Below, in pieces: positions 1-64,000 of a DNA stretch of 64,000 bases (within the stretch, counting starts at the first letter, position 1; each line of letters opens with the position of its first letter). Position numbers and translations under genes: made by a program. The notes under the pieces were generated by a model, which saw only the letters and a program-made list of their open reading frames with translations, was not told the DNA's origin and did not search any database. Location of the stretch: the NCBI GenBank assembly GCA_964611625.1, contig CAZTAM010000003.1, forward strand, positions 311,960-375,959, given 5' to 3'. The stretch is from an uncultured Nitrospiraceae bacterium. GTDB taxonomy: Bacteria > Nitrospirota > 9FT-COMBO-42-15 > HDB-SIOI813.

Positions 1-117
1 CATGGGTTAGAAGAATGGCTGACCTTGAGGATAATTTAAAAGCGACTTGCATTTATATCCCTATTGCTGAGAAAATAGAATTATATCCATGTATAATTAT
101 TCAGTTAGAGAATTTTA

Positions 118-951
118 ATGTCTATAAAAAGAACTATTAAATTTTCAGATATATATAATCTGTTTCATCATGACAAATGGGATGTCGGTTACCTGACTGA
201 AGATCAACTGAAGGTATGTGCCTATTCTCCCATTAAAGGGAAGGCACAGGAGTACGGCGCAGACTATACGAATAATATACATTACCTGTCTGTTGTTAAC
301 TCCATCGTTCTCGTCAGACATTCACCGGATTCCTGGGATTACTCTCTTTACAAAGAGGCAGATGATATCCTCAAAATGAGTAGTCTTGAGAACTGGTTTC
401 CTATCTATACTAATTATAAGGTAGCTGCCATTCTCTCCGGACTGGGGGTAAGGGCCAAAAACTCTCTTATTTATAACCACAGATTTGGCTTTGATATGAA
501 AATCTGCATTGTCGGATTTGAGGATAAAATCATTGAAAGTCCTGTCCCTGAGCAAATTAATTTACAATATTGGGAAAGATGTGAAGGATGTTCAGATTGT
601 CGTTTAGCCTGTCCGGCCGGGGCAATCCATAATGAGCAGGAGCCGTACTGGCTGGACAGCAGCAAGTGTGATGATTTCATGGGGTTCGGAGATCATCCCG
701 AAATACCTTCAATAAAAAGGTTCTGGCATCAGAATGTTCATCCTGAAGTGCCGAAGGACATTGTAGATAATATGAAAAGCTGTACAGACCTGGACGGAGA
801 ACTTTCATTTGATGCTAATGGTTATACACTGGATATGCAGACCGGAGTCCTTAAAGACGGCCTTCCTATCCCGGTCCCATTCTGCAGGGAATGTCAGGTT
901 CAACCACGCTGCAGCAAGTGGGGAGGCAAGTATCCTTATGATTCAATTTAA
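118..951 (+). CDS. QueG-like (epoxyqueuosine reductase family) 4Fe-4S protein
   Basis: Single ferredoxin motif CEGCSDCRLACPAGAI; upstream YKVAAILSGLGVRAKNSLIYNHRFG resembles the QueG/reductive-dehalogenase core as I recall it; shorter (277 aa) than canonical QueG. Confidence 0.4.
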   Translation: MSIKRTIKFSDIYNLFHHDKWDVGYLTEDQLKVCAYSPIKGKAQEYGADYTNNIHYLSVVNSIVLVRHSPDSWDYSLYKEADDILKMSSLENWFPIYTNYKVAAILSGLGVRAKNSLIYNHRFGFDMKICIVGFEDKIIESPVPEQINLQYWERCEGCSDCRLACPAGAIHNEQEPYWLDSSKCDDFMGFGDHPEIPSIKRFWHQNVHPEVPKDIVDNMKSCTDLDGELSFDANGYTLDMQTGVLKDGLPIPVPFCRECQVQPRCSKWGGKYPYDSI

Positions 952-1071
952 GAGAAACAAGGTATTTTAATAGTGAACAATGACCACAATAGAGTTTCCA
1001 TTAACCGGTATTGATAGCAGCGAGGATATTATGGAAGAATATCTGCAATTATGCTATAAATATCGCCTGAT

Positions 1072-2631
1072 ATGGCTTCGAGATATACATATCCCTGGTT
1101 TGTTCGCAAAGACCTGGACGGTTTCTTTGGTCTTGCAATTGATAACCTTATCCAGCTAATGCTAATCGTTGCCCTGACCACCAGGGTAGCAGGTATTCCA
1201 TCAGAGATAATATTCAACTATATACTCCCGGGCGCAGCCATCTCAATAATAGGCGGCAACATATTCTACTCAATCCAGGCACGCAGACTCGCCATGAGGA
1301 CCGGCAGGGATGACGTAACTGCCCTCCCATACGGGATTAATACCGTCAGTCTATTCGCTTACATATTTTTCATAATGGCTCCGGTTTACAATGAGACGCA
1401 GGACCCGGTATTTACATGGAAGATTGGCTTAGTCGCCTGTTTATTCAGTGGACTGATAGAGATTGCAGGCGCGTTTGTCGGAGGATGGATTAGAAAGGTT
1501 ACTCCCAGGGCTGCCCTCCTGTCCACTCTCGCCGGTATTGCAATTACATTTATTTCGATGGAGTTTACATTTCAGATATTTGCAAAACCTGCGCTGGCAT
1601 TCATACCAATGGCTATCATTCTTTTTTACTATATGTCACACATAAGGATACCGGGAGGACTTCCCGGGGGGCTGCTTGCAATTATTGTCGGGGCATCTAT
1701 TGCATGGCTGATGAAACTATCAGGGATAAGCGGTTATTTTGACCCTGACTGGAGCAGGGGCATTCAAGTAAGCCTGTACCTTCCATTACCGGTTATTGAC
1801 AGTGTCTTCGAACTCATCACAAGTGAATATGTCTGGCGATATATGTCTGTAATTATTCCAATGGGGCTTTTTAATGTCGTTGGCTCCCTGCAAAACCTTG
1901 AGAGTGCTGAGGCGGCCGGAGACAAATTCGACACAAAATCCTCTTTATTGGCAAACGGACTCGGAACCGTTCTTGCTTCATTCCTTGGCAGTTGTTTTCC
2001 AACTACTATATATATTGGTCATCCAGGATGGAAGGCACTCGGTGCACGCACAGGATATTCAGTCATGAATGGCATTTTCATCCTTGCAATATGTCTAACA
2101 GGCACCATGGACGCAGTGCTGAAGATAATCCCGATTGAAGCTGGAATAGGCATCCTGCTTTGGATAGGGTTGATAATAGCCGCACAGGCATTTCAGGAGA
2201 CTCCGAAACACCATGCAATTGCAGTTGCCCTGGGTTTATTCCCATCATTTGCCGCGTGGGGATTGAATATGGTTGATACAGGTCTCAGGGCAGGAGGTAC
2301 CAATCTCTACAACGCGGTAAACAGCGGTTCCTTTCAGGGGATAATGCCTGTCACAGGGGCTATTTCATTGAGCCAGGGTTTTATATTCACATCAATGATT
2401 CTTGCTGCCATGTCTGTACATGTGATAGAGAGACATTACTGGAAGGCATCTCTATGGGCTTTCAGTGCAGCAATATTATCATACATCGGGATTATTCATG
2501 CTTATACACTAACAATGTCCGGAGTAGCCAACAGGTTTGAACTGGGGGCAGCCGGTGAGTTCGCCGCATGCTATGCAGCGGTGGGGGTCTTACTCTTATT
2601 TCTTCAGGTCAAAAACAAGACTCAGTTGTAA
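1072..2631 (+). CDS. NCS2/AzgA-family nucleobase (purine) permease
   Basis: 519-aa polytopic membrane protein, Gly-rich helices, N-terminus typical of AzgA-like hypoxanthine/guanine permeases; ATG start. Confidence 0.6.
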   Translation: MASRYTYPWFVRKDLDGFFGLAIDNLIQLMLIVALTTRVAGIPSEIIFNYILPGAAISIIGGNIFYSIQARRLAMRTGRDDVTALPYGINTVSLFAYIFFIMAPVYNETQDPVFTWKIGLVACLFSGLIEIAGAFVGGWIRKVTPRAALLSTLAGIAITFISMEFTFQIFAKPALAFIPMAIILFYYMSHIRIPGGLPGGLLAIIVGASIAWLMKLSGISGYFDPDWSRGIQVSLYLPLPVIDSVFELITSEYVWRYMSVIIPMGLFNVVGSLQNLESAEAAGDKFDTKSSLLANGLGTVLASFLGSCFPTTIYIGHPGWKALGARTGYSVMNGIFILAICLTGTMDAVLKIIPIEAGIGILLWIGLIIAAQAFQETPKHHAIAVALGLFPSFAAWGLNMVDTGLRAGGTNLYNAVNSGSFQGIMPVTGAISLSQGFIFTSMILAAMSVHVIERHYWKASLWAFSAAILSYIGIIHAYTLTMSGVANRFELGAAGEFAACYAAVGVLLLFLQVKNKTQL

Positions 2632-2643
2632 AACCGAAGGTAG

Positions 2644-3549
2644 TCAAGCCTTGTTGCCAACAAGTGAATGAATGGCAAATACTATCCCGCCTGCCAGACT
2701 TGACATGACAAGAATTGTAAACCAGCCAAAGGCGAATGTCAGCGCCTCTGTCTTTGGAATGTTTACGAATGATAAAAAGAAGACGTAAGCCCCTTCTCTC
2801 AAACCGATGCCGCTCAGACTTACAGGAAGCATGCTCACCGTAACTACAAGTGGTACCACCAGGAGATAAAACTGCCATGGGATTATCAATTCAAGTGACA
2901 TGCCTATCAAGATGTGGATAACTATTACCAGTGAATGGAATATAACAGAGATACCTATGGCCTTCATTAATGGTACAGGGTTTTTCCAGAAGATTAAAAG
3001 AAGTGATACTTTTTCACTTACAGCAGTAAGATATTTACCTGCAAATACCGGTACGATAAACCCTGTTAAAATAAGTATATTTCCGATTAATATAACCGCA
3101 GGTAATGAAGAAGGAAGCGTAATCGTGTTTAACAATGTAAGAGAAATGCCGGCGATCATTACCAGCACAATTAACCCTGACGCTCTGTCTGCCAGTACTG
3201 ATACAACTGCCCTGAGAACTTTCTTGTTCCCCTTTGCAAGGTAATAGCACTTACCGACATCTCCGCCTATAGCCGTCGGGAGAAACAGGTTAAAGAATAT
3301 CCCTATATAATAGAAAATAAAGAATTCGCGAAAGCTGTTTTGAAAACCCATTACCATGGCGACCAGCTTCCACCGGTATGCACAAAGTGCCTGTCCAAGC
3401 AGGTAAAGCCCGAGTGCTATTAAAAGATATTCGACGTGGATATTCTTGAATAGCTGCCACACCTCTGCAAAATCTATTTTTCTAAACAGGTAAATAAGAA
3501 TGGCTGCGCTGACTCCAGCCTTTAACAATGTCGTAATTATCTTCTTCAC
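2644..3549 (-). CDS. Flippase-like (UPF0104 / LPG-synthase TM domain) membrane protein
   Basis: 301-aa, about 8 predicted TM helices, no soluble domain; GTG start; immediately downstream of the GT2 gene. Confidence 0.5.
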   Translation of the reverse strand: MKKIITTLLKAGVSAAILIYLFRKIDFAEVWQLFKNIHVEYLLIALGLYLLGQALCAYRWKLVAMVMGFQNSFREFFIFYYIGIFFNLFLPTAIGGDVGKCYYLAKGNKKVLRAVVSVLADRASGLIVLVMIAGISLTLLNTITLPSSLPAVILIGNILILTGFIVPVFAGKYLTAVSEKVSLLLIFWKNPVPLMKAIGISVIFHSLVIVIHILIGMSLELIIPWQFYLLVVPLVVTVSMLPVSLSGIGLREGAYVFFLSFVNIPKTEALTFAFGWFTILVMSSLAGGIVFAIHSLVGNKA

Positions 3550-3561
3550 CCGAATAAACTT

Positions 3562-4533
3562 CTAACCCCCCTCTATGTTAATCCTGTCTCTCACGCTGTA
3601 AATGGGCTTACCCTGAGACTCATAATATGTCCTCACCTGTATCTCAGCAAGTATACCCATGCTGAACAACTGAAGACCTGCCAATATCAGTAATGTCCCA
3701 AAGAGCAGTAATGGCCTGTTGGAAAGGCTTGCACCGTAAAATATCTTCTGAAACGCAAGATATCCGTCAATTACTGTACCTGTTATCAGTAATATAATAC
3801 CAGACCACCCGAATATGTGGAGAGGTCTTTCAAGGAAGAATTTCAGAAAAATAACGGATATGAGATCAATAAGCACACGGAAGGCGCGAGACAGGGTATA
3901 CTTGCTCTTTCCATACAGCCTCGGGTGGTGAGTGACTGTCATCTCTGTAATACTTGCCCCATAAATACTCGCCAGTGCCGGGATAAAACGATGCAGCCCG
4001 CCATACAGCGGTATGTTCTTGATGACCTCTGCCCGGTAAGCCTTGAGAGAACAACCGTAGTCGTGTAATCTAACCCCGGTTGTTCTGCCAATTATCCAGT
4101 TCGCAATTACGGACGGAATCCTTCTGGAGAACAGCCGGTCTTTCCTATCCTTCCTCCAGCCGTTTACAACATCATATCCTTCCTCCAGTTTAGATATTAA
4201 TGCCGGTATATCCGACGGGTCATTCTGCATGTCGCCGTCCATGGCTACAATTATCTCACCCCTTGCAAAGTCAAATCCAGCAGACATCGCCGCCGACTGT
4301 CCGAAATTACGCCTCAGCCTGACAGTCCTGATATACTCATATTGAGAACAAATCTTCTTTAGTATTGAAAAGGTCTCATCTGTACTGCAGTCATCAACGT
4401 AAATTATCTCAAAAATAATCCCCATCTTGTGCAGGACTGCCAGAAGGGCTGCGTTCATCCCTGGAATATTCTCTGCCTCGTTATAAACAGGGATAACAAC
4501 AGAAATATACGTTTTGTCTTTATCAGTATCCAT
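3562..4533 (-). CDS. GT2 polyprenyl-phosphate glycosyltransferase (ArnC/DPM1/GtrB-like)
   Basis: VVIPVYNE...YVDDCSTDET...DGDMQNDP motifs of GT-A family 2, plus two C-terminal TM helices as in ArnC/GtrB. Confidence 0.75.
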   Translation of the reverse strand: MDTDKDKTYISVVIPVYNEAENIPGMNAALLAVLHKMGIIFEIIYVDDCSTDETFSILKKICSQYEYIRTVRLRRNFGQSAAMSAGFDFARGEIIVAMDGDMQNDPSDIPALISKLEEGYDVVNGWRKDRKDRLFSRRIPSVIANWIIGRTTGVRLHDYGCSLKAYRAEVIKNIPLYGGLHRFIPALASIYGASITEMTVTHHPRLYGKSKYTLSRAFRVLIDLISVIFLKFFLERPLHIFGWSGIILLITGTVIDGYLAFQKIFYGASLSNRPLLLFGTLLILAGLQLFSMGILAEIQVRTYYESQGKPIYSVRDRINIEGG

Positions 4534-6803
4534 TAGTCATTGCTCATCTTATTAAACGGCTTATTTGTAGCAAGTGTATAACCCCGCTCTTCATAAAGGA
4601 CATGAAGGTCCGGGTGCAGCGTAAGACTTTCCATCCCTGATGTCTTTGAAATAATAAAAGCCCTTTCCTCTGACTCTATGAATTCTGTCAATTTATCCAG
4701 CTCCCTTGACGACAGTATGTTAGCAGGCCGTTGAGCATAAAACAATATGCTTGGTTTATTAAGACCATATACAACGAGTTTGTCATCAGGGCCCATTTGA
4801 GCAGACGCTATCCTTGAGAAATTCCTCAATGTCGACTGGAGATATTTGTCAGCAACCGGAGTTACGAAAGTAAAGAGAATACATGAAACAACGGTTACCA
4901 TACCCGCCAGGACTCCAAAGGCAAGTCCCCTCCTCTTGCGCCACAAAGCCAAAATAAACAGCAGGATGGCAGACGCCAGGACCACAGCAATATAGTAAAA
5001 CCCATATCCCCACTCTACAGGCTCAGTAAACTGCTTCAGGACTACCCTGGAATCAGCCAGGTAATGCGGCAAGTAAACTGCGCCTGCAGCACCAATAAGC
5101 AAGAGAATAATCATGAAGGCGAAAGAGTACTTTAATCCTTGAGATCCTGAAATAACTTCACGATGACAAACTTGATTTTCGTCATCAGGGAAAATATACT
5201 CATACCATAATCTCCCAACCATTATGGCAAGCGGAGCTGACAGGGGTACAATATATCCTGGTAATTTAGTCCTTGATATTGAAAAAAAGATAAATATAAC
5301 AAGAAACCATATGATAGAAAAAAGAATAATAGATTCTTTCGGGTCAATTCGCCCTCTATGCCTCGAGCGCGGTATATACTTGTATAAGATCTGAGGAAGG
5401 AAGGTACTCCAGGGGAAATAAGCAAATAGTATTACAGGGATAAAATAATAAACAGACCCCTTGTGTCCTGAGACAACACCGGTAAAGCGGGTAACATTGT
5501 GCTTTATAAAGAAGGCATTTATATATTCCCATCCGTTAATCCATATCTCAACTATATACCACGGAAGGGCAACTGCCAGGAAAATCAATATACCTGAAAG
5601 AAGATGCATTTTTTTTAATGAATTTATCAATTCCCCCCTCAGAATAAGAAAGATGCAAATTATGGCGCCCGGAAGCACAACTCCCACAGGACCCTTAGTC
5701 AGAACAGCGAGGGCAAGACTTAAGTAGAATCCCAGGTACCACAAACCCATACCAGTTCCTTTGACTTCTCTGATGTATCCAAGGAAGAAACAAAATAGTG
5801 ATGAAGATATAAAAAACGCCAGTGTCATATCCGTGATGGATGCATGTGAAAGCACTATTACTTCAAGAGATGCAGCAAATATTATTGCAGTAATGACACC
5901 CCATTTCGGATGTCCAATCCAGCGAAGAAGATAGTAGCACATCAGAGTGAGCATGACTCCAAATGCCGCAGACCAGAAACGTGCGGCGAACTCTGTTATT
6001 CCGAAGGCCCTGAATGATGATGCCATCAGCCAGTAAAAAAAGACCGGTTTATCATACCGGTTTGAATAATTATACTGAGGTGTAATCCAGTTACCGGTTT
6101 CGATCATCTCCCTTGAGGCCTCAGCGTATACCGCCTCATCAACATCAAAGAGTCCCGGTGAACCAATATTATAGAAAAAAATAAAAAAGCTGAAGGCGGC
6201 TATGCCTATTGGAGGACCATACTTTCTTGCCATATCCTTTAAACCCTCTATTCCCATTCCGGCAATCATACGCCCTGTCACAGTCCCTAATATAATCCCC
6301 GCAAAGACGTCCGACGGGAAATGGGCGCCAACGTAAATTCTCGATACGCTGACGAGAATCGCATATCCATAAAGGGGGTATTTCATCCAGGGTAAGTATG
6401 CAGATAAGGTATATGCAACCGCAAAAGACGAGGTTGCGTGTCCTGAAGGAAATGAGTCAAATCCCGGGAGGAGAGAAGGTCCAAGGGTAAATCCAAAAGC
6501 CTCCAATACCTTTGGACGAGGTCTGCCTATTATGTGTTTGATTATCTGACTCAATACACCTGCGGCAGCAACAGCATAAATCCCCTTCTTCCCTGCTTCA
6601 ACTATTTTTTCCTCTTTTTTTATAATCAGACCAATGAGTATAATAAAAAAACAAAACAGGGCCTGGACCCACCCTTTCCCAAGGTAACTCAGCCATGACA
6701 TGATGTTATTGAGATAAGGAGACCTGAACAAACCGGCAGTGTCAGCAGCGAAGTTGTCAACAAAAAAAAGAAGGACGAGAATAACAGGTATAATTTTTAT
6801 CAT
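4533..6803 (-). CDS. PAP2 phosphatase fused to GT-C glycosyltransferase (ArnT/PMT-like)
   Basis: N-terminal PAP2 motifs KxxxxxxRP (IIGRPRP), PSGH, SRxxxxxHxxxD (SRIYVGAHFPSDV); C-terminal ~560 aa polytopic with DE motif (FDVDEAVY) typical of ArnT/PMT; stop overlaps the GT2 start by 1 nt (TAATG). Confidence 0.65.
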   Translation of the reverse strand: MIKIIPVILVLLFFVDNFAADTAGLFRSPYLNNIMSWLSYLGKGWVQALFCFFIILIGLIIKKEEKIVEAGKKGIYAVAAAGVLSQIIKHIIGRPRPKVLEAFGFTLGPSLLPGFDSFPSGHATSSFAVAYTLSAYLPWMKYPLYGYAILVSVSRIYVGAHFPSDVFAGIILGTVTGRMIAGMGIEGLKDMARKYGPPIGIAAFSFFIFFYNIGSPGLFDVDEAVYAEASREMIETGNWITPQYNYSNRYDKPVFFYWLMASSFRAFGITEFAARFWSAAFGVMLTLMCYYLLRWIGHPKWGVITAIIFAASLEVIVLSHASITDMTLAFFISSSLFCFFLGYIREVKGTGMGLWYLGFYLSLALAVLTKGPVGVVLPGAIICIFLILRGELINSLKKMHLLSGILIFLAVALPWYIVEIWINGWEYINAFFIKHNVTRFTGVVSGHKGSVYYFIPVILFAYFPWSTFLPQILYKYIPRSRHRGRIDPKESIILFSIIWFLVIFIFFSISRTKLPGYIVPLSAPLAIMVGRLWYEYIFPDDENQVCHREVISGSQGLKYSFAFMIILLLIGAAGAVYLPHYLADSRVVLKQFTEPVEWGYGFYYIAVVLASAILLFILALWRKRRGLAFGVLAGMVTVVSCILFTFVTPVADKYLQSTLRNFSRIASAQMGPDDKLVVYGLNKPSILFYAQRPANILSSRELDKLTEFIESEERAFIISKTSGMESLTLHPDLHVLYEERGYTLATNKPFNKMSND

Positions 6804-6908
6804 TATTTATGTTACATTTATGCAGTTCGCATAACTTGTTGACAACAAATTTTAATATTGCTACATTCTACAACATCACGAAACATAATTCCATACGGAG
6901 GCGACTGA

Positions 6909-7067
6909 ATGGCAACCATTAATTACATAGTTAAGGTGGAAGATGCAAAGATGTCTCAGATAAAGAAAGCCCTTGAAACTGCAAATATTAAAGTAATCAG
7001 TATCATTGATATTTATAAATCAGGAGAAGAAGCTGCTAAGAAGGAGACAACGGCAGAAGAGAAATGA
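6909..7067 (+). CDS. Small hypothetical protein (52 aa), not in ORF track
   Basis: ATG preceded by GGAGG about 8 nt upstream; MATINYIVKVEDAKMSQIKKALETANIKVISIIDIYKSGEEAAKKETTAEEK. Confidence 0.3.
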   Translation: MATINYIVKVEDAKMSQIKKALETANIKVISIIDIYKSGEEAAKKETTAEEK

Positions 7068-7076
7068 CAAATAAAG

Positions 7077-8123
7077 TCATAAACTGACTACCCTGTCCTT
7101 CCCGCCCTCTTTGGCTTTATACAATGCGTTGTCAGCCTTCCTGATGAGATTGTCAATTTCAGTTATATCAGGGTGAGGATAAGTAGCAACACCGATACTT
7201 ACTGTTATCATTTCACCCTCCTTAATGCTGTCAAATCTGAAATCTCTCACAGAGCTGCGAATACGCTCTGCCAGTCTCATTGCATCCTCCCTTATACTGC
7301 TGGGAAGTATAGCAGAGAACTCCTCACCTCCATATCTTGCAATAATATCAGTTTCCCTGACACATGTTTTAAGCACTCTTGCAACATCCCTCAATACCTT
7401 GTCGCCTGCCTGATGTCCGTAAGTATCGTTAATGCGCTTGAAATTATCGAGGTCAATCATCATGCATGAGAGAGAACCGTGATATCTTTTAGCCCTTTTA
7501 AATTCCTCCTCAAGCCTCCGGACAAAATATTTGTGGTTATAAAGCCGCGTAAGATCATCCGTGATGACCATCTTTTCCAGGAGCAGCTTCTCTTCCCTCA
7601 TAACATTAAACAAATGGGCATTTTTAAGTGCAACAGCCGCCCCCTCTATAATTACCTGACAGAGTTTAAGGTCATTCTCACTGAACTTATTATCCTTTCT
7701 GGATGTCCTCAGAAATAGTGAACCTCCTTCACTGTCATAATAACGAATAGGCATTATAATAATTGATTTAATACCTAACCCTACAATCTTGTCCCTGATT
7801 TCAGAAAGCATCGGATCTGTAGCAACATCTCCTATAAATACGATGTTGTTGTCTTTAACAGACCTGCTGATCTCAGGATATTTTTCGAGGTTTAATGTTA
7901 TTGAATCAAGACCAGGGTCTTCAAATGTTGCGAGAACGTTACCAGAGTTTTTTTCTTTATCAACATTTACTATAGAACACCGGATAACAGGCATTACTTC
8001 AGCTATCTTCTGAACAATAAGAAACAACAAGTCCTTTGTTTCCAGTGTAGAAAAGAGAGACTTATTTACATTGAGAATTATATCCAGGAAATCCTTTATG
8101 TTGTTTTCGGATCTTATTTCCAT
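7077..8123 (-). CDS. GAF-domain diguanylate cyclase (GGDEF)
   Basis: N-terminal GAF-like region; C-terminal GGDEF domain with active site RYGGEEF and I-site RETD. Confidence 0.75.
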   Translation of the reverse strand: MEIRSENNIKDFLDIILNVNKSLFSTLETKDLLFLIVQKIAEVMPVIRCSIVNVDKEKNSGNVLATFEDPGLDSITLNLEKYPEISRSVKDNNIVFIGDVATDPMLSEIRDKIVGLGIKSIIIMPIRYYDSEGGSLFLRTSRKDNKFSENDLKLCQVIIEGAAVALKNAHLFNVMREEKLLLEKMVITDDLTRLYNHKYFVRRLEEEFKRAKRYHGSLSCMMIDLDNFKRINDTYGHQAGDKVLRDVARVLKTCVRETDIIARYGGEEFSAILPSSIREDAMRLAERIRSSVRDFRFDSIKEGEMITVSIGVATYPHPDITEIDNLIRKADNALYKAKEGGKDRVVSL

Positions 8124-8133
8124 GTTTTTTTAA

Positions 8134-8502
8134 CTAACCAATGTCAATTGTAACGGATACTTCAGCCTTCGCTCCTGCCTCCCTGATTGCATCTGCAACC
8201 AGTTTCCTGTGACAGTTATTTACATTCTCCCAGCATAAGAGACATATCTTTGCATCGGAATTGGATTTAACCCAGTCTTCTATAGCTGACGACCGCTGTT
8301 TAAGAATAGTCGTCATCTTTTCATTCAGCTTTTCAGAATCCTTTGTCTTATTGTATTCTATCTGGACATCGTAGGTTGGAGTAAACAGCCACAGAATAGT
8401 CATGTCCCTCAGTCGCTGGGGTTTCGTTGTTGATATAGCATAAACAGTATAGCCAAGCGAATCAGAGGGCATATTATCGAAACTTCGTGTTATGAGACGC
8501 AT
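8134..8502 (-). CDS. DUF488-family protein
   Basis: 122 aa with LLCWE...CHR motif as I recall for DUF488; SD GAGGTG 7 nt upstream of ATG; 10-nt gap to the GGDEF gene. Confidence 0.45.
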   Translation of the reverse strand: MRLITRSFDNMPSDSLGYTVYAISTTKPQRLRDMTILWLFTPTYDVQIEYNKTKDSEKLNEKMTTILKQRSSAIEDWVKSNSDAKICLLCWENVNNCHRKLVADAIREAGAKAEVSVTIDIG

Positions 8503-8959
8503 AACGTTTCACCTCATTATAACTGTAAATATGCTAAAAAGTGGAGGTAGTTTATCACACATTTATTTAAAAAGAAATAACTGTATTGTATAGTGACATG
8601 AAGTATCTTGTGGAGAAATAATAAATACATCTACATATTGGATGTTTTAATTATTCTCCTTGTCAGATGCTTGCAACTTATTGTAATTTAAGAATAATTG
8701 ATATGACTAAATAATGTGCATTGACCATAGAAATCAGCATTCAAGAGGGACAGAGGGCATAAGAGAAGGGGTTATCAACAGGTTATCCACTTCTCTTGTG
8801 GGAAAAAGAGTATACAGCGCCTGCGGTGAGTTATAACATCATTCCACCTATTGACATAAAGACATTTTTTTTGTAAAGTCGTTAGCTGAGACTTACTGGA
8901 AAGTAAATAGTCGCTTACGCAAGTAATTCAGTTTTTTCTCAATAATATTCAGCTAAAAC

Positions 8960-9033
8960 TGGGGGATCGTCTAATGGCAGGACGACAGTCTCTGGATCTG
9001 TCTATCGAGGTTCGAGCCCTCGTCCCCCAGCCA
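8960..9033 (+). tRNA. tRNA-Gln (anticodon CUG)
   Basis: Hand-folded cloverleaf: perfect acceptor stem TGGGGGA/TCCCCCA, D-loop GG, anticodon loop CTCTGGA, T-arm CGAGG-TTCGAGC-CCTCG, encoded CCA. Confidence 0.85.
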
Positions 9034-9056
9034 AATCTATCTTAATAGAACTGCAG

Positions 9057-10571
9057 CTAAAATTCCTGGTCCATCTGCAGCCATATGACGTGAGATGCAT
9101 CACTAACATCTTCTAAACCATAACCTGCGCTTATACCCAGATTATCCGTTAACCTATACATAACATCAAAACCGCTCCATGTCCTGTTATCCGGAGTATC
9201 AGCGTGTACACGCACTCTTTCATAGTCCGTCTCAAGGCCAATTCTAACACTCCTGACAGGGAAGTACTCCACCCTTGCAAATATGTCTTCTGCATCTGCC
9301 CCCATATGATGTCCTATTATTCTTCCTTCATAGGTATATCCTGAGGTATACCTGCCGTGGGCATACCATGCATTATAGCCGGTATTTACGGCAGTCGTAG
9401 CCCATTCTAATCTTACGCTCGTATTATCAAGTAAAAAAGGTTCATCAACAAATATACCTGCAAGAAATGCCTTTTCTTTAGGCCACCCGTTGCCTGAAGA
9501 ATCCTCAGCCCCGATCTCTCCATATATTTTCATCCCGGAAAAAGGCCATGACCTGTTTAGTCTGTTTATCATAAGCGAGAAGTCAAGAGACATAATCTGA
9601 TTATTATCAATATCTGAACTTTCCCATCCATGCTCGGTATTGTCATTTGCAATAAGTATATTGAACCAGTCTGAGATGGTAAGACCCTTTCTCCCTTCAC
9701 CGCCGAACATTATTACCCTTGATAATGCAAATCTGAATGACTGCAATGGCCTGAAATCAAAGCGCATGCCCATCACTTTCGCATGAGGATAATCTCTCTT
9801 CTCTTCAAGTTGTGTAACAAAAAGAGTTGGTTTGAATTCTCCCAGCCCTCTTAAAAGCCAGGGCAGGATAAAAGGACTCTGCGATGTTAACCTGATCATA
9901 TCAAGCGGCCTTGCATTATTAGTCAGAAGAAAACTGCCGTGATAACCCGGTCCCCACCAGAGAGGTTCTCTTCCAATTACGAGTTCAATATTGGCTGCAT
10001 TCAATAATCCGTAACCAGTTATCACCTCCCCTTCAGAACCACCCTCCCGCCCCCTGAATTCAGGGTTAAGATAGAAAGATACGCTGCTGCCAAATCTAAG
10101 ATCTGAAGAAATGCCGGCCCTTACATTGCTTCCTGCCTTAATGACATCGCCATTATTATTCGCGTTAAAATAATCAGGATTATCATCACTGAACGTGTAT
10201 CTGAGGTAGGCCGTATCAACAGGTTTTAGAAATATATAAGAAGAATCTTTCGCCTTTGGCTCGCTTAACTCATTATCCAGCTCAGCGAGCATCAGACGGA
10301 TGTCCGGCATCTCATTTTTCTTATTATCAGGCAGGCTGTTCCATGTATTGAGTGCTTCATCCGTAAGCCTCCTCACCTCCACCCTGCTGAAGGGTTTAGT
10401 TGACAGAATACCGGTTTTAATGAATCCACGTGCATCAAGTATGTCTAAGTAATTATATATTCGGCTGTTGAGTGGAGTGTTCGGGGCAGTGCCGGCATTA
10501 ACTATAAAAGGATACAGTATGAAAGATATAATAATCAGATAGAAGGCACAGACCATTAAAATGCCAGTCAT
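9057..10571 (-). CDS. Outer-membrane protein, possibly Wzi-like capsule assembly protein
   Basis: N-terminal signal/anchor, Tyr/Gly-rich barrel-like C-terminus, YNYLDILDARG motif reminiscent of Wzi; track start is TTG at 10604, internal ATG at 10571 preferred. Confidence 0.35.
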   Translation of the reverse strand: MTGILMVCAFYLIIISFILYPFIVNAGTAPNTPLNSRIYNYLDILDARGFIKTGILSTKPFSRVEVRRLTDEALNTWNSLPDNKKNEMPDIRLMLAELDNELSEPKAKDSSYIFLKPVDTAYLRYTFSDDNPDYFNANNNGDVIKAGSNVRAGISSDLRFGSSVSFYLNPEFRGREGGSEGEVITGYGLLNAANIELVIGREPLWWGPGYHGSFLLTNNARPLDMIRLTSQSPFILPWLLRGLGEFKPTLFVTQLEEKRDYPHAKVMGMRFDFRPLQSFRFALSRVIMFGGEGRKGLTISDWFNILIANDNTEHGWESSDIDNNQIMSLDFSLMINRLNRSWPFSGMKIYGEIGAEDSSGNGWPKEKAFLAGIFVDEPFLLDNTSVRLEWATTAVNTGYNAWYAHGRYTSGYTYEGRIIGHHMGADAEDIFARVEYFPVRSVRIGLETDYERVRVHADTPDNRTWSGFDVMYRLTDNLGISAGYGLEDVSDASHVIWLQMDQEF

Positions 10572-10621
10572 GTCACCCTTTTTACTTCTAAAAAACAATT
10601 TCAATTCCCACAGCAGTTTTC

Positions 10622-11890
10622 TTAAATTTTCAGAAGATCTGCGGATACAACATCTTCCTTAACCGGACCAAGAATGGCAAGCGACAAGTACTCAGATTTG
10701 AACAGATCATTTACAAGCCCCTGAATCTGTGATGGCGTTACTCTGTTTATCTCTCTGATAATGTCATCTGTGGTATAAAACCTGCCGGAATATATTTCAT
10801 CCCTTGCTATGCGGCTCATTCGGTTGCTTGTACTCTCAAGCCCCAGCATGAGATTACCCTTCATTTGATTCTTTACCCTGTTCATCTCTTTACGCGAAAT
10901 GCCGTTTCTTCTTATCTTCTTTATCTCTTTAAGCACAAGTTCAAGCACCACCGGTAGTGATTTCTGGCTGGTGCCGGCATAAATATTCATAACTCCGCTG
11001 TCTGTAAAAGATGACAGATATGAGTAAATGCTATAGACAAGGCCCCTTTTCTCCCTTACCTCCTGAAACAGCCTGGAACTCATACTGCTTCCGAGTATGG
11101 CATTTAGTGCATATAATGCATATCTCTTTTTGTCATTCTGGGGCAGTCCCATTGTCCCGAGACACATGTGTACCTGTTCAATGCTTTTGTTTTTGACTGC
11201 TAATCCGTTTCTCAATGATGGCCGGATCCTGTTGTTTTCAGTGACTTTCCGCCTCAATTTTCCAATACTTTTGTTTAAAAGCTTCAGAAGATTTGAGAAC
11301 TCAAAATTTCCGGCAGCAGAGATCACTATATTAGCCGCATGATAATGTGTGCCTATGAATTCAAGCATGCTGTTACGGTTTAATCCCCTGATAGTTTCAA
11401 CACTTCCTACTATAGGCCTGGCAAGTGGATTACCATCCCACACGAGTCTTGAGTGCATGTCGTGAATGTAGTCCTCAGGATCGTCTTCTACCATCTTTAA
11501 CTCTTCAAGAACTACCTGTTTTTCCTTCTCCATATCCTTCCTGGCCATCGAAGAGTGCAGAAACAGATCAGATATGATCTCAATGCCCTTGGACAGGTGC
11601 TCATCGAGGACTTTTACATAAAATGTAGTTGTTTCACGGGTTGTAAATGCATTTAATTCTCCGCCAAGCGAGTCCATCTCGAGGGCAATATCATGAGCAG
11701 AGCGGTGGGCAGTTCCCTTAAAGAACATATGTTCTGTGAAATGAGAGATGCCGGCATTTTCTGCCTCTTCATCTCTTGAACCGACACGAACCCAGATGCC
11801 AAGAGATACTGACTTCACAGTAGGGATTCGTTCAGCAACGACCCGGATGCCATTTTCCAGATGTTCTTTACGAAAAGTAGTATCACTCAT
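10622..11890 (-). CDS. M16-family zinc peptidase (insulinase-like)
   Basis: HxxEH zinc motif (HFTEHMFFKG) at N-terminus; abuts pnp stop. Confidence 0.8.
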   Translation of the reverse strand: MSDTTFRKEHLENGIRVVAERIPTVKSVSLGIWVRVGSRDEEAENAGISHFTEHMFFKGTAHRSAHDIALEMDSLGGELNAFTTRETTTFYVKVLDEHLSKGIEIISDLFLHSSMARKDMEKEKQVVLEELKMVEDDPEDYIHDMHSRLVWDGNPLARPIVGSVETIRGLNRNSMLEFIGTHYHAANIVISAAGNFEFSNLLKLLNKSIGKLRRKVTENNRIRPSLRNGLAVKNKSIEQVHMCLGTMGLPQNDKKRYALYALNAILGSSMSSRLFQEVREKRGLVYSIYSYLSSFTDSGVMNIYAGTSQKSLPVVLELVLKEIKKIRRNGISRKEMNRVKNQMKGNLMLGLESTSNRMSRIARDEIYSGRFYTTDDIIREINRVTPSQIQGLVNDLFKSEYLSLAILGPVKEDVVSADLLKI

Positions 11891-14005
11891 TTAAGATTCA
11901 CTTCTCTCGTCCTTTAACCCTTTTTCTTTCATTGCATCCTTCCTGCTGAGGCGAATCTTTCCCTGCTTGTCTACCTCTAACACCTTGACAAAGACTTCAT
12001 CTCCCTCCTGGACAATATCAGAGACATTGTTCACTCTGAAATCAGCAAGCTGGGATATATGCACAAGACCATCCGTACGCGGAAGTATCTCAACAAATGC
12101 ACCGAAATCCATAATCTTTCTAACCGTTCCACGGTATATCTTTCCGACTTCAACTTCCTCTGTAATCTTGTTTATTATCCCGATTGCCTTATTAGCAGCT
12201 TCTTCATCAGTAGATGCTATAGTGATCAAACCTGAGTCATCAATGTCAATCTTGACCCCTGTCTGCTCGATGATACTTCTTATCATCTTTCCGCCCGGCC
12301 CTATTACCTCGCCAACCCTGCCCGGTTTTACCTTCAGGGTAAATATCCTTGGGGCATGAGCAGAGAGTGAAGCCCGTGGTACAGATATAGCCTCAATCAT
12401 CCTGTCAAGTATATGAAGCCTGCCCTTGCGTGCCTGCTCAAGCGCCCTGCCCATAACCTCAGTTGTTATGCCGGCAATTTTAATGTCCATCTGAATGGCA
12501 GTCACGCCATCAGCAGTGCCGGTAACCTTGAAGTCCATATCGCCAAGGTGATCTTCGACTCCTAATATATCCGACAATATTTCAACTTTATCACCTTCCT
12601 TAATCAATCCCATTGCAATCCCTGCTACTGGCGCCGTAATTGGAACTCCAGCATCCATAAGGGCCAGAGAAGAGCCGCAAACAGTCGCCATGGATGAAGA
12701 GCCGTTTGATTCAAGGATATCAGAGACAATCCTGAGGGTGTATGGAAACAGATCTTTACCGGGGATAATGGGCTTAATCGCACGTTCAGCCAATGCTCCA
12801 TGCCCAACCTCTCTCCTTCCTGGACTGCGAAGCGGCCTTGCCTCTCCTACACTAAACGGAGGAAAATTATAGTGCAGCATGAATGCCTTGGTAGACTCAC
12901 CTTCCAGGGCCTCAACAAACTGTTCATCATCTGCAGTACCAAGGGTGACTACAGCAAGGCTCTGAGTCTCACCCCTTGTGAAAAGGGCTGAGCCATGAGT
13001 TCTTGGCAGGATCCCGACATCACACGTTATAGTCCTGATATCTGAAGGCCCCCTGCCATCGGCCCTTACACCTTTGTTCAGTATCATGTTCCGCATTTCT
13101 CTTTTTTCAATCTTGTGGAATATAGTCCTAATATCCCTGTTCTTGTCTCCTTCTGTCCCCTCCGGGTTAAGTTGAGAGAGAACATCATTAAGAATCGAAT
13201 CCAGGGTAGACTGGCGCTCTGTCTTATTCGGTATTATCAAGGCATCTGATATCTTATCAAGAGATAATTTCTCAATATCTGCCATAAGATTCTCATCAAC
13301 AGAAGTTACAGCTACCTGTATCTTTTCACGTCCGACCAGCTTCCTCAATTCGACCTGTGCATCAATGAGTTTCTGAATCTCAGCGTGTGCGAGCTCAATG
13401 CCTTTCAGAATAATCTCCTCACTCACCATTTTTGCGCCGCCTTCTACCATCATTACTGCATCACGCGTACCTGCAACAACAAGGTTTAAGTCACTGGTGT
13501 CCAGCTCGCAGAAACCGGGATTTATAATAAACTCACCGTTTATATATCCAACACGCACTGCACCGACGGGGTCATTAAACGGAATCTCTGAAATGTAAAT
13601 AGCTGCTGACGAGGCCGTTATTGCCAGCAGGTCTGTTGAATAGCCGAAATCAGCTGACAATACATATGAAATAATCTGCGTATCATTGTAATACCCTTTT
13701 GGAAACAGCGGTCTTAATGGCCTGTCTATCAGCCTGCTTGTAAGCGTTTCCTTCTCGGTCGGCCTACCCTCCCTGCGGAAGAAACTACCCGGGATCCTTC
13801 CAACTGCATAAGACTTTTCCTGATAGTCTACCGTCATGGGGAGAAAATCTATCCCCACCCTGACCTGTTTAGAGGCAACTGCTGTTGATAAAACAACAGT
13901 GTCACCATACCGGGCAACAACTGCACCATCAGCCTGTTTGGCCATCCACCCTGTTTCAAGGGTCAGTTTCCTTCCACCTATTTCAGCTTCCACTTTCTGG
14001 ATCAT
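11891..14005 (-). CDS. pnp: Polynucleotide phosphorylase
   Basis: 704 aa, two RNase PH-like domains, KH and C-terminal S1 domain. Confidence 0.95.
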   Translation of the reverse strand: MIQKVEAEIGGRKLTLETGWMAKQADGAVVARYGDTVVLSTAVASKQVRVGIDFLPMTVDYQEKSYAVGRIPGSFFRREGRPTEKETLTSRLIDRPLRPLFPKGYYNDTQIISYVLSADFGYSTDLLAITASSAAIYISEIPFNDPVGAVRVGYINGEFIINPGFCELDTSDLNLVVAGTRDAVMMVEGGAKMVSEEIILKGIELAHAEIQKLIDAQVELRKLVGREKIQVAVTSVDENLMADIEKLSLDKISDALIIPNKTERQSTLDSILNDVLSQLNPEGTEGDKNRDIRTIFHKIEKREMRNMILNKGVRADGRGPSDIRTITCDVGILPRTHGSALFTRGETQSLAVVTLGTADDEQFVEALEGESTKAFMLHYNFPPFSVGEARPLRSPGRREVGHGALAERAIKPIIPGKDLFPYTLRIVSDILESNGSSSMATVCGSSLALMDAGVPITAPVAGIAMGLIKEGDKVEILSDILGVEDHLGDMDFKVTGTADGVTAIQMDIKIAGITTEVMGRALEQARKGRLHILDRMIEAISVPRASLSAHAPRIFTLKVKPGRVGEVIGPGGKMIRSIIEQTGVKIDIDDSGLITIASTDEEAANKAIGIINKITEEVEVGKIYRGTVRKIMDFGAFVEILPRTDGLVHISQLADFRVNNVSDIVQEGDEVFVKVLEVDKQGKIRLSRKDAMKEKGLKDERSES

Positions 14006-14030
14006 TATTGTGTTCCCCCCGTAAGGTAAT

Positions 14031-14300
14031 CTATTTTCTCAGTCCGAGCCTTTTTATCAAATCCTTGTATCTGCCGGTATCTATCCGCTGAAGATACTGA
14101 AGCAGTCTTCTCCTCTGGTTTACCAGTTTTAAGAGACCTCTGCGTGAATGATGATCTTTCGTGTGCGTCTTAAAGTGCTCAGTAAGATAGGCAATCCTGT
14201 TGCTCAAAATAGCAACCTGTACCTCAGGGGAACCTGTGTCAGACGGATGTCTGCTGTATCCCTTTATGATGTTTTGTTTTTCCTGTTTCTCCAGACTCAT
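14031..14300 (-). CDS. rpsO: 30S ribosomal protein S15
   Basis: 89 aa, canonical S15 sequence ([11 protein letters not shown]...HSRRGLL). Confidence 0.95.
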
Positions 14301-14337
14301 TTATTTGCCCCCCTCCATGAATAAATAATTTAAATGA

Positions 14338-15264
14338 TTATATCAAAACTCTCTCAATTTTTAAAATCTTTTCATTACTGCCGCAGCTGACCTCATTACT
14401 ATTACAGATTGCCTTACCTATAGCGTTAAGTGCACCATAGCCGTCAATTACTGCAACAGTATCATCAGTGCAGAAATCCCCTTTTATTCCATCTATAGCC
14501 TGCATATCGAGTGACCTGCCGTCTCTTACCAGTTTATGACCATATTTGTTTATAGTGACAGAAGGCATCCAGCATGTGACCTGCTCCAGCCTTTTTAGCC
14601 GCGGCTCCAGTTTGCCGGCAAGGTTAAGTCCGGCAGCATCTTCAACTGTCATGGAGTCATTTATAGTAAACTCTCCCGATCTTGTCCTCTCGAGACTGAA
14701 CATATGTGCACCCACTCCAAGAAATTCACCGATGTCAGCACAGAGTGTCCTGATATATGTCCCCTTCGAACATGTTGCCCTGAATTTTACGAGGTCTCCG
14801 GAGTATTCGAGAAGTTTGATTTCAGCAATGTTTACTTCTCTGGGATCTCTTGTAATCTCTTTACCTTTGCGGGCATGACGATAAAGGGGAACCCCCTTGA
14901 CCTTAACGGCAGAATACATCGGCGGCAATTGTCTGATCTTACCTGTAAATTTTCTTAAAGCCTCTTCTATCCGTGCCATGGTGATATCAAAGTCTTTTGT
15001 TTCTTTAATAACCCTGCCTGTGGCATCCTGAGTATCAGTGCTTATCCCTAATCTCATGACAACTTCATATTCTTTGTCTGACTCGTTGGTATATTGGGCA
15101 AGCCTCGTCGCCCTTCCTATGCAAACAGTCAGAACCCCTGTTGCATCCGGATCAAGAGTACCAGTATGACCTATTTTCTGTATTGATAAGATCCGGCGTA
15201 ATTGGGCCACGACGTCATGAGATGTACAGCCTTTTTGCTTATTTATGATAAGTAATCCTTCCAA
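14338..15264 (-). CDS. truB: tRNA pseudouridine-55 synthase
   Basis: GHTGTLDPDATGVL catalytic motif; TTG start overlapping nrnA stop. Confidence 0.9.
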   Translation of the reverse strand: MEGLLIINKQKGCTSHDVVAQLRRILSIQKIGHTGTLDPDATGVLTVCIGRATRLAQYTNESDKEYEVVMRLGISTDTQDATGRVIKETKDFDITMARIEEALRKFTGKIRQLPPMYSAVKVKGVPLYRHARKGKEITRDPREVNIAEIKLLEYSGDLVKFRATCSKGTYIRTLCADIGEFLGVGAHMFSLERTRSGEFTINDSMTVEDAAGLNLAGKLEPRLKRLEQVTCWMPSVTINKYGHKLVRDGRSLDMQAIDGIKGDFCTDDTVAVIDGYGALNAIGKAICNSNEVSCGSNEKILKIERVLI

Positions 15265-16210
15265 CAGCTTCAGCCACCTTCCCTATTACACGCTCTAATA
15301 CCTCATCAAGTGATCCCTTTAAGAAACAGCCTGCCGCCATACTATGCCCCCCGCCTCCAAACTCCAGGGAGACTAACGCAACATCAACCTTTCCATTTGA
15401 CCGAAAGCTCAATTTCCAGTCATTGCCTGATTGCCTGAATAAAACAGCAACCTCAACACCGTCTATTGACCTCGGGTAATTTATCAAATCCTCTGTATCC
15501 TCTTTTGTTGTCCCTGTTTCCTTGAACATTTCTTCAAGTACAACAACCCACGCTATCTTCCCGTCTCCGCTGAATTTAAGTGTTGACAGCACAAGCCCCA
15601 GCAGATTTATTCTGCCAACACTGTTTCTGTTATACACATTGTCAGCTATCACCGCTGGATCAGCGCCATAACTGATCATCTCGCCCGCTACCCGGAGAGT
15701 GTGATCTGTAGTATTCGTATATCTGAACGAACCTGTCTCAGTCATTATAGCGGTATAAATACATACAGCAATATCAGTAGTAACCGGTATGCCCATCTTC
15801 TTTATGATGGTATATACCATATCAGCTGAGGCAACTGCCTCTTCCACGAGGTTAATTGTCCCAAAACCAAGATTTGTCTTATGGTGGTCAATATTTATAA
15901 GGATATCTGATGGTATATTGTCTTTTCTTAAGAATCCCACCCTTTCAAGGTCGCCGCAGTCGAGGACGATAACAGCATCAAACCGTTCATTAACAGTCTT
16001 TACCTGCTGAACCATATTACTTGAAGGAAGGAACTTAAGGATCCTTGGAACAGGATCTGCTGTATTAACCGTAACCTTCTTGCCCAGTGAAGACAAGGCT
16101 AATGCGAGCGCAAGTGTCGAGCCAATAGCATCACCCTCGGGATTCATGTGCGTGGTCAGCATGAAACTTTCCTTATTTTTCAGCGTGTCTATTATCTTAT
16201 CTATGCTCAA
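15239..16210 (-). CDS. nrnA: DHH-family phosphoesterase NrnA (oligoribonuclease / pAp phosphatase)
   Basis: DHH motif (NIDHHKTN), DHHA1 domain with GGGH near C-terminus. Confidence 0.75.
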   Translation of the reverse strand: MSIDKIIDTLKNKESFMLTTHMNPEGDAIGSTLALALALSSLGKKVTVNTADPVPRILKFLPSSNMVQQVKTVNERFDAVIVLDCGDLERVGFLRKDNIPSDILINIDHHKTNLGFGTINLVEEAVASADMVYTIIKKMGIPVTTDIAVCIYTAIMTETGSFRYTNTTDHTLRVAGEMISYGADPAVIADNVYNRNSVGRINLLGLVLSTLKFSGDGKIAWVVVLEEMFKETGTTKEDTEDLINYPRSIDGVEVAVLFRQSGNDWKLSFRSNGKVDVALVSLEFGGGGHSMAAGCFLKGSLDEVLERVIGKVAEAVGRITYHK

Positions 16211-16563
16211 TTGTCTTCCTCTTTCTGAATGTGATCAAGAATATCAAGGACGTGGGCTGCCTTCTCAAGTGAGTTATCCAGTCTGAAAACTATATCCGGG
16301 GTAAATTTAATCTTAATCCTCCGGCCAATTTCTCCCTTTACAAAACCAGAGGCACTGTTAAGTCCCTTCATTGTCTCCGTTTGAGTCTTCTCATCTCCAT
16401 ATATGCTTACGTAGACCTTTGCATGCCTGAGATCCGCACTTACATCAACAGACGTGACAGTAACAAAACCAACCCTTGGGTCTTTTAACTTCTTCGCAAT
16501 TATATCTGCTACTTCAGCCCTGATCTGGTCGCCGAGCCTGTCTGTCCGTCTATACTGTTGCAT
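16207..16563 (-). CDS. rbfA: Ribosome-binding factor A
   Basis: 118 aa, typical RbfA N-terminus (RTDRLGDQIRAEVADII...VTVTSV). Confidence 0.9.
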   Translation of the reverse strand: MQQYRRTDRLGDQIRAEVADIIAKKLKDPRVGFVTVTSVDVSADLRHAKVYVSIYGDEKTQTETMKGLNSASGFVKGEIGRRIKIKFTPDIVFRLDNSLEKAAHVLDILDHIQKEEDN

Positions 16564-16579
16564 TGGATATAATTAACTT

Positions 16580-16861
16580 TCACACAAACTCTATATTGTG
16601 CTTCAACAATTCTACTGAATGTTCCGCTGAAATAAGATCTATTATCTTATCCAGTACGGCATTAATATACTTCTTTTCAGTCCCTACACAGGCAATACCG
16701 AATACTGATCGCTGCCAGAGATCATGATCACCGATCTCAGCAACTGAAACATTAAACTTTTGCCGAATCCGGTCTTTTATACTCTTGATGACCTGCCGTT
16801 TTCCTTTCAGAGAACCGCTGTCAGGGATAAAAAGTTCTACAGTACAGAGACCTACGAGCAT
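16580..16861 (-). CDS. DUF503 (YlxP-like) protein
   Basis: 93 aa; the infB-rbfA intergenic position matches the conserved location of ylxP. Confidence 0.65.
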   Translation of the reverse strand: MLVGLCTVELFIPDSGSLKGKRQVIKSIKDRIRQKFNVSVAEIGDHDLWQRSVFGIACVGTEKKYINAVLDKIIDLISAEHSVELLKHNIEFV

Positions 16862-16865
16862 GTGG

Positions 16866-19373
16866 TTATAGTTTAGTCGCTACTTTTTCTATAAAAAATG
16901 CCTCAATGATATCTCCAACCTTGATGTCATTGAAATTCTCAATTCCAATACCGCATTCATAACCAGCCTGAACATCACGGACATCATCCTTGAAACGGCG
17001 CAGTGATGAGATCTTGCCTTTATATATCTCAACATTATCCCGTATCAGTCTTACACCTGTAGTTGACCTTGATATTACCCCATCAAGAACGTATGAACCC
17101 GCGATACTCCCGATTTTAGGAATAGTGAATACCTCTCTTACCTCTGCCCTACCCTTAATATGCTCTTTAAATGTAGGTTCAAGGAGTCCCTCCATAGCAG
17201 CTTTGACATCTGCCACAGCATCATAAATGATGTTGTAGAGGCGGATATCAACCTTCTCCTTTTCCGCAAGTGTAACTGCCTTCGGCTCAGGTCTCACATT
17301 AAAACCTGTGATTATGGCATTTGATGCAGCTGCAAGCATTACATCTGTTTCAGTTATACCGCCAACACCTCCATGTATTACCCTGACCTTGACAGCTTCT
17401 GTTCCGAGTCTTTCCAGTGCCTCATTAACCGCCTCGACAGATCCCTGGACATCCCCCTTTATAATTATCTTCAGCTCACGGACAACGCCATCTTTTATCT
17501 GGGTATATAATTCATCGAGTGTTACCTTCTTTGCCTTCTCCAGTCCGGCTACTCTCTGCTTCTGCTGTCTGTCAGTCGCGATTGATCTCGCTATCTGCTC
17601 ATCCTCAACAGCCACAAATGTATCACCTGCCTGAGGAACTCCTGACAACCCGATAACCTCCACAGGTGTTGAAGGATACGCAGCCTGAAGAGGCTTTCCT
17701 ACATCGTTCAGCAGCAGCCTCACCCTTCCATAAAAAGTCCCGCATACAAACGGGTCCCCCTGCGTCAGCATCCCGTTTTGAACTAATACCGTAGCGACAG
17801 GCCCCCTGCCTTTATCAAGCTTAGCCTCGAGAATGACGCCTCTTGCCTTTTTGTCTGGGTTTGCCTTAAGTTCAAGTACCTCTGCCTGCAGCAGGATCAT
17901 TTCAAGCAGGTGGTCAAGCCCGATCTTCTGTTTTGCAGATACTTCTGCAACGATATTCTGCCCACCCCACTCTTCCGGGACTAAACCGTGTTTTGTCAGC
18001 TCCTGCCTGATGCGTTCAGTATTGGCGCCAGGTTTATCTATCTTATTTATTGCAACAATGATTGGCACATTAGCCGCTCTCGCATGATTAATCGCTTCAA
18101 TGGTCTGCGGCATAATACCGTCATCAGCAGCAACGACAAGGATGACAATATCAGTAACCTTGGCCCCGCGAGCCCTCATTGCAGTGAATGCCTCGTGACC
18201 AGGGGTATCAAGAAATACAATCTTTTTCCCATTCGTCTCTACAACATATGCACCTATATGCTGAGTAATGCCGCCGGCTTCCCCCTCAGTAACCCTTGTC
18301 TTTCTTATGGCGTCAAGCAGAGAGGTCTTCCCATGGTCTACATGTCCCATGATTGTTACAACAGGCGCCCGACCCTGCAATGTCTCAGGAACATCCTCGA
18401 CCTCTTCTATATACTCTTCCAATTTCTTCTCGGCAGATACCTCTACCTTTAATCCGAAGGCATCTGCTATAAGTATGGCTGCGTCAACATCAATCGGGTT
18501 GTTAACGGGAACCATCATACCCATCTCGATAAGCCTGGCTATTACCTCATTGGACTTATGGCCTATCAGATCAGAAAACTCCTTTACCGTAATCCCTTCA
18601 TACAGTTTAATAATCTTCTTTCTCGGCTTGGTTATTTCTGCCTGCAGGCTGCCTTTGGTCCTTCTGTCCATAACTGTTGATTTGAACTTCTTGACCTTCT
18701 TCGGAATTACCTTAAAGCTCTTCCACCTTTGAGCAATTACAAGGTCTTCATCAACCTCTCCTGCTATAACCTTTATACCCTTTTTCTTCTGTCCCTTGAC
18801 CTCAGGCTTCTCTTCTGATGGTTTAACATTCACGGATGGCTTAGTTTCTATGACCGGTGTTTCAGTAATCTGCGGCAGTATAATTTCTGCCACAGGCTCT
18901 GGTTTCAAATCAGTCTCCACTGAAGGTTGTTCAACGGTTTCTGCTGCATCAAGTCCTGGGAGTAAATCTTCCTTTAACCCGCCAAGTTCCCTGAACTCCT
19001 TTAATTTTCTAACTACATTTTCTTCAAGTTTCTTTTCTTCGTCCTTTATCTCTACTGCACTGATGTCCCCTGTAATTTCCTCTGTCTTCCCGGCTTGAGG
19101 AGCAGCCTCTGCCTCCTCAGGCAAGGGTGCAACAACCTTTTTCTTTATAAGGATGGTCTTGGGAGTGCCCTTAATTTCCTTGAAAGACTCGCTTGCTTTG
19201 GCGGTACTATCCGCTTTTTTGTTTAACCTGTCACTTACGACTGCAATTGAGCTTTCATCAAGCACCGACATGTGTGTTGTCGCAGCTATGCCGATACTCT
19301 TCAGAATATCAAGAAGTTCCTTGCTCTTCATATTAAATTCACGGGCTAATTCAAAAACCTTTTTACCACTCAT
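16866..19373 (-). CDS. infB: Translation initiation factor IF-2
   Basis: 835 aa, GTPase G-domain ([24 protein letters not shown]). Confidence 0.95.
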
Positions 19374-19428
19374 ATTTATATTTACTCCTTAGTTTACAGT
19401 TATTAATTAAATTCGTCCTTGTAAACTA

Positions 19429-20607
19429 TCAGGCCTCCTCAACATTCTCAGCGATCTCGACATTCTCAGTATTCTCAGCACTTCCGGTCTTCTCAGTTAC
19501 GAGTTCCTGTCCTGCCTCCATCTCTCTGGCCATACTCTCGGAAATCTCCGATTCCTTTTCCTTGGCGCGCTTCTGTTCATATTCAGTTTCACTGATTATA
19601 TCAATTTTCCAATTGGTCAGCTTGGCTGCAAGCCTGACATTCTGACCTTTTTTACCTATTGCAAGTGACAACTGCTGATCTGTTACTACTACAAGAGCTG
19701 ATTTCTCCTCTTCATTTATTCCAACCCTGTCAACTACAGCAGGACTCAGGGCCTCAGCAATAAAAATCCTCGGGTCGTCAGACCATGGAATAATATCTAT
19801 CTTCTCCCCTCTTAATTCTCGAACTACTGCCTGCACCCGGGATCCCTTCATTCCAACACAAGCCCCGACGGGATCTACAGCAGTGTCCTTGGATAAGACG
19901 GATATCTTTGTCCTGTCACCAGGTTCTCTTACAACATCTTTTATCTCCACTATCCTCTCATAAATTTCCGGAACTTCAGTTGCAAATAACTTGCTGACAA
20001 AATTTGGATGACTCCTGGACAGGATAAGCTGGGGGCCTTTTGCAGACGGCTTGACCTCCAGCAGAAATGCCTTGATACGGTCACCTCGTTTAAAGGTCTC
20101 CCTCGGGATCTGTTCTTTTGCCGGCAACAGACCCTCTGTCTTACCAAGATCAACGATATAATTTCTGTTCTCGTGCCCTAAAATTACTCCATGCACCAGC
20201 TCTCCCTGACGGTCAATGAAATCCTTATAGACAGTGTCCCACTCAGCCTCCCTGACCTTCTGAAATATAACCTGCTTTGCAGTCTGCGCAGCAATTCTGC
20301 CAAAATCACCTACCTCAATCAATGCCCCTATCTCATCTCCCAGTTCAGCCTCATTATCCATCAACCTTGCTTCATTAAGAGATATTTCTTCCTTGGGGTT
20401 GGTTACATCCTCAACAATTTTCTTGATTAATATGACCTGAATCTCTCCGGATTTAGGGTCAATCTCTACCTGAATATTATCCGAAACTCCATAGCGTTTT
20501 TTTGCCGCTGATAAAAGAGCAGACTTTACAGCATCAAGAATAATTGCCCCGTTAATACCCTTTTCCCTGCTAATCTGTTCTATTACATTAATAAGTTCTC
20601 TGCTCAT
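19429..20607 (-). CDS. nusA: Transcription termination/antitermination factor NusA
   Basis: S1 and tandem KH domains; SD GGGAGGA upstream of ATG. Confidence 0.95.
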   Translation of the reverse strand: MSRELINVIEQISREKGINGAIILDAVKSALLSAAKKRYGVSDNIQVEIDPKSGEIQVILIKKIVEDVTNPKEEISLNEARLMDNEAELGDEIGALIEVGDFGRIAAQTAKQVIFQKVREAEWDTVYKDFIDRQGELVHGVILGHENRNYIVDLGKTEGLLPAKEQIPRETFKRGDRIKAFLLEVKPSAKGPQLILSRSHPNFVSKLFATEVPEIYERIVEIKDVVREPGDRTKISVLSKDTAVDPVGACVGMKGSRVQAVVRELRGEKIDIIPWSDDPRIFIAEALSPAVVDRVGINEEEKSALVVVTDQQLSLAIGKKGQNVRLAAKLTNWKIDIISETEYEQKRAKEKESEISESMAREMEAGQELVTEKTGSAENTENVEIAENVEEA

Positions 20608-20632
20608 TGAGAATCATTTCCTCCCTTTCAAA

Positions 20633-20662
20633 CAAAAAAAGTGGGCATAACCACCGCCCACT
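20633..20662 (-). terminator. Intrinsic-terminator-like hairpin in the nusA 5' leader (candidate attenuator)
   Basis: Minus strand reads AGTGGGC-ggtggttat-GCCCACT followed by TTTTTTTG, ending about 26 nt upstream of the nusA start and directly before its SD. Confidence 0.4.
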
Positions 20663-20830
20663 CAATCAACTAGAGCTCAACTGTGTATTTTTCTTATAGC
20701 ATAGTAAAATTAAAAAAGCAAGGCAAAGTAAATATCTTTCAAACCCTTCTTAAGACACCTGCATCATCTTGACTTTTAAAATCAATTATTGGAATATGTA
20801 GTGAATTTTCACATATCAGGTTATAAGCAT

Positions 20831-20917
20831 GCCGGGATGGTGAAACAGGTAGACGCACGGGACTCAAAATCCCGCGGGGGCAACCCCATGGGGGTTCGAT
20901 TCCCCCTCCCGGCACCA
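20831..20917 (+). tRNA. tRNA-Leu (anticodon CAA), type II
   Basis: Acceptor GCCGGGA/TCCCGGC, anticodon loop CTCAAAA, long variable arm, T-arm GGGGG-TTCGATT-CCCCC, encoded CCA. Confidence 0.85.
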
Positions 20918-20986
20918 GCATACAGTATGTCGAATCATTTTAGTTTCATGTAAATAAATACTGATAATTTGTGGTAACATATACAT

Positions 20987-21448
20987 ATGATGGTTCTCAA
21001 AATTAAATGGCATCGTCTTATTGCAGATGAAGGCGGTCAAACTTGCCCGCGGTGTGGTTCAACCGAAAAGGAACTTGAGAAGGCAGCGCACACACTGAAT
21101 CAATCACTTGCTCCATTGGGAATAGAAGTAGTTCTTGAAAAGAAAGCTCTTGATCCTGCTACCTTCGCAAGAGATGTTTTAGAATCAAACCGAATCTGGA
21201 TTGATGATAAACCTATTGAAGAGTTATTGGGAGCAGAAGTTGGACAGAGCCGATGCTGTGACGTTTGCGGCGATGCAGAATGCAGAACTCTTGAGATAGA
21301 AAAAAATACTTATGAAACAATTCCATCTGACGTCATTATTAAAGCTGGACTTATTGCAGCCTCAAAAATGATAGCCGCTGAACCAATAGAAACCTGTTGT
21401 GAAGACAATACCTCAAAGAAGATTCCTTCAAGTACTTGCTGTTCATAA
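20987..21448 (+). CDS. Small cysteine-rich protein (DUF2703-like), probable metal-binding
   Basis: 153 aa with CPRC, CCDVCGDAEC and C-terminal TCC...TCCS (three vicinal Cys pairs). Confidence 0.4.
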   Translation: MMVLKIKWHRLIADEGGQTCPRCGSTEKELEKAAHTLNQSLAPLGIEVVLEKKALDPATFARDVLESNRIWIDDKPIEELLGAEVGQSRCCDVCGDAECRTLEIEKNTYETIPSDVIIKAGLIAASKMIAAEPIETCCEDNTSKKIPSSTCCS

Positions 21449-21601
21449 ACATTTAATAGTTCCATAGAATATAACAATGGATGGCCGGCATGGAGGCAGA
21501 CGGTACGGAGTACGCGCTGTCATCCCATCGGCTCTTAAGAAGCTGGAATAGTGCGGTTTTGTTACTGCATATTCGAAAGAAAACGCAGCATTTCTGCCTG
21601 G

Positions 21602-24600
21602 TTATTCAGACCCCCTTTTCCGGCTGAACATACCTCGCAATGATAACGTCTGAGACTGGTAATAGAGCACCGGCACAACCACCAGTGTCAGCAGTGTGGC
21701 TGCAGCCAGGCCGAATATGACTGCTACCGCCATTGGCCCCCACCACTGAGCTGATTCGCCTCCGATTTCCAGGGATAAATTTCGGAAGTCGAAACTCACC
21801 CCGACTGCCATGGGAAGAAGGCCCAGGATTGTTGTCACTGCCGTGAGCATGACCGGGCGAAAGCGCACGAGACCAGCATGAATGAGCGCCTCACGCAGTT
21901 CCATTCCCTTATTTCTTAACTGATTGATATAGTCAATGAGTACGATGGCATTGTTTACGACCACACCTGCCAGGGATATGACTCCGATGCCGGTCATGAT
22001 AATGCCGAAAGGTGTTGCGGTAACCAGCAGGCCCATGAAAACTCCGGTTAGCGACAGGATAACGGATGTCATGACTATCAGCATTTGTAGAACTGAATTG
22101 AACTGGGTAAGGAGGACAAGTGCTATTAGAAAGACCGCAACGATGAAGGCCTTCCCAAGAAAAGCAGATGCCTTCTGCTGCTCTTCCTGTTCGCCGGAGA
22201 AATTGATCTTATAACCGGCGGGCAGCTCGATTCCTGACAACCGGGTCTGTACATCTTTCAATACCTCGTTGCTGTTTCGGCCGAAAGTGTTGGCGGAGAT
22301 GGTCACCACCCTATTCTGATCAATGTGGCGGATGGCTCCGAAACCAGTCTCCATCTCTATCCTGGCAACTGTGGAGAGTGGAACGGGGGCTCCTGTCCTC
22401 GTCGGAATAAGGAGGCTGCCGATATCACTAAGGCTCTGCCGTCGGGGTTCAGGCAGGCGGGCAATGATGTCATATTCGTCCTTGCCTTCTCGGTAAACTC
22501 CAAGCTTGCTTCCGCTGATTGCAGCCTTGACTGTGCTGGAAATCTCCGCGGTGGAGAGCCCCAGCAGGGTTGCTTTATTCCGGTCAACCAGCACCCTTAT
22601 CTCAGGTTTGGCCTTTGAGAAATCGTCCTTGAGATCAACCAGTCCCGGAACATCTTTTACCAGGGATTTGGACTTCTCTACCAGCGACTCAAGAGTTTCG
22701 ACCACTTCTCCGCTGATCTCTATGTTTACGGGCGGACCTGTGGGTGGACCCGTCTCTTCTTTTTCCACCTTGATCTCTGCCCCGGCCATGGAGGCAACCG
22801 CCTCCCGTATGCGTCCCAGCACGATATTGGAATTCTCTCTGCGCTTCTCCCGCTCGACAAAGTCGAGGGAAATTTTACTAAAATTAGACTGAGCACCGGC
22901 ACTGCTGCCGGCTTCGCCACTCGCGCCAACTCCGACCTCAGCAATAATGAATTTAAGATCCTTTTCCGGACTGGCAGCCTTCTCCACAATCATAGCCAAC
23001 TGGTTGGATGTCTCCAGGTTAGCCCCTTCCGGTGCCTTGATTTCGACGAATGCCCTGTTAGGCTCCGTATCCGGGAAGAGCTCTACCCCATGACCCAACA
23101 GACTGTATCCGGCAATGATAAGAAGCAGCAATGTAAGCGCCCCGCCGACTACCAGTCCCCGATGATCAAGGGATTTCCCCAGAATCCAGCGATACATACC
23201 TAATATGCGCATTTGCTCATCAACGCCGCCTGTGCTGCTGCGGCTGACACGCATAAATGAAGCACAGAGTACCGGGTTGATGACCAGGGCTACCAGCAGT
23301 GATGCCGTCAGAACTATGATAAGGGTCATGGGAAGATATTTCATGAACTCGCCCATCACCCCAGGCCAGAACAACATGGGACCGAATGCGCACAGAGTGG
23401 TCAGTGTCGAGGATATAACCGGCCAGCCGACCTCGCTTACCGCCCTGCGTGCAGCGCTGATCCGGTCATCACCTTCCTGCATGTGCCGGTATATGTTCTC
23501 AACGATTACGATGGCGTTGTCTACCAGCATCCCAAGTGCCAGGATCAGGCTGAACAATACTACCATGTTTAGGGTGATTCCCATCGCCTGAATGACGGCA
23601 AAGGACAGGAGCATGGAAAATGGGATCGCCGATGCGACAAATATGGCGCTGTTCAATCCCAGAAAAAAGAAGAGTACCGCAACCACAAGAATCAGGCCGG
23701 TTAGGATGTTATTCTCCAGATCAGAGACCATGGTCCGGATGTCCCTGGATTGGTTCAGCGTTACGGACAGCTCGACCCCCGCCGGAACCTGCTTCCGGGC
23801 CTCTTCAAGCAGCGCAAATACATGGTCGGCGACTGCGATGATGTTCTCGCCAGTCCGCTTCTTCACCGCAAGTGTCACGCTGCTTCTACCGTTGAGCCTG
23901 GCATGGCTTGTGCGGTCTTCAAAAGTGTCGCGGACCACTGCAACATCCTTGAGGTAGATCGGGCGGCCGTCACGGCTTGCCACCATCAGGGTGTCCACCT
24001 CGTCCGGGCTGGTGAACTCCCCGGGTATGCGGAGGAGGTATTCTCCCCGCCCTATATCGAGGCTGCCGCCTGGGATGTTGACATTTTCGCGTTGAACGGA
24101 CTGAAGTATCTCGGCAAAAGAGAGTCTGTAGGCGAACATTCTGTCAGGGTTGAATTCCACCCTGATTTCCCTCTCCCGTCCACCCGCAAGATTCACCTCC
24201 AGAACGCCTGGAATCGCTTCAATCCTGTCCTCCAGTTCTTCCGCCACACGTTTGAGAACCGTTTCCTCAACATCACCGGAAACAGCAAGCATCAGAATCG
24301 GAAACTCCGAAAGGTTGACCTCGAAGATAACAGGATCGTTTTCCAGATCTTCGGGGAGATCCCCTTTGGCCTGATCAACTTTGTCGCGCACCCACTGTAT
24401 GGCGTTGTCGATGTCTACCCTGGGAGTAAATTCAATAGTAATCACTGAGGAACCCTCGGCACTGACTGATCTGATTTCTTCCACGTCCCTGAGGCCCTTT
24501 AGCTTGCGTTCTATTGGCAGGGTAATGAGGGTTTCAATGTCCGATGGCGCAGCCCCCTCATAGGAGGTGACCACCATAACATACGGTATTGTGATGTCAG

Positions 24601-24712
24601 GGGACGATTCACGCGGAAGTGTAATGTAGCTGTATGCCCCAATTACAATAAAAAAAACCATCAGGGCGAAGATTGTGCTGCGATGGCCAATGGCTGCATC
24701 AGATATCAGCAT
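21602..24712 (-). CDS. RND efflux transporter permease (AcrB/CzcA superfamily)
   Basis: About 1040 aa, 12-TM RND architecture; track start is TTG at 24733, internal ATG at 24712 gives an AcrB-like N-terminus. Confidence 0.85.
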   Translation of the reverse strand: MLISDAAIGHRSTIFALMVFFIVIGAYSYITLPRESSPDITIPYVMVVTSYEGAAPSDIETLITLPIERKLKGLRDVEEIRSVSAEGSSVITIEFTPRVDIDNAIQWVRDKVDQAKGDLPEDLENDPVIFEVNLSEFPILMLAVSGDVEETVLKRVAEELEDRIEAIPGVLEVNLAGGREREIRVEFNPDRMFAYRLSFAEILQSVQRENVNIPGGSLDIGRGEYLLRIPGEFTSPDEVDTLMVASRDGRPIYLKDVAVVRDTFEDRTSHARLNGRSSVTLAVKKRTGENIIAVADHVFALLEEARKQVPAGVELSVTLNQSRDIRTMVSDLENNILTGLILVVAVLFFFLGLNSAIFVASAIPFSMLLSFAVIQAMGITLNMVVLFSLILALGMLVDNAIVIVENIYRHMQEGDDRISAARRAVSEVGWPVISSTLTTLCAFGPMLFWPGVMGEFMKYLPMTLIIVLTASLLVALVINPVLCASFMRVSRSSTGGVDEQMRILGMYRWILGKSLDHRGLVVGGALTLLLLIIAGYSLLGHGVELFPDTEPNRAFVEIKAPEGANLETSNQLAMIVEKAASPEKDLKFIIAEVGVGASGEAGSSAGAQSNFSKISLDFVEREKRRENSNIVLGRIREAVASMAGAEIKVEKEETGPPTGPPVNIEISGEVVETLESLVEKSKSLVKDVPGLVDLKDDFSKAKPEIRVLVDRNKATLLGLSTAEISSTVKAAISGSKLGVYREGKDEYDIIARLPEPRRQSLSDIGSLLIPTRTGAPVPLSTVARIEMETGFGAIRHIDQNRVVTISANTFGRNSNEVLKDVQTRLSGIELPAGYKINFSGEQEEQQKASAFLGKAFIVAVFLIALVLLTQFNSVLQMLIVMTSVILSLTGVFMGLLVTATPFGIIMTGIGVISLAGVVVNNAIVLIDYINQLRNKGMELREALIHAGLVRFRPVMLTAVTTILGLLPMAVGVSFDFRNLSLEIGGESAQWWGPMAVAVIFGLAAATLLTLVVVPVLYYQSQTLSLRGMFSRKRGSE

Positions 24713-25796
24713 TTCCGGTTCCCTCTTCAGCAACTGCGGACCCGTCGCTAACCAGGTGCTGACCTTTTACAATGAGCCGCTCACCAGGTGTGAGCCCTTC
24801 TTCTATCACTGCCATATTGCCGATAATAGGCCCGACTTTTACTTGACGAAGATGTGCTGTGCCGCCCTGTTCGACATAGACGACTTTGATCCCATCGCGT
24901 TCCACCAGGGAATAAAGTGGGACTGCGATTACCTGAGAGAGCTTACGGCTCAGGAAAGCGACACGAATGATCATCCCAGGGCGCAGTGATCCCGCCTTGT
25001 TGTCGACAGCGATCTTGGCCTGGTAAGTCCTGGTTGCCGGATCTGCCTGGTAGGATAGATGGATGATCTCACCTGCGAATCCCTGACCTGCCCCTCCTTC
25101 TACCGGAGCGGCAAAGACCCGGGCTTTTTCTCCAACAGTCAGTTTCATTATGTCCTTCTCAGGTACATCTACCAGTGCCCGCAGCCGGTTGACCTGCATA
25201 ACAACCGCTGCGGCGTTCCCTTCGGCAATATACTCGCCCCGGTCTATCAACAGGCGATCGAGAATACCGTCCACAGGGCTGCGAATTGTGCTTTTGTCAA
25301 GGGCTACCCTTGAAAGCCTCAACTGGGCCTGAGCCTGTTCAAATGCCTTAGTGGAATCTTCGAATTCCTGCTGGCTGATAAGATTGCTCTGAACAAGGGA
25401 GAGGCGGCGTTCCATGCGCTTTTTCTGCAGTTCGTACTCGACCTCATCACGTGCCAACTCCGCTTCAAGTCTTTCCGGATCGATGCGCAGGATGGTATCT
25501 CCCTTTTTCACCCTGTCTCCTTCTTTGGGGCCAATCCATTTCACAGGACCGGACATTTCAGCTGCCAGGGTCAGATCCTCCCAGGCTTCCAGAGTTCCGG
25601 GGAGAGTCAGGTTCACCGAGAGATTTTGCTTTACGACAGTGCTGAGGGAAACGTTGGTGACCTTTATCCGATGCGGATCTGGCAATACTACTTTGGTTTC
25701 ATCACTGCCGGAATTATCGCATCCGCTGAAAAGAAGTACCACCAGAAGAAGCGGAAGGCAGGCAGGGTGATTCAGGAGAATATTCTTTAGCTTCAT
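24699..25796 (-). CDS. RND efflux periplasmic adaptor (membrane fusion protein), lipoprotein
   Basis: Lipobox LLFSGC; HlyD-like lipoyl and beta-barrel regions; ATG at 25796. Confidence 0.8.
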   Translation of the reverse strand: MKLKNILLNHPACLPLLLVVLLFSGCDNSGSDETKVVLPDPHRIKVTNVSLSTVVKQNLSVNLTLPGTLEAWEDLTLAAEMSGPVKWIGPKEGDRVKKGDTILRIDPERLEAELARDEVEYELQKKRMERRLSLVQSNLISQQEFEDSTKAFEQAQAQLRLSRVALDKSTIRSPVDGILDRLLIDRGEYIAEGNAAAVVMQVNRLRALVDVPEKDIMKLTVGEKARVFAAPVEGGAGQGFAGEIIHLSYQADPATRTYQAKIAVDNKAGSLRPGMIIRVAFLSRKLSQVIAVPLYSLVERDGIKVVYVEQGGTAHLRQVKVGPIIGNMAVIEEGLTPGERLIVKGQHLVSDGSAVAEEGTGNADI

Positions 25797-25862
25797 CACT
25801 GGTCTCCGGATTTTGACATTTATACTCCACGTAAGTAATTAAAGTTGCCTGCAAGAAAAACC

Positions 25863-25902
25863 TTGACATTAAACGTTATAATGCTAATATAGTGCTATAC
25901 TA
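25863..25902 (+). promoter_or_regulatory. Putative sigma70 promoter of the MarR gene with overlapping inverted repeat
   Basis: -35 TTGACA (25863-25868), 16-nt spacer, -10 TAATAT (25885-25890); palindrome TATAG-TG-CTATA (25888-25899) overlaps -10 and predicted TSS. Confidence 0.3.
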
Positions 25903-25938
25903 ACTATTAGTCAAGCAATTATTTCAAAGAAAACGGAC

Positions 25939-26376
25939 ATGATTGATTATGATTTCGAAAATAGCGTAAGTTTCTGGGTGGGACTGACTTCACACATCTT
26001 CGAGACAGCTCTTAATAATGAGTTGGTTGGTACAGGCATCACGCTGCGGCAGGTACAGGTGCTTGCATGTCTTGCCCTGTATGGAGACCTGGCACAAAAT
26101 GAGTTGGCTGCTCAATTGCGAATAGAGCCCCCGACACTCGTGCGCATCCTGGACAGGATGGAACGGGACGGCTGGATAGAGCGGTGCGAATCACCACTGG
26201 ACCGAAGAAAAAAAATCATTCGTCCTACCGAAAGGGTCACCACCAGATGGAATAAAATCGTTGAATGTGGTGAGCGCATGGAAAAGCGGGCGACTACGGG
26301 TCTGAGCCAGACCCAATTGAATAACCTTAAGGATACGCTATCAGCAATACGCCGCAATCTTGAACCTAAAACATAA
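25939..26376 (+). CDS. MarR-family transcriptional regulator
   Basis: 145 aa winged-HTH with typical MarR layout; divergent from the efflux operon. Confidence 0.75.
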   Translation: MIDYDFENSVSFWVGLTSHIFETALNNELVGTGITLRQVQVLACLALYGDLAQNELAAQLRIEPPTLVRILDRMERDGWIERCESPLDRRKKIIRPTERVTTRWNKIVECGERMEKRATTGLSQTQLNNLKDTLSAIRRNLEPKT

Positions 26377-26746
26377 CGATTTTTTTTGAGACAAATCGGG
26401 CTTTGTCAATTGCTGTCTTCATCCGGTATTTATTAATCCGCTGGCAGCTAATGATTATAATCTTAACTTATAAGCCACAATGAATCCTTGCATATTTTAC
26501 GATTAGCTGTTATAGTATGCGATAAGATTGATAGTATGGATTGGCATGTCCTATACCCACCATGTAATGAGAGCCTTCCAGTCTATCTTGCCTGATATGA
26601 GCATAATGAATATTGCCGACTTCGTAAGATACCCATTTGCGCGACTATCATTTCGCACCGCAATTTATACATTCGCCAGCTTATGGATGTTGGGAATAAT
26701 ATCAGTATCCCCTGCTGTGTCAGGACAGTTTAAAGGAGCGACAGAT

Positions 26747-27184
26747 ATGAGTATTTCAGAAGGCAGACAGGTATCAATTGAATACACGTTAAAACTGGAA
26801 GACAAGACTATAGTTGACAGTAATGTTGGCGCAGCCCCGCTTACATATGTCCATGGCGCACGCCAGATCATACCAGGTCTTGAAAATTCGTTAACCGGCA
26901 TGAAGGTCGGAGACAAGAAGGAAGTTACTGTTAAGCCTGAAGACGGATACGGCCTGGTTGATACTAAGGCGCTTGTTGAGGTGGATAAGGAACAGATTCC
27001 AGCAGACTCTGCTAAGATAGGTTCGCAGCTTCAGGGCCGGGATAATGATGGAAATGTCTTTACTGCACGCGTTACCGAGATAAAAGATAATAAGGTAGTG
27101 CTCGATTTCAACCATCCTTTAGCAGGCAAGACACTTTACTTTGAAGTCAGGGTGCTTAACATACTGGAAGTTCCACAGCCATAA
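26747..27184 (+). CDS. FKBP-type peptidyl-prolyl cis-trans isomerase (SlyD/FkpB-like)
   Basis: SlyD-like N-terminus (VSIEYT...PLTYVHG...IPGLE); internal ATG at 26747 has SD AAAGGAG, track start 26528 adds an unlikely 73-aa extension. Confidence 0.7.
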   Translation: MSISEGRQVSIEYTLKLEDKTIVDSNVGAAPLTYVHGARQIIPGLENSLTGMKVGDKKEVTVKPEDGYGLVDTKALVEVDKEQIPADSAKIGSQLQGRDNDGNVFTARVTEIKDNKVVLDFNHPLAGKTLYFEVRVLNILEVPQP

Positions 27185-27261
27185 GAGGTTGTGGTGACAA
27201 AGTCCGCTATTAAGTAATAGCGGCAATAGCTTTTTAACAATCTTACAAGGAGAGTGTAGTC

Positions 27262-27615
27262 ATGTCAGTCAAGCTTTATGTAGGCAATCTGTCTTATGAG
27301 GTCACAGAATCAGAATTAAACGACCTTTTCACACCATTTGGTACTGTGGAAAGCGCCCGGATTATCACTGACAAGTTTACAGGGAACTCCAAAGGATTCG
27401 GTTTTGTTGAGATGTCCAACCGTGAAGAAGCAAATCAGGCTATGAACGAACTCAATGGAAAAACGATTAATAACCGCGCAGTGGTTGTAAATGAGGCAAG
27501 GCCCCAGACCAAGTCACCACGCGGGGGTGGAGGCGGAGGGTTTGGAAACCGTTCATCACGCGGAGGAGGCAGCGGCAGTAAAAGCGGCGGCAGACCTCAG
27601 AGAAGAAGTTATTAG
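27262..27615 (+). CDS. RRM-type RNA-binding protein with Gly/Arg-rich tail
   Basis: RNP-2 LYVGNL and RNP-1 KGFGFVEM; C-terminal GGGGGGFGNRSSRGGGSG; SD AAGGAGAG. Confidence 0.85.
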   Translation: MSVKLYVGNLSYEVTESELNDLFTPFGTVESARIITDKFTGNSKGFGFVEMSNREEANQAMNELNGKTINNRAVVVNEARPQTKSPRGGGGGGFGNRSSRGGGSGSKSGGRPQRRSY

Positions 27616-27640
27616 AGTCTTGTCCATATAAGAATAAAAA

Positions 27641-27673
27641 AGCCCACTGGAGTAATCCAGTGGGCTTTTTCTT
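27641..27673. terminator. Bidirectional Rho-independent terminator
   Basis: AAAAAA-AGCCCACTGG-agtaat-CCAGTGGGCT-TTTTTCTTT between convergent RRM and lipoprotein genes. Confidence 0.65.
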
Positions 27674-27690
27674 TAACAAATATACTATTT

Positions 27691-27882
27691 TTACTTGTGT
27701 TCGCCTGCTGGCTGCTGTGCCTCGCCGCCTTCTGCTGGTGCCTGCTCTGCTGGCGCCTGTTCTGCCGGAGCTGGTGCTTCTGCCGGTGGAGGAGGTGCTG
27801 GTTGTTCCTTTTTCTGACATGCAGTGAAACCGAGTGTACCTGCCATAGCCAGCGCTAAAAGCATAATTAGACCTTTCTTCAT
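27691..27882 (-). CDS. Small lipoprotein with Pro/Ala/Glu-rich repeats
   Basis: Signal peptide plus lipobox (LGFTAC), then repeated APAEQ units; strong SD AAGGAGGTG. Confidence 0.5.
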   Translation of the reverse strand: MKKGLIMLLALAMAGTLGFTACQKKEQPAPPPPAEAPAPAEQAPAEQAPAEGGEAQQPAGEHK

Positions 27883-28114
27883 TTATTCATTCACCTCCTT
27901 TCTTCTCGAAAATTTATCGTTCGTAGTCATATTCTCTAATTTTATTAAACATTATTTAAATATTGCTAAAGGATTACACAATCATCGGGTTCCACTCTGT
28001 GCATGACAGATATGAAATTACAGTGGTAAGTTTTCTTAGTGGGAAACATAACATCTTAACCGTAGACCAAATGTCCAATTGCACATTAAACATGAACAAA
28101 TAACAATTGTCAAG

Positions 28115-31100
28115 CTAATATTGTATACTCTTTCCATAGCGAATGAAAATAAGTTTAAACCCGGCTATTTCAGAACCCATGCACTTCCGTACGGCATTCA
28201 TGTAGATATCAACCGATACAGAATATTCTTTAAACTTAGACTCTATATCTCCTTCACTGACCCTGTCTGTCTTGTAGTCCGCTGCATATAACTTGTCTTT
28301 AGACCTGTATATGATGTCAATTACTCCTTCCATTACCGCCCCATTCCACGGCATCGCAAAAGGGACCTCTTTTCCCAATATCTCTGCCGTCTTTAACTCT
28401 TCGTAGGCAGGTGAAGCAGAGAATGTCTCAAACAAGTCCTCAAGCTCAGACAGGAGGGAATTATCAGGCATGAACTTGCGGCATGCGTCTTTTACTGCAT
28501 TCTTTAACATGGCTGAATTAAGAGAGAAATCCCAGTTAGAAAGAATATAATGTGCAATATTTCCTATGAGAACAGACTTATCTCCAGCTTTAAGCCTATC
28601 ATCTGCATATTTCCGCTTTTTACCCGATTTCTCAACAAGTTGCTTTTCTACCGATGAAGGTGTTACGAAAAAAGGCATATCCAGTATAGCCCTGTATTCT
28701 TTATCTCTTTTTTCCCAAACACCTGAGAGCATTTCAATCTTCTCCGGTGAGATCCTGTCATCACTCATCCTTACCTCTCTTGCAGGAGGTGCTGGAATTG
28801 TGCATGCGTTATACCCAATCACAGTCTGCTTTAATATCCCCTTCTCGATCCTGATTTCGTCTGCTGATCGTTCTCCTACTGAGTTTCCTAATGCACCTTT
28901 CAGCATTGAAAGAAAACTGTCCTTATACGTTCTTTTTCCGAGTACTCCTGACAATATAAGACATTCCTTAGCCCTTGTCATGGCTACATACAATAGCCTC
29001 TTTAGCTCCTCTTTTTCAACAAGACGTTCCTTATCATGCAGCATGACAGAAGTAAAATCAGATATACCGGCTACTCTGATTCCAGACATACCGCCGGACC
29101 AGTCATAGCTCACAGCCGCAGGATCACTTCCCCTGTTTGGGATACTGTGAATTCCTCCCACTATAACAACCGGAAACTCAAGACCTTTGGACCTGTGAAT
29201 GCTTAATATTCGCACCGCATCAACACCCTCTTCCGAAAGAAGACTCTCCCCCTCTTTCTCCCTGGAGGCGACTCGCTTCTCCAGCAGCACTGTTAAACCC
29301 TTAAGTGTAAGACTGGATTTATCACTCATTATATTTGCAATCCTGTATATCTTCTGAAGGTTGGCCACAGACTGCTCACCGTGATATGAAGAGGCCGCAA
29401 GTTCGAGGACAGGTGAATTGTCAAATATATAATGAAGGGCGTCAGGAACAGGCAATATAGAAACATTGATGTTAAGACGCTTCAAAAGATCATATAATGC
29501 CGGGATAAGTCTCTTAAACTCATCCATGCGTTGTTCTCCAAATACTGAATTGTCTAATTTTTCCAGCCCCTTATTCAGCCTGTCTTCCTCAATACGGAAA
29601 TCATCCAGAGACAACCTGTATAATTCATAAAGCTCCCTGTCAGATATTCCACCCAGCGGAGACCGCAGGACACCAGCCATGGCTGTCCTGTCGAGTGGAT
29701 TGTCAAGGACACGAAGAAGATTCACAAAGTCTATGACCTCCTGAGTACCGTAAAAGTGCCGGTCACCTTCAACTATATAAGGTATCCTCAGTCGTTTAAA
29801 TACATCCAGATACTCATGCACCTGGGTCAATTTCGGCAGCAATATGGCAATGTGCCCCGGAGAAACAGGCATCTCACCGCCGTCTGAACCTGATGATATA
29901 ATCTCTTTTCCTATCATCTCCTCTTTTAAGAATTTCCCGATTGCCTGGGCTTCAAGTTCTGCAGTCCCGGTTGAATCACTATCTTCATCATTGCCTGAAT
30001 CAACCAGCCTCATTTCAACCCTCTGAAGCGGTTTTACAGCCTCACGTCCGGGACACTCTTTGATGTCAACATATTCAGGCTGAATATAATCACGCTCCCG
30101 TATAATCTTCCTGCAAACGCAATTGACCACATTAATTATTCCGTTATGGCTTCTGAAATTGGTAGACAGATTTGAGATAACTCCTCCCTGCGACACTATC
30201 ATATCAACCACCCTGTGATATGCCTCAATATCCGCTCCCCGGAATGCATAAATAGACTGCTTTGGATCTCCGACAATGAATATCTTGCCAGGCGCGAGTT
30301 TTATTTCACGCCAGTCTTGCTCAAACCTGTCCTGTTCCTCTGCCAGATACAGGATAATTTCATACTGGAGCGGATCAGTATCCTGAAACTCATCAATCAG
30401 GATTGACTTAAAGCTATTCTTTAGGTTATTGCGTATACTCCTTCGTTTATTAAGGATATTACAGCTGAAGGAAAGCAGCCCGTCAAATGACATTTTTCCT
30501 GATAAAACAAAACTTTTTCTGCACGAGACTGCAAAAGGCAGAATAAGTTTCGATAGTTTTCTTATAAACTTTTCATCTGCGACAGATAGTTCCTGTGTCG
30601 TATAAACAATACGAAAGGCCTCATTATAATCATGCTCTTTCCAATCAGCAGGATATCTTGCCGGAACGTTATCTTCAAAGGGAGTGACATCAGCACCCGA
30701 AATTACGTTATCCAGCAGACCGATTGATTTCCTTAGTAGATCGTGCATCTTGACCTTCCTGAAGTCCTCGTACGTACTCAATATATCACAGGCCTTTTTC
30801 TTCTCTTCCGAAAGCCACTCGTGCATCTTGCCGACAGGCTGCTGAAACATTCTTCCACTCGAAAGAACCGTCTCCCGATGGTCTTCCTTGTCATTCTGAA
30901 CCTGATTCAGGATCTCCTGACCAGACCCCGTTTTATTCTCTATGGATGCAAGCGGAATTGTCTCCCTGCACAGGTATTTCGCCAGTACTTTCACGCTATC
31001 AACGGATACTCTGCGAAGGACGTCTTTCCATTCCTCCCTGCACCTGGAATCAGATGATAATTCCTTATCAAGCCACTCCTCCCATTCATCCTCAAAATGA

Positions 31101-31624
31101 CTTTCAAAACCCGAGCCGTCATCCTCTTCAAAGTCAGGGTCGATTCCGGCTTCAAGGGGATAAAGCCGGAGTATGTGGCCTGCAAAGCTATGGATAGTTC
31201 CTATCTGGGCCTGCTCTATGTTATTGACCGCTTCTTCAGCCCTCCGGGCTATCACCTCCATGCTGAGATTGTATCTCTGAATCAAATCATCGAGTAATCG
31301 TGCCTCATAATTTTTATTCTCATCCGAAATAGCCCGTTCAACTCCCTCATTTAACCGACGGGTAATAAGATTTTCATACATGTTAATAAAATATTGCAGC
31401 CTGTTCCTCAGGCGTATTTTCATCTCATTTGCAGCCTTTTTTGTAAATGTTATTGCAATAATATCTGTAATCTTCAGCGGGTCTGTCTCCCGCATGAGGA
31501 GATGTGTAATCCGGTCTACAAGGAGAGTGGTCTTGCCTGTACCGGCACCTGCGGTAACTACAATATTCTTATCGAAAGTAGTAACTGCAAGCAATCGGTC
31601 TTTGTCGTCAGGAAGTTCTGTCAT
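28115..31624 (-). CDS. addA: AddA-like helicase-nuclease (UvrD-type helicase plus PD-(D/E)XK nuclease)
   Basis: Walker A GAGTGKT at N-terminus, UvrD-like helicase motifs, C-terminal IDYKTD nuclease motif. Confidence 0.8.
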   Translation of the reverse strand: MTELPDDKDRLLAVTTFDKNIVVTAGAGTGKTTLLVDRITHLLMRETDPLKITDIIAITFTKKAANEMKIRLRNRLQYFINMYENLITRRLNEGVERAISDENKNYEARLLDDLIQRYNLSMEVIARRAEEAVNNIEQAQIGTIHSFAGHILRLYPLEAGIDPDFEEDDGSGFESHFEDEWEEWLDKELSSDSRCREEWKDVLRRVSVDSVKVLAKYLCRETIPLASIENKTGSGQEILNQVQNDKEDHRETVLSSGRMFQQPVGKMHEWLSEEKKKACDILSTYEDFRKVKMHDLLRKSIGLLDNVISGADVTPFEDNVPARYPADWKEHDYNEAFRIVYTTQELSVADEKFIRKLSKLILPFAVSCRKSFVLSGKMSFDGLLSFSCNILNKRRSIRNNLKNSFKSILIDEFQDTDPLQYEIILYLAEEQDRFEQDWREIKLAPGKIFIVGDPKQSIYAFRGADIEAYHRVVDMIVSQGGVISNLSTNFRSHNGIINVVNCVCRKIIRERDYIQPEYVDIKECPGREAVKPLQRVEMRLVDSGNDEDSDSTGTAELEAQAIGKFLKEEMIGKEIISSGSDGGEMPVSPGHIAILLPKLTQVHEYLDVFKRLRIPYIVEGDRHFYGTQEVIDFVNLLRVLDNPLDRTAMAGVLRSPLGGISDRELYELYRLSLDDFRIEEDRLNKGLEKLDNSVFGEQRMDEFKRLIPALYDLLKRLNINVSILPVPDALHYIFDNSPVLELAASSYHGEQSVANLQKIYRIANIMSDKSSLTLKGLTVLLEKRVASREKEGESLLSEEGVDAVRILSIHRSKGLEFPVVIVGGIHSIPNRGSDPAAVSYDWSGGMSGIRVAGISDFTSVMLHDKERLVEKEELKRLLYVAMTRAKECLILSGVLGKRTYKDSFLSMLKGALGNSVGERSADEIRIEKGILKQTVIGYNACTIPAPPAREVRMSDDRISPEKIEMLSGVWEKRDKEYRAILDMPFFVTPSSVEKQLVEKSGKKRKYADDRLKAGDKSVLIGNIAHYILSNWDFSLNSAMLKNAVKDACRKFMPDNSLLSELEDLFETFSASPAYEELKTAEILGKEVPFAMPWNGAVMEGVIDIIYRSKDKLYAADYKTDRVSEGDIESKFKEYSVSVDIYMNAVRKCMGSEIAGFKLIFIRYGKSIQY

Positions 31625-31642
31625 TTATGTATATCTCAGCTT

Positions 31643-34600
31643 CTATAAGTCTGTCTTCTTTTTTCTAAGCTCCCTGTAATCCCTGACAATCCGGTCATCC
31701 TTATTTGCGCGTGATCTTGAGGGGAAATGATTTTTCCTGCATATCTCCGAATAGTCGCACGTATTACAATAATTGCCAGGCATAATAAAGAAAAGGCCAT
31801 TTCTTATGCCGTCCAGGAGCAGTTTAATCGCATTAACAATATGTTTTCTGGAGTTTGACGTCCAGCAGTCACCGGGAAATGCCCTGAATCTTTCTTCAAC
31901 CGGGACATCAGTCCAGTTTGGCGCTAAATAACTAAACTTAACGTCATCGCACACAGGATTGCACATCCCCTCCTTATCCCTCAGATACTCAGCCATCATT
32001 AAAGTATAAATCGGGGGCTGAAGTTTTTGTCCGCGTATCGCAGCAACGCACAGATCTTTCTCACTGGATGGAATCGAACTTCCGGATTTATACTTGTAGT
32101 CTATTATCCTGAAATGAACCCGGTCTTCATGAATGTCCACCCTGTCAATAATCCCATGAACAGGTATGTCATCCTTGTAATCACTAAGCAGAGACGCGCT
32201 CAAACAGCCATAGACTGATGCTTCAAATATACAGGGACTATATCCGGATACAGACAACTCTTTAAGATCCATTTCTACAAAATCCCTGATCAGGGTCAGC
32301 AGCTTTTCCTGCGTTATCTCCCATAGCACCGCATATCCAACAGGGTTGTCACGTTCAAATTCAGTAAATACAGAATCTGCAGTATCTTTAAGATAGACAC
32401 TGATATCAGTGTCTGCCCCCCTGTTGTATCGAGAATAAAACCTCTTCAATATCATATGACAGATATTTCCTGCATCAACAGGTTGAATTCCATTAATGGT
32501 TTCAGGTCTTACTATTGTTTTCAAACCAAGCAAATAACGTGCAAAATATGAAAAAGGACATAGAGCAAATGCCTCCAGCGATGTCGGTGATATACCCCGA
32601 CTTGCAATATCATTCCAATATCTCTCCACAAACCCAGTCAGTCCGTCGAATTCAGTCAGCCCTGATGTCATTTTATCGTGTTTCATTATGGTTTCTCTCC
32701 CGTTATGATACAATGCCGGATTAAAGCACATCTTGGACAATACAGGAGAAGCATCAATACCTTCAATAATAAGCCTTGTGGATAGTTCATGAGGGGGGAG
32801 AAAATAATAATCATAAAATTCTGTTAAGGAATACTTATCGCTTAATCTTCTGGGAATATTCCATTCTTTAAACGGCTCAGGCGGGCTTACTTCAGATATG
32901 TACCAGGAAGGTATCCTTGTTTCACCAGAGTCACCTGTTCTCTGATACGTAATATATAATCTCTCACTTGCTGAATTGGCAAGCAGATAAAACAGCAACT
33001 TTTCCTCATCAAAACCGCTAAGCTTCGCATCTATCTTGTATCCCAGGATACTCTCCATCACCTTCCTTGCCGTATCCATCAGTAATGGATCCTCCCTGAT
33101 ATTTCTCGGAAAGACCTTTTCATTCATACCGGTCACGAACAATACTTTGAAGGGAACTGCGCGTGCAGACATGGCATCAAGCACCTGCACTCCGGACACT
33201 GCTTTTCCGAAGACTTTAAATTGCATTTCATTTAAGCTGCGTATAAATGTCTTAATAAAATCCGGCAGGCTAACCTCAGGATATATCTTCTCAAGTTTCC
33301 TGAGAGATTCCAAAGACTCCAATACAGATTCTGACTGATGTTCTGCCGGTAAATCATCCGGCTCAATATATTTACTTATTATAACGGCAAATCTGTCTAT
33401 ATAGTTACTCCATGAATTGACTGGCGGAAGAGATGAAAAATCACTGTTAAGAGATGTAACAAAGGCCTTCAGGCCGGATATCTCTGCATTGCTTACTATA
33501 TTTACCCTTTCGTTATCGTCTTCGTGAGAAGCATTTATGACAAACCCCTCCCTGATATATTTATCAAGCCTTTCCCATTCTTTCATTCCCTTTGATATTC
33601 CGGCCATGCGTGTGAACAGATCCAGGCTATCCGGCCGAAGCTCTGTTCCCGCAGGATAAAACTCCTTTAACCGGTTCTGACAACAGTGTGATGAAATAAG
33701 GTCAATGATATCAGAACGCCTGTAGTCATTCTCATGCATAGACATAAGTATCTGAACCGCCTTTATGACAGGATACCTGTCAGCACTCTCACTCCCGGTA
33801 GATACGAAAGGGATATTGTGTGCAGTAAACACCCTCTTAATAATGTGGATATAGTCATTGAGATCTCGTGCAGCAACACCGATACCTGAGAAGGAATATC
33901 CATCCACCTCCACTAATCTCAGTATTGTCTTGGCCACAACAGATATCTCATCCTCCGTTCCAGAGGCACTGATTACTGCAGTCCACGCTTTAACAGGGAA
34001 CAGGACACTGCTGTCCTCTCTGCCTGCAAGCCGGATAACCCTTGAATCATCAGTGATCAATCCCTGAATGAATGAATCGTAGAATCGTCCGGCAAACATT
34101 GCAGCCTTAACACCTTCTGTATAAGGGAAGAACATGGTGACAGGGCACTGCTTGACAACAGCCCTGAGCAAATCGTACTGTACCTGAGTAAGGTCATAAA
34201 AACCATAATAAATAACCTTGCTGATTTTTTTCAGATATGCAGATGACGGTACTGCCTCAGACGCAATATCAGGAAGATCTGAATAATCTATAATATCCCT
34301 GTCTCTTTTAATCTGAAGGAATTCTTTGTATATAACGAGCAGCGCTAATATCTTTTCACAATCTTCCTGATCAAACAATCCATCCCGGATGCCTTCTATT
34401 ACATTATCAGGATCCACCCGGGCCTCCCGCAGCTCCCGTATCGTTCTCCAGATTGCCCTGCAGCCTTCCGGGCTCCCGGCAAAGCTGCTGAACAGATTAT
34501 TCTCTGCAGCATCAGTCACAAGAATGTGCCGTATCACTTCTGTAAAGAAGAAGTCGTCACAGATCATATGACTCGTTAAGGCATATTTCTCTTCGTAAAG

Positions 34601-34816
34601 TTTCAGGGATAATGCGTGAAAGGTAAGAAAGTGTACACCTATGAGACACATCCTGTGCTCTGCCGCCAGGAGGGTTTTGATGCGCGTCCGGATATGCTCT
34701 GACGGTGCTACCACTGCAATTTCCGCAAGCTCGTCTTTTTTCCTTATCTCAATTACATGCTGTACGAGTGCTTCTTCCAGATCAGGATGAAAATTACCAA
34801 GGTAAACATTTAACAT
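31643..34816 (-). CDS. addB: AddB-like nuclease subunit with Fe-S cluster
   Basis: 1057 aa; C-terminal RecB-like nuclease (IIDYKYKSG) flanked by Cys residues (CxxC...C); 19-nt gap to addA. Confidence 0.7.
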   Translation of the reverse strand: MLNVYLGNFHPDLEEALVQHVIEIRKKDELAEIAVVAPSEHIRTRIKTLLAAEHRMCLIGVHFLTFHALSLKLYEEKYALTSHMICDDFFFTEVIRHILVTDAAENNLFSSFAGSPEGCRAIWRTIRELREARVDPDNVIEGIRDGLFDQEDCEKILALLVIYKEFLQIKRDRDIIDYSDLPDIASEAVPSSAYLKKISKVIYYGFYDLTQVQYDLLRAVVKQCPVTMFFPYTEGVKAAMFAGRFYDSFIQGLITDDSRVIRLAGREDSSVLFPVKAWTAVISASGTEDEISVVAKTILRLVEVDGYSFSGIGVAARDLNDYIHIIKRVFTAHNIPFVSTGSESADRYPVIKAVQILMSMHENDYRRSDIIDLISSHCCQNRLKEFYPAGTELRPDSLDLFTRMAGISKGMKEWERLDKYIREGFVINASHEDDNERVNIVSNAEISGLKAFVTSLNSDFSSLPPVNSWSNYIDRFAVIISKYIEPDDLPAEHQSESVLESLESLRKLEKIYPEVSLPDFIKTFIRSLNEMQFKVFGKAVSGVQVLDAMSARAVPFKVLFVTGMNEKVFPRNIREDPLLMDTARKVMESILGYKIDAKLSGFDEEKLLFYLLANSASERLYITYQRTGDSGETRIPSWYISEVSPPEPFKEWNIPRRLSDKYSLTEFYDYYFLPPHELSTRLIIEGIDASPVLSKMCFNPALYHNGRETIMKHDKMTSGLTEFDGLTGFVERYWNDIASRGISPTSLEAFALCPFSYFARYLLGLKTIVRPETINGIQPVDAGNICHMILKRFYSRYNRGADTDISVYLKDTADSVFTEFERDNPVGYAVLWEITQEKLLTLIRDFVEMDLKELSVSGYSPCIFEASVYGCLSASLLSDYKDDIPVHGIIDRVDIHEDRVHFRIIDYKYKSGSSIPSSEKDLCVAAIRGQKLQPPIYTLMMAEYLRDKEGMCNPVCDDVKFSYLAPNWTDVPVEERFRAFPGDCWTSNSRKHIVNAIKLLLDGIRNGLFFIMPGNYCNTCDYSEICRKNHFPSRSRANKDDRIVRDYRELRKKKTDL

Positions 34817-34898
34817 GGCGTTATATTGATAAACAGGGACAGCGGCAATATATTCACAGATAAATAGGCGCTGTCCCTGTTTAAATTCCTGTTTAAAT

Positions 34899-35486
34899 TC
34901 AGCAGCGCAGTTTTTTTGTTACTTCAATCAGCCTGTTTGTCATAAACCTTGAAACAACAAGGTCTGTTTCGTTAGGCTCACCTGATGACAATGCACCATA
35001 GTACGAACCTGCCTTATACAGCTCTTTGACATTTCCAGGGATTCCTACAATTATCATACCATGGGCAAGAAATGTGGGATACATGGAAAGCAGTGTTGCC
35101 TCCTGTCCGCCATGTATCATCTCTGCAGAAGAAAATGCCGAGACAGTTTTTCCTATTAATGACCCTTCCATCCACAGTTTTCCGGTCTGATCCCAGAAAT
35201 TCCTCATAGGAGCAGCCATGTTGCCAAATCGTGTTGGTGAACCAACAATGAGGCCATCCATCCATATCAGGTCATCTACTACTGCATCGGGAATATCTGA
35301 CATCTGTTCGTACATAGCCTTCCATTCAGTGCTATTTTCAATAACTTCTGCAGGAGCAAGTTCTGCAGCTTTTCTAAGTCGCAATTCAACTCCTGATGCC
35401 GCAACATCCTTTGCAATAGAGCGGGCCATCTTGAGCATATGTCCTGTCTTGCTGTAAAACAGTACTAATATTCTTGCAGCAGCCAT
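34899..35486 (-). CDS. wrbA: NAD(P)H:quinone oxidoreductase, flavodoxin-like (WrbA family)
   Basis: ILVLFYSKTGH flavodoxin N-terminus; internal ATG at 35486 with SD GGGAGGTG preferred over track start 35591. Confidence 0.75.
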   Translation of the reverse strand: MAAARILVLFYSKTGHMLKMARSIAKDVAASGVELRLRKAAELAPAEVIENSTEWKAMYEQMSDIPDAVVDDLIWMDGLIVGSPTRFGNMAAPMRNFWDQTGKLWMEGSLIGKTVSAFSSAEMIHGGQEATLLSMYPTFLAHGMIIVGIPGNVKELYKAGSYYGALSSGEPNETDLVVSRFMTNRLIEVTKKLRC

Positions 35487-35676
35487 AACGCACCTCCCTG
35501 AGTAAGTTGAATTTATATCCTGATTTAAGGTTAACACACTGAATGTTATCCTACAAGTTGATATTAAAAAAACAGATGACCCACTTGACAAAGTGTGATC
35601 AAGTCATTATTCTAATATTAAGTCTTGTTTCGATATTATGCAACTAATGAAGTAATCCCTTTTCTGGAGAATTATT

Positions 35677-37959
35677 ATGGCATCAAAGCTTACTGAGTTT
35701 TCAGTAGAAAGACCTAAGACTACTGTCATTACAGTTATAATATTGACGCTTATATTTCTATTACAATTTCCAAAGATCTCGATTGATACTGACCCTAAGA
35801 ACATGCTGCCGGAGACATCTCCTGTCCGTGTATATAACGATCAGATTGAATCTCTCTTTTCACTTCACAAAGACATGATAGTCCTCGGAATAGAAAATCC
35901 ACAGGGCCTGTTCAACCGGGCAACGCTTGAACGTGTAGCTCGTTTTACGGACGAGATTATGAGGCTTAAAGGTGTTGTCATACCTGATATTATGAGTCTT
36001 ACGACCGTTGATAATATCCTGTCTGAAAATGGACAATTGACAGTACGCCCTGTCATGGATCATATCCCTCAATCCAGGGAAGAGTTGGAAAAACTTCAGA
36101 ACGAGATATTTGACAATCCCATACTGATTGGAAGGCTTGTCTCGCAAGACAGGACAACTACTGCCATTTATGTACCTCTCGAAGAGGGGGCGAATGCGAA
36201 GGTGATTGCCGACGGTATAAGGGAAATAGTCAGCAAAGAAAAAGGAGATGAGCGCTATTATGTCGCGGGTGATCCAGTTGCAAGGGACACGTTTGGCAGC
36301 ACAATGTTCCTTCAGATGAGGATATTCTCGCCAATCGCAGGAATTATCATGATGATTACCCTTTTTATAATGTTCCGCAACATCACACTTGTCGCGGCCA
36401 TGATGTCTGTAGCATTTCTAAGCATCATATGGAGTATGGGACTTTTAATAGGATTGGGCTTTCCTGTGCACATCATGAGTTCCATGATACCTGTATTTCT
36501 AATGGCAATTGCAACTGACAGTGTACATATATTCAATGAATTTTATTTCAGGCTGAAGGAGGTACGTAATAAAAAGCAGGCAATCCTTGAGACGCTTACA
36601 GTTGTTGGCCCTGCAGTCAGATATACTGCTTTAGCAACCGCAGCAGGTTTCGGCGTGCTTGTGTTCATGCATATTATACCGGTAAAGGTATTCGGTGTAT
36701 TTGTGGCATTCGGGACTATAGTAATAAGATTAATGAGCTTCAGCTTCATACCGGCATTAATGATGCTGACCAGTGATAAGAAATTGCTGCGCATGGCTGA
36801 TCGCGAAGATGCAGAGTCAGGCAGCGGAAATGCATGGCTCAGAAAGCTCGGGGATACCGGTTACCACAAATCCGGCATTGTTATCATTGTCGGTGTTGTT
36901 ATGCTTGCTTTGGCAATAGTCGGATTGACCCAGATACGTGTAAACAACAACATGGTCTCATGGTTCAAGAAAAGCAGTGACATAAGACAGGCAGACACGG
37001 CAATGAATGGAAAGCTTGCAGGTACTGCCTCTGCGTACATAGTTGCCGAGTCTCCTGATATTGATGCCATGAAAGATTATCATAATCTCAAGGCAATTGA
37101 GGAACTGCAAAAAGAGCTGGGTAAACTTCCTGTTGTTGGCAAGACGACATCCATTGCAGATATAGTCAAGAGGGTAAACAAGGTGCTGCACGGAAATGAT
37201 CCTGAATATGACACTATTCCGCAGTCATCTGAAGAGATTGCACAATATCTGTTTCTGTTCGGCATGTCGGCAAAACCGCGTGATCTTGAGAACGTAGTAA
37301 CTGCAGACTATGATAAGGCGAATATTTTGCTTCAGCTAAAGACGTGGGACGCAATTGCCATGCGGGAAGTACTGAAGAAAATCGGGGAATTTCAGTCATC
37401 TAATCCGGGTGTCAGCCTGCAGTTTAAACCCGCCGGAATATCATATTTTAATATGGTATGGAATGATGAGGTCCTGTTTGATATGATTAAGGGATTCATC
37501 CTGGCGCTGATCGTAGTATTTATTATATTAGTGATTAATTTCAGATCAGTAAAGTGGGGGCTTATAAGCTTCGTTCCCCTGCTCTTTACTATTTTAATCA
37601 TTTATGGGTTTGTCGGCTTTATTGGCAAGGACTTTGATATGCCTATTTCAGTGCTGTCCGCCATGTCGCTCGGTATGGCTGTCGATTTTGCAATTCACTT
37701 CATCAGGCGGTTTCAGCAGAAGTATGCAGAAGAGAGGGATCAGGAGAAGGCGATAATATGGACTGCTGCACGGCCTGGCAAGGGGATAATCAGAAATGCC
37801 ATCCTCTTTGCCTCTGCTTTTTCAGTAATGATATTTGCCCCTCTGACCCCGTATGTAACAGTTGGAATCTTTATCGCAGGGATGATGGTGATAAGTTCCA
37901 TTTTGACGCTTCTCTTTCTGCCGGCAATTATCCGGGTTGCGGGCAGGCGGGTGGTGTGA
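35677..37959 (+). CDS. MMPL/RND-superfamily exporter
   Basis: 760 aa, two repeats of 6 TM helices each with a periplasmic loop; SD GGAGA. Confidence 0.7.
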   Translation: MASKLTEFSVERPKTTVITVIILTLIFLLQFPKISIDTDPKNMLPETSPVRVYNDQIESLFSLHKDMIVLGIENPQGLFNRATLERVARFTDEIMRLKGVVIPDIMSLTTVDNILSENGQLTVRPVMDHIPQSREELEKLQNEIFDNPILIGRLVSQDRTTTAIYVPLEEGANAKVIADGIREIVSKEKGDERYYVAGDPVARDTFGSTMFLQMRIFSPIAGIIMMITLFIMFRNITLVAAMMSVAFLSIIWSMGLLIGLGFPVHIMSSMIPVFLMAIATDSVHIFNEFYFRLKEVRNKKQAILETLTVVGPAVRYTALATAAGFGVLVFMHIIPVKVFGVFVAFGTIVIRLMSFSFIPALMMLTSDKKLLRMADREDAESGSGNAWLRKLGDTGYHKSGIVIIVGVVMLALAIVGLTQIRVNNNMVSWFKKSSDIRQADTAMNGKLAGTASAYIVAESPDIDAMKDYHNLKAIEELQKELGKLPVVGKTTSIADIVKRVNKVLHGNDPEYDTIPQSSEEIAQYLFLFGMSAKPRDLENVVTADYDKANILLQLKTWDAIAMREVLKKIGEFQSSNPGVSLQFKPAGISYFNMVWNDEVLFDMIKGFILALIVVFIILVINFRSVKWGLISFVPLLFTILIIYGFVGFIGKDFDMPISVLSAMSLGMAVDFAIHFIRRFQQKYAEERDQEKAIIWTAARPGKGIIRNAILFASAFSVMIFAPLTPYVTVGIFIAGMMVISSILTLLFLPAIIRVAGRRVV

Positions 37960-38017
37960 GGCTGGTGATAGCCAGTGGTAAATAGTCCGGGGGCAGACTA
38001 TAGAAAAGGGGGATGTT

Positions 38018-38812
38018 ATGAAGATATGTATAAAATTACTTATACTGTTTTTTCTGGCTGTCAGCATTAATCCGTCGTTAGTTCATGCAGAAGATGCATC
38101 TGATATTGTCAGCAAATCTCAGGATGCCTTTTTCTCTCAGGGCAGGGATATGAAGGCAAGGGTAAAAATGACCCTGTTGTCCAAATCAGGTCAGCAGAGA
38201 TTGAGAGAACTTACAATGCTGCGCAGGAACGGCACCGGGGGCGAGCAGAAATACTTCATGTATTTTCACAACCCGGGTGATGTTCGCGGCACATCATTCA
38301 TGGTCTATAAGTATCCTGGAAAAGATGACGACAGGTGGATATTCATTCCGTCCATAAAACTCGTTAACCGTATCGCGGCCAAAGACAGCAGATCAAGCTT
38401 TGTCGGATCAGACTTTACATATGAGGATGTGTCAGGACGGGATATCGAAGCTGACAGTCACAAATACCTCAGAGAAGAACCGCTTCAGGGAAAACAGTGT
38501 CATGTCATTGAGAGTACCCCGAAGAACCCTGCTGAATATACCAGAAAGATATCATGGGTTGACAAGGCAACGTATCTGCCGCTTAAAGATGAGTATTATG
38601 ATGTCCAGGGATCACTCTATAAGGTATTTACAGCAGATAAGGTTGATATCGTCGAAGGACTACCCACAATAACAAAAAGGAGCATGGCCAATATAAAGAA
38701 CGGCCATAAGACAGAAGTAGTATTCGATAATGTCTCTTACAATGTCGGTATTACTGATGATGTTTTCTCAGAGAGGTATCTGAGGAAACCATCAGATAAG
38801 TGGATAAAATAG
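38018..38812 (+). CDS. LolA-like outer-membrane lipoprotein-sorting family protein
   Basis: Signal peptide then a ~240-aa beta-rich domain; resembles the family commonly adjacent to MMPL exporters; SD AAAGGGGGA. Confidence 0.55.
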   Translation: MKICIKLLILFFLAVSINPSLVHAEDASDIVSKSQDAFFSQGRDMKARVKMTLLSKSGQQRLRELTMLRRNGTGGEQKYFMYFHNPGDVRGTSFMVYKYPGKDDDRWIFIPSIKLVNRIAAKDSRSSFVGSDFTYEDVSGRDIEADSHKYLREEPLQGKQCHVIESTPKNPAEYTRKISWVDKATYLPLKDEYYDVQGSLYKVFTADKVDIVEGLPTITKRSMANIKNGHKTEVVFDNVSYNVGITDDVFSERYLRKPSDKWIK

Positions 38813-38817
38813 GCCGA

Positions 38818-40056
38818 ATGAATATAATACATTATCTTCTCACAATTATTATAATTTCAAATATAACTGCCGGCGTCTATGCCCAGGATATCTCATTTCA
38901 CGGCTTTATACAGGGAAACATGTCTGCCAGGATTACAGGGGAAGAGACACCTGACGGCAGTGAAGGAGGAGACTATCTCTCAGGGGAAGAAAGATTCCGG
39001 GGGGAGATTACCGGCAGCTCCGGATCTGCTGCCTTTACACTGAAGACGGACTTTGTCCATGACTCTGTTTCAGATGAAGACAGGATTGACATCAGGGAGG
39101 GCTATATAGATTACAGGTCACATAACTATGACCTGAGGGCCGGCAGACAGATAATTACATGGGGAGCCGGGGATCTGCTGTTCATCAATGACACATATCC
39201 CAAAAATTATTCAGCCCTGTTCTCAGGCCAACCGCTGGAATATCTTAAGACAGGTTCAGATGCTGTAAAGTTGTCTGTATATTCTGAGATGTTTTCTGCT
39301 GATTTAGTAGTAATTCCCTTCTTTGAACCTTATCAGCTTCCTGACTCTGAGAGATATTTTATGTATAAGCCGATGAATATAACCGGTACAGAACTGCCGA
39401 GGGAAGAGATCGAAAATACTGAAGCTGCCCTGAGGGTGTACAGGCAGTTTGGACGCTTTGATACATCCATCTATTTGTACCGGGGATTTTATAAAATACC
39501 TGGGGTGAAACCGATATCCCCGGCTGATGCAGAACTCTTCTATCCTCAGCTTGCCGTCTATGGATTCAGCATGCAGGGGGCTTTTGCAGACGGTGTTATA
39601 AGCATAGAAAGCGGCTACTATGACTCCCTTGATGACAGGAATGGAGATGACCCAGCAATATCTAACTCGTCCACAAAATATATCCTTGGTTATTCAAAAC
39701 AAGTCTGGACTGATTTCACAGCAGGTGTGCAATTCTACGGAGAATATATGCAGGATTATAACAGATATGAAGACTCCCTTCCTGAAGGTTTTCCCAAAAC
39801 CGATCAGATTCATCAGCTGATAACCTTGAGGCTGACACAGATGCTCAAATACAATACGGTACGGTTAAGTCTTTTTTCATTCTACAGCCCGGACGATGAA
39901 GACTACTTTATAATTCCGGAAGCCAGATATAACATTACGGACTCCTTATGGATATCTGCTGGGATCAATATATTTGGAGGAAAGGACACAAGAACATTCT
40001 TCGGACAGTTTGACAGGAACGACAACCTGTTTACTACTGTCAGGTACGAGTTTTGA
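38818..40056 (+). CDS. Putative outer-membrane beta-barrel protein
   Basis: Signal peptide (…AGVYAQD), alternating Tyr/Gly/aromatic pattern, C-terminal ...VRYEF; track GTG start at 38800 overlaps upstream gene. Confidence 0.35.
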   Translation: MNIIHYLLTIIIISNITAGVYAQDISFHGFIQGNMSARITGEETPDGSEGGDYLSGEERFRGEITGSSGSAAFTLKTDFVHDSVSDEDRIDIREGYIDYRSHNYDLRAGRQIITWGAGDLLFINDTYPKNYSALFSGQPLEYLKTGSDAVKLSVYSEMFSADLVVIPFFEPYQLPDSERYFMYKPMNITGTELPREEIENTEAALRVYRQFGRFDTSIYLYRGFYKIPGVKPISPADAELFYPQLAVYGFSMQGAFADGVISIESGYYDSLDDRNGDDPAISNSSTKYILGYSKQVWTDFTAGVQFYGEYMQDYNRYEDSLPEGFPKTDQIHQLITLRLTQMLKYNTVRLSLFSFYSPDDEDYFIIPEARYNITDSLWISAGINIFGGKDTRTFFGQFDRNDNLFTTVRYEF

Positions 40057-40633
40057 TGAATTTTTCTACATATTTACCTATCATATCTGCCTCTAAATTT
40101 ACTATATCTCCGGACTTCTTGAATCCCAGCGTTGTCATTTTCGCCGTGTGGGGAATTACCATTACTGAAAACCTGTTTCCATTGACTTCATTAACAGTAA
40201 GGCTTATGCCGTCAATTGCTATGGAACCTTTCTGAATCAGATACCCCTGGATTTCCTTCGGGACTTCCAGGGTAAACAAAGACATGCCGCCTTTCTTGTC
40301 AACTCCCCTTATAAAACCTATCCCATCAATGTGACCGGACACGAGATGTCCTCCCAGACGGTCAGACAGTTTCATCGGGCGCTCTATGTTAACCTTGTCA
40401 CCTCCACGCAGTTTCCCAAGATTTGTTCTTTTTACGGTCTCACCCGACACATCAGCTGTAAATGATAATTTGTCGAAATCTGTGACCGTAAGACAGGCGC
40501 CATTTATAGCAATACTGTCTCCTGTCTTCATACTGTCCATTATTACCTTTGCTGACACGGACAGGAGGATACCTTCAGATTGCCTCCTCACACCCTTTAT
40601 TGTTCCAAGCTCCTCTATAATTCCTGTAAACAT
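40040..40633 (-). CDS. ribE: Riboflavin synthase
   Basis: MFTGIIEELG N-terminus and internal repeat of the lumazine-binding domain. Confidence 0.9.
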   Translation of the reverse strand: MFTGIIEELGTIKGVRRQSEGILLSVSAKVIMDSMKTGDSIAINGACLTVTDFDKLSFTADVSGETVKRTNLGKLRGGDKVNIERPMKLSDRLGGHLVSGHIDGIGFIRGVDKKGGMSLFTLEVPKEIQGYLIQKGSIAIDGISLTVNEVNGNRFSVMVIPHTAKMTTLGFKKSGDIVNLEADMIGKYVEKFIKTRT

Positions 40634-41878
40634 TTAATGTCTCACATACCCTTCCAACATAAAATCTTCCCCAGACTTTTTAACGCGCACATCCATGAGG
40701 AATATAGAATCATCAAGGCTCTCAGGTGAATTACCTCCAACAATACCTATGGCGTCACGCCCGCCTATTATCCTTGCTGAATAGAAAATCACGATCTTAT
40801 CCACTATCCCTTCCCTGAGGGCTGAGGCATTAATCTCTGAACCGCCTTCTATGAGGACACTTGTAATACCTGACTTGCCAAGGATATTCATAAGAGACCG
40901 CAGATTAACTTTTCCTGCTTCATTAGAAAATACAGCCTCCATGCCATTTCCCGTACACCTGTCATTCTGAACCTGTTTCATAATGTCCTGCTCCGGCATC
41001 GTTTGCGATCCTGAAATAAATTCAGTATGATATCGGGGATATTCGTCATCCTCTATGAACCGTCGGCTCGTGAGGGGTTCAACCATGTCTGCTATGATAG
41101 TCCTTATACCAAGCTTTTCGAGTTCCTTTAATTTACCGCAGGGTGATAGTACAGTCGATACAACCATCGTCTGCTGACCAGTGCTTACATCCAGCACCCT
41201 GGAGGTTAGCGGAATCCTCAACTTTGAATCTATTATTATCCTGAGCGGCTGTTTTCCTTTGTCTCTCACATGCCGGACGCTAAGCACCGGGTCATCAGCA
41301 ATTACAGTGCCTATGCCTGCTAAAACCGCATCCACTGTTGATCTCAGCTTATGAGAGGAGACCCTTGAAGCCTTTCCTGTTATCCATCTCGATTCACCTG
41401 ACGCAAGGGCAATCTTTCCGTCAAGACTCGCGGCTGTCTTTAGAATCACATATGGAACATTGGATGTAATAAACTTACTGTATATCTCATTAATCCTGCA
41501 CGCGTCATTATTCAAGACATCACTTTCGACTGATATTCCTGCTTTAAGTAATTCATCAATGCCACGACCATTAACCTGAGGGTTTGGATCTGTCATACCA
41601 ATTACAACCCGTTTTACCCCGGATCTTATAATCTCCCGTGTGCAGGGAGGTGTTCTTTTGTCAGTATGACAACATGGTTCAAGATTTACATAGAGAGTCG
41701 CACCTGCAGCTTCACTGCCGCTCTCTCTTATGGCAACGGCCTCTGCATGCAATTGACCAGGTCCTCTATGGTAACCCCTGCCGATTATCCTCCCGTTGTT
41801 TACTAAGACAGCTCCTACCATTGGATTGGGACTCGTCATGCCTAACCCTCTTCTGGCAAGCGTCAGGGCCATACGCAT
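40634..41878 (-). CDS. ribD: Bifunctional riboflavin deaminase/reductase RibD
   Basis: Deaminase zinc motif HAE...PCxxC (HAEAVA, CCHTDKRTPPC) plus reductase domain; start moved to ATG 41878 because the track N-terminus translates a terminator hairpin. Confidence 0.85.
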   Translation of the reverse strand: MRMALTLARRGLGMTSPNPMVGAVLVNNGRIIGRGYHRGPGQLHAEAVAIRESGSEAAGATLYVNLEPCCHTDKRTPPCTREIIRSGVKRVVIGMTDPNPQVNGRGIDELLKAGISVESDVLNNDACRINEIYSKFITSNVPYVILKTAASLDGKIALASGESRWITGKASRVSSHKLRSTVDAVLAGIGTVIADDPVLSVRHVRDKGKQPLRIIIDSKLRIPLTSRVLDVSTGQQTMVVSTVLSPCGKLKELEKLGIRTIIADMVEPLTSRRFIEDDEYPRYHTEFISGSQTMPEQDIMKQVQNDRCTGNGMEAVFSNEAGKVNLRSLMNILGKSGITSVLIEGGSEINASALREGIVDKIVIFYSARIIGGRDAIGIVGGNSPESLDDSIFLMDVRVKKSGEDFMLEGYVRH

Positions 41879-41928
41879 GTATTTTTTATCCGGAAATCCG
41901 ATCTTCAACCTGTCCCCCGAAAGGCAAA

Positions 41929-41990
41929 GGGGCCAGGCCTTAAAACCTGACATCTTTTTTTAAAAGATGTCAGGTTTCAGGACATGGCCC
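41929..41990. terminator. Long palindromic hairpin between ppdK and ribD
   Basis: Perfect inverted repeat ACCTGACATC-TTTTTTTAAAA-GATGTCAGGT (41945-41976) nested in GGGGCCA...TGGCCCC, with T-runs on both strands. Confidence 0.5.
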
Positions 41991-42006
41991 CTTCTTGACC
42001 TTTTTT

Positions 42007-44637
42007 TTACTTGTTTTTTATCACAGCTTGTGCGGCAGCAAACCTTGCTATAGGAACACGGTATGGTGAACAGCTTACATAGTCCATGCCGGCCCTGTGA
42101 AAAAACTCAACAGACCTCGGATCACCGCCATGCTCACCGCAAATACCAACCTTAAGATTAGACTTGGCTGAGCGCCCCTTCTCGATCCCGATCTTTACAA
42201 GCTGTCCTACCCCGTCCTGATCCAGCGAAACAAACGGATCAACATCAAAAATACCCTTCTCTACATATACTGGCAGGAATCTGCCTGAGTCATCCCTGCT
42301 TAGTCCAAGGGTCGTCTGCGTAAGATCATTTGTCCCGAATGAGAAGAACTCCGCATGTACTGCAATCTCATCAGCCACAAGTGCCGCCCTTGGAAGTTCT
42401 ATCATTGTCCCCACCTGATATTTGATCTTGACCTTGTACGCCTTCATTACCTCAGCGGCAACCAGGTCAATAGTCTCTCTAAGTTTCCTGAGTTCCATTG
42501 GGTAACCGACAAGGGGGATCATAACTTCAGGTATTACTTGTACACCTTCACATACAAGATCGCATGCTGCCTCAAATATTGCCCTGGCCTGCATCTCATA
42601 TATCTCCGGATAGGTAATGCCGAGCCTGCAGCCACGGTGTCCGAGCATGGGGTTGAATTCATGCAGCGTCTTATTTCGTGCCGCTAAACGATCAGGCGGC
42701 ACACCCATATCCCGGGAAAGTTCTTCGATCTCCTGTTCTGTATGAGGAAGAAACTCGTGCAGGGGCGGGTCGAGTAATCTGATGGTAACAGGAAGTCCTT
42801 TCATCACCCTGAATATTTCCGTAAAATCACCTTTTTGCATTGGAAGGATCTTTTCCAGGGCTTTTTTTCTGCCGTCAGTATCATCTGACAGAATCATCTC
42901 GCGGACAGCCTTTATCCTGTCTGGATCGAAAAACATATGCTCAGTTCTGCAGAGACCAATTCCTTCAGCGCCAAAATCCCGGGCTACCTGTGCATCGTGC
43001 GATGTATCTGCATTTGATCGTACCTTGAGTTTACGTATTTTATCTACCCACTTCATCATTGTGGCAAAGCTGCCGCTTAATTTTGGTTTTATGAGACTTA
43101 CCTCTCCTAATATCAATTCACCGGTTGACCCATTGATCGTAATAAAATCACCTTCTCTTATGACTTTGTCATTGGCCCTGAGGTATTTTTCCTTTTCCTT
43201 TACCTGGATGTCGCTGCACCCAACAACACATGGCTTACCCATTCCTCTCGCCACAACAGCTGCATGAGATGTCATGCCGCCTCGCGACGTCAGTATACCC
43301 TCTGCGGCATGCATGCCGCCTATATCCTCAGGAGATGTCTCCATTCTGATCAGCACGCACCTCTCCCCTTCCCGCACCATTCTCTCTGCATCTTCCGGCG
43401 AAAATACTGCACGCCCAACGGCCGCACCAGGAGAAGCCGGGAGCCCCTTAGCCACCACATCCAATTTTACATCCGGGTTAATCATTGGGTGAAGAAGCTG
43501 GTCGAGCTGATCTGGATTTATCCTCATGATTGCAGTCTCTTTATCTATGAGTCCTTCTTCAACCATTTCTACGGCAATCCTGATGGCTGCTGCTGCTGTC
43601 CTTTTGCCGCTCCTTGTCTGAAGCATGTAGAGAGTGCCCTCCTGAATCGTAAACTCGATATCCAGCATCTCCTTATAGTGATTTTCCAACTTCTTATATA
43701 TATCCATCAATTCATCATAGGCAGCAGGAACAAGTTTTTTCAGACCTTCGATTGGAAAGGGTGTCCTGATGCCTGCAACTACATCCTCACCCTGTGCATT
43801 CATAAGACACTCACCGAAGAATATTCTTTCACCGGAATTCGGGTCGCGCGTGAATGCAACACCAGTTCCGGATGTCTCCCCCATATTGCCAAATACCATG
43901 GCACATACGTTTACTGCTGTCCCCATGTTTTCAGGCAGATTGTGAATCCTTCGGTACGTAATTGCACGCTGGGCATACCAGGAGTCGAAGACTGCATTGG
44001 TCGCCATCATCAACTGCTCAAGCGGGTCCATCGGAAAGTCCTTTCCTGTATCCTTTTTTACAAGTTTTTTATATTTTGCTACGACGTCCTTAAGTGCATC
44101 AGCATCAAGTCCCGTATCTTCTTTCACATTAAGTGCATCTTTTTTCTCGTCCAGTATATCCTCGAATTTGGTCCTTTCAACACCCATAACAACACTGCCA
44201 AACATAGTTATAAAACGTCTGTAGGCATCATATGCAAATCTTTCATTGCTGGATTTTCTTGCAAGCCCCTGCACGGTAGAATCATTAAGACCCACATTAA
44301 GGACAGTATCCATCATACCCGGCATTGAAACTTTGGCGCCTGACCTGACCGAAACAAGCAGCGGATTATTACTATCTCCAAACTTATGCCCCATAGACTT
44401 CTCTACCCTGTGCAGGTGTTCCAGTGTCTCATCCCACATACCCTCCGGATATGCCTTTCCCATCTTGTAATATTCAATGCATGCCTCGGTCGTTATGGTA
44501 AAACCGGAAGGCACTCTGATCCCGAGGTTTGTCATCTCTGCCAGACCCGCACCTTTTCCTCCCAGAAGGTCTTTCATATCACCGCGGCCCTCTGCCTTGC
44601 CATCACCAAAGAAGTAAACAAATTTCTTCTTAGCCAT
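42007..44637 (-). CDS. ppdK: Pyruvate, phosphate dikinase
   Basis: 876 aa, N-terminal ATP-grasp, central phospho-His domain, C-terminal PEP-utilising domain; SD AAAGGGGGGA. Confidence 0.95.
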   Translation of the reverse strand: MAKKKFVYFFGDGKAEGRGDMKDLLGGKGAGLAEMTNLGIRVPSGFTITTEACIEYYKMGKAYPEGMWDETLEHLHRVEKSMGHKFGDSNNPLLVSVRSGAKVSMPGMMDTVLNVGLNDSTVQGLARKSSNERFAYDAYRRFITMFGSVVMGVERTKFEDILDEKKDALNVKEDTGLDADALKDVVAKYKKLVKKDTGKDFPMDPLEQLMMATNAVFDSWYAQRAITYRRIHNLPENMGTAVNVCAMVFGNMGETSGTGVAFTRDPNSGERIFFGECLMNAQGEDVVAGIRTPFPIEGLKKLVPAAYDELMDIYKKLENHYKEMLDIEFTIQEGTLYMLQTRSGKRTAAAAIRIAVEMVEEGLIDKETAIMRINPDQLDQLLHPMINPDVKLDVVAKGLPASPGAAVGRAVFSPEDAERMVREGERCVLIRMETSPEDIGGMHAAEGILTSRGGMTSHAAVVARGMGKPCVVGCSDIQVKEKEKYLRANDKVIREGDFITINGSTGELILGEVSLIKPKLSGSFATMMKWVDKIRKLKVRSNADTSHDAQVARDFGAEGIGLCRTEHMFFDPDRIKAVREMILSDDTDGRKKALEKILPMQKGDFTEIFRVMKGLPVTIRLLDPPLHEFLPHTEQEIEELSRDMGVPPDRLAARNKTLHEFNPMLGHRGCRLGITYPEIYEMQARAIFEAACDLVCEGVQVIPEVMIPLVGYPMELRKLRETIDLVAAEVMKAYKVKIKYQVGTMIELPRAALVADEIAVHAEFFSFGTNDLTQTTLGLSRDDSGRFLPVYVEKGIFDVDPFVSLDQDGVGQLVKIGIEKGRSAKSNLKVGICGEHGGDPRSVEFFHRAGMDYVSCSPYRVPIARFAAAQAVIKNK

Positions 44638-44652
44638 AACTAATCCCCCCTT

Positions 44653-45588
44653 TTACCATAACGGTCCCTTGATATTATCACTGATATCCTTAACATCCTC
44701 TGTCCACAGCTTCTCACTTACGTATTTCCAGCCGCCGTCAGGAAACAAAGTTACAATGACACCTTTTTCCATCTTGCGTGCGATCTTTATGACATGATGC
44801 ATTACAGCCCCGGATGATATGCCGGCAAAGATTCCCTCTTTATCTGCAAGTTCTTTAACCATGATAAAGGAATCTTCATCTTTTGCAAATTCACAATAAT
44901 CCAGTTGATTTAGATCAAGAATCGGCGGAACGTATCCATCCAGCAAACTTCTCAGTCCCTGCAAACCGCTTTTAGGATATGGCTGTACTGCTATTATCTG
45001 AGTCCGTGGATTATGTTCCTTTAATCGTCTGCCGGCTCCCATCAGGGTTCCTCCTGTGCCAAGACCCGCAACGAAACAATCTATCGGTTCCTGCACATCT
45101 CTCAGGATCTCCACTGCTGTAGTATAATAATGGGCTCCCGGATTATTGGGATTGCTATATTGATCCAGCATAATATATTCTTTATTTTCCTCTGCCATCC
45201 TCTTTGCAACCCTGATTGCCCCGTTTGTACCTTCATCACCCGGAGACAGCACTATCTCAACACCGTATGCCTTGAGTATTTCCCGTCTCTCAACGCTCAT
45301 GCACTCAGGCATAACGGCAACAAGCCTGTAGCCCTTTATCCTCGCTATCATCCCAAGAGAAATACCTGTGTTGCCGCTCGTTGGTTCAAGCAGTATTTTA
45401 TCTTTAGAGAGCAGACCTTCACTCTCAGCGTTTTCAATCATGAACTTTGCAATACGGTCCTTGACACTCCCTGTCGGATTTGCTCCCTCAAGCTTAGCAT
45501 ATATCTTAACATTTCTGTTGGGATTAAGTCTGACTATCTCAACCAGCGGCGTATTGCCAATAGCATCTATGAGCGACTTATAAAGCAT
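44653..45588 (-). CDS. Cysteine synthase (PLP-dependent, CysK/CysM family)
   Basis: PLP-lysine motif (NPTGSVKDR), Gly-rich loop GTGGT. Confidence 0.8.
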   Translation of the reverse strand: MLYKSLIDAIGNTPLVEIVRLNPNRNVKIYAKLEGANPTGSVKDRIAKFMIENAESEGLLSKDKILLEPTSGNTGISLGMIARIKGYRLVAVMPECMSVERREILKAYGVEIVLSPGDEGTNGAIRVAKRMAEENKEYIMLDQYSNPNNPGAHYYTTAVEILRDVQEPIDCFVAGLGTGGTLMGAGRRLKEHNPRTQIIAVQPYPKSGLQGLRSLLDGYVPPILDLNQLDYCEFAKDEDSFIMVKELADKEGIFAGISSGAVMHHVIKIARKMEKGVIVTLFPDGGWKYVSEKLWTEDVKDISDNIKGPLW

Positions 45589-45629
45589 ATGCCCCTTTCT
45601 GATAACTCATTGCTCATTGCTTCTTATAC

Positions 45630-47714
45630 TCATTGCTTTCCTTCCACTACTATCTGCCTGAAATCTGCAAAATTCAGAAATAGATCCCTGAGCATACTCA
45701 TCAATGACAGCCTGTTATTCCTCAGATTAATATCCTTATCCATCACCAGTACCTTGTCAAAAAAAAGGTCTACCCTGGGTTTTAATTCTGCAATTGAGTA
45801 GAATGCCTTCCAGAAATTATATTCCTTCTTTGCAAGCATAGCCTTGCGCTCGGCATCTCTGTATGCCTCGTAAAGTCCCTTCTCTTCATCTTCAATCAAC
45901 AGATCCTCTTTAAACAGATTCATGAAATCCGGAGGGATTATATTCATCACCCGTTTGAATGAAACAGTAAGGGCATCAAACTCCGGTTTGATCCTGTAGC
46001 GGTCCAATGCAGTTATTCTTAGAAATGCATCATACGGGTCATCAAGATCTGCTGAAATCACTGCCCTCACGCAATCGTACCTGTATCCTTCTGACACAAG
46101 AAGTGTACTAAGCCTCTCTCTGAAAAAATCTATAACGTCCTTTATTATGGCACCATGCCTTGAATCAGCAATAAAACTGCTGTAGGCAGTAAGACTGCCT
46201 TCTGCCGCCCTATTTAGAGAGACATGATGCTCCCCCTTTATGAGGATATGCAGTATGCCGAGGGCCTGGCGTCTGAGGGCATAGGGATCATTCGAACCTG
46301 TAGGAACATTGCCTGACCCAAAACATCCCACTATATTATCCATCTTCTCTGCAACTGCAAGCAGCTTTCCTGCCTTTGTTGCAGGCAGCATATCCCCGGA
46401 AAACCGGGGAAGGTAGTGCTCAAATATTGCCATAGCGACTTCACTCTTTTCCCCCTGCCTTAAGGCATACTCCCTCCCCATGACCCCCTGAAGCTCAGGA
46501 AACTCGCCAACCATCTCTGTCATAAGATCCGCTTTCGACAGCTCTGCAGACCTTTCTGCAATAGATGCGATAACTGGCCATGCAAAAAGTTCTGATAAAT
46601 GATTAACTGATGATTTCAATCTTAAAACCTTCTCAGACATAGTTCCAAGCTTTGCCATGAAGACAACCTGACCCAGTTTCAAAGACCGCTCCTCAAGCCT
46701 CACCCTGCAATCTGAATCAAAGAAGAATTTTGCATCGGATAACCTTGCCCTGACAACCCTCTCGTAGCCTGACCTGACAACATCCAAATCTTTAGGCATC
46801 GTATTACTTACAGAAATGAAATACGGCAGGCTTTCTCCGCGTTCATTTTCAACCAGGAAAGATCTCTGATGCTCCCTGAGCACTGTGACAAGAACATCTT
46901 TTGGAAGCGACAGGAAACTCTCATCAAACCTTCCGCAGACGGCAACGGGATATTCTGTTAAATATGCTACCTCTTTAAGGAGTTCCTCATCAGGAATAAC
47001 CAGACCACCTTTTTCATGTGAAACCGCCCCAAGCTGTACCTCAATGATCTTACGCCTTTCAGCCTGATCAACAATTACAAACCTCTCCTCAAGCGAGCGA
47101 ATGTAGCCATCATAGCTTTTAACCACAAAAGATTGAGGCGACATGAAGTGATGACCGTAAGATATTTGTCCGCTTGTCACACCTGCAAAATCAAGGGTGA
47201 TAACTTCCTCGCCATAAAGGGTCAACAGCCACCTCAACGGTCTTGCAAAACGTACCCTTGTATCATTCCATCGCATGGATTTTGGAAAATTGATTGAAGA
47301 TAAGAGGTTATTGAGGAGCAGAGACAGGACGTCTTTTGTATTTTTCCCTTTCTCCTGTTTCTCTGCAAACAGATATTCACCCTTATCCGTCTTTTTAATC
47401 TTTATTTGCGAAATTTCCATACCCTGACTTTTTGCAAAACCAACTGCCGCTTTAGTAGGGTTGCCCTCTGCATCATAGGCCGCGCTTTTTGGAGGACCTG
47501 ACACCTCAATAACTATGTCTTCCTGTACATCAACAACTTCTTTGACAATCAAGGCGAGGCGCCTCGGTGTACCATAGACAGCAATATCAGAGTAATGGAG
47601 GCGGTTTTCCTTAAATAGCCTCTCTGCGGAGTCCTTTAGACCGGCAATAGCCGCAGGCATAAACCTTGCCGGAATCTCCTCGGTACCAATCTCCAGAAGA
47701 AAGTCTTTATTCAT
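45630..47714 (-). CDS. glyS: Glycyl-tRNA synthetase beta subunit
   Basis: 694 aa, typical GlyS N-terminus (LLEIGTEEIPARF). Confidence 0.9.
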   Translation of the reverse strand: MNKDFLLEIGTEEIPARFMPAAIAGLKDSAERLFKENRLHYSDIAVYGTPRRLALIVKEVVDVQEDIVIEVSGPPKSAAYDAEGNPTKAAVGFAKSQGMEISQIKIKKTDKGEYLFAEKQEKGKNTKDVLSLLLNNLLSSINFPKSMRWNDTRVRFARPLRWLLTLYGEEVITLDFAGVTSGQISYGHHFMSPQSFVVKSYDGYIRSLEERFVIVDQAERRKIIEVQLGAVSHEKGGLVIPDEELLKEVAYLTEYPVAVCGRFDESFLSLPKDVLVTVLREHQRSFLVENERGESLPYFISVSNTMPKDLDVVRSGYERVVRARLSDAKFFFDSDCRVRLEERSLKLGQVVFMAKLGTMSEKVLRLKSSVNHLSELFAWPVIASIAERSAELSKADLMTEMVGEFPELQGVMGREYALRQGEKSEVAMAIFEHYLPRFSGDMLPATKAGKLLAVAEKMDNIVGCFGSGNVPTGSNDPYALRRQALGILHILIKGEHHVSLNRAAEGSLTAYSSFIADSRHGAIIKDVIDFFRERLSTLLVSEGYRYDCVRAVISADLDDPYDAFLRITALDRYRIKPEFDALTVSFKRVMNIIPPDFMNLFKEDLLIEDEEKGLYEAYRDAERKAMLAKKEYNFWKAFYSIAELKPRVDLFFDKVLVMDKDINLRNNRLSLMSMLRDLFLNFADFRQIVVEGKQ

Positions 47715-47760
47715 TATTCACCAGAAAAGCCAGCGTAAAATTTATTCCGCTCATTCTTCC

Positions 47761-48612
47761 TTATCCCTTCATTATCGCCTGACCTGAATATCCCTCAGCA
47801 CATCGCTTAGCCAGGTTTCTTACCCTCGTAATATAACCTGTCCTCTCAGACACACTGATGGCCTTTCTTGCATCAAGAAGATTGAATATATGAGATGTCT
47901 TAAGACAATAATCGTAGGCAGGGAGTATTAAACCTTTTGCAATAAGAGATGATGACTCTTTTTCGTACATCTTGAATAATGAAAACAGCATTTCTATATC
48001 TGCCTCTTCAAAATTATACCTGGAAAACTCCACCTCACTCCTGTGATGAACATCTCCATACGTCATGCCATCAGTCCAGACCAGGTCGAACACATTATCA
48101 ACTCCCTGAAGGTACATGGCTATTCTCTCGAGGCCGTATGTAATCTCAACAGACACAGGTTCCAGCTCAATACCTCCAACCTCCTGGAAGTATGTAAACT
48201 GTGTAATCTCCATACCGTCAAGCCATACCTCCCATCCAAGCCCCCAGGCCCCGAGTGTAGGCGATTCCCAATCGTCTTCAACAAACCTGAAATCATGCTC
48301 ATCTTTTTTTAGACCAAGGATCGCAAGGCTCTGTAAATAGATATCCTGAATATCATCAGGTACTGGTTTAAGGATTACCTGGAACTGATAGTAATGCTGG
48401 AGGCGGTTGGGGTTCTCGCCATACCTTCCATCAGTGGGCCTTCGGGAAGGTTCAACATAGGCAACCCGCCATGGTTCAGGCCCCAGTACCCTGAAGAATG
48501 TAGCCGGATTGAATGTGCCTGCCCCGACTTCGATATCGTATGGCTGTCTGATGACGCAGCCCCTGTCTGCCCAAAACCTCTGAAGTGAAAGAATAACGTC
48601 CTGAAATTTCAT
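47761..48612 (-). CDS. glyQ: Glycyl-tRNA synthetase alpha subunit
   Basis: Highly conserved GlyQ sequence; ATG at 48612 matches the E. coli N-terminus (track start is TTG at 48648). Confidence 0.95.
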
Positions 48613-48764
48613 AGATGGATTATAAGGAAATGACCCTTGTACTGTCAAGCAATTGCGTTATCCGGAATGTTTCATTTTAAGGATATATGCCTGCCGGAAG
48701 GGGCGTCAGCGGTGATCACCTGACATCAGAAAGATTATCATGGCGGAATAATAAATAGTATTGA

Positions 48765-48998
48765 TTATACAGATAAATGGCTTTCGGGCTTTGACTCCGT
48801 AACAGGTATTGATATTAAGTAATCCCCTTCGTTTTTATTAATCCGAAGATCACCCTTTGCCACAAGCCTTTCAACTGCCAGGAAAATCACATTATATGAG
48901 GCATCGATAGCATATTCAAGGTTTGATAGCGTAATACTTCCCCGCTGTTTAACAAGTGAATCTATTCTCGAGGCAGTCAAATCAATCAGGTCATACAT
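48765..48998 (-). CDS. Small hypothetical protein (77 aa), possible winged-helix fold
   Basis: ATG preceded by SD GGGAGG; no recognisable catalytic motif. Confidence 0.35.
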   Translation of the reverse strand: MYDLIDLTASRIDSLVKQRGSITLSNLEYAIDASYNVIFLAVERLVAKGDLRINKNEGDYLISIPVTESKPESHLSV

Positions 48999-49199
48999 TT
49001 ATTGCCTCCCTTGCATCACACATAAGTTAATTACCTAACTGAGATATTATATATATAGGATAACTACAAGATCAGCAATCATATTTATTATGATTATATT
49101 GTCATTGTTTTCATGATATGTTGTAAACATATTTTGACATCAGTTGGAATGGAGATTACCTTTGACGATAAATACCGGTCTCTGTTATGATTGAGTTCG

Positions 49200-49406
49200 C
49201 TATTTAAGCATTGTATATAAAGTATATCCAATAGCAAGCAAACCGGCGGGCAGATTTATCATCCTTGTGGTCTGAGTCGGACGCGGCGTAAAAAATGTGT
49301 CGAGCCTGAAGGTTTCAGTAACCCTGTTGCTTTTAAAGGCAGCAAGGATCAGGACTATGCCGTATAATATGGTTACTATGTTAAGTGTACTGTTTAAGGC
49401 GCCCAT
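49200..49406 (-). CDS. Small hypothetical membrane protein (68 aa)
   Basis: One or two hydrophobic helices; SD GGAGGA upstream of ATG. Confidence 0.3.
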   Translation of the reverse strand: MGALNSTLNIVTILYGIVLILAAFKSNRVTETFRLDTFFTPRPTQTTRMINLPAGLLAIGYTLYTMLK

Positions 49407-49501
49407 TAATCCTCCATGTATTTTTGCATAGCCAATATAACAGAAACATGTTTAAAATTAAAGGGGCACCTGAATCCATTATTAGTATATGAGGAGGATG
49501 A

Positions 49502-50470
49502 TTGGATAATAGCGTAGTCATAGGTATAGATTTGGGAGGATCAGCCGTACGTCTTTCAACTGTAACCAGTAATGGAAGGCTTCGATACTCTAAGAGGGTG
49601 GACATATCTGAACGACGTGAGAAAGATTATGTCATTTCCTCAATCATAACTAATATTAAGGAGCTTAAAGCAATTGAAAATGGCAGTCGCAACGAGGTCA
49701 TTGCCATAGGCATTGGCTCTCCCGGTATCATTGATATAAAGAGAGGTATAGTCTTGACGTCACCCAATTTTAAGGACTGGAAAAAAGTAAGGTTAAAAAC
49801 TATTATAGAGAATGAATTCAATCTGCCGGTCATACTTGATAATGATGCTAATGCCGCCGCATATGGCGAAAAATGGAAAGGGGTTGGACGCAAGGTGGAT
49901 AGTATGGTCTGCCTTACCATGGGTACAGGAATAGGTGGAGGCATTATTCTTAACAGGGAAGTCTGGCATGGCAGTGACGGAATGGCAGGTGAAATAGGCC
50001 ACATGACTGTAAATCCTGTCGGACCGCTATGTAATTGCGGAAATACCGGCTGTCTGGAGGTATACTCTTCTGCTACGGGTATGGTACGGAGTGCAATCAG
50101 CCACCTCAAATCCGGAAGGAAGTCAAGCCTTAAGAGGCTTTCTTCAGGAGACAGCAGTGGCATAACGGCAATAATGATCTATGATGCGGCATTAAGAGGA
50201 GACAGGCTTTCAATTGAGATCCTGGCAGAAGCAGGCACATATCTCGGAATAGCCATTGCCAGCCTGATTAATATCCTGAATCCGGAGATGATTGTCCTGG
50301 CCGGGGCTGTGTCCGGTGCATCGGATTTATTTATGCCAGCAGCAAGACAGGAAATCAATAAACGGGCGTTCTCCGTCCTTGTCGAGAGGACAAAAATAGT
50401 ACGAGGCAAGCTGATTGACTCTGCAGGCATAGTGGGAGCAGCAGGGCTGGCGTTAAAGCACTATGAATAA
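49502..50470 (+). CDS. ROK-family sugar kinase (glucokinase-like)
   Basis: IGIDLGGS ATP motif, zinc motif CNCGNTGC, no N-terminal HTH; TTG start after SD GAGGAGG. Confidence 0.8.
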   Translation: MDNSVVIGIDLGGSAVRLSTVTSNGRLRYSKRVDISERREKDYVISSIITNIKELKAIENGSRNEVIAIGIGSPGIIDIKRGIVLTSPNFKDWKKVRLKTIIENEFNLPVILDNDANAAAYGEKWKGVGRKVDSMVCLTMGTGIGGGIILNREVWHGSDGMAGEIGHMTVNPVGPLCNCGNTGCLEVYSSATGMVRSAISHLKSGRKSSLKRLSSGDSSGITAIMIYDAALRGDRLSIEILAEAGTYLGIAIASLINILNPEMIVLAGAVSGASDLFMPAARQEINKRAFSVLVERTKIVRGKLIDSAGIVGAAGLALKHYE

Positions 50471-51251
50471 GTATATCTCGCTTTTCCACATAAACTGGCA
50501 AAACTCACTTCAATACCGGTTTGCACTTGTCGTCTATATAGGCGGCTACTCCATCTACATCGGCGTTCTCCTGTACCTTTGGTCCGCCATATACAGTGAG
50601 GGCCAGACCGTAGGAAACTATACATTATCCCAGCTTGTAACTTATTATATCCTTCAGCTGATGATCAACTCGATCATCTTCTCTTATGTAAGCTGGGATG
50701 TCATAGATAACATAAAGACCGGAAATTTTTCAAACTTTCTGACAAAACCGCTTGATTACTATATGTACTGGTTTACTATAAACATATCAGGCAAGATGCT
50801 GGAAGCTGTGTTCATCATTATCACAGCAGGCATTGTATCCTTTTTTGTAAGCGATTATATATCCTTTCCTCAACACATCAGCACCATCATATATTTCATC
50901 ATCGCAATAATACTGGGGTTGATACTTGCCTTTGAAATGGATTTCTGTATAGGCATGATCACCTTCTGGCTGACTCAGGTCAGGACATTTAAATACATGC
51001 TCCAGACCATGATACTGTTTTTTGCGGGGGCTATGCTTCCACTTGATCTGTTCCCGCCGCTCCTTACAAAGGTGGCAGGGTTGCTCCCATTCAGATATCT
51101 CGTATACTTCCCTATCAGCATATACCTGGGAAAGGTTGAAGATCCTCTCCCTTCTTTCGCTATACTGGCAGTCTGGATCATACTATTCCTGGTCCTCTCC
51201 AGGATACTCCTGTTAAGGGGTATAAAGCGATATGAGGCAGTTGGTGCGTAA
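50463..51251 (+). CDS. ABC-2 family transporter permease
   Basis: 262 aa, 6 TM helices; start overlaps ROK stop. Confidence 0.6.
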   Translation: MNKYISLFHINWQNSLQYRFALVVYIGGYSIYIGVLLYLWSAIYSEGQTVGNYTLSQLVTYYILQLMINSIIFSYVSWDVIDNIKTGNFSNFLTKPLDYYMYWFTINISGKMLEAVFIIITAGIVSFFVSDYISFPQHISTIIYFIIAIILGLILAFEMDFCIGMITFWLTQVRTFKYMLQTMILFFAGAMLPLDLFPPLLTKVAGLLPFRYLVYFPISIYLGKVEDPLPSFAILAVWIILFLVLSRILLLRGIKRYEAVGA

Positions 51252-52052
51252 ATGATCAGGTTATTTACCCGTTACATGAGGCTCTATAAGGCATTCTTCT
51301 ACCAGTGCCTGAAGGAAGACATGATTTACAGGTCGAACTTCCTGACTCTGGTAATAATGGATATAGGATTTGTCTGCGTTAGCATTATCCTGTTTAAGGT
51401 CATATACGGACATGTCAATACTATAGCCGGATGGACATTTAATCAGTCTGTAATTCTGATCGGTACCGTTGGTATTGTCAGAGAGATGGCATACCTGACA
51501 TTCAGGCGCGGCTTCCTGGAACTTGGAAACCACATAAGAACAGGCACATTCGATATGTTTATGGTAAGACCGATAGCATCCGGAATCCATCTCGGCATGA
51601 GGCATCTCTCCATATCAGAAAGCCTTGGTGAAGGTATGATGGGCATTGCCCTTGTCATCTACGGATTCAGCCATCTTGACAACTGGACCTGGATAGCCTT
51701 CCCTCTGTACATATTATTTCTGATAAACTCTCTTATGATATATTACGGATTCAGCCTCATTATAAACAGTATAGTATTCTGGGTGGTAAAATCACAGGAG
51801 TTGAATACAGTGGTATATTTTTTCATGGAGACATCCCGCTATCCCGGTGATATATACAGGGGTATAGGAAAGGTGATATTCACAATTATCATACCGATAG
51901 GAATCATCGCTACTGTGCCGGCATCGGTATTAACCGGACGATTAGGATTTAATTTCGCCATCTTTTCGCTTTTAATCGGGATATCATTCCTGGGAGCTGG
52001 TCTGTTAGTGTGGAAGATGAGCATTGAACATTATTCGTCTGCCAGTGGGTAA
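51252..52052 (+). CDS. ABC-2 family transporter permease
   Basis: 266 aa, 6 TM helices; starts directly after the previous stop. Confidence 0.6.
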   Translation: MIRLFTRYMRLYKAFFYQCLKEDMIYRSNFLTLVIMDIGFVCVSIILFKVIYGHVNTIAGWTFNQSVILIGTVGIVREMAYLTFRRGFLELGNHIRTGTFDMFMVRPIASGIHLGMRHLSISESLGEGMMGIALVIYGFSHLDNWTWIAFPLYILFLINSLMIYYGFSLIINSIVFWVVKSQELNTVVYFFMETSRYPGDIYRGIGKVIFTIIIPIGIIATVPASVLTGRLGFNFAIFSLLIGISFLGAGLLVWKMSIEHYSSASG

Positions 52053-52053
52053 T

Positions 52054-53028
52054 ATGCCGAATTCAATACGTGTCAAAGAGCTCCGTAAGTCCTACGACTA
52101 TTTCAAGAAAGAGCCCGGTCTAGCCGGTTCCCTGAAGAGTCTGTTCTGGAGGGAAAAACTGTATAATGAGGCTTTAAAGGGGATATCTTTTGAAATCTCG
52201 GAAGGCGAGCTTGTCGGCTTTTTAGGTCCTAATGGCGCCGGCAAGACAACCACTCTCAAGATACTTTCCGGTATACTATACCCTACCGGTGGCGAGGCAT
52301 CAGTTCTCGGTCATATCCCATGGAAAAGGGAACCGGCTTATCAGAAGCAATTCTCCATCGTCATGGGTCAGAAGAACCAGCTCTGGTGGGACCTCCCTGC
52401 ACAGGAATCGTTCACGCTGAACAGGGAAATTTACGAGGTTGACGGTTCGACTTACAGCCGTAATCTGTCGGAACTTACGGAGTTATTTGACATCAAAGAC
52501 CTGCTGGATGTCCCTGTAAGAAAACTATCAATGGGCCAGAGGATGAAGTGCGAGCTTGTTGCAGCGCTCCTCCACTCCCCTAAAGTCCTCTTTCTTGATG
52601 AGCCTTCCATAGGGCTTGATATAATCTCCCAGGACAAGATCATCACATATATTGAAGAGTATAACAGGCTTAAGAAAACAACAGTCCTTCTGACGAGCCA
52701 TTACATGCGGGATGTAGAGAGACTTTGCAAAAGGGTGATTGTAATCAATCATGGAACTATCATATATGACGGATCTGTTAAAGACCTTATGACCACCTAT
52801 GCGGATCATAAGATAATAAGACTGCGCTTCTCCTCGGAGTTTGCAGAAAATGGCCTCGAAAAATATGGCGAAGTTCTGGAGAGAGACAGGCTCAATGCAG
52901 TGTTAAAAACAGAACGGAATACTATAGCACTGGCCACTTCAAGGATTCTCAACGACCTGCCTGTTGATGACCTGTCTGTAGAGGATGTCGAAATAGAAGA
53001 TGTTATAAAGAAGATTTTTGCAGGATAG
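52054..53028 (+). CDS. ABC transporter ATP-binding protein
   Basis: Walker A GPNGAGKTT, signature LSMGQ, Walker B LFLDEP; ATG at 52054 (track TTG 52024 overlaps permease). Confidence 0.85.
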   Translation: MPNSIRVKELRKSYDYFKKEPGLAGSLKSLFWREKLYNEALKGISFEISEGELVGFLGPNGAGKTTTLKILSGILYPTGGEASVLGHIPWKREPAYQKQFSIVMGQKNQLWWDLPAQESFTLNREIYEVDGSTYSRNLSELTELFDIKDLLDVPVRKLSMGQRMKCELVAALLHSPKVLFLDEPSIGLDIISQDKIITYIEEYNRLKKTTVLLTSHYMRDVERLCKRVIVINHGTIIYDGSVKDLMTTYADHKIIRLRFSSEFAENGLEKYGEVLERDRLNAVLKTERNTIALATSRILNDLPVDDLSVEDVEIEDVIKKIFAG

Positions 53029-53047
53029 GAGCCAGGCGCTGTCTTCT

Positions 53048-54253
53048 CTAAAGTCTCAGATTTTCCATACAATTCTGACTCATTCCTTCAGCATAGAATC
53101 TGTAGCATGACTTGCCGTCAGACTTGGCCCTGTACATTGCAAAATCTGCCTTTCTGAGGAGTTTCGCCCCATCATCCCCGTCTGTAGGATAGATGCTGAT
53201 ACCTATACTCATCGTGACACTTACTTCCTGTTCACCCAATTTAACGGGTGATTCAAAGATCGAATATATCCGATTGCAAATTATAATTATGTCATCCATC
53301 TGTTCGATGTCGGGGAGGAGAACTATAAACTCATCACCTCCAAGCCGGCCAACTGTATCGCTTAATCTTACGCATTTCTTCAGCCTTTCTGCAACCTCCC
53401 TGAGCAAATCGTCACCTGCAGAATGACCAAGAGTATCGTTAATCAATTTAAAGCGGTCAAGGTCAATAAATAATATTGCTACATAAATTGCCCTTCTGCC
53501 AACCAGCGTGATTGCCTGATTAAGATAATTCATCAGGAGACGTCTGTTGGGAAGACCTGTCAGATTATCATAATTTGCCATCTGGATAATCTTCTCTTCT
53601 GACTCCTTACGTTCAGTAATATCTTCAATAACAAGAAGGACCTGACTCTCCGGATCTTCAGACTCAGATGGTTTTATCATACTGATATTAACCGTGAAGT
53701 ACCGGTTACCACCGGATGCATACTCAATCACGATATCCTGACACTTGTATCCGTTTATAAATGTGTTTTTTATTGCCTCCATCAAATCAGCAACTGGCAG
53801 GATATCTTTAATCCCCCTGCCTTCAGCATCCTCAGGTTTCATAGAAAACATCCTGGTAAAGGCAGGATTTACTCTGAACACATTTAAATCACGCGTTACT
53901 ACTACAAGACCGGAATTAACACTATTTACTATATTGTCAGCATACGCCTTGACTGAAAGATTTTCTGCATAGGCAGTAGCTATTAATTCTTTTTCGCGGG
54001 CACGCTGCGTTAGTAAAGCCTCCTCATGCTGTTTTTTTGCTATGACCTTAATGACACAAAAATAGAGGAACGGTGCGCTCAGAATCGAAAGAAGGGCAGA
54101 ATCAAGAATAAACTCCATAACCCCGGCTGGCATATCAATTAGCCATAGCATGGACATAACAAGGAACTCTGCAACAAACATGATGCAAAGGATCCTGATG
54201 AACATACTGTAGCCTCTGATAATGCTGTGTGATGAATTATTTTTTGTATCCAT
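53048..54253 (-). CDS. Membrane-anchored PAS-GGDEF diguanylate cyclase
   Basis: Two N-terminal TM helices, PAS-like region, GGDEF active site RLGGDEF with I-site RLSD. Confidence 0.75.
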   Translation of the reverse strand: MDTKNNSSHSIIRGYSMFIRILCIMFVAEFLVMSMLWLIDMPAGVMEFILDSALLSILSAPFLYFCVIKVIAKKQHEEALLTQRAREKELIATAYAENLSVKAYADNIVNSVNSGLVVVTRDLNVFRVNPAFTRMFSMKPEDAEGRGIKDILPVADLMEAIKNTFINGYKCQDIVIEYASGGNRYFTVNISMIKPSESEDPESQVLLVIEDITERKESEEKIIQMANYDNLTGLPNRRLLMNYLNQAITLVGRRAIYVAILFIDLDRFKLINDTLGHSAGDDLLREVAERLKKCVRLSDTVGRLGGDEFIVLLPDIEQMDDIIIICNRIYSIFESPVKLGEQEVSVTMSIGISIYPTDGDDGAKLLRKADFAMYRAKSDGKSCYRFYAEGMSQNCMENLRL

Positions 54254-54793
54254 TCAGGATATATATTATCGTCATAACAGTTTTTTTCTATAGTTCATAA
54301 CCTGTTAAATAATAGGGTTTTTATGCCATATTCCGAATATCCAACGGGTATGAATCAGGCTTCCCGGACATCCCCTGCAAAGAGTCAACACCTTATTCAT
54401 TATTTGAGCAGGCACCGCCAACAATATGGCTGTAATCACGAAAAATCAAAATATTGAGATATGCCGCATGCTGATGAATGTTTATAATAAGGAGAATGAA
54501 AAATAAATAGGGATGGTAATAAGGCCAGGAGAAGGGCCATTGCAAAGAGAAAGAGATAGATGCGGCAAGACATCGTAGAAGTTTCTGTCATCTGCCCGGT
54601 TAAAATAAATGTCTCTTATTCTCTTTTTCTTCATATACGAAATATGGGCTCAATATTCTTTAAGTCATCTTGTCTATTAATCTTTCGTTAAATTGTATTA
54701 TAGCAAAAATGGCCAGTATCGTGAAAAGATATCTTTAAATCCGTGCAAAATAAAGTGAGAGTTTACGTCTTTTGGACATGCTCAGCTATAAAC

Positions 54794-55057
54794 TCAGCGT
54801 GCCATTTGAAAAATAAAGGCAGGCCGGTTATTTTTCAAGACGTAGTGATCCAGAATGCCGGATTTATTTTTGTCAGTAAATTTTATTTTGACTCTTCCCA
54901 TCGGGGATTCGGCGATCCAGTCACCATTGACGTTCTTTATAGAACCGCTGAGTCCTGCGGCCCATTTGGGCAGATTCTCAGGATTTGAGACGAATTCGTA
55001 AACGTGATCCGCCGGGCGATTGATCGAAACACTGATATGCTGAGATTTAAACGTCAT
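54794..55057 (-). CDS. SRPBCC-like protein, probably truncated
   Basis: 87 aa resembling the N-terminal half of an SRPBCC/START-like domain; no SD; all downstream frames stop quickly. Confidence 0.3.
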   Translation of the reverse strand: MTFKSQHISVSINRPADHVYEFVSNPENLPKWAAGLSGSIKNVNGDWIAESPMGRVKIKFTDKNKSGILDHYVLKNNRPAFIFQMAR

Positions 55058-55237
55058 TAGGAGCAGAAGAAGATACAGAAGAGACTATTGCTGTAATTGA
55101 ATAAATAGGCGCTGTCCCTATTTATCTCTATTTATCTCTCCAAAAAACTAAATATCTCTAAAATACTGCCTTGATCCCAGTAATCCGGAGAGTAGTATGA
55201 AACTCGTATTTTTTAATTTTCCTATGGGTTCGCTATA

Positions 55238-56143
55238 TTATTTTTGTATGAATTCACGTATCAGTTCAGCCGTCTTTTCAGGCTGATCCAGAAATGCAAA
55301 ATGTCCGGCATTTGGGAGGAGTTCATACCGGACGCCCCGAATTCGATTATGCGACCACTCAGTATATTTCTCCGGAAGTACGGCATCTTTTCCAGAGCGG
55401 ATGATCATTACTGGAAAGTCAATGTATTCTATCATGGCAGTTATGTACAGGGAGGTTATATCCTGTTTAAAATCATCCTGCCGTTTGAGCAAAGCCTTTT
55501 TCTGCTCCTTATTCTCAGGAACTCTCACTATTTGCTTCATATCTGCAACAGAAGGCATCTCCTGCTGGAAGCGTACTGAGGAAATTCTTAAGTAGTTACT
55601 CATTCCATCTTCATTTGCAGAATACGTGAGGTCAAGCATAGCCTTCGATTCATCAGACCATGTAACACCTTCGAACCCATTGATGCTTATCGCTGTTTTA
55701 ATATGTTCAGGAAAATGATGGCCGAAAGCAACAGCGAGCCCGCCGCCTTCTCCCACACCAAGGACATGGACCTCCCTGATTCCGAGCTTTCTGATAAAAG
55801 AACGGTATATCTGAAGTATGTGTTCGGAAGAGAAGTCACCTTGCATAGCTCCTGGTTCCGTCAGCCATGGAGGCTCGGCTACAATAATGCGGAAATCCTT
55901 TCTTAAAAGGCTGGTCAATACGTTCCATGATTCTGCTCTTAAAGGATAGGTAGATAGTATGATGATAGCGTCGCCATCACCCTGGTCTGTATACACAATG
56001 GGGACATTCTCAATCATGACCCAATGTTGATTTGATGGAAGCGCATCAGGATTAAAGATCGTTTTCGGGGAGTTAAGGGCGCATGCAGACAACACAGTTA
56101 TGGAGAATATAAGTATCAGCCATTTAATATTAATTAACCTCAT
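55238..56143 (-). CDS. Alpha/beta-hydrolase-fold lipoprotein
   Basis: Lipobox LSAC; nucleophile elbow GVGEG, C-terminal His (GHF). Confidence 0.65.
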   Translation of the reverse strand: MRLINIKWLILIFSITVLSACALNSPKTIFNPDALPSNQHWVMIENVPIVYTDQGDGDAIIILSTYPLRAESWNVLTSLLRKDFRIIVAEPPWLTEPGAMQGDFSSEHILQIYRSFIRKLGIREVHVLGVGEGGGLAVAFGHHFPEHIKTAISINGFEGVTWSDESKAMLDLTYSANEDGMSNYLRISSVRFQQEMPSVADMKQIVRVPENKEQKKALLKRQDDFKQDITSLYITAMIEYIDFPVMIIRSGKDAVLPEKYTEWSHNRIRGVRYELLPNAGHFAFLDQPEKTAELIREFIQK

Positions 56144-56351
56144 TATGTGCCTCGCAGGAATCAGTATATTAATAATGCATCTGTACTGCTGTCAGGATGG
56201 TAATGCGATTAGTAAAGTTTAAAATAACAGGAGTGAGATGACCTGTCAATCTTTAAAGAAATACCATATTGAAGTTTGTGATATACACAGGATACCGTTG
56301 ACCGATATTTGCCGATGAAGGGCTTGACAATAATCAGGTTATTAATTTAAT

Positions 56352-56627
56352 ATGACTTACATAATGGATAGTTCAGATGAACGACTTAGGGAACTGATGA
56401 GGTCACTGGCTGATACCATAGGTGAGGTTGTTAATGGAAACGATGACATCCGTAATACCCTTTCCATGATGGAACAGGAGGGATATCCTGTCGATATGAT
56501 TATAGCCTCAATAACAATGGTAACAGCGAAAGACGATGATGAACCATCAGAATACGATGACACCTTAAGTTCTTATGACAGGTCTTTCCTGAAAAAGATC
56601 CACGTCAGACTAAGCGACAAACAATAG
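56352..56627 (+). CDS. Small acidic hypothetical protein
   Basis: 91-aa ORF rich in Asp/Glu; no clear SD. Confidence 0.25.
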   Translation: MTYIMDSSDERLRELMRSLADTIGEVVNGNDDIRNTLSMMEQEGYPVDMIIASITMVTAKDDDEPSEYDDTLSSYDRSFLKKIHVRLSDKQ

Positions 56628-56914
56628 GAAATGTGACTGGCCCAGGGAAGCACTAAAATAAGTCACGTACCAGATGTCGGCGACATGACCATATAGCATT
56701 GGACTTTACGCTTCATACAGCCGAAATTAATCTCAAAATGGGTCAGGTACGCTGAGAAAAGCTCATCTGGAGAGTGATAGTAGAATTTACGATCAGAAAT
56801 GCCCAGGTGCAGGGAAGAACAAGGGTTCGAGCCATGGCGTACTTTTTAGGTACGTTTAAGCGAAGAACCCGCAGGGCTGACACAGCAGATGGGCATTTTT
56901 CAGCATCAATCAGT

Positions 56915-56990
56915 GGGCTCTTAGCTCAGTCGGTAGAGCAGAGGCCTGAAAAGCCTCGTGTCCGCAGTTCAATTCTGCGAGAGCCCACCA
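56915..56990 (+). tRNA. tRNA-Phe (anticodon GAA)
   Basis: Acceptor GGGCTCT/AGAGCCC, D-arm GCTC-AGTCGGTA-GAGC, anticodon loop CTGAAAA, T-arm CGCAG-TTCAATT-CTGCG, encoded CCA. Confidence 0.85.
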
Positions 56991-57150
56991 ATTACTGCCA
57001 GATAGTCTCTACCGCAGACTTCAGTTCTACCTAAACTCCATTGTTAGTCCGCATGATTTATCATTCACTCATATTCATAAACCAAATATCCTTTGCACTA
57101 TCATCTTAGAAATGTTATTATTTTTCGCTTATCGAAAGGTTTTTAATATT

Positions 57151-59427
57151 ATGATCTGCCGGCTTATTTCTTTCTTTATATTTCTGTTATTGTGCACTGG
57201 AATATATTTCCCATTATCCACTATCTGTCACGCAGAGGGTGAATCCCATATAATACAGATTGAAGTAAGCGGAAACAGACGCATAGAGACATCAACTATT
57301 CTTTCAAAAATCAGGTTGAAGACCGGTGATATTTATTCAGCAGCTTCAGTTCGGGAAGATATAAAAGGCCTGTACGAAACAGATTACTTCGAAGATATAA
57401 GGGTGGAGACCGGGACATCAGAAGACGGCGTTATATTAATCTATAAGGTTAAAGAACGGCCAATCCTGAGGGATGTGGCATATGACGGCAATGACAAGAT
57501 AGCTGCTGACAGGCTGAAGGAGAAGGTGACCTTCATTACCGGCGTTACTGTAAGCCAGAAACAGGTAAAAGAAAATGTTGAGAGACTGCGGGAGCTTTAC
57601 AGGGAAGACGGCTATTATGAGGCAACAATAATACCAGTCGTAACCAGGACATCGGAGGATGCTGTCTCCGTTACTTTCTTTATCAAAGAGGGCAGAAAAA
57701 TAAAAATTAAAGATGTGGTTGTTACCGGTACATCAGAAATATCCGAATCAAGCCTCATAAAGGTCATAGGTACAAAGCGCTACAAGCTGCTGACTTCATG
57801 GATAACAGGGGCAGGCATCTACAAGGAAGTTGAAGCCCAGAATGATGTTGACAGGATACGTGACTACTATCTGGACCGCGGCTATGTACAGGTGCAGGTA
57901 AGCGGTCCTGACATTGAAATATTGGAAGGCGGGTTATGGATGAGACTCACCTTCCATGTAACTGAGGGAGAACAATACAGCATCAGGGGGATTGATTTCA
58001 AAGGTAATGACATATTTACAAGGGATAAAATTGAAGAAAGGATCAAACTTCGCAAGGGATTGATCTTCAGCAGAAAGACCTTGCGTGAAGATATTGGATT
58101 GATAACTGATATGTATGGTGAAAAGGGGTACGCATTTGCAAATGTATTCCCTGATATAAGGCCGGATGATCACTCCAGGACCATTGATATAATATTCAAC
58201 ATTGAAAAAGGAGAAAAGGTAAAGGTAAGGAAGATTAATATCAGCGGTAATGAAAAGACGCGGGACAAGGTAATTCGGAGGGAAGTAAGATTAAGCGAGC
58301 AGGACTATCTTAATACAACTGCCCTGAGAAGGAGTTTTCAGCGTATAAATAACCTGAATTTCTTTGAGAATGTAGAGATTGTCCCTGATACTGTCAGCAG
58401 GGATATGGTTGACCTTAATGTGAGGGTCAGGGAAAAACCTACGGGGGCATTCAGCATGGGAGGCGGTTACAGCTCAGTATATGGACTGGTAGGGATGCTG
58501 GATGTAACTGAGGGCAACCTCCTGGGCAGAGGTGAACTTCTTAAGGTAAAGGGTGAGTTTGGAAGACTCAGGACAAGCTATAATCTAACATTCAAAGAGC
58601 CCTGGTTTATGGATAAACCTACTTCAGTAACGGTAAATCTTTTCGATACCGTCAGGACATTCGATGCCTACGATGTAAACAGCAGCGGCGGTAATATCGG
58701 TGTCGGCAAGTCATACGGTGAATACTGGGGCGGCAGCATTACATATGGGATACAGAATATTACCGTCAGCGGTGAACCTCCATCCGGTGTTGATAAGGGT
58801 ACATCTACTACCGGTAGCTTAATGACGTCAGTGTCCAGGGATACGAGGGATAATTACTGGGATCCTCGTTCAGGTAACAGAAACAGCATCTCTTTAGAAT
58901 ATGCTGACAGATTTCTGGGCGGTGACAATTTATTTGTGAAATATATACTTGATACAACATGGTATTACCCTTTGCCGCTCGACAGTGCTATCATGTTTCA
59001 TGGCAGATATGGAGAAGGAAGGGGATTCAATGGAGATCACCTCCCTGCAAATGAGAAATTCTATGTCGGCGGTATTTATACAGTAAGGGGCTTTGATTAC
59101 GGCAGGGCTACAACACCTTCAACAGTATCAGGCGATCCCGTGCACGGAGATCTTTTAGGTGCTGACAAGGAACTGATATTTAATATAGAATATGTTGTCC
59201 CTCTGGTTAAGGATGCCAGGATAAACGGGGTATTATTTTATGATGCCGGTTCAGGTTTCGGAAAAACTGACACCGTTGCATTGTCTGACCTCAGGACGAG
59301 TGCCGGGGGCGGTTTCAGGTGGTTCTCTCCTATCGGGCCGTTACGCCTTGAATGGGGATATAATCTTGATCCGAGACCAGGAGAGCGGCAGAGTATCTGG
59401 GAATTTTCCATTGGAACATTGTTTTAG
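57151..59427 (+). CDS. bamA: Outer membrane protein assembly factor BamA
   Basis: Signal peptide, POTRA repeats, C-terminal barrel ending with aromatic residue; ATG 57151 preferred over track start 57112. Confidence 0.9.
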   Translation: MICRLISFFIFLLLCTGIYFPLSTICHAEGESHIIQIEVSGNRRIETSTILSKIRLKTGDIYSAASVREDIKGLYETDYFEDIRVETGTSEDGVILIYKVKERPILRDVAYDGNDKIAADRLKEKVTFITGVTVSQKQVKENVERLRELYREDGYYEATIIPVVTRTSEDAVSVTFFIKEGRKIKIKDVVVTGTSEISESSLIKVIGTKRYKLLTSWITGAGIYKEVEAQNDVDRIRDYYLDRGYVQVQVSGPDIEILEGGLWMRLTFHVTEGEQYSIRGIDFKGNDIFTRDKIEERIKLRKGLIFSRKTLREDIGLITDMYGEKGYAFANVFPDIRPDDHSRTIDIIFNIEKGEKVKVRKINISGNEKTRDKVIRREVRLSEQDYLNTTALRRSFQRINNLNFFENVEIVPDTVSRDMVDLNVRVREKPTGAFSMGGGYSSVYGLVGMLDVTEGNLLGRGELLKVKGEFGRLRTSYNLTFKEPWFMDKPTSVTVNLFDTVRTFDAYDVNSSGGNIGVGKSYGEYWGGSITYGIQNITVSGEPPSGVDKGTSTTGSLMTSVSRDTRDNYWDPRSGNRNSISLEYADRFLGGDNLFVKYILDTTWYYPLPLDSAIMFHGRYGEGRGFNGDHLPANEKFYVGGIYTVRGFDYGRATTPSTVSGDPVHGDLLGADKELIFNIEYVVPLVKDARINGVLFYDAGSGFGKTDTVALSDLRTSAGGGFRWFSPIGPLRLEWGYNLDPRPGERQSIWEFSIGTLF

Positions 59428-59457
59428 CAGTATTAAAAACTGAAAGGAGAATATACA

Positions 59458-60015
59458 ATGAATCTCAGTAAGAAGGTGATGTACTCAATAATTACAGTTC
59501 TCTTCCTTGCCGTTTTTTCCGTTCTTCCCGCAGGAGCAGAGGAAGCCAGAATAGGCTTTATAGATGCCCAGAAGATACTTGATGAAAGCTTAAGGGGTAA
59601 ACTGGTTAAAGACCAGCTGAATGAATATGTACAGAGCAGACAGAAGATAGTTGATATTGAAGAATCAGAATTGAAAAATCTTCAGGATGAGTTGACCAAG
59701 CAGGGGGCTGTCCTGAGTCCTGCAGCGAAACAGGAGAAGGAAGATCTGTTCCAGCGAAAATTCATGGAATATCAAAAAAAGGTATCAGAATTACAAAAAG
59801 AGATTCAGCAGAGAAGGACTGAAAAGCTGGATGAGTTTAATACTGAATTGGAAAAGATTACAAAAAGCCTGGGTGAAAAAGAAGGATATTCCATGATCTT
59901 AACTAACCTTGACGTAAACATCATCATTTATGCAAAACCATCCCTTAACCTTACTGAAAGGATAATACAGGAACTTGATAAGGGACTTACAAAGGAAAAA
60001 GACGGAAAGAAGTAG
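59458..60015 (+). CDS. skp: Periplasmic chaperone Skp (OmpH family)
   Basis: Signal peptide, coiled-coil-rich 185 aa, conserved bamA-skp-lpxD position; SD AAAGGAGA. Confidence 0.8.
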   Translation: MNLSKKVMYSIITVLFLAVFSVLPAGAEEARIGFIDAQKILDESLRGKLVKDQLNEYVQSRQKIVDIEESELKNLQDELTKQGAVLSPAAKQEKEDLFQRKFMEYQKKVSELQKEIQQRRTEKLDEFNTELEKITKSLGEKEGYSMILTNLDVNIIIYAKPSLNLTERIIQELDKGLTKEKDGKK

Positions 60016-60094
60016 ATTATAATATGATTCAGGATGAGAGGAAGTGGGTTGCGGGAAAATTGTATGGCATGACACAGGGAGACTCTATTTTAGG

Positions 60095-61132
60095 GTGAAG
60101 CGGAAACGAGAAATAAAGCTTGGAGATATTGCAAAAGCTATATGCGGCGAACTGATAAACGGGTCTGATGATACGCTGATATCAAATGCAGCAGGCCTTA
60201 AAGATGCCCGGCAGGGAGAAATCAGTTTCATTTCGCATCGCAGATTTCTTAAAGACATTGATAAGACTTCTGCTTCTGCATTAGTTATCCCGAAGGACAT
60301 GGTATTTGACAAACTGCCTGCCATTAAAGTTGACAACCCGTACTTTGCATTCTCACAGCTATTACACTTGTTCCATGACCAGCCCTACTCTGCCAGAGGA
60401 ATTGACAGCAGTGCATCTGTTGGAAGCAACGTGGAGCTGGGAGCGGATATATCAATCTACCCTTATGTTTATATCGGGAATAATGCAGTAATAGGGGACA
60501 ATGTCACCATATATCCTTTCACATTCATAGGTGAGGGCTCTGTTATAGGAAGTAATTCTGTCATATATTCAAATGTCACGGTACGGGAAATGTGCAGAAT
60601 AGGCGCCCGTGTTATCATACATAGCGGAGCTGTCATTGGCAGTGATGGTTTTGGTTATGTGACTCATCAGGGAACTCACCATAAAATACCTCAGATTGGA
60701 GGCGTCGTTATTGGCGATGACGTTGAGGTTGGCGCCAATACTACAATCGACAGGGCAACAACAGGGAACACAATCATCGGAAGGGGCACAAAGATAGATA
60801 ATCTTGTACAGGTAGCCCACAATGTTTCCATAGGAGAGCACTGCCTGTTTGCGGCTCAGTCAGGAATAGCAGGAAGTTCAACAACAGGCAATTACGTAGT
60901 AATGGCAGGTCAGTCAGGGGTGTCAGACCACATCAATATAGGAAATAATGTTATCCTCACCGGCAAGTCCGGAGCGACAAGGGATATAAAAGACGGTGAG
61001 ACAGTCTCAGGCGTTACCTCCATGCCCCATCGCAGCTGGCTCAAGTCAATGGCTGTTTTTGAGGACCTGCCTGAAATGAAAAAAAGGATTGCAGAGCTTG
61101 AGAAAAGACTGGAAGAGATAGAAGCGAAATAA
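60095..61132 (+). CDS. lpxD: UDP-3-O-acylglucosamine N-acyltransferase
   Basis: Left-handed beta-helix hexapeptide repeats, C-terminal helix; GTG at 60095 gives an E. coli-like N-terminus (track GTG 60044). Confidence 0.9.
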
Positions 61133-61164
61133 TTGTTTTTTCGAAGACCCTAAGGAGGCATTAT

Positions 61165-61602
61165 ATGGACATAAAAGAAATACTCCGGATACTCCCCCAT
61201 CGATACCCTTTTCTGCTTATTGATAAGATCACAGAATTAGAATTATCCAGGCGTATAGTCGGGATAAAAAATGTAACAATGAATGAGGGATTCTTTCAGG
61301 GACACTTTCCTGATTTTCCTGTCATGCCCGGTGTGCTGGTTATTGAAGCAATGGCACAGGTAGGATGTGTCCTGGCATATAAATCAGCGGAAACAACAAT
61401 GGATATATCAAACAAGCTGGTATACTTTGCCGGGATAGATAATGCCAGGTTCCGTAAACCAATAGTGCCAGGCGATCAAATCAGATTTGAATTAGAACTG
61501 CTGAGGGCAAAGGGTACCTTCTGGAAAATGAAGGGTGCCGCGATTGTTGACGGAGAGACGGCTTGTGACGCCGAGATCATGGCGATGCTGGGTGATAAGT
61601 AA
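61165..61602 (+). CDS. fabZ: 3-hydroxyacyl-ACP dehydratase
   Basis: ILPHRYPFLLID and GHFP motifs; SD AAGGAGG. Confidence 0.95.
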   Translation: MDIKEILRILPHRYPFLLIDKITELELSRRIVGIKNVTMNEGFFQGHFPDFPVMPGVLVIEAMAQVGCVLAYKSAETTMDISNKLVYFAGIDNARFRKPIVPGDQIRFELELLRAKGTFWKMKGAAIVDGETACDAEIMAMLGDK

Positions 61603-61642
61603 AGACAGGCAATGAGCAAAAAAACTCTGAGGAGTGTAAATA

Positions 61643-62419
61643 ATGAATAGAATCCATGAAACCGCGATTGTTGACCCTAAGGCTGAGTTAGGCGAGGGAG
61701 TGACTGTCGGCCCCTACTCTGTCATAGGCGAACATGTGATAATTGGGGATGGAACAGTTATTGATTCACATGCATTAATTGAAGGATGGACTACGATTGG
61801 CAGTAAATGCAGGATTTCATCGTTTACATCCATAGGGACGCCTCCACAGGATATTTCATATGCTGGTGAAGAAACAAAAGTTGTTATAGGCGACAGAAAC
61901 ACAATACGCGAATACACAACTATCCACAGGGGGACTAAAAAAGGCGGCGGTATTACTACTGTAGGTTCTGATAATTATATAATGGCGTATGTTCATATAG
62001 CGCATGACTGCATCATTGGAAACCATATAGTGATGGCAAATGCGGCAACCCTGGGCGGCCATGTCAAGATAGACGACTACGCAATTATCGGAGGGCTTAC
62101 AGGCATACACCAGTTCGTCCGCATCGGCGCATATTCCATGGTGGGGGCATGCTCTGCAGTGTCTCTCGACGTGCCTCCATACGTATCTGCAGTCGGTAAC
62201 AGGGCTGAGCTCTTTGGTTTAAACATAGTAGGTCTGAGGAGACAGGGTTTTGACAAGGCTCGGGTGCAGAAAATAAAAAAGGCTTATAACATACTATTCA
62301 GATCGAAGCTGCAGCTTAAAGAGGCAGTAAAAAGCGTCATCAAAGAGGTGCCTGTATCAGAAGATATGGACCGTATGATTAAGTTCATTAAAGAAACCAA
62401 ACGTGGAATATGCAGATGA
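61643..62419 (+). CDS. lpxA: Acyl-ACP:UDP-GlcNAc O-acyltransferase
   Basis: Hexapeptide-repeat beta-helix and C-terminal helical domain typical of LpxA. Confidence 0.9.
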   Translation: MNRIHETAIVDPKAELGEGVTVGPYSVIGEHVIIGDGTVIDSHALIEGWTTIGSKCRISSFTSIGTPPQDISYAGEETKVVIGDRNTIREYTTIHRGTKKGGGITTVGSDNYIMAYVHIAHDCIIGNHIVMANAATLGGHVKIDDYAIIGGLTGIHQFVRIGAYSMVGACSAVSLDVPPYVSAVGNRAELFGLNIVGLRRQGFDKARVQKIKKAYNILFRSKLQLKEAVKSVIKEVPVSEDMDRMIKFIKETKRGICR

Positions 62420-63216
62420 AACTCGGTATTATAGCCGGTGATGGCAGGTTTCCTGTTATTATTGCAGATGCGGCAGGAAAAAACGGCTATGAGACGATTG
62501 TCGTTGCACATACAGGGCTCACGTCACCGGATATTGAAAATGCAGCTGACAAGGTTTACTGGACTAAATTAGGCCAGTTGTCGGCGTTAATTAACATATT
62601 AAAAAAAGAGGAAATTACAGAGGCTATTATGGCCGGAGGTGTAAGTAAGCGGCTCATGTTTACCAATATCATGCCTGATATCAAGGCACTGGCACTTCTG
62701 GCAAGGCTTAAGGACAGAAAAGATGACACAATCCTGAGGGCCATTGCCGGACAATTGGAGAAAGAGGGCATAACCATCAATGCAGCGACAGCATATATAA
62801 AGACTATTCTTGCTGAAAATGGGACTCTGACTAAAACAGGACCTGAGGCTGATGAGTGGGAGGATATCCGTTTCGGCACTGTTATAGCTAAGGAAATAGG
62901 GAGACTTGACATAGGGCAGTGCATAATAGTCAAAAACCGTGCAGTAATAGCAGTGGAGGCTGTTGAAGGAACTGATGAAACCATACTCAGGGGAGGAAGA
63001 CTTGCCAATGGAGGAGCCGTTGTAATAAAACTGTGCAAACCTGATCAGGACACACGGTTTGACCTCCCCACAGTCGGACCGGCAACAATTGCCCGAATGG
63101 CTGAGACAAAATCGAGGGTACTCGCAATTGAAGCAGGACTGACTGTCATGATAGACAAGGATCAGATGCTGAGGGCTGCAGATGAGGCCGGCATATCGGT
63201 TGTAGGAATAGGGTAA
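62410..63216 (+). CDS. lpxI: UDP-2,3-diacylglucosamine hydrolase LpxI (DUF1009 family)
   Basis: 268 aa, LGIIAGDGRFP N-terminus and position right after lpxA as in lpxA-lpxI-lpxB clusters. Confidence 0.65.
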   Translation: MQMKLGIIAGDGRFPVIIADAAGKNGYETIVVAHTGLTSPDIENAADKVYWTKLGQLSALINILKKEEITEAIMAGGVSKRLMFTNIMPDIKALALLARLKDRKDDTILRAIAGQLEKEGITINAATAYIKTILAENGTLTKTGPEADEWEDIRFGTVIAKEIGRLDIGQCIIVKNRAVIAVEAVEGTDETILRGGRLANGGAVVIKLCKPDQDTRFDLPTVGPATIARMAETKSRVLAIEAGLTVMIDKDQMLRAADEAGISVVGIG

Positions 63217-63235
63217 TGAGAAGGGATAATTGAAT

Positions 63236-64000
63236 ATGATCGAAAAAACAAAAGTTGCTGTTATAGGAGTCGGGTATCTGGGTGAACATCACGCACGCAT
63301 CTACTCTTCCATGAATGATGTTGTTCTTGTCGGAGTTGTGGATGCTAACAGGGCAAGGGCGGATGAGATAGCTGCAAAATACTCTACCAGGGCATACTAT
63401 GACTACAGGGAGTTGCCGGGTGATGTTCAGGCAGTCAGCATTGCTGTCCCTACCAGTCTCCATCACAGCGTTTCACTCGATTTCATAAGACACAATATTG
63501 ACGTCCTGATAGAAAAACCTGTTACAACTACAGTTGAAGAGGCAGATACTCTGATTAATGAGGCACGCGAACGCGGTGTCCTTCTTCAGGTGGGTCATAT
63601 TGAGCGATTCAATTCTGCTTATAAGAGTTTACAGAACCATATCGGGAGACCCGGATTCATCGAGACTCACCGGCTTGGCCCTTATGTAGGACGCGGTATA
63701 GATGTTGACGTAATACTTGATCTTATGATTCATGACATTGACATAATATTATCCATCGTCAAGTCCGAAGTCGTTGATGTACGGGCACTTGGAGTCCCTG
63801 TCCTGACAAACAGCATTGATATGGCTAATGCACGGCTTGAGTTTTCAAACGGATGCGTGGCGAATCTTACAGCCAGCCGGGTATCCAGGGAAAGGGTGAG
63901 GAAAATCAGGATATTTCAGGCTGATACCTACATTACTATCGATTATGCTCATCAGAGTATGGGAATATACAGGAGAGTACTGGAGAATAACATTCCAAAA
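63236..64000 (+). CDS. Gfo/Idh/MocA-family NAD(P)-dependent oxidoreductase (3' partial, GnnA-like)
   Basis: Rossmann N-terminus VAVIGVGYLGEHHA and EKP motif; no stop within window; not in ORF track. Confidence 0.7.
   Translation, partial: MIEKTKVAVIGVGYLGEHHARIYSSMNDVVLVGVVDANRARADEIAAKYSTRAYYDYRELPGDVQAVSIAVPTSLHHSVSLDFIRHNIDVLIEKPVTTTVEEADTLINEARERGVLLQVGHIERFNSAYKSLQNHIGRPGFIETHRLGPYVGRGIDVDVILDLMIHDIDIILSIVKSEVVDVRALGVPVLTNSIDMANARLEFSNGCVANLTASRVSRERVRKIRIFQADTYITIDYAHQSMGIYRRVLENNIPK

Follow-up and report, generated by a model that had tools for sequence, protein, structure and literature searches.

Gene content of the locus

Three genes lie on the forward strand at positions 35677-40056 of the window, the 64-kb stretch of DNA that was analysed, in the order RND transporter, LolA-like protein and β-barrel. 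The first (35677..37959) encodes an MmpL/HAE3-like RND transporter of the inner membrane (760 aa), assigned with Pfam, NCBIfam, AlphaFold2 and Foldseek; the second (38018..38812) a soluble, periplasmic LolA-like carrier of 264 aa, assigned from Pfam and PDB homologues; and the third (38818..40056) a 412-aa outer-membrane β-barrel distantly related to DUF1302, assigned with AlphaFold2 and the DUF1302 profile. The three co-directional genes of the initial annotation were thus recovered, but its GTG start of the third gene at 38800 was replaced by the likelier ATG at 38818. The three genes probably constitute a single operon. A consensus scan of the ~190-nt divergent region common to the RND gene and wrbA returned a sigma-70-like promoter candidate on the forward strand (TTGACA-17-TATTCT, 35585..35613), 64 nt 5′ of the RND start; as the region contained 19 promoter-like sites against 12.1 expected, the candidate is weak evidence. 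The putative operon is flanked by a wrbA-like gene on one side and ribE on the other, its surroundings in the window are housekeeping genes (wrbA, addAB-like, ribE/ribD), and no regulator gene adjoins it there. The window also encodes BamA, and the organism therefore has an outer membrane.

The RND protein matched the Pfam MMPL profile (PF03176) in two stretches (7e-42, 144 bits against a gathering cutoff of 20.5), together with the sterol-sensing/Patched profiles of Pfam. Its best NCBIfam match was HAE3 (TIGR00921, TC 2.A.6.7; 7e-60), at 202.9 bits and thus below the curated cutoff of 351.9. The AlphaFold2 model (pLDDT 88.5) displayed 12 transmembrane (TM) helices in a 1+5/1+5 topology, with a large periplasmic loop after the first helix of each of the two repeats. 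The resulting periplasmic domains (approximately residues 37-198 and 420-587, ~165 aa each) are, judging from the model, too small to span the periplasm. Foldseek gave TM-scores of 0.70-0.77 to MmpL4/5, MmpL3, NCR1/NPC1L1 and HpnN, the value for MmpL4/5 being ~0.75. Two intramembrane pairs, D281/H284 in TM4 and D670/H674 in TM10, were conserved, D281 being present in 37 of 40 orthologues and H284, D670 and H674 in all 40; from their position only, we infer that they are the proton-relay residues. Score, topology and TM4/TM10 residues all place the protein in the MMPL-type RND superfamily, in agreement with the previously described exporter of two six-helix repeats. Narrower identities were rejected: the protein scored 109.8 against 751.85 bits (TIGR03480) and 44.6 against 1100 (NF052374) for HpnN, 29 against an NCBIfam curated cutoff of 1400 bits for MmpL3, and below the curated cutoff for BstA, and no hpn genes were found among the annotated flanks of the operon. 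Distant RND homologues in Flavobacterium (loci L088 and L093) stand alone without partner genes, so that the module is not tied to every HAE3-like pump.

The second protein matched Pfam LolA_like (PF17131) over the full profile, positions 1-184 of 184 (2.7e-62, 210.2 bits against a cutoff of 30), and belongs to this family (LolA_like/TP_0789-like, "LolA3" type). It carries an SPI-type signal peptide without a lipobox, the latter being absent in 59 of 60 orthologues, which supports its earlier description as a secreted LolA-like protein. Its solved homologues are P. gingivalis LolA3 (9TP6, 1.1e-39), 3BK5 (2e-32), 4Z48 (4e-32) and 3BUU. A match to DUF1329 (PF07044; 34.7 bits against a cutoff of 23.1, 1.6e-8) covered only profile positions 263-343 of 368, and would mark the protein as a related short form. 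LolA_like, DUF1329 and MucB_RseB were its only matches in Pfam and NCBIfam; the canonical LolA family was not among them.

The third protein had been annotated as a putative barrel, with a soluble, unrelated protein as the alternative. This alternative was not borne out, as the AlphaFold2 model was a closed barrel resembling solved 18-stranded barrels and the sequence carries a signal peptide and a C-terminal aromatic β-signal (RYEF), the features of the 18-strand class (Occ/OprD, AlgE, Wzi-like). The likeness comes from fold comparison; PDB sequences searched with a profile of the barrel family returned no match. The loop that connects strands 5 and 6 (approximately residues 109-148, motif GRQIITWGxGDLLFIND) is long and highly conserved, and in the model it can be read as an L3-type constriction loop within the barrel. 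Against DUF1302 (PF06980) the window protein reached 18.3-18.8 bits, below the cutoff of 23.2, over ~50 residues of the 541-position model, and 24 of 30 homologues matched at E≤0.01 (best 1.3e-9). These scores indicate a probable distant relative of DUF1302 that is not a member by the Pfam rule. The barrels to which the window protein belongs form more than 2000 clusters at 50% identity.

Conservation of the trio and its neighbours across phyla

Using the barrel as query, we retrieved 80 species-level loci. The LolA-like gene lay upstream of the barrel gene in 62 of 64 assessable loci, the RND gene lay upstream and contiguous with the other two genes in 47 of 50, and order and strand were identical in 55 of 56, a pattern shared by Nitrospirota, Desulfobacterota, Zixibacteria, Elusimicrobia and Omnitrophota. 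Linkage even survived rearrangement in one locus (L064). The trio was likewise recovered when the search started from the RND protein (L092) or from LolA3, the latter in Bacteroides (L089), Porphyromonas (L090) and a P. gingivalis contig (L091). The Bacteroidota proteins were homologous to those of the window over their full length (RND 1e-35 to 1e-47, LolA-like 1e-42, barrel 1e-26 to 1e-28). This conservation rules out chance adjacency and confirms in relatives, across phyla, the co-occurrence on which the initial annotation depended. Because the trio stays together from Nitrospirota to Bacteroidota, it very probably represents, as far as gene conservation can tell, one export route for a hydrophobic molecule.

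A stress-type repressor gene immediately precedes the module in most relatives: ArsR in Nitrospirota and related groups, TetR in Bacteroidota. Among the 56 loci of at least 9 kb, 50 carried ArsR, sulfide:quinone reductase (SQR), DsrE, DsrH, DrsE_2, methyltransferase, SelD, TauE, YedE or rhodanese genes, in an order that varies across phyla; in the window's own clade the module is tightly linked to genes for SQR, DsrE/DsrH/DsrE2, SelD, TauE, YedE and rhodanese. The ArsR alignment revealed no conserved cysteine pattern that would tell persulfide from metalloid sensing. A stand-alone SAM methyltransferase gene lay within or next to the module in 23 loci and likewise in Porphyromonas, and six clusters with an RND-methyltransferase fusion were found, one encoding a single 1068-aa protein flanked by the PF17131 protein and the DUF1302-like barrel. 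Across phyla the methyltransferases resemble each other mainly over the SAM-binding core, and their best NCBIfam match, the DVU_1556 family, was far below cutoff. Their alignment contains a single conserved cysteine, unlike the multi-cysteine pattern of ArsM. Lipid-biosynthesis genes were not among the conserved neighbours in the 80 loci, and no polyketide or fatty-acid synthase genes were found near the module in the related loci. The contexts differ by phylum (sulfur/selenium in the window's relatives, iron/NO in Bacteroidota, terpenes/hydrocarbons for the long-form cassettes described below), which could reflect different cargos or a general envelope function. We favour the view of an ancient module that is portable and has come under the control of differing stress regulators.

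Proposed export route and alternative readings

The trio is likely to act as a three-component route, driven by the proton motive force, that takes a hydrophobic small molecule or lipid from the inner membrane to or through the outer membrane. In a first step, the MmpL/NPC1/HpnN-like RND protein, which by homology and the structure model has acidic/histidine pairs in TM4 and TM10, would extract the cargo from the inner membrane in a proton-driven manner. For the second and third steps, we infer that the RND protein would pass the cargo to the soluble PF17131 protein, which might either shuttle across the periplasm or sit docked under the barrel, and that the cargo would then enter or cross the 18-strand-type DUF1302-like barrel, where the L3-type loop may gate or guide it. 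The locations predicted for the three proteins (inner membrane, periplasm, outer membrane) and the conservation of the trio fit the envelope-spanning route of the initial annotation. Of the lipid or lipoprotein cargo proposed there, the lipoprotein part is unlikely in view of the LolA3 data, and the cargo may not be a classical membrane lipid either.

Our leading guess for the cargo is a stress-related hydrophobic product, such as a zero-valent or organo-sulfur/selenium species or another methylated lipophile. It stems from the recurring and fused SAM methyltransferase and from the sulfur/selenium linkage in relatives; as no homologues of ArsR, SQR, DsrE, the methyltransferase, SelD or TauE were found within the 64-kb window, it extends to the window by orthology only. 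A bolder version, which we regard as unlikely, is that the module expels hydrophobic zero-valent chalcogens across the periplasm and outer membrane of diderms. The cargos would then be S8/polysulfanes from a sulfide:quinone reductase on the cytoplasmic face, organo-selenium or elemental selenium, or products of their methylation with SAM; the PF17131 protein would serve as a chaperone of sulfur/selenium lipophiles, and the operon of the window would be an orphaned copy of this system.

The best-surviving alternative to an export route for a stress-related product, which we nevertheless consider unlikely, is constitutive trafficking to the outer membrane of a bulk or structural lipid of the inner membrane, serving membrane biogenesis or homeostasis in the manner of HpnN, MmpL3 or the sterol BstABC system. 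The lipid could be hopanoid-like, a phospholipid, or methylated, as in an N-methylated phospholipid. The closest folds to the RND protein are indeed all lipid transporters (MmpL3, HpnN, NPC1/NCR1), its sequence gives weak NCBIfam matches to HpnN and BstA, the small methyltransferase, a class-I enzyme, might act on a lipid, and the housekeeping context of the window, with no adjoining regulator, would suit such a role. However, the ArsR/TetR repressor directly ahead of the module in most relatives, the lack of lipid-biosynthesis genes among conserved neighbours and the strong inducibility of the module in P. gingivalis and P. intermedia (PMC10434189, PMC11018363) all argue against a constitutive function, as does the lolA3 deletion in F. 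johnsoniae, which had no defect in the reported gliding and secretion assays (PMC11885536).

It is very unlikely that the LolA-like protein and the barrel form a separate outer-membrane complex, structural or for FadL-like uptake of hydrophobic nutrients, with the RND protein merely co-regulated, so that transport runs inward or the two parts act separately. In its favour, the DUF1302/DUF1329 genes of Pseudomonas stutzeri lie separately from those for BNR/RND, and under one condition the phenotypes of the two pairs were opposed (10.1101/072470). Hydrocarbon degraders induce their DUF1302/DUF1329 genes, for which uptake would be a sensible role (PMC13101534, PMC6394551), and a stable DUF1302-DUF1329 complex has been predicted (ipTM 0.84; PMC13499233). 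Against this, the contiguity of the RND gene with both others in the compact subfamily (47 of 50 assessable loci) outlasts rearrangement and huge phylogenetic distance, the RND-methyltransferase fusion still adjoins both partners, and the RND proteins known so far export rather than import.

Finally, a dedicated lipoprotein-sorting route of the Lol kind, with the LolA-like protein ferrying acylated proteins to the outer membrane, is suggested by the LolA-superfamily fold and by the database label "outer membrane lipoprotein-sorting protein", but was rejected as highly improbable. The label stems from structural-genomics annotation and not from an assay, canonical LolA does not match, and the partner is an RND protein instead of an ABC transporter of the LolCDE type. 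In the homologue LolA3, both the arginine of the LolA β2-β3 loop and the leucine of LolB are missing, and binding to LolB is very weak (PMC13103446). An F. johnsoniae mutant devoid of every LolA/LolB homologue, LolA3 among them, still brings lipoproteins to its surface (PMC11885536).

The passage of hydrophobic molecules through the aqueous periplasm has been solved for only a few cargos, among them lipoproteins, LPS and some phospholipids. The export module proposed here, compact, present in many phyla and combining an RND motor with a LolA-fold carrier, is a widespread candidate for a further route. It suggests a concrete and testable job for the LolA3/PF17131 proteins, including the recently crystallised LolA3, which have four crystal structures and no assigned function, and it makes a probable exporter of the PG1178-81 unit, which the pathogen P. 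gingivalis induces under stress. The conserved methyltransferase and the sulfur/selenium neighbourhood bear on how cells dispose of lipophilic sulfur and selenium products.

Relation to known systems

HpnN (hopanoid), MmpL3/4/5 (mycobacterial lipids and siderophores) and NPC1-type transporters share with the RND protein its fold (TM 0.70-0.77), 12-TM topology, small periplasmic domains and intramembrane charged relay, and all move hydrophobic cargo and pass it to partner proteins. The window protein nevertheless misses the curated cutoffs of the HpnN and MmpL3 families widely (110 against 752 and 29 against 1400 bits), and no transporter of the HpnN/MmpL/NPC1 type is known to act together with a LolA-like carrier and a barrel. 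In aryl-polyene export, the MMPL-type ApeM is accompanied by the LolA/LolB-like proteins ApeL/ApeN. For aryl-polyene/flexirubin export, a LolA-like protein has been reported in an RND-containing cluster whose hydrophobic pigment ends up in the outer membrane, with the LolA2/LolB2 pair in the case of flexirubin (PMC11885536). Unlike the module, these clusters are biosynthetic, their LolA/LolB-like lipoproteins are of the canonical type, and a DUF1302-like barrel is absent.

AmeABCD of Castellaniella defragrans and the DUF1302/DUF1329/Ycf48-like (COG4447)/COG1033-RND cassettes of Proteobacteria, which include the "Nanopod" cluster of ORM2a, likewise combine an HAE3/MMPL RND protein, a LolA-superfamily protein and an 18-strand-class DUF1302-type barrel. 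A role as exporters of hydrophobic compounds that span the envelope has been proposed for them and is supported by mutant and cofitness data (PMC6394551, 10.1101/072470, PMC13101534, PMC13499233): deletion of AmeABCD lowers monoterpene tolerance (PMC6394551), and the DUF1302, DUF1329, BNR and COG1033 genes are cofit (10.1101/072470). The module of the window differs in having three genes instead of four, without the Ycf48/BNR protein (a COG4447/Ycf48-like β-propeller gene was neither present in the operon nor recurrent in the 80 related loci), a short PF17131 carrier (264 against ~450 aa for DUF1329), a barrel of 412 against ~600 aa that falls below the DUF1302 gathering cutoff, the RND gene in first position, and other regulators and neighbours. 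By homology, the trio is a compact relative of these DUF1302/DUF1329/Ycf48/RND (AmeABCD) cassettes.

The same homologous trio, in the same order (MMPL, PF17131 carrier, DUF1302-like barrel), is found in PG1178-PG1181 of P. gingivalis, which encodes LolA3 (PGN0947/PG1179; PDB 9TP6), with a sequence identity to the window proteins of only 22-32%. In Bacteroidota the neighbours are a TetR regulator and two ABC exporters, with neither ArsR nor the sulfur/selenium genes. A full-text term search of the LolA3 papers found no mention of RND or MMPL. The unit is induced by NO stress and by iron/hemin limitation (PMC11018363, PMC10434189), and within the compact subfamily it alone combines a solved structure of the carrier with expression and mutant data.

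Organisation of the operon and its surroundings

Three co-directional genes were found on the forward strand between positions 35677 and 40056 of the window, with reading frames of 760, 264 and 418 or 412 aa. Genes 1 and 2 are 58 nt apart, in agreement with the initial annotation. The overlap that it described for genes 2 and 3 hinges on the start codon: the two genes overlap if gene 3 begins at GTG 38800, but not if it begins at ATG 38818, 5 nt past the gene 2 stop codon. ATG 38818 is the start in a 97%-identical homologue of gene 3 and is common to all 30 of the 30 homologues aligned, and from this sequence comparison we take it, rather than GTG 38800, as the likely real start. A promoter-like site is located 64 nt upstream of gene 1, and no convincing terminator was seen between the three genes. 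At its 3′ end the operon converges with ribE (reverse strand), the two genes sharing 17 nt (40040-40056), and no terminator-like hairpin was seen between them.

The flanks of the operon are occupied by housekeeping genes, namely a WrbA-type NAD(P)H:quinone oxidoreductase, two large helicase/nuclease-like genes, ribE/ribD, PPDK and glyS. UvrD-helicase domains are present in one of the two large genes, and in our reading the pair is AddAB-like. The WrbA-like reading frame (34899-35591, reverse strand) is listed from a TTG codon with a 35-residue N-terminal extension; because family models match it only from residue 39 on, its true start is probably the ATG of Met36, near 35486, which would leave a divergent intergenic region of ∼190 nt common to the wrbA-like and RND genes. 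Further along, the window encodes BamA, with five POTRA repeats and an Omp85 domain (57112-59427, forward strand), and the organism is therefore diderm. BamA, three tRNA genes (at 8960, 20831 and 56915), nusA-infB and glyS mark an ordinary chromosomal core region. The best homologues come from Nitrospirota MAGs. A second RND pump, of the classical AcrB type (1043 aa), is encoded with a 366-aa membrane-fusion protein at 21602-25799 on the reverse strand; the G+C content of this patch is 0.50-0.54 vs ∼0.43 elsewhere, and it was possibly acquired horizontally.

The predicted pump, carrier and barrel

HMM annotation confirmed that gene 1 encodes an MMPL-type RND protein: Pfam MMPL matched it in two segments (7e-42), and the sterol-sensing and Patched models matched as well. 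HAE3 was its best NCBIfam match, but under the curated cutoff. Assignment to HpnN, BstA or MmpL3 was rejected, the NCBIfam scores being far under the cutoffs of those models. The AlphaFold2 model (pLDDT 88.5, pTM 0.82) has 12 transmembrane helices, arranged 1+5/1+5, together with two periplasmic domains of ∼165 aa each, and its Foldseek neighbours, with TM scores of 0.70-0.77, were MmpL4/5, MmpL3, NCR1/NPC1L1 and HpnN, all of which move hydrophobic cargo. Across 40 orthologues, D281/H284 in TM4 and D670/H674 in TM10 are near-invariant; RND proteins keep their proton relay at these positions.

The product of gene 2 matched PF17131 (LolA_like) over its full length (2.7e-62) and DUF1329 only partially. 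It is secreted, as had been proposed, by means of an SPI-type signal peptide that has no lipobox, a combination found in 59 of 60 orthologues. The closest solved structure was LolA3 of Porphyromonas gingivalis (9TP6, 1e-39), followed by 3BK5, 4Z48 and 3BUU.

As for gene 3, its protein carries the expected signal peptide and was modelled by AlphaFold2 as a β-barrel (pLDDT 80.6), which disposes of the possibility that it is soluble and unrelated. The C-terminus reads RYEF, and the terminal F is present in 80 of 81 orthologues. Pfam matches to Wzi and DUF1302 were both under the gathering score, and 24 of 30 homologues matched DUF1302 at E≤0.01 (best 1.3e-9); the family comprises 2052 representative clusters at E≤1e-3. 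Its most conserved stretch, residues ∼109-148 (GRQIITWGxGDLLFIND...), forms the long loop that joins strands 5 and 6, in which G109, R110, T114, W115, G116, G118, D119, N124, D125, P128 and K129, among others, are invariant, and it is the sole part of the model with pLDDT <50. By topology this would be an L3-type loop, and the L3 loop of porins folds into the lumen. The segment probably either acts as a functional loop inside the barrel or serves to bind a partner.

Linkage of the three genes across genomes

When one genome per species was searched with a profile of the barrel, 80 loci were obtained, from phyla including Nitrospirota, Desulfobacterota, Zixibacteria, Elusimicrobia and Omnitrophota. 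A LolA-like gene preceded the barrel gene in 62 of the 64 loci whose available DNA allowed a judgement, an RND gene was found in 47 of 50 assessable loci, and the order RND, carrier, barrel on a single strand held in 55 of 56. In the three loci where no RND was detected, inserted genes displace it past the end of the available DNA. The LolA-like gene was missing from two loci, L037 and L041, the latter having neither carrier nor RND in its 2.8 kb of upstream DNA; another locus, L064, is rearranged and retains all three genes. A metagenomic RND protein with 57% identity was also followed by the carrier and then the barrel.

The same set was found in Bacteroidota around LolA3 (L089, 5602-10045; L090, 3883-13556; L091), where RND, carrier and barrel each align full length to the window proteins. 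With the 9TP6 sequence as query, Bacteroides zoogleoformans showed MMPL (793 aa), LolA3 (260 aa) and barrel (420 aa) in this order. The order in Porphyromonas macacae is TetR, MMPL, a small ORF, a methyltransferase, LolA3, barrel and two ABC exporters, and in a P. gingivalis contig MMPL lies upstream of LolA3 and the barrel downstream, a set that matches the stress-induced unit PG1178-PG1181. P. gingivalis LolA3, presented in the literature as a LolA paralogue with no assigned role, is flanked by genes for an MMPL pump and for a DUF1302-like barrel. Thus, the three genes co-occur in order across phyla. More distant RND homologues also occur alone, without carrier or barrel, and the partnership is therefore a property of this clade. 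Fusions of more distant RND homologues to a cNMP-binding domain (P0286) or an aminotransferase (P0296) also exist.

Cargo, mechanism and relation to known systems

All ORFs of the 80 loci were clustered and the recurrent neighbours annotated. An ArsR-family regulator lies immediately upstream in 39 loci; a sulfide:quinone-reductase (SQR)-like flavoprotein with CxGPxYE and CxxDxG motifs occurs in 29, DsrE in 24, DsrH and DrsE_2 in 18 each, SelD and TauE in 10 each, and a 224-aa class-I SAM methyltransferase, often placed between carrier and barrel, in 23. Rhodaneses and YedE/YeeE-like proteins recur too. Of the 56 loci that span 9 kb or more, 50 contained at least one of these genes; the gene order differs from phylum to phylum, which favours function over inherited synteny. 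Relatives carry the trio within a conserved island, which reads ArsR, (YedE-like), DsrE, DsrH, SQR-like flavoprotein, DrsE_2, RND, carrier, (methyltransferase), barrel, (SelD, TauE), examples among L003-L081 being L015 (1-9185), L024, L027, L045 and L078; some loci add rhodaneses, a divergent CopD-like/ArsR pair or a DedA-like protein. Between barrel and selD, one Candidatus Sulfobium MAG (L020, 3868-4251) has a gene for a small secreted Gly/His/Met-rich repeat protein (HGDMMQG), which looks like a periplasmic soft-metal or metalloid binder. Two observations strengthen the methyltransferase link: the methyltransferase inside the Porphyromonas module, and a clade of RND-methyltransferase fusions (1060-1080 aa; P0271-P0276) that still have a PF17131 gene and a gene for a DUF1302-like barrel as neighbours. 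In L083 (4773-7979), and with the same genes in L084, the MMPL RND is fused C-terminally to a class-I SAM methyltransferase, with the PF17131 gene upstream and a 657-aa barrel downstream.

Among the closest relatives (67-76% identity) ArsR is retained, with DsrE or the methyltransferase in some; no ArsR, sulfur/selenium or methyltransferase neighbours are present within the 64-kb window. Under iron depletion and NO stress, the module ranks among the most highly induced genes of P. gingivalis and P. intermedia (PMC10434189, PMC11018363). Guilt by association thus favours a hydrophobic product linked to stress as the cargo, perhaps a zero-valent or organic sulfur or selenium species or another methylated lipophile. 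Transport of a structural lipid is a serious rival, and a chalcogen cargo in particular is given a low probability.

RND, carrier and barrel are predicted to reside in the inner membrane, periplasm and outer membrane, respectively. The periplasmic part of the pump is not large enough to extend to the outer membrane, which makes a soluble or barrel-docked carrier the natural intermediate, and the direction would be export, by analogy with RND transporters in general. On balance, we consider such a three-part export mechanism reasonably probable. These locations and the linkage fit the envelope-spanning lipid or lipoprotein route first proposed; its lipoprotein branch fared worse. By analogy with LolA3, a lipoprotein cargo is unlikely because LolA3 is devoid of the residues characteristic of LolA and LolB and its binding to LolB is very weak (PMC13103446), and because surface lipoproteins were still localised in a Flavobacterium johnsoniae mutant without any LolA/LolB homologue (PMC11885536). 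No mention of RND or MMPL turned up in a term search of PMC13103446 or in the LolA3 passages of PMC11885536, and the link of LolA3 to an RND pump and a barrel therefore seems unreported.

Systems of this general kind, in which an HAE3-type RND is combined with a LolA-superfamily protein plus a DUF1302-type barrel, are already published. In the literature searched we found no description of the compact PF17131/short-barrel version, its spread from Bacteroidota to Nitrospirota, its equivalence to the LolA3 operon, its RND-methyltransferase fusion, its sulfur/selenium association or the ArsR/DsrE/SQR island arrangement. DUF1302, DUF1329, Ycf48-like and COG1033 RND genes show cofitness in several bacteria (10.1101/072470); as AmeABCD of Castellaniella defragrans they confer monoterpene tolerance (PMC6394551), a four-gene cassette is strongly expressed in a benzene degrader (PMC13101534), and a DUF1302-DUF1329 complex has been predicted with an ipTM of 0.84 (PMC13499233). 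These four-gene cassettes are the closest described systems to the window module, which differs from the AmeABCD type in being a short form of three genes.

Follow-up and report, generated by a model that had tools for sequence, protein, structure and literature searches.

What a cytoplasmic sugar kinase has in common with an exporter is the question raised by a compact operon in the genome of an uncultured Nitrospiraceae bacterium. In the window, that is the whole stretch of 64,000 nucleotides that was analysed, four plus-strand genes at positions 49502-53028 encode a ROK kinase, two ABC-2 permeases and, at the end, an ATPase, and a first-pass annotation read their close junctions as a sign that kinase and pump share a dedicated sugar-derived substrate. 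The reading that we favour, with moderate confidence, is that an ordinary glucokinase and an exporter of the EVE/DUF990 family were joined in a lineage-specific operon, where they would be co-expressed while likely remaining independent in function.

The operon and its products

The gene content proposed in the annotation, with a ROK gene that lacks an HTH domain, two ABC-2 permease genes and the ATPase gene last, was borne out by the open reading frames and Pfam matches (Table 1), and its overlapping or abutting junctions were confirmed from the sequence. The ROK gene has a TTG start and a GAGGAGG Shine-Dalgarno motif at 49491-49497; ROK and permease 1 have 8 nt in common at their junction (ATGAATAA), permease 2 abuts permease 1 with 0 nt between them (TAAATG), and the ATG of the ATPase sits 1 nt past the permease 2 stop (TAAtATG). 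The ATPase frame is open from a TTG at 52024, where a start would yield a 29-nt overlap with permease 2; the ATG, which matches the start used by homologues, is most likely the true one. Overlapping junctions are common within operons and alone prove nothing, but the arrangement is beyond chance, the four-gene order having been found again in every clade relative read. Recent horizontal transfer of the block was rejected because its GC content matches the background.

Table 1. Features of the kinase-exporter operon, in positions of the window
Feature	Position	Strand	Remarks
Candidate operon promoter, TAGCCA-18-TAAAAT	49429..49458	+	consensus scan, 9/12 matches, weak
ROK-family sugar kinase, glucokinase-like	49502..50470	+	322 aa; PF00480
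ABC-2 permease 1 (PF06182/DUF990)	50463..51251	+	262 aa
ABC-2 permease 2 (PF06182/DUF990)	51252..52052	+	266 aa
ABC ATPase (DrrA/ABCA-like nucleotide-binding domain)	52054..53028	+	324 aa from ATG 52054

In a three-way alignment with the window, the -10 box of the candidate promoter and the surrounding CAATATAACAGAAACA...TAAAATTAAAG block are kept in two related loci (L001 and L002), and this region may serve as the operon promoter. An Rfam search upstream of ROK yielded no riboswitch or leader; a match to AdoCbl-II, located within a small ORF, was dismissed at 24.3 bits against a threshold of 36.5.

The kinase matches the ROK profile PF00480 over residues 6-319 of 322 (238.8 bits against a gathering cutoff of 22.9; 1.2e-70), which leaves no space for an N-terminal HTH, and the NagC and Mlc profiles align to it only from positions 81 and 112, respectively. 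Lacking the N-terminal winged-helix DNA-binding domain, it conforms to the kinases rather than the repressors. The ROK motifs are present (D10-LGG-S14, N114-D115, E164-x-G-H167 and C177/C179/C184-L-E186), with residue roles assigned as in PsNagK (PMC10031466), and 43 clade members show no variation at D10, N114, D115, E164, H167, C177, C179, C184 and E186. Its closest solved relatives are the glucokinases 2qm1 of Enterococcus faecalis (4e-63) and 3vgk, the GlkA of Streptomyces griseus (5e-50), and it falls just outside the ROK glucokinase family TIGR00744 (ROK_glcA_fam), with 250.7 bits against a curated cutoff of 260.35. With these glucokinases it shares the full-length fold without HTH, the DxGG(S/T) phosphate loop, the NDAN catalytic Asp, ExGH and the CxCGxxGCxE zinc site; it differs in that the linked clade has S14 and A15 where T and N are usual, and in heading a transporter operon with no sugar-catabolic context. 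When 43 linked were compared with 72 unlinked ROK proteins, the catalytic Asp, NDAN, ExGH, the Zn cysteines and the CLE glutamate proved to be the same, T14S, N15A and A189S being the sole clade-specific changes. As far as can be judged from the alignment, a signal of neofunctionalisation is absent from the catalytic, zinc-binding and sugar-binding residues, and the enzyme is predicted to be a glucokinase with glucose as its probable substrate.

Profile classification, which the annotation had suggested for the permeases, placed both in PF06182 (ABC2_membrane_6) with 97 bits (1.9e-27) and 145 bits (3.2e-42), respectively, against a cutoff of 22. They are 26% identical over just 70 aa, which marks them as old paralogues. 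The ATPase matches ABC_tran at 92.9 bits and its best NCBIfam match is drrA (211.6 bits, under the cutoff of 312); its nucleotide-binding domain is closest to 4yer and ABCA domains and is followed by a C-terminal extension of about 85 aa. A cognate ATPase of the DrrA/NatA/ABCA class is thus encoded in the same operon as the permeases. Searches of the PDB by profile and sequence gave no match for the permeases, whose transmembrane fold is that of type V exporters and most resembles those of Wzm, KpsM and TarG, which export glycopolymers, at a sequence identity of 11-12%.

Genes 2-4 are best read as a putative exporter of the EVE/DUF990 family (TCDB 3.A.1.141), to which the ethyl viologen exporter EvrABC of Synechocystis PCC 6803 belongs (PMC5417439). 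By description, both systems lack a binding protein and combine one ATPase with two different PF06182 permeases. In the present operon a kinase gene comes first and the order permease-permease-ATPase follows, whereas it is ATPase-permease-permease in Bacillus, Gloeothece, Bradyrhizobium, Chlorohelix and Gluconobacter. Transporters of this three-gene type also occur in Firmicutes, where COG3694/COG4587 operons with a NatA-like ATPase follow ppGpp riboswitches and have been tied to stress or starvation signalling (PMC6003355); those operons carry no kinase, whereas the present one belongs to another phylum and has no riboswitch. Wzm/Wzt, KpsMT and TarGH are PF01061 homodimers, in contrast to the two different PF06182 genes found here, and no glycan or teichoic-acid synthesis genes occur in the window flanks or linked loci, so that the pump falls outside these systems.

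Sugar ABC importer genes are often adjacent to ROK kinase genes, and it might be supposed from this general pattern that the ABC-2 system takes up a sugar which the kinase then traps by phosphorylation. Such a role is extremely improbable given that neither the operon nor its neighbouring genes encode a substrate-binding protein at any linked locus, that PF06182 is not an importer family, and that both the permease fold and the ATPase class match type V exporters.

Extent of the linkage

The order ROK-permease-permease-ATPase was found in all eight related Nitrospirota loci read (L001-L004, L008, L064, L067 and L147, making nine linked loci with the window), their ROK proteins being 52-76% identical; L067 is one close relative obtained, among the matches listed, from a metagenome scan with a ROK alignment. 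The annotation had held that a ROK gene unlinked to the transporter in related genomes would speak against its claim, and in these close relatives, down to 52% identity, the linkage persists. All linked ROK proteins fall within one clade (P0001-P0045) of a neighbour-joining tree, and this clade is deep, taking in the GTDB class 9FT-COMBO-42-15 (L064; PMC11033732). Alignment scores of the four proteins give largely concordant rankings of the loci, the most divergent ones being nearly tied, as expected for inheritance as a block.

Moreover, the block is kept despite replaced flanks. It lies between toxin-antitoxin genes in L064 and has gap-pgk-tpi upstream in L002, while on the P0131 contig it is followed by PNPOx/HemN and preceded by a truncated gene that is presumed to be ROK; survival where the flanks differ suggests selection for staying together. 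The window flanks comprise glyQS, small ORFs, a GGDEF gene, a hydrolase, a tRNA and bamA-skp-lpxD. A tie to the downstream bamA-skp-lpxD cluster was unsupported, with the GGDEF gene, hydrolase and tRNA intervening in the window, and is also opposed by its absence from L064, L147 and the P0131 contig.

In six of the nine loci ROK and permease 1 overlap by 4-8 nt, and spacers of 152 nt in L064 and 275 nt in L008, the latter filled by a duplicated repeat element, indicate that translational coupling is not obligatory. That the pump is separable from ROK in these two loci, and that weak promoter-like matches were found within ROK by the consensus scan, would be compatible with an adjacency that has no operon meaning, the pump being expressed separately from its own promoter in or after the ROK gene. 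We consider this quite unlikely in view of the overlaps in the six loci, the terminator and promoter scan, in which the junctions showed no terminator-like site and nothing above background, and the strong Shine-Dalgarno motif that precedes ROK but none of the internal genes.

Outside the clade, no adjoining DUF990 pump was seen in five contexts read for ROK homologues at or below 50% identity. Sister ROK genes, at 47-50% identity, follow a PF01676 mutase-type enzyme in L005 and L006 and a GH57 glycogen enzyme in L066, and they form part of a Yip1-DUF2752-ROK-LepA-LepB arrangement in L007 and L148. The pairing is as unusual as the annotation had supposed: among the matches listed, none of 79 other metagenome ROK loci (51 of them with at least 1 kb of downstream sequence) has a DUF990 permease beside ROK, nor does a ROK gene adjoin the pump in any of 55 other DUF990 loci (26 Nitrospirota and 29 distant). 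Pump relatives were sought by a genome-contig scan with an alignment of 11 closer permease sequences. Orthologous permease-permease-ATPase units with variable neighbours are present in Nitrospiria, Nitrospira and Manganitrophaceae (permease 2 52-58% identical), with no ROK within up to 8 kb, including 18 loci of Nitrospiria/Manganitrophaceae with at least 2.7 kb of upstream sequence; in L065, whose pump is 63-65% identical, a minus-strand gene occupies the place of ROK. With neither partner so linked in the Nitrospirota lineages that come next, the pairing is, on the evidence of these gene neighbourhoods, one lineage-specific event. A literature search on ROK and ABC-2 genes in Nitrospirae found no papers.

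Shared expression or shared substrate

In the reading that we favour, the ancestor of one Nitrospirota clade would have acquired ROK once, by insertion before a pre-existing permease-permease-ATPase unit, and the four genes would then have been inherited as a block. A promoter shortly before ROK would drive transcription of all four, and the downstream cistrons would be read, in most members, by termination-reinitiation. The kinase would be a cytoplasmic zinc-containing hexokinase, most likely a glucokinase that converts free intracellular glucose, possibly derived from glycogen or maltodextrin turnover, to glucose-6-phosphate. Genes 2-4 would yield a type V (ABC-2) exporter in which two different six-helix permeases pair as a heterodimer, are driven by two ATPase copies and operate with no binding protein. 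Kinase and pump would have expression in common and probably different substrates. Telling against this reading are the retention of the block amid replaced flanks, the ROK/permease 1 overlap found in six of nine loci and the depth of the linked clade.

The sugar-derived substrate of the annotation would require that the sugar or pseudosugar phosphorylated by ROK is itself the expelled molecule or becomes part of it. Conservation of the block across about 50% ROK divergence and changing flanks is in its favour, as are the resemblance of the permease fold to glycopolymer exporters and the DUF990 trios that lie elsewhere amid glycosyltransferases and deazapurine or NRPS genes. A possible parallel is the acarbose cluster, which contains the ROK-like cyclitol kinase AcbM (PMC9200736) and the AcbWXY exporter, consisting of an ATPase and two permeases (PMC3364876), and which may be likened to the present operon in its subunit composition, with a ROK-type kinase and an ATPase/two-permease exporter in one cluster. 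However, biosynthetic genes number more than 20 in the acb cluster whereas the operon has none and no core biosynthetic genes in its flanks, and AcbM acts on a cyclitol whereas the sugar pocket here is unchanged from that of unlinked, glucokinase-like ROK proteins. Furthermore, biosynthetic, glycosyltransferase, nucleotidyltransferase and other sugar-derivatising genes are absent beside the operon from all linked loci, and pump orthologues of sister lineages occur without ROK. With a single lineage-specific origin and a non-obligatory coupling added to these points, we regard a substrate common to both partners as rather unlikely, and the annotation's claim of a dedicated one as neither supported nor excluded.

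Some ROK proteins, Mlc and Streptomyces GlkA among them, interact with sugar transporters, and the kinase could conceivably be a moonlighting glucokinase that senses sugar or ATP, binds the pump and adjusts its gating to the carbon status. What would favour such regulation is the tight ROK-permease 1 coupling together with conserved co-expression. Against it, ROK evolves faster than the other three proteins (relative alignment score 0.55-0.79 against 0.74-0.96 for the pump subunits), unlike an obligate subunit, and the spacers of 152-275 nt part it from the pump in two loci, making a regulatory role very unlikely.

A "phosphorylate-and-expel" module or kinase-gated pump for a glucose-like metabolite in this Nitrospirota clade is unlikely; if true, it would provide the first clue to a physiological substrate for the large DUF990/EVE family, for which an artificial herbicide is the only recorded substrate found, and would be a minimal relative of the logic by which aminocyclitol clusters combine kinase and exporter. 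A conserved partner gene is a rare functional hint for these widespread pumps, but here the hint is weak because the partner is confined to one lineage and resembles an ordinary glucokinase, and a gene adjacency of single origin is poor ground for reading function. The practical value of the locus lies in a clean operon that is open to testing. DUF990/EVE pumps were found in Nitrospirota, Firmicutes, cyanobacteria, actinobacteria, acetic-acid bacteria, Chloroflexota and one Nanohalarchaeota MAG, and elsewhere they have been recruited into clusters making glycosylated or other small molecules, an observation that runs counter to functional independence.

Kinase and transporter genes

The first-pass annotation had described four coupled genes, a ROK kinase without an HTH domain, two ABC-2 permeases and an ATPase placed last, and this arrangement was confirmed by the ORFs, their junctions and domain matches. 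The four successive ORFs of this uncultured Nitrospirota bacterium encode 322, 262, 266 and 334 aa. The first carries a full-length ROK domain (PF00480, 1.2e-70, residues 6–319). Among NCBIfam models it scores best with TIGR00744, the ROK glucokinase subfamily (250.7 bits, just under the 260.35 cutoff), and the closest solved structures are two glucokinases, 2qm1 (4e-63) and 3vgk (5e-50). Space for a DNA-binding domain is lacking, and the NagC and Mlc regulator models align no earlier than profile positions 81 and 112. A regulatory, moonlighting partnership with the pump is unlikely.

[quoted passage not shown] No solved structure was detectable by sequence for either permease. They share 26% identity over 70 residues only, which argues that they are old paralogues forming a predicted heterodimer. 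The ATPase is DrrA/ABCA-like and is extended at its C terminus by about 85 residues. Transporters of the same type (COG3694, COG4587 and a NatA-like ATPase), of unknown function, are riboswitch-linked in some Firmicutes, where ppGpp riboswitches precede them (PMC6003355).

The ROK stop and the permease 1 start share the 8-nt overlap ATGAATAA and the permease genes abut at TAAATG, both as read from the sequence, while ATG 52054 lies one base after the permease 2 stop. This ATG, rather than the upstream TTG 52024, is likely to be the ATPase start because of the alignment of homologue N-termini. A strong Shine-Dalgarno motif (GAGGAGG) occurs only at gene 1, 4 nt ahead of its TTG start, and inspection of the starts of genes 2–4 revealed none worth the name; this fits termination-reinitiation, by which we infer that the downstream genes are translated. 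Transcription of the pump independently of the ROK gene is unlikely.

Conservation of the four-gene block

The same gene order on one strand is present in every readable close relative (8 loci), and the ROK-pump linkage thus holds, in the neighbourhood comparison suggested earlier, down to 52% ROK identity. ROK identities to the window are 76% (L001), 74% (L008), 69% (L002), 65% (L067), 58% (L003/L004), 56–58% (L064) and 52% (L147). L064 belongs to GTDB class 9FT-COMBO-42-15 (PMC11033732), so the linked clade is not a shallow one. By alignment score, the four proteins rank the loci broadly alike, with near-ties among the most divergent, and relative scores indicate that the ROK evolves at roughly double the rate of the pump subunits.

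From ROK stop to permease 1 start the distance is −8 nt in the window, −4 nt in L001, L002, L003, L004 and L067, +20 nt in L147, +152 nt in L064 and +275 nt in L008; on the contig of a further relative (P0131) an incomplete gene, presumed ROK, overlaps permease 1 by 4 nt. In the L008 spacer a repeat element, about 150 nt long and rich in hairpins, occurs in duplicate: the copies are spaced 154 nt apart, and the 42-nt stretch found repeated is 81% identical between them. Together with several perfect or near-perfect hairpins, this points to an overlap broken by a REP/MITE-like insertion.

In the window, L001 and L003/L004 the operon is flanked by glyQS upstream and bamA-skp-lpxD downstream; L064 and L147 do not share this synteny. 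The bamA–lpxI cluster of the window begins about 4 kb beyond the operon. Upstream of the L002 operon lies gap-pgk-tpi-secG, L064 has toxin-antitoxin genes on both sides, and downstream are an alpha/beta hydrolase gene in L147 and PNPOx-HemN-DUF362 on the P0131 contig. The flanks change around a constant order, and the four genes therefore travel as a block.

Upstream in the window, 850 bp that carry two small, conserved ORFs on the minus strand separate the operon from glyQ-glyS. Both ORFs are kept in L001 and L002, where the substitutions follow a third-position pattern. An AdoCbl-II riboswitch candidate within the 77-aa ORF (24.3 bits, below the gathering score of 36.5; E 0.006) is probably a chance match. 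The convergent PAS-GGDEF gene is absent from L001 and L003. In the deepest-branching linked loci a Metal_resist gene (PF13801; CpxP/Spy/ZraP-like periplasmic protein), absent from the window, lies 20–25 nt upstream of the ROK gene on the same strand, and the operon of L003, L004 and L147 may comprise five genes with an envelope-stress flavour.

Features in the window and in compared loci
Feature	Locus	Coordinates	Strand	Remarks
PAP2-PMT/ArnT fusion gene	window	4533-6803	-	756 aa
RND pump and adaptor genes	window	21602-25799	-	AcrB-type (1043 aa), HlyD-type
ORF, 77 aa	window	48765-48998	-	no Pfam match; between glyQ and ROK
AdoCbl-II candidate	window	48770-48877	-	sub-threshold; probably chance
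TTGACG-18-TATGAT	window	49162-49191	+	conserved; between the small ORFs
ORF, 68 aa	window	49200-49406	-	resembles two hydrophobic helices; between glyQ and ROK
ROK-permease-permease-ATPase	window	49502-53028	+
PAS-GGDEF gene, 401 aa	window	53048-54253	-	convergent on ATPase; downstream boundary
bamA-skp-lpxD-(gap)-lpxA-lpxI	window	57112-63216	+	outer-membrane/lipid A cluster; LpxI PF06230/PF17930
PAS-GGDEF-EAL gene, 663 aa	L002	10636-12627	-	same position as PAS-GGDEF
Metal_resist gene	L003	6505-6975
Metal_resist gene	L004	6505-6975
Metal_resist gene	L147	4320-4781
ROK/permease 1 spacer, 275 nt	L008	1289-1563
DUF990 cluster	L150	1-9292		Bacillus mycoides plasmid NZ_CP071813.1

Limits of the pairing

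All linked ROKs group in a single clade (P0001–P0045) when 115 ROK homologues are placed in a neighbour-joining tree. ROKs outside it with 47–50% identity lie behind a PF01676 metalloenzyme (L005, L006), behind a GH57 enzyme (L066) or within Yip1-DUF2752-ROK-LepA-LepB (L007 and the Nitrospirota locus L148), and none of these five loci has a DUF990 permease. Nor has any of 79 further metagenome ROK loci (at most 46% identity) among the matches listed, 51 of them with at least 1 kb downstream.

Orthologous permease-permease-ATPase units occur, with varying neighbours, at 26 loci of Nitrospiria, Nitrospira and Manganitrophaceae (permease 2 52–58% identical); a ROK gene was found nowhere in these loci, 18 of which have at least 2.7 kb upstream. 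In L065, of an intermediate lineage (63–65% identical), a minus-strand gene other than ROK occupies the upstream position. ROK genes were likewise absent from 29 distant DUF990 loci (Gluconobacter, Nocardiopsis and other actinobacteria, Anaerolinea and a Nanohalarchaeota MAG) and from the four plasmid-borne trios inspected. One linked clade amid unpaired relatives of both partners argues that the pairing arose once and that neither partner needs it. The pairing noted as unusual is thus real and conserved in one lineage, and absent from the other ROK and DUF990 loci examined; kinase-first, ATPase-last is a lineage-specific architecture, for which a literature search on ROK plus ABC-2 in Nitrospirae yielded no description.

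Function of kinase and pump

Comparison of 43 linked-clade with 72 unlinked ROK sequences showed identity throughout at metal-binding D10, N114 and catalytic D115 of the NDAN motif, T142, E164 and H167 of ExGH, the zinc cysteines C177, C179 and C184, and the following E186; the roles of the equivalent residues are established for the ROK kinase NagK (PMC10031466). Only T14S, N15A and A189S are clade-specific. The phosphate-loop Thr-to-Ser change is conservative and does not suggest a new sugar, and the linked kinase does not look specialised. Judged by sequence, kinase and pump are each regular members of known families.

We consider it fairly probable that an ordinary glucokinase-like ROK and a pre-existing EVE/DUF990 exporter operon were joined once and have independent functions. 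A single insertion would have placed the ROK gene ahead of the exporter operon; since then kinase and pump would have been transcribed together and, for the most part, coupled in translation, remaining functionally independent despite shared expression.

A real functional link is rather improbable. In its favour, the block persists through flank turnover, and DUF990 trios elsewhere resemble export modules in clusters devoted to small molecules, glycosylated or other. On the Bacillus mycoides plasmid an ATPase-permease-permease trio is flanked by carbamoyltransferase, DUF5591, glycosyltransferase, methyltransferase and PIG-L deacetylase genes and, at its other end, by queC-queD-queE-folE; the locus resembles a cluster for biosynthesis of a 7-deazapurine glycoside, which the trio would export. 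A Gloeothece plasmid trio (L151) adjoins polysaccharide pyruvyl transferase, GT-A glycosyltransferase and sulfotransferase genes, and a Bradyrhizobium plasmid trio (L152) lies within an NRPS/MbtH/PPTase cluster. It seems that the trio is a portable export module. A parallel is offered by the acarbose cluster, where a ROK-like kinase, AcbM (PMC9200736), occurs together with an exporter of one ATPase and two permeases, AcbWXY (PMC3364876). Against such a link, no glycosyltransferase, sugar-nucleotide or polymer-synthesis gene lies beside the operon in any linked locus and the catalytic and sugar-pocket residues of the kinase are unchanged relative to unlinked ROKs, so that the dedicated sugar-derived substrate suggested by the first-pass annotation is possible only.

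Elsewhere in the window, the RND efflux system lies in a stretch whose GC content is 0.50–0.54, against about 0.43 in the rest, and was possibly acquired horizontally. The protein that joins a PAP2 phosphatase domain to a PMT/ArnT-type glycosyltransferase domain is a candidate for modifying lipid A or an envelope glycolipid.
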